Source: Candidatus Hodarchaeota archaeon
Lineage (GTDB): Archaea > Asgardarchaeota > Heimdallarchaeia > Hodarchaeales > Hodarchaeaceae
Length of the DNA: 21,600 nucleotides
Direction: 5' to 3'
Assembly: GCA_029856365.1 (NCBI GenBank)
Contig: JAHQWW010000063.1
Span: forward strand, 1-21,600
Shown: one piece after another, positions 1-21,600 of the stretch
Position numbering within the stretch: the first letter of the stretch is position 1
Layout: each line of letters opens with the position of its first letter
Notes under the pieces: model-generated
The model's database searches: none
What the model saw: the letters and a program-made list of their open reading frames with translations, nothing else
What the model was told of the DNA's origin: nothing
Position numbers and translations under genes: made by a program

Positions 1-202
1 TTTTCAATTATTTTTTCTTTTTATAAATACTGGAATTGAAGATGAATAACATTTGGTAAAAGTTCTAGGAGAATATTCCTCCCTTAAATAATAAAAAAAG
101 TAAAGAAAGGCTAAACAAGACAATATTGGTTCTGAGTTCACAATTGGGGCTTGTGAGTTTGTTTGAATCGCTATTTTTAATTAAAAAAACATTGAATTGG
201 AC

Positions 203-472
203 TCAAACAATTTTCGGAGCCATAGGCTCACCACAATGAGTTGGAACGGCTGCTTCTTTTTCACACGAAGCACAGCTGAATTTTGTTTCTTCAAAATCCA
301 TAGGTTCGCCACATTCTTCGCAAACAGGAAAGTCTTGTTCCGCACTACATTTGCTACACACAAGAACTACTTTTCGCTCTGAAACTGCTGCTTTAGTTTC
401 AACATGTTCTAATCCTTCTTTCCCTTCTGCTAGTTCTGTATCTGAAGGTGGGGTATCTTTTTCTTCACTCAT
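203..472 (-). CDS. Small Cys/His-rich double zinc-ribbon (metal-binding) protein with acidic N-terminal tail
   Basis: Motifs CSKC, CEECGEPM, CASC and HCGEPM. The SD AGGAG (482-486) lies 9 nt before ATG 472; ATG 478 is an alternative start. The ORF-track extension to 547 runs through a structured leader and is unlikely to be coding. A T-run follows the stop. Confidence 0.75.
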   Translation of the reverse strand: MSEEKDTPPSDTELAEGKEGLEHVETKAAVSERKVVLVCSKCSAEQDFPVCEECGEPMDFEETKFSCASCEKEAAVPTHCGEPMAPKIV

Positions 473-480
473 GATCATAA

Positions 481-585
481 ACTCCTGAACGATGACTATG
501 AGGACTGAATGTCCAGTAGCGTTCTTTTGACATCTCTTAAGAGGCAAATATCAAATTAAAGCTATCTATACAAGTCATCACAGAA
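481..585 (-). ncRNA. Structured 5' leader (candidate cis-regulatory RNA) of the Zn-ribbon gene
   Basis: Nested helices on the minus strand: GAUGACU/AGUCAUC (579-573/497-491), UAGC/GCUA (564-561/520-517), UUUGAUAU/AUGUCAAA (555-548/533-526), CUC-UUAA-GAG (543-534) and GGAC-AUUCA-GUCC (514-502). The G-U wobbles pair only on the minus strand. Confidence 0.5.
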
Positions 586-603
586 TAGTACACATGTTAT
601 CTG

Positions 604-611
604 CTTATAAG
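604..611 (-). promoter_or_regulatory. Probable TATA box (CTTATAAG) for the Zn-ribbon gene transcript
   Basis: TTATAAG is preceded by an A-rich BRE-like stretch. Canonical archaeal spacing predicts a start near 581-585, at the 5' end of the structured leader. Confidence 0.45.
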
Positions 612-824
612 TATTTGCAAAAATTACTATGCAGAAGCGTTGTCATACTTCATATATACAAATCATGAGAGGGACAGGATAATATTACTGAAGGAGGTAT
701 ATGTTTTATGCCAAGATTTCTAGGAATTTTTAGGTATGTCAATTTTCTCAATCTATTTTGAATATATATAACGATCTATAACTATGATCTGATACTGATT
801 TGAGGAATTACCTGTTTTAGTACT

Positions 825-2234
825 CTAAGTTTCCTCTATAATCAATTCATCTGGGAATCTTATGAAGATTAACAATGCTATCAACATTGGGATAAACGCC
901 AAAACACCCATTAGTAGGATTGGGCCTAAAGGGTCATAAATATAATAATAAATTCCAAGTTCTTCAGGATAATCAGGATGGAGAATTCTCTCAGTCACAA
1001 ATGCTCCCAAAATTATACCTTCAAGAAAGACAGCAACAGCAATAGCTAACTTTTCAGTAAACTCTTGAAAGGCATAGTACATTGATTCCCTTCGTAAACC
1101 CAGTCGTCGTTCTTCATCGTCAACTATATCACCAACAATAGTTGGAGGAAAAATCCATAAACCACCCATTCCAAAACCAATAAGACAAATCATTAGGAAT
1201 GCTATAAGTAGATTTCCTGGTGATATAAGAAACAGGAAATTTAGAAGGAGAGGGAATGTAAATATCACCATCGATAAAATGAATGCTTTTTTCTTTCCAA
1301 GAAACCGTGGTTGTGCTAATTTCCCCCAAATTGGAAAGCTAATGATGGCAACTACAATCCATGGGGCTGTTACGATCATTAATTCATCGAGTTCAAGAAA
1401 AAGAACACTGACAGCAAAGAAAGGCATTACTGCGTTCAATATTCGGAATGAAAACTGCATTCCAATCTGGTTTACTAGATAAATCTGATAAGAATCGTTT
1501 TGTAAACTAGTTTGTAATGATTCCATGAGCGGTACACGTGGTTGTTTCTGGATATCAGCAGCAGGTAATTCCTCAATTGGCAGAACAGCAACTATAGTAA
1601 CGAGGACAATGATTCCTAACACGATACTTGTCGTTGAGAATCCGATACGGTCATATAGAATAGGTGCAATTACTACACCGACAATATTCGCGAGAATGGC
1701 GAATATATTTCCCCATACTGCCAATGTTATACGTTCTTTTGATGTTGGAGCGATTTCAGGTAGAAGAGCATAAACTGGTACGAAAACAAATGTGAATAAT
1801 GCATCAAAGACAGATATAATAACAAAGAGAAAACCAATGAGGAGGATTTTTCCCAACTCATTAGGAAAGAGAGTTAGTACAAAAAGTGGTGGATTAAACA
1901 AAAGAATGAAACTAATAGTCATGGGTATGATTCCGACTAGTACGAATGGTCGGCGTCTCCCCCATCTCTCCCACCGTGTATTATCAGACAACCAACCTAC
2001 TATTGGATTTACAAATGCATCCACAACTCTACCAACCATTAAAGCAGTTCCCACTAATGCTCCTATGACTAGGGGTTCGAGTTGAACGCCTGTCATTCCC
2101 TCTGTGAGGTAGAAGTATAGCACAAATCCTAAAATGGATGCATTGATAATAGAGATGCCGAAATTACTAGTTGAATAAAGAAAGATCTCCTTCCGTGAGA
2201 GCTTTCGTTGTTGAATTCTGTTCATCGCTATCAT
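825..2234 (-). CDS. MFS transporter, glycoside-pentoside-hexuronide (GPH/MelB-like, MFS_2) family
   Basis: About 12 hydrophobic segments. GPH motifs: DAFVNPIVGWLSDNTR..WGRRRPF, YALLPEIAPTSKER and DIVDDEERRLGLRRESMYYA. ATG 2225 is an alternative start. Confidence 0.9.
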   Translation of the reverse strand: MIAMNRIQQRKLSRKEIFLYSTSNFGISIINASILGFVLYFYLTEGMTGVQLEPLVIGALVGTALMVGRVVDAFVNPIVGWLSDNTRWERWGRRRPFVLVGIIPMTISFILLFNPPLFVLTLFPNELGKILLIGFLFVIISVFDALFTFVFVPVYALLPEIAPTSKERITLAVWGNIFAILANIVGVVIAPILYDRIGFSTTSIVLGIIVLVTIVAVLPIEELPAADIQKQPRVPLMESLQTSLQNDSYQIYLVNQIGMQFSFRILNAVMPFFAVSVLFLELDELMIVTAPWIVVAIISFPIWGKLAQPRFLGKKKAFILSMVIFTFPLLLNFLFLISPGNLLIAFLMICLIGFGMGGLWIFPPTIVGDIVDDEERRLGLRRESMYYAFQEFTEKLAIAVAVFLEGIILGAFVTERILHPDYPEELGIYYYIYDPLGPILLMGVLAFIPMLIALLIFIRFPDELIIEET

Positions 2235-2401
2235 CCTAGCAAAAAAGGTAATTAAAGTATTCCAACAGTGATACTAGCTAACATTAATGCAATACTTAGG
2301 TGTCTATAGGCTTCAACCTTGATGTCATAACCTGTAAGTTGCTTTGTTGTAGTTTTATAATAGTATGACAGATCCTTTCATCTCCAAAAACTTAATTAAC
2401 A

Positions 2402-4309
2402 TTATTCTTTCCTAATATCTCTCATTAGATCAATCGCTGCAGTTACCTCATCAATGCTTGCTCCGTCTTCAATCGTACTTAAATCTCCTAATTGCTTTCC
2501 TTCATAAACACCCTTCATAATTCTTCGCATGATTTTCCCACTTCGGGTTTTAGGGAGTATTTTGACAACTTCTACCGCTTTAGGAGCTGCAATTGGTCCT
2601 ACATCATCACGTACTACTTGGATAATTTCTTTTTTTAGTTCTTCCGAAGATTCAAACCCCTGTTTAAGGACTACGAAAGCTATAATGACTGTTCCTTTCA
2701 CTGGGTCTTCAACGCCAATGCATGAGGTTTCAGCAACGGAATCATGGGAAGACACTGCCTCCTCGATCTCACGTGTGCCTAATCTATGTCCTGCAATCTT
2801 TATAACTTCATCAGCTCGGCCTAAAACCTTGAAATATCCCTCTTCATCTTGAATTGCATAATCACCAGTATAATAGAATTTTTTTCCAGGAAAAACTTCC
2901 CAATATGTCTGTTTATATCGTTCATCATCACCATAGACGGTCATCAGCGTCCCAGGAGGTAATGGTGGTCGAGATACAAGAGTACCCTTTTCTCCAGAAG
3001 ATACTTCGATTCCGTTTTCATCTACTACTAAAAGATCGTATCCCATTGCTGCAACACCAGCAAATCCTGGTTTAACGACAAGATCTTCAATACATCGTCC
3101 AGTTAAAATACTCCAGCCTGATTCTGTTTGCCAATAATGGTCGATAACCTTAGTTTCAAGCGTCTCTCTTGCCCAGTGGTAAGTAGGTTCATCTAAAGGT
3201 TCACCAGCAAGGAAAAAGATTCGTAAGGATGAAAGATCTCGGTCTTTAATCCATTTTATCGGAAATTTTCGAAGAATTCGTAAGGCGGTTGGTGCAGAGA
3301 AAACCACAGTGACTCCATACTTTTCCATTACTCGCCACCAAGCATCTGGATTGGGATAAACAGGAGTTCCCTCGTAAAGAACTGTCGGGATTCCTAAGAG
3401 GAGGGGAGCGTAGATGATGTAAGAATGCCCAACAACCCATCCAATATCACTGGTGGAGAAATATATATCCCGATCTGGCTGACAATCATAGATCTGCGTC
3501 ATTGATGCATGTAAAGCCACCATATAGCCGCCAGTATCACGAAGAACTCCCTTAGGCTTCCCAGATGTACCAGATGTGTAAAGAATATACGATGGATCTG
3601 TAGAGGCCATCATTTCTGGTTCAACATAATTCATTCCCTTTGTTTCTAGGAGTTCTGTCCAATCGAGATCACGCCATTCAGTTTTTGGGAAATTAGGATT
3701 TAGTCCTCGGTTTAAAACAACTACATGTTTGACTTCAGCAGTTGCAAGTTCTAATGCATCATCCACGATCTCCTTTAGTTTGACAATTTTCCCCATACGA
3801 CTACCAGCATCACATGTCAGGATTAGTTTTGGTTTAGCATCATTGATCCTTCCTGCAAGTGATTCCCTACTAAAACCAGCAAAAACCACGGAATGAATTG
3901 CACCGATACGAACACAGGCCAACATTGAAATATGTGCTTCTGGAATCATGGGCAAATAAATTATTATTCGGTCACCCTTTTTAACGCCAAGATTCCTTAG
4001 TACACCTGCAAATCGATTAACTTCACGATAAAGGTGATAGAAAGTATAGATTCGAGATTGTCCTGTTTCGGGGCTTTCCCAGATAACTGCAGCTGTTCCT
4101 CGTTTAGATCCAAGTGCATGGCGATCAACTGCATTGTAGCAGAGATTAGTTTTCCCCCCGACAAACCATCTGAAAAATGGATAATTAGAATCATCTAAGA
4201 CTTTATCCCACTTTTTATACCAGTGTAATTTTTCTGCTTCTCGGCCCCAAAATTCTTGGGGATTTTTGAGAGATAACTTATGAGCTTCTTTATATGAGGT
4301 ATGATTCAT
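2402..4309 (-). CDS. prpE: Propionate--CoA ligase (acetate/propionate-CoA ligase family)
   Basis: AMP-binding YILYTSGTSGKPKG, SDIGWVVGHSYIIYAPLL, FLAGEPLD, PrpE-type DHYWQTESGW, GHRLGTREIEE and C-terminal PKTRSGK. The start is placed at ATG 4309 (MNHTSY); the ORF track extends to TTG 4411. Confidence 0.85.
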   Translation of the reverse strand: MNHTSYKEAHKLSLKNPQEFWGREAEKLHWYKKWDKVLDDSNYPFFRWFVGGKTNLCYNAVDRHALGSKRGTAAVIWESPETGQSRIYTFYHLYREVNRFAGVLRNLGVKKGDRIIIYLPMIPEAHISMLACVRIGAIHSVVFAGFSRESLAGRINDAKPKLILTCDAGSRMGKIVKLKEIVDDALELATAEVKHVVVLNRGLNPNFPKTEWRDLDWTELLETKGMNYVEPEMMASTDPSYILYTSGTSGKPKGVLRDTGGYMVALHASMTQIYDCQPDRDIYFSTSDIGWVVGHSYIIYAPLLLGIPTVLYEGTPVYPNPDAWWRVMEKYGVTVVFSAPTALRILRKFPIKWIKDRDLSSLRIFFLAGEPLDEPTYHWARETLETKVIDHYWQTESGWSILTGRCIEDLVVKPGFAGVAAMGYDLLVVDENGIEVSSGEKGTLVSRPPLPPGTLMTVYGDDERYKQTYWEVFPGKKFYYTGDYAIQDEEGYFKVLGRADEVIKIAGHRLGTREIEEAVSSHDSVAETSCIGVEDPVKGTVIIAFVVLKQGFESSEELKKEIIQVVRDDVGPIAAPKAVEVVKILPKTRSGKIMRRIMKGVYEGKQLGDLSTIEDGASIDEVTAAIDLMRDIRKE

Positions 4310-4519
4310 TGATCGGTACCGACCTGTTTGTATAATGAGAGTTACAGGATTGATTACAAGTTGGTTGTCTCCTATATTTATAAAGAATTTTCTTACATTA
4401 AACCCACTCAAACGAAATTCTTTTCCGTTGTAGAGGAGATTGATTTTAATAAAAATGTAGAATTAATTTTTTGGATTTGCCATTGATTTTCCATATTAGT
4501 CAAGTAAGAAGCTGGTTAA

Positions 4520-5506
4520 ATGAGTATTAAACTTATTACCATATCCGATCTCCACCAAGGCAATCCTATCTCTCTTCCTAGCAATATTAGAGTGATTCCT
4601 CAAGAAAAATTAATTCAAAATCTGATTCAGCGTAAACCAGACTGTATTCTAATTGCTGGTGATCTTCAAGACTATATGTGGAATTTAGGAACCGAAACAA
4701 ACCAAATTACTCAAATTAAAAAACAATTGAGGAATGATCCTGTTTTTAATGCATTAAATAAAGGATCTGTTCCAGTCTATTTCATTTGGGGTAATACAGA
4801 TGTTATGGATCTTGAAAAAGGGAATCTTTATGATGAAACACCCGTGACGGATGAGTTACGTGATTGGTTTTGTAATACATTCCAGAATTTACATAACTGT
4901 CATAATGAAATCTTAAACATTAAAGGTATTCCGATTTTGGGATATGCCGATGCGAACAAGACCACAGACGATCATAGTGGGAAATGTTGGGACGAACCTA
5001 CTATCTTAAGCGACTTTCAACATCTTATTGAGGGATTAGATCCAGAAATAAGACGAAACACCATTTTTCTTACCCATACTCCTCCACGTGGAGTACTCGA
5101 TTTTTCTAGTTTAGGAGGTCGCCACATTGGATCATATTATTTACGTGAGCTTATTGAAGAATTTCAGCCACTTCTTTCAATCTTTGGCCACGTCCATTAT
5201 TGTGGAGGATATTCAGAATTCATAAATAAGACACAATGTATCAATGTGTCTTCCTTTGGACTTGTAGTTTCACACGAGATACTTTTTGGACAGAGCGCCT
5301 TTGAGCTCCAAATTAATCCTGATAAAGAGGTCAGTTCCACGAAAATGATTGTTTCACATTACTGGGAAGGAAAACAAAAGAATGTGTTTGTTGAATATCG
5401 TCATTGCCAAATTTGTGGAAGACATACACCATTTGCCAGAAAACAGTTTAAAACTTGCCGTGTATGCCTAGGAGCACGAAGAATAGAGGAGCAATTACAG
5501 CAATAG
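4520..5506 (+). CDS. Calcineurin-like (Icc-related) metallophosphoesterase with C-terminal CxxC-CxxC zinc ribbon
   Basis: Motifs SDLH, AGDL, GNTD (variant of GNHD), THTPP and FGHVH. C-terminal CQIC..CRVC. Confidence 0.85.
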   Translation: MSIKLITISDLHQGNPISLPSNIRVIPQEKLIQNLIQRKPDCILIAGDLQDYMWNLGTETNQITQIKKQLRNDPVFNALNKGSVPVYFIWGNTDVMDLEKGNLYDETPVTDELRDWFCNTFQNLHNCHNEILNIKGIPILGYADANKTTDDHSGKCWDEPTILSDFQHLIEGLDPEIRRNTIFLTHTPPRGVLDFSSLGGRHIGSYYLRELIEEFQPLLSIFGHVHYCGGYSEFINKTQCINVSSFGLVVSHEILFGQSAFELQINPDKEVSSTKMIVSHYWEGKQKNVFVEYRHCQICGRHTPFARKQFKTCRVCLGARRIEEQLQQ

Positions 5507-5572
5507 CTTTAAATTATTCTAGTTTATTAAAATTAATAGAAAAGTAAGATAAGATGAACCTTGAATTTAATA

Positions 5573-6658
5573 TTATTCAAAAGAATATTCAGTCAAACCC
5601 AATTCCTTTTGCATTGTGAGGATATCTTGTTGGATTGATGGATTGATGGGAATGCCTGTTTGATACCGTTTTTTTTCCATTTCATATTCTTTTTCCCCTG
5701 CAGTGTATATTCTTGTTTGACCTGGTGCTTTCTTAGAGTTTCTCAGTCCTCTAACAATCTCACCTGCAATTTTTTTGAAAGTCGCCAAGGGAAGAAAACT
5801 CTCGATGTTAATTGCAAGGAAGAAATGACCCAATTTGTAACCTTTAGCTAATGTTAAGTCTTTCATGAATGGCCCACCTGTGAGCGCAGCAGCGAGTATT
5901 TCTACTGCAGTTCCATACCCATATCCCTTGTGCCCGCCTAGGATTTCGCCAGCGCCTCCTAATGGGAGTAATGCTGCAGTTCCTTCAATCAGCTCATTCA
6001 ATACTGCAATAGTGTCCGTAGATGTCTCTCCATTCTCTTTTATAACCCAACCTGATGGAGTGGGTGTTTCTGTCCGTGCTAAGACTTCAATCTTTCCTCG
6101 TTGAGTTATTGAAGTAGCACAATCAATAAGGAATGGGAAAGACTCATCAGTTGGACAACCGATTGTGAGAGGATTAGTACCAAGCATAGGTTCTACACCA
6201 AAAGTAGGAGCAATAGAAGGACGAGCATTGGTTAAAGTTAAACCGATCATTCCTTCGTTAATTGCCATTTGAGCATAATAACCTGCAATACCATAATGAG
6301 TCGAGTTCTTGACTGCAACCGCGCCTGTACCGTATTTTTGTGCTTTCTCTATTGCTAATCTCATTGCATGATAAGCAGCAACATGCCCCATTCCATGGCC
6401 TGCATCAACCAGTGCTGTCGTCTCTGATTCTTTAATAATTTTGAAATCGGTAGTTGCATTCTGTATTCCCCCTAAAACCCGATCATAATACATTTTTAAA
6501 CGTTGTACGCCATGAGATTCAATTCCACGAAGATCTGATTTAATTAGAATTTCGGAACATATTTTAGCGTCTTCTTCTGGAACTCCAATTCCAATGAAAA
6601 CATCTTGCATAAAATTATGCAAAGTTTTAACATCTATAAATATAATATCTTTAGTCAT
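5573..6658 (-). CDS. Ldh_2 family (type II malate/L-lactate/sulfolactate dehydrogenase-like) oxidoreductase
   Basis: Motifs SDLRGIESHG, HYGIAGYYA, GTNPL, GGHKGYG-like LGGHKGYGYG, GHFFLAIN and RIYTAGEKE. The start is probably ATG 6658; the ORF track uses GTG 6670. Confidence 0.9.
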   Translation of the reverse strand: MTKDIIFIDVKTLHNFMQDVFIGIGVPEEDAKICSEILIKSDLRGIESHGVQRLKMYYDRVLGGIQNATTDFKIIKESETTALVDAGHGMGHVAAYHAMRLAIEKAQKYGTGAVAVKNSTHYGIAGYYAQMAINEGMIGLTLTNARPSIAPTFGVEPMLGTNPLTIGCPTDESFPFLIDCATSITQRGKIEVLARTETPTPSGWVIKENGETSTDTIAVLNELIEGTAALLPLGGAGEILGGHKGYGYGTAVEILAAALTGGPFMKDLTLAKGYKLGHFFLAINIESFLPLATFKKIAGEIVRGLRNSKKAPGQTRIYTAGEKEYEMEKKRYQTGIPINPSIQQDILTMQKELGLTEYSFE

Positions 6659-6827
6659 TAGGTTACACACTCATTAAAATTGAAATATTAATGAAGAATT
6701 TGCAATACAATCAAAATTGTGGTTAAACTTCAATTTATTTATTTGTTTTTAACAGATTTTCCTTTTTATTTAGTGAATTCATTAAAAGATCTTTAAGAAT
6801 TAATACTGAAAACATAATTATTATAGA

Positions 6828-7361
6828 ATGGATTGGAATCACATGAATAACTTGGCTTTAATAGTCATGGATATGCAAGTAGGAAATTTTACTGGACCAG
6901 ACCCTATCTATAAGTGGAAGGAACTGCTCTCTAACATCCTTTCGTTGATAGCTCAAATGAGATCAATTAAGGCCCCTATTATATATATTCAAAATAATGG
7001 GGGAAAGGGGGATCCTGATGAGCCAGGTACTCCAGGATGGGATATTCATCCCTCCATTTCCCCTATTGAAGGGGACATAACAATTCAGAAATCAACACCT
7101 GACGCTTTCCATAAGACATCCCTTAAATCAGAACTAAAAAGGATGAAAATAGGTAAATTAATCATTGTTGGTCTCCAATCTGAGTACTGTATTGATACTA
7201 CTTGTCGGAGGGCATTTAATCTTGGTTATGAAGTAGTATTGGTTGAAGATGCACATAGTACATGGGATTCAGAACTTCTTAGCGCCCAAAAAATCATTGA
7301 CCATCATAACAATGTATTAGGTAGTTGGTTTGTCTCATTAAAAAGAACTAAAGAATTTTAA
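6828..7361 (+). CDS. Cysteine hydrolase, isochorismatase family
   Basis: Catalytic triad motifs IVMDMQ (Asp), IQKSTPDAF (Lys) and GLQSEYCIDTT (Cys), plus LVEDAHST. ATG 6843 is a possible alternative start. Confidence 0.9.
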   Translation: MDWNHMNNLALIVMDMQVGNFTGPDPIYKWKELLSNILSLIAQMRSIKAPIIYIQNNGGKGDPDEPGTPGWDIHPSISPIEGDITIQKSTPDAFHKTSLKSELKRMKIGKLIIVGLQSEYCIDTTCRRAFNLGYEVVLVEDAHSTWDSELLSAQKIIDHHNNVLGSWFVSLKRTKEF

Positions 7362-7419
7362 TGGGAGAAATAGCTTTAAAAAGCGATTAAAAGATTTTTT
7401 GGTTTCATTACTGAATAAT

Positions 7420-8862
7420 TTATTTTAAATGGTTATTTGCTATATTATCCAATTCTTTTCTGAGATTATCGTCAATAGGCTCCCTAACTGGACGTTCACT
7501 TAACTTGACCGCAATTTCTCTTGCTCTTTGTCGAGCTGATGTTTCCCCGCTTGTTTTCCATTGATCACGAGTCTCTCTGTTTATTATTTGGTAATTATCG
7601 ACGTTAAATGGTAAATAAAGCTCCTTTTTGAATAACTGTAAAGTTGTCGGATGAGACAAAAGTGAAACGCTGGGGTCATAATCTTTGAGAATATTTTGAG
7701 CAAATGGTTCATCATAACTAACAATACCTTGAATGAGGCGTTTAACCATTCCTGCAATCTCATTATCGATGATTAACTTCTCTAAACTCTGGGTTGATTC
7801 AAAATCTAACATCCCAGGTCCAGAAATCATATTAGTTCCAGCAAGTCCCGCTAATAACGCCCCCATACCTCCCTCGAACCCAGCCTGGGCATCTGGAACT
7901 TTAGAATCGGACAATGTCATATAAGCATGTGTTGGAAGTTTTAAAAATTTCCCCATTTGAACATCTGCAATATTGATCATCATTGTTTCAATGGCACCCA
8001 TAGGGGTTGTACCATTCTTCATATCAAAAACAGCTGGAGATCCCCCCCAGATTATAGGTGAATTCTTTTTAGCTAGTTGAGCAATAACAAGACCAGCTAA
8101 ACTTTCAGCAGTATGTTGAGTGACACAACCAACTAAAGTAATAGGAGCAGTTGAACCAGCAAGAGGCATACTTACGAATTCTGAAGGAATTCCACTTCTG
8201 GCCGCATCAATCACACTTTGTGTTGTAAGGTTTGACCACATAAGTGGAGGACTTGGACAGGCATCAAAGATTGCTAGTGGTTTTTCCACCAATTTATCAC
8301 TTGAAGTTCTGGTCAATTCTAACAGGTCACGCATTATTGCAAAACTTTCAGTTCGAAAGGTGCCTGTGATAATTGGTTTAGAACAATTAAGGAGAGCCAG
8401 ATATAAGCGATGCCAATCTTGGGCATCATTAGGAACATCTGTGTAAACGATAGCTGTTGAATGTGCCTCAAGATAAGGTAAATGGTCAACAATCCTTGAG
8501 AACTTAATATAATCTGAAGATAAAGCTTCTCTTATGACTCCAGAGTTTAAATCTTGGATAAAAATGGCAGCTGATCCAGGATCAAAATGGATGTTATCTT
8601 GCGTTAGCTGAATTACTTCCTTCCCTTCTCTATCAAATAATTTGATCTCTGAAGGAGCATAAACCCGTAATTTTTCAATTAAATCATCTGGAATAAAGTA
8701 TCTGGGACCCTCATTTTCAACTCCTTCTTCCTGTAATAGATCTCGTGCTTCAGAATTTTCTATCACCACTCCTTGGATCTGAAGGATGGTTTTAGCTTCA
8801 TGAAAAATTTTTTCTTTATATTCATTTGTTAATAATTCGATTTTTGGTCTCATTATAGTCAA
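7420..8862 (-). CDS. Trimethylamine methyltransferase (MttB) superfamily protein, non-pyrrolysine type
   Basis: Motifs PLAGSTAPITLVG, AESLAGLVIAQL, GAIET, SDSKVPDAQAG and GPGMLD..SLEKLIIDNEI. Leu (TTG, 7912-7914) occupies the pyrrolysine position. An AGGAGG SD at the end of the upstream gene precedes TTG 8862; ATG 8853 is an alternative start. Confidence 0.9.
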   Translation of the reverse strand: MTIMRPKIELLTNEYKEKIFHEAKTILQIQGVVIENSEARDLLQEEGVENEGPRYFIPDDLIEKLRVYAPSEIKLFDREGKEVIQLTQDNIHFDPGSAAIFIQDLNSGVIREALSSDYIKFSRIVDHLPYLEAHSTAIVYTDVPNDAQDWHRLYLALLNCSKPIITGTFRTESFAIMRDLLELTRTSSDKLVEKPLAIFDACPSPPLMWSNLTTQSVIDAARSGIPSEFVSMPLAGSTAPITLVGCVTQHTAESLAGLVIAQLAKKNSPIIWGGSPAVFDMKNGTTPMGAIETMMINIADVQMGKFLKLPTHAYMTLSDSKVPDAQAGFEGGMGALLAGLAGTNMISGPGMLDFESTQSLEKLIIDNEIAGMVKRLIQGIVSYDEPFAQNILKDYDPSVSLLSHPTTLQLFKKELYLPFNVDNYQIINRETRDQWKTSGETSARQRAREIAVKLSERPVREPIDDNLRKELDNIANNHLK

Positions 8863-8865
8863 TGA

Positions 8866-9753
8866 TTATCCTCCTGTGAGTCTATCGATGATATCACGAA
8901 GCAATTGTATATGGGTCGGTCCAGTACCACAACATCCTCCAACAATCTGGCCATCGTGTTCGAGAATTTGCTTTATGTCTTTAGCAAAGTCCTCAGGAGT
9001 TTGTTTGTAGACTGATTTACCATTTTCTAGTTGTGGATTTCCAGCGTTCGGTTTAATCGAAAGTGGGAACTTTGGTGCGGTAACCCTCATGACCCGTACT
9101 AGTTCGATGAAATCACTACTACTAAGAGTACAATTCGATCCAATGACAGCCACTCCTGAATCGATTAGTTCAGAAACACAATCTATTAATGAATTTCCCA
9201 TAACTGTAAAGTATCCTTTAGGAGTCTTTTTATAAGTCATGCTAGCGATTATTGGCTTATTTGATTCAATTTGGACAGCTAGTATTGCTGCTTTCATCTC
9301 TTGTATATCAGAGAAAGTCTCAATATGCCACGCGTCAATGAAGGGTGCAAGAGCACGCGCTTGCTTTTGAAAGCCCTTTTTCAGATCGTTAATAGATGCG
9401 TTACCGACTGGTGGTAGGAATTCTCCACTAGGCCCAATATCACCTATCACACATTTATTTGGAGGGCATATACTCCTTAATATTTTCCCAGAACTCTTGT
9501 TAATATCTTCAAGAAGGTTCTGGATGCCATACTTCTCAAGAGCAACACCATTTGCTCTGAAAGTGGCAGTTTGAACTAAATCACTCCCAGCTTTGTAATA
9601 TTGTTCAAAAATCTCCCTGATGACCTCAGGATGATCTATGTTCCATTTATCAGGAACTTCCCCAAGTTTTAATCCCCTACGCATTAGTTCAGTCCCCATT
9701 GCCCCATCAAATAATAAAATCTCCTTTTCCTTCAGGAGAGAGAGAAAATCCAT
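8866..9753 (-). CDS. Stand-alone homocysteine S-methyltransferase (Hcy/Zn-binding domain of MetH)
   Basis: Motifs LFDGAMGT, GDIGPSG, IETFSD and KPNAG. Zn ligands GSNC and GGCCGT. No pterin or B12 domain is attached. A GAGGT SD precedes the start. Confidence 0.92.
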   Translation of the reverse strand: MDFLSLLKEKEILLFDGAMGTELMRRGLKLGEVPDKWNIDHPEVIREIFEQYYKAGSDLVQTATFRANGVALEKYGIQNLLEDINKSSGKILRSICPPNKCVIGDIGPSGEFLPPVGNASINDLKKGFQKQARALAPFIDAWHIETFSDIQEMKAAILAVQIESNKPIIASMTYKKTPKGYFTVMGNSLIDCVSELIDSGVAVIGSNCTLSSSDFIELVRVMRVTAPKFPLSIKPNAGNPQLENGKSVYKQTPEDFAKDIKQILEHDGQIVGGCCGTGPTHIQLLRDIIDRLTGG

Positions 9754-9779
9754 AAAACCTCATCCATATCTTCGGCGAT

Positions 9780-10427
9780 TTAGGAAAGACCCAGAAGTTG
9801 CTTCGCTTTAGTTACTGCAGCAACAGCATTTTCCGCATAACCATCTGCTTTACATTCTTCCACCCATTTTGAAGTAACAGGGGCGCCACCGAGTATAACT
9901 TTAAATTTATCTCTTATTCCCTGTTGTTCAAGCAACTCTATAATTTTCTTTTGACCTATCATGGTTGTTGTTAACAGAGCGGATACTCCAATGAGATCAG
10001 CTCGATGTTTTACGGCTTCAGCGATGATATCTTCAGCTTTGACGTCAGCTCCCAAATCGATAACTTCAAATCCATTTGCCTTCAACATTGTAGCTACTAT
10101 AGTTTTCCCTATAGTATGGATGTCACCCTCGATGGTCGCCATCACAACTTTACCTTTTGTTTCTCTCGCTCTAGAACCTTCTTCAAGGTGAGGCGTTATA
10201 ATATCCACTGCCTCTTGCATTACTTGAGCTCCTCTCATGAGCTCTGGAAGAAAAAATTCACCTGCATCCCACAAGTTACCAACACGTTTAATCCCTTCAC
10301 CGAAACCTTTTTCGATTGCTTCGAGTAAGGGGAGTTGTTCATCTAAAGCTTTTTGAGCGAGGCTTTTTGCTTTCTCCATATCAAGTTCAACAACACTTGC
10401 TGCCATTTCTTCGTAGATTGAGTCCAT
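9780..10427 (-). CDS. Methyltransferase cognate corrinoid protein (MttC/MtbC-like)
   Basis: Cap domain with GEFFLPEL. B12-binding motifs DIHTIGK (DxHxxG), GVSALLTTTM and LGGAP. A GGTG SD precedes ATG 10427; the ORF track starts at 10439. Confidence 0.93.
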   Translation of the reverse strand: MDSIYEEMAASVVELDMEKAKSLAQKALDEQLPLLEAIEKGFGEGIKRVGNLWDAGEFFLPELMRGAQVMQEAVDIITPHLEEGSRARETKGKVVMATIEGDIHTIGKTIVATMLKANGFEVIDLGADVKAEDIIAEAVKHRADLIGVSALLTTTMIGQKKIIELLEQQGIRDKFKVILGGAPVTSKWVEECKADGYAENAVAAVTKAKQLLGLS

Positions 10428-10590
10428 AATAAGCACCATTAAACTTTGAGGACAGAAACATCATTGATTTTTAAATTTAGTATCAAAAGAATCGTTAATA
10501 TTGTTTATCTATTTAGGTTTTCAAAATTTTTCTTTGGAATAAAAAATGTGGAAAATAAGGTTTAACTAACAAAATCAAATGAAGATTTAT

Positions 10591-12003
10591 TTAATGTAAT
10601 CCTTTCTTGAATTCTTCCATTTGAATGACTCTATTAGTTATTCGTGCTTCTTCTGCCGCAAACGCCATCAAATGACTTTCTAGTGAAGCTTTAGCGCTAG
10701 TTAGGGGTTTTTCACGACCAAGGCGTAAAGAACCAATAAACGAGTTAATTAATCCAGGATCTCCACCGCCATGCCCGCTTCCAGTATCAAATTGCACTTT
10801 TTGGTCTGTAATGATCTCTTCGGTCTCTTTAAAATGATCATAGAGAATTAGCTTTTCTCCTGTAGAAAGAAACTCCCCGATTAGAGTTCCTTTTGTACCA
10901 TCAATGCGAATTGTGCGACCTTCTAAATGTGAATGCCCGTGCATTGTAAAAGTAGCAGTTGTGTTGTTCTCGAATTCAATAATAGTTACCTGATGATCTA
11001 CAACATTGTTATCAGCAAAGTAAACACATTCTCCATAAGGCCCTGTTCGTAAAGCTTCCCATTTTCCTTCTAAAGATAAATCTTCTGTAATGGTAGAGAC
11101 TGGCCATCCTTGGTATTCATAAACTTGTCGAAAGCGAGGAGCTTTCTTTAGTTTTGAAAAGACATGGGGATGCTTCAGAGCTATGCTAGCAATAAACTTA
11201 GGGAAACCTGAACCCCCAATTTGTACAATACGAAGTAGGGGAATAATGTCAATATATATCCGTGGGGCATAATATTTACAGGAGTTAGCTTCTGGACACC
11301 CATCTAAACATCGTTTTGTTGCCCCTTCAGGGGCTTTTTCTGGTTTAAAATGTGTCAAGCTACCAAATGAGCTTATAGATCGTGGTGGGTAACTTACAAG
11401 CCAATAAAGAATGTCTAAATCATGACATGATTTTGCAAGGATCATTGGACTCGAAATACTTTCTTTAGCCCAATTTCCTCTGACAAAAGAATGTGCCATA
11501 TGCCAGTAAGAAACGTTTTCTCGGAGATCAATTGTTATTATATCTCCTAATTGGCCTGATCGAATGATTTCATGGATTTTAGTAAAAAAAGGAGTATATC
11601 GTAAAACATGAGCGATTCTTAGTTGTTGTTCTGTCTCCTCGGCCTTTTTCACCAAGAGGATACATTCAGTAATAGTGGTGGCCATTGGTTTTTCTAATAA
11701 CACATGATAACCAAGCTTCAATGCCTGTAATGCAGGTTTAGTATGCATCTGGTCTTGCGTGCAGATAAAAGCTGCATCAGCCAGTTTGGAATCACTTAAT
11801 AAATCCTCCCAAGTCTTGAATTGGTATGAAGAAGAAATTCTATGGGCTTGGGCAAATTGTTTTCGTCGGATTGGGTGGGGTTCTGCAACTGCAACTATCT
11901 GGAGTTCTTCAGGATTGTTTAAAGCATATTGGCCGTAAACTGATGTACCACGATTCCCAGCACCAACTATCACAGCAGTTATACACTCTTTTGCATGCAA
12001 CAT
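10591..12003 (-). CDS. Gfo/Idh/MocA family NAD(P)-dependent oxidoreductase
   Basis: Motifs VGAGNRG, HVLLEKPM, HVLRYTPFF, KSCHDLD, DNNVVDHQV and GHGGGD. Start ATG 12003; the ORF track uses GTG 12009. Confidence 0.92.
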   Translation of the reverse strand: MLHAKECITAVIVGAGNRGTSVYGQYALNNPEELQIVAVAEPHPIRRKQFAQAHRISSSYQFKTWEDLLSDSKLADAAFICTQDQMHTKPALQALKLGYHVLLEKPMATTITECILLVKKAEETEQQLRIAHVLRYTPFFTKIHEIIRSGQLGDIITIDLRENVSYWHMAHSFVRGNWAKESISSPMILAKSCHDLDILYWLVSYPPRSISSFGSLTHFKPEKAPEGATKRCLDGCPEANSCKYYAPRIYIDIIPLLRIVQIGGSGFPKFIASIALKHPHVFSKLKKAPRFRQVYEYQGWPVSTITEDLSLEGKWEALRTGPYGECVYFADNNVVDHQVTIIEFENNTTATFTMHGHSHLEGRTIRIDGTKGTLIGEFLSTGEKLILYDHFKETEEIITDQKVQFDTGSGHGGGDPGLINSFIGSLRLGREKPLTSAKASLESHLMAFAAEEARITNRVIQMEEFKKGLH

Positions 12004-12118
12004 TTTCACAATCTTTTATATTAGAAAGTCCAAAACCTCCCCTTTCTTGGAACTTTATTTAGATTATTCTCAAGATTATAATTGTGATAAAGGCATGTGA
12101 TTAGAAATAGAATTAAAA

Positions 12119-13009
12119 TCAAGAAATTCTTCTTAAATAAGTTCTACCAACTATTAGGAGAATAAATCCGAAAAATATCACCAAGAAATTAAACCCAGGG
12201 GTATTGTTACTTAGAATTTTATCTAAATCAGTTCTTTCCAACTCTAGATCTAGAGCAAAATCAGCATTAAGAGATTGTTTGTAACTTCCTTTCATATAGG
12301 TAGTTATTTCATACGTGAGAAGTACTCCTGTGACTTTCTCCCAACGAAAACTTGCACTAAAGTCAAATTGAAGATCAATCTCCTCTTCTATGTTTTTCAT
12401 ATTCCCTTCATAATGGATCCACATATGATAATCTCGCTCATTATTAGAGTCATTTAATTCCAAAATTGTTTCCATTCCTTCTAATGCACCTGGAAGAGTA
12501 GATTGGTTCCATATTTGTAAAGGAGAAGATAACAACTTGTCCACTGGCACTAGAAAGACCCAATCACCGATAGTAATACCTGAATTGCTGAGTAAAAAAT
12601 CGTACCCTGTGCCTAGCACTCCACGACCCAATGATTCTTGAATTCCATATTCAAATAGCATTGCTGAGCTATTAGCTATCACAGAAGTATTATTCCAGTC
12701 GAGTTGATATGTAGTTATTTCCAAGTCTGTTGAATTTGCAGAAAGAACAGTCATAGTGATTGTTTCCTGTACAGGAACTACAGTATCCCCCAATCGATAA
12801 CCTTCTGTGGAAGATGTAATGTCAAATAATCCAGTAGAATATTTGAAATATCGAGAAGCTTTTTTCACGATGAAAGCCCAGGAATCGTTTGGCTTAACTC
12901 CAAATGAATGATTGGAGGCACTAGAGCAAATGAATACCGTACTTAGTAATATCAAGAAAAAGAGAATGCTAGAGACAAACCAAGAAAAATGTTTAGATTT
13001 CAATCTCAC
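12119..13009 (-). CDS. Secreted, membrane-anchored cell-surface (glyco)protein with C-terminal TPGF-TM-basic sorting signal
   Basis: N-terminal signal peptide (KSKHFSWFVSSILFFLILLSTVFICSSA), beta-rich body and nine N-x-S/T sequons. The C-terminus NNTPGFNFLVIFFGFILLIVGRTYLRRIS resembles PGF-CTERM-type anchors. The start is GTG 13009, or TTG 13003 after AAGGTGA. Confidence 0.75.
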   Translation of the reverse strand: MRLKSKHFSWFVSSILFFLILLSTVFICSSASNHSFGVKPNDSWAFIVKKASRYFKYSTGLFDITSSTEGYRLGDTVVPVQETITMTVLSANSTDLEITTYQLDWNNTSVIANSSAMLFEYGIQESLGRGVLGTGYDFLLSNSGITIGDWVFLVPVDKLLSSPLQIWNQSTLPGALEGMETILELNDSNNERDYHMWIHYEGNMKNIEEEIDLQFDFSASFRWEKVTGVLLTYEITTYMKGSYKQSLNADFALDLELERTDLDKILSNNTPGFNFLVIFFGFILLIVGRTYLRRIS

Positions 13010-13243
13010 CTTAATCAAGATACATCCTGATTGACATAACTTATATAATTTTAGAAGAAGGAAGTAGTTTTTAATTCCATGAATCAATTTATGTTTTTTC
13101 TGATTGCAGAAGACAAAAAATTCAATATAATTAGAGTAAATGATGATCAATACTATTTATTATTATTAATTGTCATTGTTTGCCCCGAATACTATGATTT
13201 AAAGACAAAACATTTAAATTTCATAGAATTTGTTTTTTTAATA

Positions 13244-13699
13244 CTAAGAAGCAGGTTCTATTTTGATTTCATAATTAATCGCTGGTTTTATATGTTTTCC
13301 AATAATACAATACTTTGGGATAAGATCACACACTCTTTGTAGAAGAAATACATCACCGCTAATATTGATCATACACTTAATTGTAGAAATTTCATAATCG
13401 TTTTTTAATCTATTAAACTGAATTTCAGCTGACGTGGTAACACTGAGGGTTTCAGGTTCGGTATGGAGGCTATCACATAATTGAAGTATTGTACTCAACG
13501 TACAAGTAGCTACAGCAGCTAGAAACAAATCCTCAGGTGAGGGGTGATCAGTTCCTCCAAAAACTGGAGGACAACTAAAAGGAAGAGGCTTTCTCCATCC
13601 TGTTGTGACAAAATATCCTTTTCTCTTCTCCTCCCAAGTAGCTACGGTCTTTATGTCAAAATTCTTAGCTTCAGGTTTAATCATGGTTAATATTTCCAT
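13244..13699 (-). CDS. OsmC/Ohr family protein
   Basis: PPVFGG..SPEDLFLAAVATC with a second Cys in KYCII, matching the two-Cys OsmC pattern. Confidence 0.85.
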   Translation of the reverse strand: MEILTMIKPEAKNFDIKTVATWEEKRKGYFVTTGWRKPLPFSCPPVFGGTDHPSPEDLFLAAVATCTLSTILQLCDSLHTEPETLSVTTSAEIQFNRLKNDYEISTIKCMINISGDVFLLQRVCDLIPKYCIIGKHIKPAINYEIKIEPAS

Positions 13700-13827
13700 A
13701 TAACTGTTAATTAAGAGCTTTTAGGTTTAATGACACTTTTATATTAGGATTTGTGATTTTAGAACGTTTTGCTTATTGGGAATCTAGAGATTAATTATAT
13801 GATAAAGAATTTGTGGAATGAGTTGCA

Positions 13828-14184
13828 ATGAAGAAAATGCCTATTAATTCAATCATAAACGAAGATTGTCTGATATTCATTCCTAAATGCATACCTGATG
13901 AATCCATTGATATTATTATCACAGATCCTCCGTATGGTATATCATCTGGCAACAAGCTTTCAATGAAAAATGTCAAGAAACAAAAAGGTTTTGGTGGGGA
14001 TTGGAACATAATTGACGAAGACTGGGATACATTTTCATTTCAAGATTATTCTATCTTAATTAAGAAAATGTTAAAGGAAAGCCACAGAGTTTTAAAACCA
14101 ACAGGAACGATGTTCGTATGTGGAACCTACCGTAATATTGGAATAATTAACGGTAGTTTTACTTACTTATTTATATACTATTGA
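13828..14184 (+). pseudogene. 3'-truncated beta-class amino (N6-A/N4-C) DNA methyltransferase
   Basis: Motifs IINEDC, DESIDIIITDPPY (motif IV), DEDWDTFS and HRVLKPTG. Recognisable similarity stops near 14151, and the FxGxG SAM-binding motif I is absent. Only 118 aa. Confidence 0.8.
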
Positions 14185-14370
14185 TTTTTTTATGCTTCAT
14201 TTTGTCTAATTTGTCGTTTATGGATGATTAGATGAAGTTAAGTTGGTTCTTTTTTTAATTAATTCGATAAATATTTGAATATAGCGCAAGTCATCAATCG
14301 TTGGATTCTATACATATCAGATTTCATATAGATGAGAAGTCTTTTTCATCAAAGAAAGACCTGAGTGTAA

Positions 14371-15027
14371 TTAAAGAACATTATTGTTAAAGATAGACTG
14401 CAGAATTTGGTAAACCCTTAACAATAAATCTGTTGGAAAAAATTCAATCCGTCCGTGCACTAAATCGTTCCGTATTAGACGAAACCTGTTGATCGCCATC
14501 ACTTCGAGCAGTTCAATGAGGTTCTGTTTAGCTGCCATTTCAACGATATTTTTTACACTTGCTCGTTCCGAAGCCCCGACTTTTGATCGCAGTTCACAGT
14601 TGAAGCGCTTATACACATAGTTAACCAATGAAATGCGTTCATGAATTGTAATATGTTGATTCTGTTCTAGAGCAGCGATGAGTTCTGGATACGACCTTTC
14701 ATAGATAGAGGGAGTTTCTTGTAGGGGTTCCATGTTAGGGGATTGGGCTCGTTTAGCATGCCTTTTTCGTGCCTCCTTAATTGCTGCAGTTAGATCCGAG
14801 TAGTACGGGTACAGAGAGGGAAATTCATATGATGCCCCTTGATAATGAAAGGCAAAAGCATAAACATCAGCTTCTTCCCACTCGATTACACCCTCGTGGG
14901 AGATTTCTATTATGTCAAACATGAAAATTTCGTCTTGTTGGTGAATGATGAGATAATTCTCAGTGACTGCGTATTCATCTCCTTGGATGGTTTTATCACT
15001 AGCGATAATTGTATCATTGGAGGACAT
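14371..15027 (-). CDS. Putative HEPN-domain RNase with N-terminal PH-like beta domain
   Basis: The all-helical C-terminal half carries RNDLVH (RxxxxH, 14455-14472). The N-terminal ~90 aa is a run of short beta-strand-like segments capped by one helix (SDLTAAIKEARKRH). It starts 20 bp after the Type IIG stop codon. Confidence 0.6.
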   Translation of the reverse strand: MSSNDTIIASDKTIQGDEYAVTENYLIIHQQDEIFMFDIIEISHEGVIEWEEADVYAFAFHYQGASYEFPSLYPYYSDLTAAIKEARKRHAKRAQSPNMEPLQETPSIYERSYPELIAALEQNQHITIHERISLVNYVYKRFNCELRSKVGASERASVKNIVEMAAKQNLIELLEVMAINRFRLIRNDLVHGRIEFFPTDLLLRVYQILQSIFNNNVL

Positions 15028-15047
15028 AGAAACATCATACCTAGTAT

Positions 15048-18000
15048 TTAACCTTTCTTTGATAGGCTATTTTCTACTACCCGCTTATGTGTCTCATCCA
15101 AATCAAAACTCTTCCGAGCTATTTCCTCGGATAATTCTGTTAGAAAAGTGATCAGAGAATCTATCTTGGTGATTCTCTCCAATTTTTCAGAATAAACCTC
15201 AATTATATCTCGATATTCGGACAGTGTGATTGAGTATACACGTTCTAGTCTCCGTCTAAAGGTTGGCCACTCTTCGTGACCTATTTTCTCCAATAGTTGG
15301 TAATTTATATCCTGTTTTTCATCTGAAGACGCTTTTACACTTGGGTAATTTGAGGATACAAACTGAAAGAAGTCGTATTGCAGCTGCTTAATCTCTTTAT
15401 GTAAGTTAATAATTTCTTCAACGATACACGCTAAGGCATCATGATTTCCTTGGGTAGGATTTTCATAATTTTCAGAAATTAAGTCTTCAATATGTAATAG
15501 ATTTAAATCGGGTTTGTTGATCTCAATGGAACTTTCCAAGATGTCTGATATCATCGTGGTTAGCTTTTCTTGAAATCGTTCTGTTGTATTTGACGATTCA
15601 GTAAAATGGACTTTAGGGATTGGTATTAAGGAGGAATAGGCGTAATCCATTACTCGCGATGTTTCAGTTGTTTTACTGAATAGAACATTCGCTAGATAAA
15701 AAGATGGGTAAGGACTGTTAATGATCCCACATAAATAGAACAAGGAATATGTACATCCCTCAGGGGGAAGAACGTTCACGAGCTTTTCGGTAGTACATAA
15801 TTCACCACGGGAATCGACATAACTTACGAGACGATTCCCCCGTAAAACTTTGATAAAAACTCTTTTTGTGGTTGTCCTCATAGTACGATCCAAATACCGT
15901 TGATAATTAGGATCGGAAAGGTCAATATCATAATAGCGAGTGATCCAATACCTTTGGACGTGAGGAATTTTGTTTATCCAGACAAAATGGTTGTCTGGGA
16001 GATCAACCAAATTTGGCTCAAGATAAAATGACTCACTTAATGTTTTCCGTTTGATTTTGTCAGGTATATATGGCCCTCGAAAGATCCGTTCGGAAGATTC
16101 GACTAGCTCCCCTAAACTGATAGAGTTTTGTGTGATTCGGTTAACTACCTCAATCTCTCCCTCTGATAAGCCTCTAAATATAATAATCCCATTCTGATTA
16201 AAGAAGTCATAGGGAACATCATTCTCAGCAATAATGGTCTTTTGAGGTAATGGTGTTCGTAACGGGAGTGCAACAGAAATGCTTACCGCGTTCTGTAAAT
16301 GCTTTTTCCGTTTTAATGATCCAATTAGAATTATTGTTTCATAATTGACATCTTCAAACGCCAACCCTGTATCCATTACATGCATCAGATCTGCCTTACG
16401 AAATAAAGCAAAACGAGTGTCAGCCCACAGGGAATAGAAAGAGAGTGTTTTTGGTAAAATAATTCCAAAATGTTTGCATAAAGAAAGCATTTTGACAGTA
16501 AAGTAAGCTGCTGTGTCCTTATGAGTTTTATAAAGCTTCTTGAAATATTTTTTATGAATAGTGGATATCTCTCCTCCATATGGTGGGTTGGTTAAAATAA
16601 AATCAAACCTACGGGCTTTTTCTGACGGGTTCAACAGTGAATCTATGAATTCTAAATCTGTATGAAAATAGTGTTCTGTGTTCGCTTCTTTAACAACCTC
16701 TTGAACGAATTCATCAGAAAGATCAATGGTTTTTGTAGTGTTATAGTTTCTAATGATGTTCGAGACGTAATTTCTTCGATCTTGGTCTTCTCTAGAGGTG
16801 TGAATTTTTGTCCACAAATGTAGATGACATATGATTTTTAGATCATGTATAGCTTCTTGAATAAGATCATACGTGGTTTGACTCTCGCGGACATTTCGAG
16901 AGCTAATATCAGCTTGTTGAAGTAGTGATTCGATATGCTGATTCAACGAAAATTTTGGAGAGATATAGATGTCTAATGTTTGTTTGTATGTGTCCTGTAA
17001 TTCTCTCCATCGAATTCCTAATAACGTATTCCCTACACGAATATGGTGATCTAAAAAACTTAGTGGAAATTCTGATGTGAACGAGGTAAGCCATAACGAA
17101 ACTTGGGCTAGTTCAACGGCGAGAGGGTTAATATCAACACCATACAGACATCTCCTAAGAATTAACCGTTCAATAAAAATGAGTGGATCAACATTCGGAT
17201 TGTTTGTTGATAAAGGTGAAAATTGATACAATTTCCCATCCAGTTGATAGTGCTCCCCTAAGATCGATTCTGTCCATTCTCTTAAGAATTCGAATGCGTA
17301 TACTAAGAAATGACCACTCCCTACTGCTGGATCTAAAATTCGTAGTCGTAACATCCTCGCCAAAGGATCATATTGGCGAAGTTGGGCTATTTTCTCTTTT
17401 CGTGTTCTGTTCTCTTGTATGTCTACCCCTGTTAACATTTCTTCGAAAGTGGTTTTGAACTGTACAAGTGCTAGCCCCAAGGTCTCCTCAGTGATAAATC
17501 GTACGATATAATCAGGTGTAAAATATGATCCAGTAGCCTTTCGTTCGTTATTGTCTCCGACTAAATATAGCTCCCCTGCTGGGATGGTCTTAAGGACTTC
17601 ATCTGTATTCCGAAGATCTGTTATTGGCACAATTATTTCTGAATCGTTTCTTTTGATAATCTTCAATTCTTCCTGCGCGAGTTGAAGCTGGAATCGTAGC
17701 AATGATTCGTAGATACTCCCAAGATGTCTCACCGATAACTCTGCATAGTTAATCCAGATCGGAGCTCCGTTATTCGTTGATCTGCGGTCTCGTGATAGTC
17801 GATCAATTACTTCAGACATTATGTAATCAGGGATCGTAATCGTCTGGAAAGTTGGATAATGTTCATCATCAAATAACCGTCCATTATAGGCAGGCACTTG
17901 TAATTGTGAGTCTCCACTAGTCATAATCTGAAAGACAGCCCTTAGAGCCTCGTATATTCGTGTTTGTCTAGAGCTGAAAGTTCGTCCCTCATCCATTCGG

Positions 18001-19052
18001 TTGGCGATGTCTAACCGTAAATTCAACAAAGAATAGTCAGAATATGGGCCAAACCGAGGTAAAATGTTTCGATCTTCGGCAAACATGACAATGAGTAGAC
18101 GATAAAGCAGCAATATTGACGTTTGATAGACGGAATTAATGGTGTCCTCATCTAATGAATCATAGGAGTGTTTCATACCATTTGCCAATAAGGGGATGAT
18201 TTCTTCATATAATTCGTCTTTTAACGCGTCCGTGACTTTTCTTTCCCATAATTTTCCCTCTGCCAGAGCAATATCAAGAACACATTTGTTCTCTAACCCA
18301 ATAATGTATTGGTGGGATTGTGGTGACAGAAAAAAGATGATTAGTTTCAACAAATGAAGTAGAGTTATCCCCTCGTGAGGAAAATACTCATCAAGAGTCG
18401 TTTGGGTTGGTAGTAACCAGGTTGCCAGTTTTTCAAACTTAAATGAGAGGTATTTCTTTGAACGAAGGTCCGTCTCGCGAGCATATACCCGCCATTCTCG
18501 CCCATTTGTTAGAAATGCAAATCGAACACGCCTGTTGGTCTCTCGCCATACGGTCTCCAAGTAGCTAATAATTTTGTTTGAGGGATTATTTGGGTCTTCT
18601 GAATCATCAGGATTACGAGCATCTAAATTCCTATTGCCTGCTTTAGCTTCTAAAAGACAATCTGCTTTCTCCCATTTATCACTCCCAGAAAGACGGAGGC
18701 TAGCTCGCCAGTCTTCTTGGTTGGAATAAAGAGAATAATCTGGAACATACCGTGAGGCCCGAGTCTGACGCGAGTAATAGAAATGGAAAAAATCTAGAAT
18801 CTTATTGATAATCAAGTCCTCTATTTCCGTTTCTGATAAGGAGACGAGATCAGGGAGAGATTTGAAAGTCTCAACTAAATGAGCTAAAAAAGCTTGGACA
18901 GTCTCACTCTCAATAGCTTCCCAATACTTTAGTTCTTGAATTCCATGAGTCAAGAAATATTCACTAAATAGGCTCCCACTGACGAACTGAGATAACTCAA
19001 CTGTGTTGTCCAAACTTCTCCTCAAAGACTTGCTGTTCCCCATGAAAATCAA
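15048..19052 (-). CDS. Type IIG (Eco57I/TaqI-like) fused restriction endonuclease / N6-adenine methyltransferase
   Basis: PD-(D/E)xK nuclease (VPDY..LEAK, LTNGREWRVY). Gamma-class MTase motifs RKATGSYFTP, LDPAVGSGHF, YGVDIN and FILTNPPY. TaqI_C-like target-recognition region (FYLCGIINS). The start is TTG 19052 or ATG 19043. Confidence 0.92.
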   Translation of the reverse strand: MIFMGNSKSLRRSLDNTVELSQFVSGSLFSEYFLTHGIQELKYWEAIESETVQAFLAHLVETFKSLPDLVSLSETEIEDLIINKILDFFHFYYSRQTRASRYVPDYSLYSNQEDWRASLRLSGSDKWEKADCLLEAKAGNRNLDARNPDDSEDPNNPSNKIISYLETVWRETNRRVRFAFLTNGREWRVYARETDLRSKKYLSFKFEKLATWLLPTQTTLDEYFPHEGITLLHLLKLIIFFLSPQSHQYIIGLENKCVLDIALAEGKLWERKVTDALKDELYEEIIPLLANGMKHSYDSLDEDTINSVYQTSILLLYRLLIVMFAEDRNILPRFGPYSDYSLLNLRLDIANRMDEGRTFSSRQTRIYEALRAVFQIMTSGDSQLQVPAYNGRLFDDEHYPTFQTITIPDYIMSEVIDRLSRDRRSTNNGAPIWINYAELSVRHLGSIYESLLRFQLQLAQEELKIIKRNDSEIIVPITDLRNTDEVLKTIPAGELYLVGDNNERKATGSYFTPDYIVRFITEETLGLALVQFKTTFEEMLTGVDIQENRTRKEKIAQLRQYDPLARMLRLRILDPAVGSGHFLVYAFEFLREWTESILGEHYQLDGKLYQFSPLSTNNPNVDPLIFIERLILRRCLYGVDINPLAVELAQVSLWLTSFTSEFPLSFLDHHIRVGNTLLGIRWRELQDTYKQTLDIYISPKFSLNQHIESLLQQADISSRNVRESQTTYDLIQEAIHDLKIICHLHLWTKIHTSREDQDRRNYVSNIIRNYNTTKTIDLSDEFVQEVVKEANTEHYFHTDLEFIDSLLNPSEKARRFDFILTNPPYGGEISTIHKKYFKKLYKTHKDTAAYFTVKMLSLCKHFGIILPKTLSFYSLWADTRFALFRKADLMHVMDTGLAFEDVNYETIILIGSLKRKKHLQNAVSISVALPLRTPLPQKTIIAENDVPYDFFNQNGIIIFRGLSEGEIEVVNRITQNSISLGELVESSERIFRGPYIPDKIKRKTLSESFYLEPNLVDLPDNHFVWINKIPHVQRYWITRYYDIDLSDPNYQRYLDRTMRTTTKRVFIKVLRGNRLVSYVDSRGELCTTEKLVNVLPPEGCTYSLFYLCGIINSPYPSFYLANVLFSKTTETSRVMDYAYSSLIPIPKVHFTESSNTTERFQEKLTTMISDILESSIEINKPDLNLLHIEDLISENYENPTQGNHDALACIVEEIINLHKEIKQLQYDFFQFVSSNYPSVKASSDEKQDINYQLLEKIGHEEWPTFRRRLERVYSITLSEYRDIIEVYSEKLERITKIDSLITFLTELSEEIARKSFDLDETHKRVVENSLSKKG

Positions 19053-19104
19053 TACACCACGTGTGTTACTAGATATTGATTTAATGAATTTAAAAGACCA
19101 TAGT

Positions 19105-19565
19105 TTATAAAAGTCTTTGTCCTCTTTTATTCAATTTACGAAACCATGTTGAATATTGTTTTCTTGTAAATTTTTTGTTTCTCGTCTTTATGGGAGGATC
19201 TCTTGAAGGATCGACCTCTACAACTTTCATTAATAACACCTCATCCTCATATTCAGTCCCTTTCTTGGAATAATTTACTAAATACAAGATGGCGTTAAAA
19301 TCTTGGGCCATCCTCCACAACGAAAGCCATTTCCCAGAATTTTTGCGAAAATAATGATTGGGATGACTAGAGTATGGAGTAATTCCTCTTTTAAACTGCC
19401 TTTCTTTACATCGCAGTAGTTCAAGTATAATATAGCGATTTTTTTATTATCCCATTGAATTCGGTCGAAATTGATCGCGTTGGTTTCATCTCCAGCGAGC
19501 ATTTCCTTATCGAATATAAATCCACTAATATCTGGTCTACCTAAAGGTTTACTACCATGTTTCAT
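19105..19565 (-). pseudogene. Single ~153-aa gene split by a 1-nt frameshift in an A7 tract; possible small PD-(D/E)xK-like nuclease
   Basis: Adding one A at 19439-19445 joins the two ORF-track fragments into one open frame: MKHGSK...NFDRIQWDNKKNRYIILELLRCKERQFKRGITPYSSHPNHYFRKNSGKWLSLWRMAQDFNAILYLVNYSKK...GQRLL. A GAGGT SD precedes ATG 19565. Confidence 0.7.
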
Positions 19566-19745
19566 AGTTTAACCTCTACAACGAGGATTGCAAATTAAAT
19601 CTTCTTGCATGATTCCTATCATTAACCATAACAAAATCAGATTTTCTTAATAATTTCATCATGATAATTCTGGTGCTGTAATAAATCTGCTAACCCACTT
19701 TTGAAAAATCATATCTTATACTATAATCAGCTTTTAAGGATTGAA

Positions 19746-19865
19746 TTAAATTTTCATTTTTGCTGCTCCAATAACAGAGATTTGGTTCGCACTAACAGGA
19801 ATTAAATTGATAAAGAAAAATATCACGCAAATACTTAATAACAAAGTTATTTTTCTTAATTTCAA
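19746..19865 (-). CDS. Unannotated 39-aa micro-ORF: signal peptide plus 13-aa tail (secreted peptide or remnant of a secreted-protein gene)
   Basis: A very strong SD AAAGGAGGTGA (19870-19880) precedes TTG 19865. Translation MKLRKITLLLSICVIFFFINLIPVSA-NQISVIGAAKMKI has n, h and c signal-peptide regions with a VSA cleavage motif. Confidence 0.55.
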   Translation of the reverse strand: MKLRKITLLLSICVIFFFINLIPVSANQISVIGAAKMKI

Positions 19866-19920
19866 ATTATCACCTCCTTTTTTAGTATTTTAATTTCTCT
19901 TTCTCCCTTTTTTTTTGAAC

Positions 19921-20475
19921 TTAATTTTCAAAAGAATTTCCCTTGGCAAGGATCAGGGAAAGGAACACCTCGTCGATGTTCAATTTTGTTTTTGCGGAAC
20001 ATAAGAAGTATCCAATCTTTAGAAAGTGTTTGGCTATCACATCTTTGTGGAGATGATCGATTAATGAGTCAATTTTGTCCTTTTGAACAAGAGTTAAGTG
20101 TTCTTTTAAATCAGCTTTATTTCCAATGATCTGTAAGACCACTGGTTTAGTGCAGTGTACAATAATCTCCTTAATCCAAACTACAATGTTCTGAAATGTT
20201 TTTTCTCGAGTCAAATCAAACACTACAATTATTCCATCGGCATCTTGAATATAGCGTTTTCGAACGTGTTTAACCGAAGGATGACCTGAGATATCCCATA
20301 GCTGTAATTGAATGGTGTCTCCCTTAATTTCAACCTCTTTGAGAGTGAAATCAACCCCCATAGTCATCATATAATGGGAATGGAAGGGAATACCAAAGAA
20401 ACTTTGTTTGATGGAGGTTTTCCCCACTCCTTGGTCTCCTAATATGCAAATTTTATACGATCGCAGACCCCTCAT
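19921..20475 (-). CDS. Rab-like small GTPase (Ras superfamily)
   Basis: G1 GDQGVGKT, G2/RabF1 TMGVDF, G3 LQLWDISGH, RabF5 VVFDLT, G4 NKAD and G5 CSAK. No C-terminal cysteines. The start is ATG 20475 or TTG 20487. Confidence 0.92.
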   Translation of the reverse strand: MRGLRSYKICILGDQGVGKTSIKQSFFGIPFHSHYMMTMGVDFTLKEVEIKGDTIQLQLWDISGHPSVKHVRKRYIQDADGIIVVFDLTREKTFQNIVVWIKEIIVHCTKPVVLQIIGNKADLKEHLTLVQKDKIDSLIDHLHKDVIAKHFLKIGYFLCSAKTKLNIDEVFLSLILAKGNSFEN

Positions 20476-21266
20476 TCCTCTAATCAACCCTCTTGTACTG
20501 AAAGAAAGAAATTCTCATTTCTTAATACTATCTCTAACGAATTTTATGTTTAATAAGCCAGTTTCATCAAGAATTGGAGATTTTATAAAGAGGGAACAAT
20601 CAGAAAATAGCAATTTTTGGGAGAAAATTTGTAAAGAAGCTCACATCCTGAAAAATCATAACTAAAATTGACTTGGCTGAACTCTCAGGTATCTCTCCTT
20701 AATAAGGTGAGAAACAATTATAGCTGCATTTTATTGGTACACTATAAATCTCTTTAATAAATAATCAGTTGTTGTTTTTCTTTTTCATCTGCTCTTTCAT
20801 AATGATCTTTTCTTCAGTTTTTTCCATATTAAAAATAAACCGCTGTTAAAGGCAGGCCATTTCACATTTTTACATATATGAAAATCGTTTAATGATAATA
20901 TGACCGATTAAAGAGGTTAGTGATAAAGCATACTATTTTGGCACTTTTTAGTAAAAATTTTTGAAAAATTATTCTTTTCTAATCCTTCCTTTTCGAAACT
21001 TATGGATAGCTTTTTGTCACCAACTACGAAACGAAGACATCTAATTAATAATTGAATTTACACATTGAAAAAGTTCTGATAGCATTAATGTTTGGGTCCA
21101 ATAACACCAGGTAATATTGAGCACAATAAATAACGGTCTCCAGGATTTTGGGCTAGTAATTGGAACAAAAAATGGGGCACTTCAAAAATTAGCGTTTCCA
21201 AAAATGGAAACATTCATTTTTATGGCAAAAAAATGAGGAAAAAAAAGAAGAGGAGGAAGCATAAAA

Positions 21267-21600
21267 ATGGTTAAAGAAAACACATTTGCGTTCTTTTTAG
21301 GGTGTTTGATGCCTAATCGATATCCTGCTATTGAAAAATCAACGAAATTCGTAATGGAAAAATTGGGATATGAAATATTAGATATGGAAAGAGCTACATG
21401 CTGTCCTGCACCGGGAGTTTTCCGTTCTTTCAATAAAGTTGATTGGATGGTAGCAGCGGCAAGAAATCTATGTATTGCTGAAAAATTAGATGCTGATATC
21501 CTAACTGTTTGTAATGGATGTTTTGGTACTCTTCAAGAAGTAAATAAACATCTTAAACAAAATGAAGAGCACCGCGAAATGGTAAATGAAAAGCTTAAAT
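21267..21600 (+). CDS. hdrB: CoB--CoM heterodisulfide reductase subunit B, 5' part (runs off the window; missing from the ORF track)
   Basis: Manual translation gives [26 protein letters not shown]...[10 protein letters not shown]...AARNLCIAE...[10 protein letters not shown], the CCG-domain cysteine pattern typical of HdrB. An AGGAGG SD lies at 21251-21256. Confidence 0.92.

Follow-up and report, generated by a model that had tools for sequence, protein, structure and literature searches.

What does a gene for a small two-domain protein do immediately behind a restriction-modification (R-M) gene in an Asgard archaeon? The question is raised by a stretch of 21.6 kb (21,600 nt, here called the window), in which the gene for a 218-aa protein, P0001, follows that for a large Type IIG enzyme. 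The features on which the argument rests are the following, in window coordinates:

13828..14184, plus strand: 5' remnant of the resident N6_N4 DNA methyltransferase gene, truncated and in convergent orientation to the P0001 gene (PF01555 positions 1-61 only)
14151..19942, no strand assigned: 5.8-kb segment specific to this strain, at a break in synteny, from comparison with genomes of the genus
14371..15027, minus strand, stop codon included: gene for P0001, a PH-like plus HEPN protein of 218 aa (ORF listing, translation, AF2)
14374..14697, minus strand: C-terminal HEPN domain, DUF4145-like, residues 111-218 (AF2, fold searches, profile comparison)
14455..14472, minus strand: RNDLVH, R186-H191, putative HEPN catalytic motif (conservation, DUF4145 alignment)
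14698..14745, minus strand: Pro-containing linker of low confidence, residues 95-110 (pLDDT <50 at 96-109; varies among the three orthologs)
14746..15027, minus strand: PH-like domain at the N terminus, residues 1-94, of seven strands with helix 70-94 as the cap (AF2, fold searches)
15028..15047, minus strand: intergenic spacer, 20 nt (read directly from the sequence)
15048..19052, minus strand: gene for the Type IIG (MmeI/Eco57I-like) R-M enzyme, 1334 aa (Pfam, PADLOC, motifs)
19105..19565, minus strand: two overlapping ORFs of 95 and 71 aa, fragments of a single broken gene, on the upstream side of the Type IIG gene

The Type IIG enzyme and its link to P0001

The first-pass annotation had placed the small gene 20 bp after the Type IIG stop codon on the same strand, and the ORF listing and translation bear this out: the large ORF ends in TAA, and the ATG start of P0001 stands exactly 20 nt on. 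The spacer contains AGGT 12-15 nt upstream of this ATG, and a scan of the minus strand between the two genes, using a bacterial consensus in what is an archaeal host, detected no terminator-like site. Given the 20-nt spacer and the shared strand, the two genes are most likely co-transcribed; their adjacency is seen in one genome and in one genomic context.

The large gene product matched the Pfam families Eco57I (8.7e-19), MmeI_Mtase (8.3e-12) and N6_Mtase (2.7e-8), more weakly MmeI_N, MmeI_hel and TaqI_C, and in two overlapping stretches the PADLOC model REase_MTase_IIG (2e-41 at residues 19-525; 1.2e-44 at residues 272-701). A PD-(D/E)xK nuclease region at the N terminus is followed by a helical spacer and then by a gamma-class N6-adenine methyltransferase, and the C terminus is a TaqI_C-like region for target recognition. 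This domain order is shared with MmeI/Eco57I-type Type IIG enzymes, as are the motifs of the enzyme (PD104, E135-A-K137, DPAVGSG at 574 and NPPY at 822). All the elements that mark a Type IIG enzyme are present, namely a nuclease, a gamma-class methyltransferase with motif I and NPPY, and a C-terminal target-recognition region, the last weakly matched (TaqI_C 0.0019, below the cut-off), and the enzyme looks intact at the sequence level. It differs from the usual MmeI/Eco57I types in its methyltransferase core, which scored best against DrmMI of DISARM and was also matched by PglX profiles of BREX. Identity with either was rejected because the partner genes (drmA/B/C or pglZ/brxC/brxL) are absent from the 21.6-kb window, whose remaining genes are metabolic or unrelated; the NCBIfam PglX score (107 bits) also lies far below the 500-bit cut-off. 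A PDB sequence search with the large enzyme matched no solved structure.

The two domains of P0001

A beta-rich half ending in one helix, a Pro-containing linker and a helical domain had been read earlier from the sequence of P0001, and the AF2 model, built from three full-length sequences, matches this description. It places strands at residues 7-68 (with pLDDT <50 at residues 46-56), a helix at 70-94, a disordered linker at 96-109 and five helices at 113-214, and the linker found in P0001 is QSPNMEPLQETP. A further AF2 run, on a 12-sequence alignment, returned a helical, low-confidence N-terminal half, which was rejected in favour of the three-sequence run because the long relatives were misaligned there.

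The N-terminal half is PH-like, as had been suggested: AF2 models and fold searches agree on seven antiparallel strands in two sheets with a C-terminal helix cap. This fold is shared with bacterial PH domains (bPH_2, bPH_3/YokE-like) and with eukaryotic PH/PTB/FERM-F3 domains, but unlike the named PH domains, P0001 has no sequence-level match to the Pfam PH families. PH-like folds are widely used for signalling in eukaryotes. We found no case of a PH-like domain fused to HEPN in the literature searched.

The C-terminal domain folds as HEPN, the second structural claim of the first-pass annotation; both the AF2 model and the fold searches yield the all-helical up-and-down bundle of this superfamily. 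Within it, RNDLVH conforms to the HEPN motif (Rx4-6H, in which the R is mostly followed by N, H or D). A bare RxxxxH motif is frequent by chance, and RNDLVH rises above chance because it is conserved in relatives and aligns onto the R..N..H motif of DUF4145: N187 is invariant, R186 nearly so, and H191 occurs in 10/11 relatives with a complete domain (P0009 has Q), in line with the conservation predicted for it. HEPN RNases act as dimers and have metal-independent endoRNase activity, and by analogy the P0001 domain probably acts as a dimer too. The closest solved folds were those of HEPN-MNT toxins (5yep, 7ae2, 8xdj). These HepT toxins, together with 1wwp, are only 8-16% identical to P0001, which differs from them further in its extra N-terminal PH-like domain and in having no MNT partner gene.

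At the level of family models, P0001 matched nothing in Pfam even at E up to 10, failing the gathering cut-off of DUF4145 (PF13643, 23.1 bits), and a PF13643 search of this genome returned nothing at E 0.01 or better; a 480-aa relative in the closest genome, G007, scored 23.2 bits, just above that cut-off. When profiles were compared, hhalign of the C-domain alignment (11 sequences) against 16 DUF4145 domains of this archaeal class gave a probability of 92.5% over the motif-bearing helices (E 4.8e-7, 73 columns). Searches with PADLOC (to E 1), NCBIfam and PHROGs yielded nothing significant for P0001. The sole PDB match of the P0001 family profile, RpoE, falls in the wHTH portion that the long relatives carry.

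A strain-specific segment at a synteny breakpoint

The P0001 gene and the Type IIG gene lie together in a 5.8-kb segment whose only other content is a broken 151-aa-type gene, and this segment is missing from all of the genus's 21 other species genomes, in which 19053-19942 likewise had no real match. To its left, window positions 4517-14150 correspond to contig C49 of G007, and to its right, 19943-20630 correspond to contig C37, at ~84% nucleotide identity. Collinearity with G007 stops at 14150, within the resident methylase gene, which is truncated here and has an intact 271-aa ortholog in G007. A simple insertion of the segment into this gene was rejected, since the 3' end of the gene is found on a separate contig (C178:1945-2061) beside unrelated DNA, an arrangement that indicates a larger rearrangement. 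Repeats at the segment borders are short and at chance level, neither a target-site duplication nor terminal inverted repeats being clearly present, and the window contains no tRNA gene. The GC3 values of P0001 and the Type IIG gene (0.384 and 0.350) are raised relative to genes of the left flank (0.26-0.32).

The broken gene, on the upstream side of the Type IIG gene, belongs to a family of hypothetical proteins of 151-156 aa; one of its two ORFs corresponds to the N-terminal and the other to the C-terminal piece, and intact homologs (P0026-P0031) span both. A 'nuclease-like' reading of this broken gene was rejected, as the intact homologs belong to no Pfam family.

The P0001 family has three full-length members, P0001 itself and its relatives P0003 and P0004, which come from an NCBI contig of 2628 bp and an ENA contig of 860 bp, respectively, and among 399 genomes of the phylum full-length P0001 occurs only in this one (G000). 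Contigs encoding P0003 or P0004 were not found in scans of genome, metagenome and viral contigs; none of 13 short relatives of the Type IIG C-terminal part came from a contig sized like that of P0003 (8000 candidates scored). With three members and a single genomic context known so far, general conclusions on this family are premature.

The wider HEPN family consists of coiled-coil/wHTH proteins of ~480 aa. In 12/14 sampled loci these lie in conserved, housekeeping-like synteny outside R-M loci; in species of two other genera, their neighbours encode a choline-transporter-like protein, HhH proteins, MobB, a GDPD phosphodiesterase or glycerate kinase. The first-pass annotation had stated that its proposal would fail if homologs were not associated with R-M or defence loci, and for the wider family this has partly come about. 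From this synteny of the 480-aa relatives, the HEPN domain of P0001 may derive from a non-defence family. The 480-aa HEPN gene of G007 has an SF1 helicase, a PLD nuclease, an AAA ATPase and a HerA/PD-(D/E)xK protein as neighbours, and DUF4145 genes of the same class adjoin TnpB-like, Mrr-like and HNH genes; judged by these predicted products, the contexts are defence-like or mobile.

Possible functions of P0001

Our preferred reading, put forward tentatively and at slightly below an even chance, is that P0001 is a latent, sensor-gated HEPN endoribonuclease that forms a two-layer defence islet with the Type IIG gene. The two genes would have been acquired together in the one 5.8-kb strain-specific segment. 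As a first layer, the Type IIG enzyme would cut unmodified invading DNA; if the infection nevertheless proceeded, the DUF4145-like HEPN domain, as the effector, would cleave RNA and halt growth. The PH-like domain would be the trigger-binding or autoinhibitory part, and we rank direct sensing of an invader component as likelier than sensing of the state of the R-M enzyme, in view of the precedents of RAZR, HepS and AbiJ-type proteins, which join an N-terminal domain to HEPN. The gene arrangement, the two folds, the conserved motif, the joint location in a strain-specific segment and the truncated methylase gene are observed, and the RNase activity, the co-transcription, the sensor role and the defence function are predictions.

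This proposal has clear antecedents. HEPN genes linked to R-M systems were described in at least 16 clades, with a PrrC-like logic proposed for them (Anantharaman et al. 2013, PMC3710099), and the same work lists DUF4145 as sharing operons with R-M genes and as occurring in fusions with many different N-terminal partners; it also reports Abi architectures that combine an N-terminal domain with HEPN. P0001 resembles the R-M-linked DUF4145 proteins (PF13643) in carrying an R(N)xxxH HEPN in an operon-like unit with an R-M enzyme, and in the profile similarity detected by hhalign (92.5%). It differs in that its PH-like partner is not among the N-terminal partners in PMC3710099, whose text contains neither PH nor pleckstrin, in that the host is an Asgard archaeon, whereas the R-M/HEPN links were described as mainly bacterial (PMC3710099), and in that the partner is a single-chain Type IIG enzyme. 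RAZR (PD-T7-4) pairs a zinc finger with a DUF4145-HEPN in an abortive-infection RNase activated by ring-shaped phage proteins (PMC13017515). Its N-terminal domain is a Cys4 zinc ribbon and its gene stands alone, whereas P0001 has a PH-like domain without a Cys4 cluster, has no PADLOC match and follows an R-M gene. The earlier statement that this architecture is not recognised among named defence systems holds in that no defence-library model covers P0001 (PADLOC, and likewise Pfam and NCBIfam), but it overstated the novelty, given PMC3710099 and RAZR (PMC13017515): PH-like plus HEPN is a new domain combination within the known theme of HEPN RNases that accompany restriction systems.

Should P0001 prove to be an active RNase under the control of its PH-like domain, it would add a new pairing of sensor and effector to the HEPN abortive-infection proteins. 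The cassette would also provide an example from the Asgard archaea, whose defence, apart from R-M, CRISPR, viperins and argonautes, has received little study (PMC12988326, PMC11291487). With two genes in ~4.7 kb it is directly testable in a surrogate host, and such a test would give a prokaryotic PH-like domain a concrete function.

An explanation that we consider unlikely is the one favoured by the first-pass annotation, a guard akin to PrrC, in which binding of the Type IIG enzyme by the PH-like domain silences the HEPN RNase until the enzyme is disabled, by a viral anti-restriction protein or by overload, and the freed RNase aborts the infection. The tight same-strand linkage and the joint acquisition of the two genes are consistent with it, the same logic was proposed for R-M-linked HEPN genes by Anantharaman et al. 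(PMC3710099), and HEPN is said there to associate with nuclease or helicase subunits, not methylases, a nuclease being part of the Type IIG chain. Against it, the pairing is not conserved: seven further Type IIG relatives from the phylum are all without a P0001-like or DUF4145-like gene downstream, so that, on this sample of sequences, genes of the P0001 type do not generally accompany enzymes of this clade. P0001 also lacks the features of the anticodon nucleases PrrC and RloC. It shares with them a C-terminal HEPN linked to R-M, for which a back-up role was proposed, but it is much smaller at 218 aa and shows no detected sequence similarity to them; as had been noted, it has no ABC ATPase, residues 1-94 forming a PH-like sandwich with no match to an ATPase family, and the window holds none of the hsdR, hsdM and hsdS genes of a Type I operon. 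The guard mechanism found no support beyond one adjacency. It is quite unlikely that the PH-like domain, docked on the Type IIG enzyme, reads the state of that enzyme; P0001 would then be an R-M guard of a Hodarchaeales-type Asgard archaeon, a PrrC analogue reduced to a minimum, with no ATPase and with a PH-like fold of the sort common in eukaryotic signalling.

We give similarly little credence to a role outside defence, in which P0001 would be a HEPN protein of RNA processing or regulation, specific to its lineage and derived from the 480-aa wHTH-HEPN family of Asgard archaea, brought next to the R-M gene by an accident of rearrangement. The housekeeping-like synteny of the 480-aa relatives, conserved across species of two genera, would fit such an origin, as would the existence of HEPN domains that bind without catalysing a reaction (PMC3710099). 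However, the RN...H catalytic motif of P0001 is intact, a 20-nt same-strand spacing is improbable for an unrelated gene, and the GC3 of P0001 is raised like that of the R-M gene; moreover, P0001 is missing from the genus's other species genomes and occurs at full length in no other of the 399 phylum genomes, a patchiness typical of accessory or defence genes.

Finally, it is improbable that P0001 is an addiction toxin that, through its activity or its escape from control, penalises loss of the cassette and helps a mobile R-M segment to persist, with no antiviral role: HEPN proteins do serve as toxins in HEPN-MNT pairs, the source of the closest solved folds, and the cassette is strain-specific and lies at a rearrangement breakpoint, but the 5.8-kb segment encodes no MNT or other antitoxin-like protein, its other ORFs being only the pieces of the broken 151-aa-type gene, and R-M systems are already addiction modules by themselves.

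Gene pair and Type IIG enzyme

The two genes, identified by ORF listing and translation, lie in tandem in a draft assembly (G000, the source genome; 4.24 Mb in 204 contigs, 83.6% complete), with a spacer of exactly 20 nt separating the stop codon of the first from the ATG of the second:

15048-19052, minus strand: Type IIG restriction-modification enzyme, 1334 aa (P0002)
14371-15027, minus strand: PH-like and HEPN protein, 218 aa (P0001)

These ORFs and their spacing, together with the RNDLVH motif (P0001 residues 186-191) and the Pro-containing linker, were correctly described in the first-pass annotation. A minus-strand scan based on a bacterial consensus detected no terminator-like site between the genes, and P0001 probably travels with the P0002 gene and is probably co-transcribed with it. 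The remaining genes of the window are metabolic, plus one Ras-family GTPase.

P0002 matched Eco57I in Pfam (8.7e-19), as well as MmeI_Mtase, N6_Mtase and, weakly, MmeI_N, MmeI_hel and TaqI_C. PADLOC Type IIG profiles aligned to residues 19-525 (2e-41) and 272-701 (1.2e-44), and the protein carries the motifs PD104...E135-x-K137, DPAVGSG at 574 and NPPY at 822. Its methylase core also scored on the DISARM DrmMI and BREX PglX models, and partner genes of neither system were found in the window; from the Type IIG profiles and motifs without such partners, P0002 can be read as an intact Type IIG enzyme in a single chain. Its sequence matched no solved structure. Its relatives are patchily distributed: with a limit of E 1e-20, 15 of the 399 phylum genomes have one, and the nearest is 40% identical.

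Domain architecture of P0001

Searches of Pfam, PADLOC, NCBIfam and PHROGs with P0001 gave no match, phmmer run exhaustively against 1.84 billion representatives returned nine proteins, and a word-indexed search returned three. Only two relatives are full-length, P0003 (210 aa, identity 55%) and P0004, which is truncated, the others aligning solely to residues about 105-215 (among them P0005-P0011 and two proteins from the same genus, of 346 aa in G002 and 480 aa in G007, the closest genome). In an alignment of 12 sequences, N187 was invariant, R186 nearly so, and H191 was present in 10 of 11 complete domains, bearing out the expected conservation of RxxxxH in homologs. The C-terminal domain was also expected to fold as HEPN; the AF2 model agrees, predicting five helices (pLDDT about 90) whose top Foldseek matches in the PDB are almost all HEPN, with weak E-values (from 0.036) and probabilities of at most 0.99. 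Weak Pfam matches among the 12 family members were to DUF4145 (6/12) and HepT-like (3/12) domains, and PF13643 scored 23.2 bits on the 480-aa relative, against a cut-off of 23.1. Aligned by hhalign to 16 DUF4145 domains of the same archaeal class, the C-domain alignment gave a probability of 92.5% (E 4.8e-7), with RNxxxH falling on the DUF4145 motif. As judged from sequence and models, the C-terminal half is a divergent DUF4145-like HEPN domain with its putative catalytic motif intact.

AF2 modeling of the N-terminal half from three true orthologs predicted seven strands (residues 7-68) and a capping helix (70-94), at pLDDT mostly 65-89, weaker in the loop at 46-56. The top Foldseek matches in the PDB were all PH domains (Rtt106, GRK2 and the bacterial 3b77, 3dcx and 3hsa), an ESM Atlas model reached TM 0.60-0.76 against bPH_3 and bPH_2 clusters, and the best match in a viral library was a 'Bacterial PH domain protein'. 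These predictions support, at the level of the fold, the PH-like domain proposed in the first-pass annotation; no sequence relatives of the domain were found beyond the three orthologs. A helical N-terminal half, modeled by AF2 from the 12-sequence alignment at low confidence, was rejected as an artefact of misaligned coiled-coil relatives.

A strain-specific segment at a rearranged locus

P0001 was found at full length only in G000 (searched: 41 relatives and 399 phylum genomes). Window positions 4517-14150 are collinear with contig C49 of G007 (84% nucleotide identity), and positions 19943-20630 with another G007 contig, C37. Since collinearity stops at 14150 and resumes at 19943, and 21 genomes of the genus contain no real match to the 890 bp that separate P0002 from the Ras gene, the 5.8 kb between the two flanks are strain-specific:

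14151-19942: strain-specific segment, containing P0001, P0002, two ORF pieces and nothing else
19105-19565, minus strand: broken gene directly upstream of P0002, split into overlapping ORFs of 95 and 71 aa

Intact relatives of the broken gene (P0026-P0031; 151-156 aa) span both halves and match no Pfam family, so a nuclease-like identity for it finds no support.

The left border falls in a resident N6_N4 methylase, which is intact in G007 (271 aa, 4.3e-42) and is cut here after profile position 61. Its 5' piece lies at window 13828-14184 and its 3' piece on another G000 contig (C178:1945-2061), the middle third being missing. There the 3' end adjoins the ortholog of the methylase's downstream neighbour in G007, and the DNA before it is unrelated and codes for a subtilisin-like fragment and a 173-aa ORF. 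This arrangement speaks for a rearrangement with respect to G007 and against a clean insertion into the methylase. GC3 of the two genes (0.384 and 0.350) exceeds the 0.26-0.32 of left-flank genes, although the Ras gene also has 0.381, and neither flanking repeats at the segment borders nor a tRNA gene were found. Joint acquisition of P0001 and P0002 is supported, from one genome.

PF01555 (N6_N4 DNA methylase) has 40 matches in the 4.2-Mb source genome, several with internal stops, suggesting that its load of methylase and R-M genes is very large and has partly decayed. Each genome of the genus carries 21-73 candidate paralogs of the Ras-family small GTPase gene that borders the segment (19921-20487, minus strand; Pfam Ras 2.9e-38), and such high numbers are typical of Asgard archaea.

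Proposed function of the pair, and the wider HEPN family

The best reading of P0001 is a predicted sensor-gated HEPN RNase traveling with an R-M enzyme; P0002 and P0001 together would provide DNA-level and RNA-level layers of defence. The first-pass annotation favored a PrrC-like guard, in which the PH-like domain would sense a viral anti-restriction protein or the state of the R-M enzyme and set the RNase free. Scans of genome, metagenome and viral contig collections yielded no further loci. Relatives of P0002 do not share the pairing: neither a P0001-like nor a DUF4145-like gene lies downstream of the seven other Type IIG relatives inspected (in G001, G016, G081, G391, G068, G129 and G022). 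Because of this, and because characterised small proteins that join an N-terminal domain to HEPN, such as RAZR, are activated directly by phage proteins (PMC13017515), we consider it more likely that the PH-like domain senses an invader directly than that it works as such a guard. An addiction-toxin role or a non-defence role in RNA processing is possible for P0001.

The guard logic is not new, since Anantharaman et al. (2013, PMC3710099) catalogued 16 or more R-M-linked HEPN clades, gave DUF4145 as 'in operon with R-M', and proposed that the RNase is set free once restriction is neutralised. That catalogue makes it too strong to regard the architecture as unrelated to named systems. P0001 differs from the catalogued genes in its PH-like partner domain, its Asgard host and its Type IIG partner, the latter two unusual for this theme. 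The PH-like domain as a HEPN partner is absent from the catalogue and was not found in the literature searched; this combination is what is new here, in a tiny family whose link to an R-M gene rests on one locus.

The wider HEPN family comprises Asgard proteins of about 480 aa whose C-terminal HEPN domain is DUF4145-like and carries RNxxxH, alongside a coiled-coil and a wHTH-like segment. It was sampled at these loci:

L083-L094, for example L086:7931-9400, minus strand: 480-aa HEPN family
L023:9102-10544 and L024:647-1687: 480-aa HEPN family

The expected recurrent linkage of homologs to R-M genes was not seen in this family, in which 12 of the 14 loci keep a gene order that persists across species in two genera. 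The gene order is choline-transporter-like, HhH protein, MobB, 360-aa unknown, HEPN protein and GDPD phosphodiesterase in one genus; in the other, the neighbours of the HEPN protein are a glycerate kinase and a TPR protein. Given these conserved neighbours, the family looks vertically inherited and not defensive. Only the G007 copy, in the defence-island-like locus L023 (G007:C63:51000-70000), lies among an AAA_11/AAA_12 SF1 helicase, a PLD-like nuclease, an AAA_22 ATPase and a PD-(D/E)xK and HerA fusion.

DUF4145 genes of the class above the Pfam cut-off have TnpB-like, Mrr-like and HNH neighbours. In two class genomes, small DUF4145 HEPN genes (L053:1355-2575 and L054:2246-3262) adjoin TnpB-like genes (OrfB_IS605 / Cas12f1-like TNB). 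Three genomes of one genus encode proteins of about 900 aa that join a Roc/Ras-type GTPase domain to a DUF4145 HEPN domain at the C terminus (L061:1-1818 in G018, with similar genes in L060 of G019 and L066 of G005).
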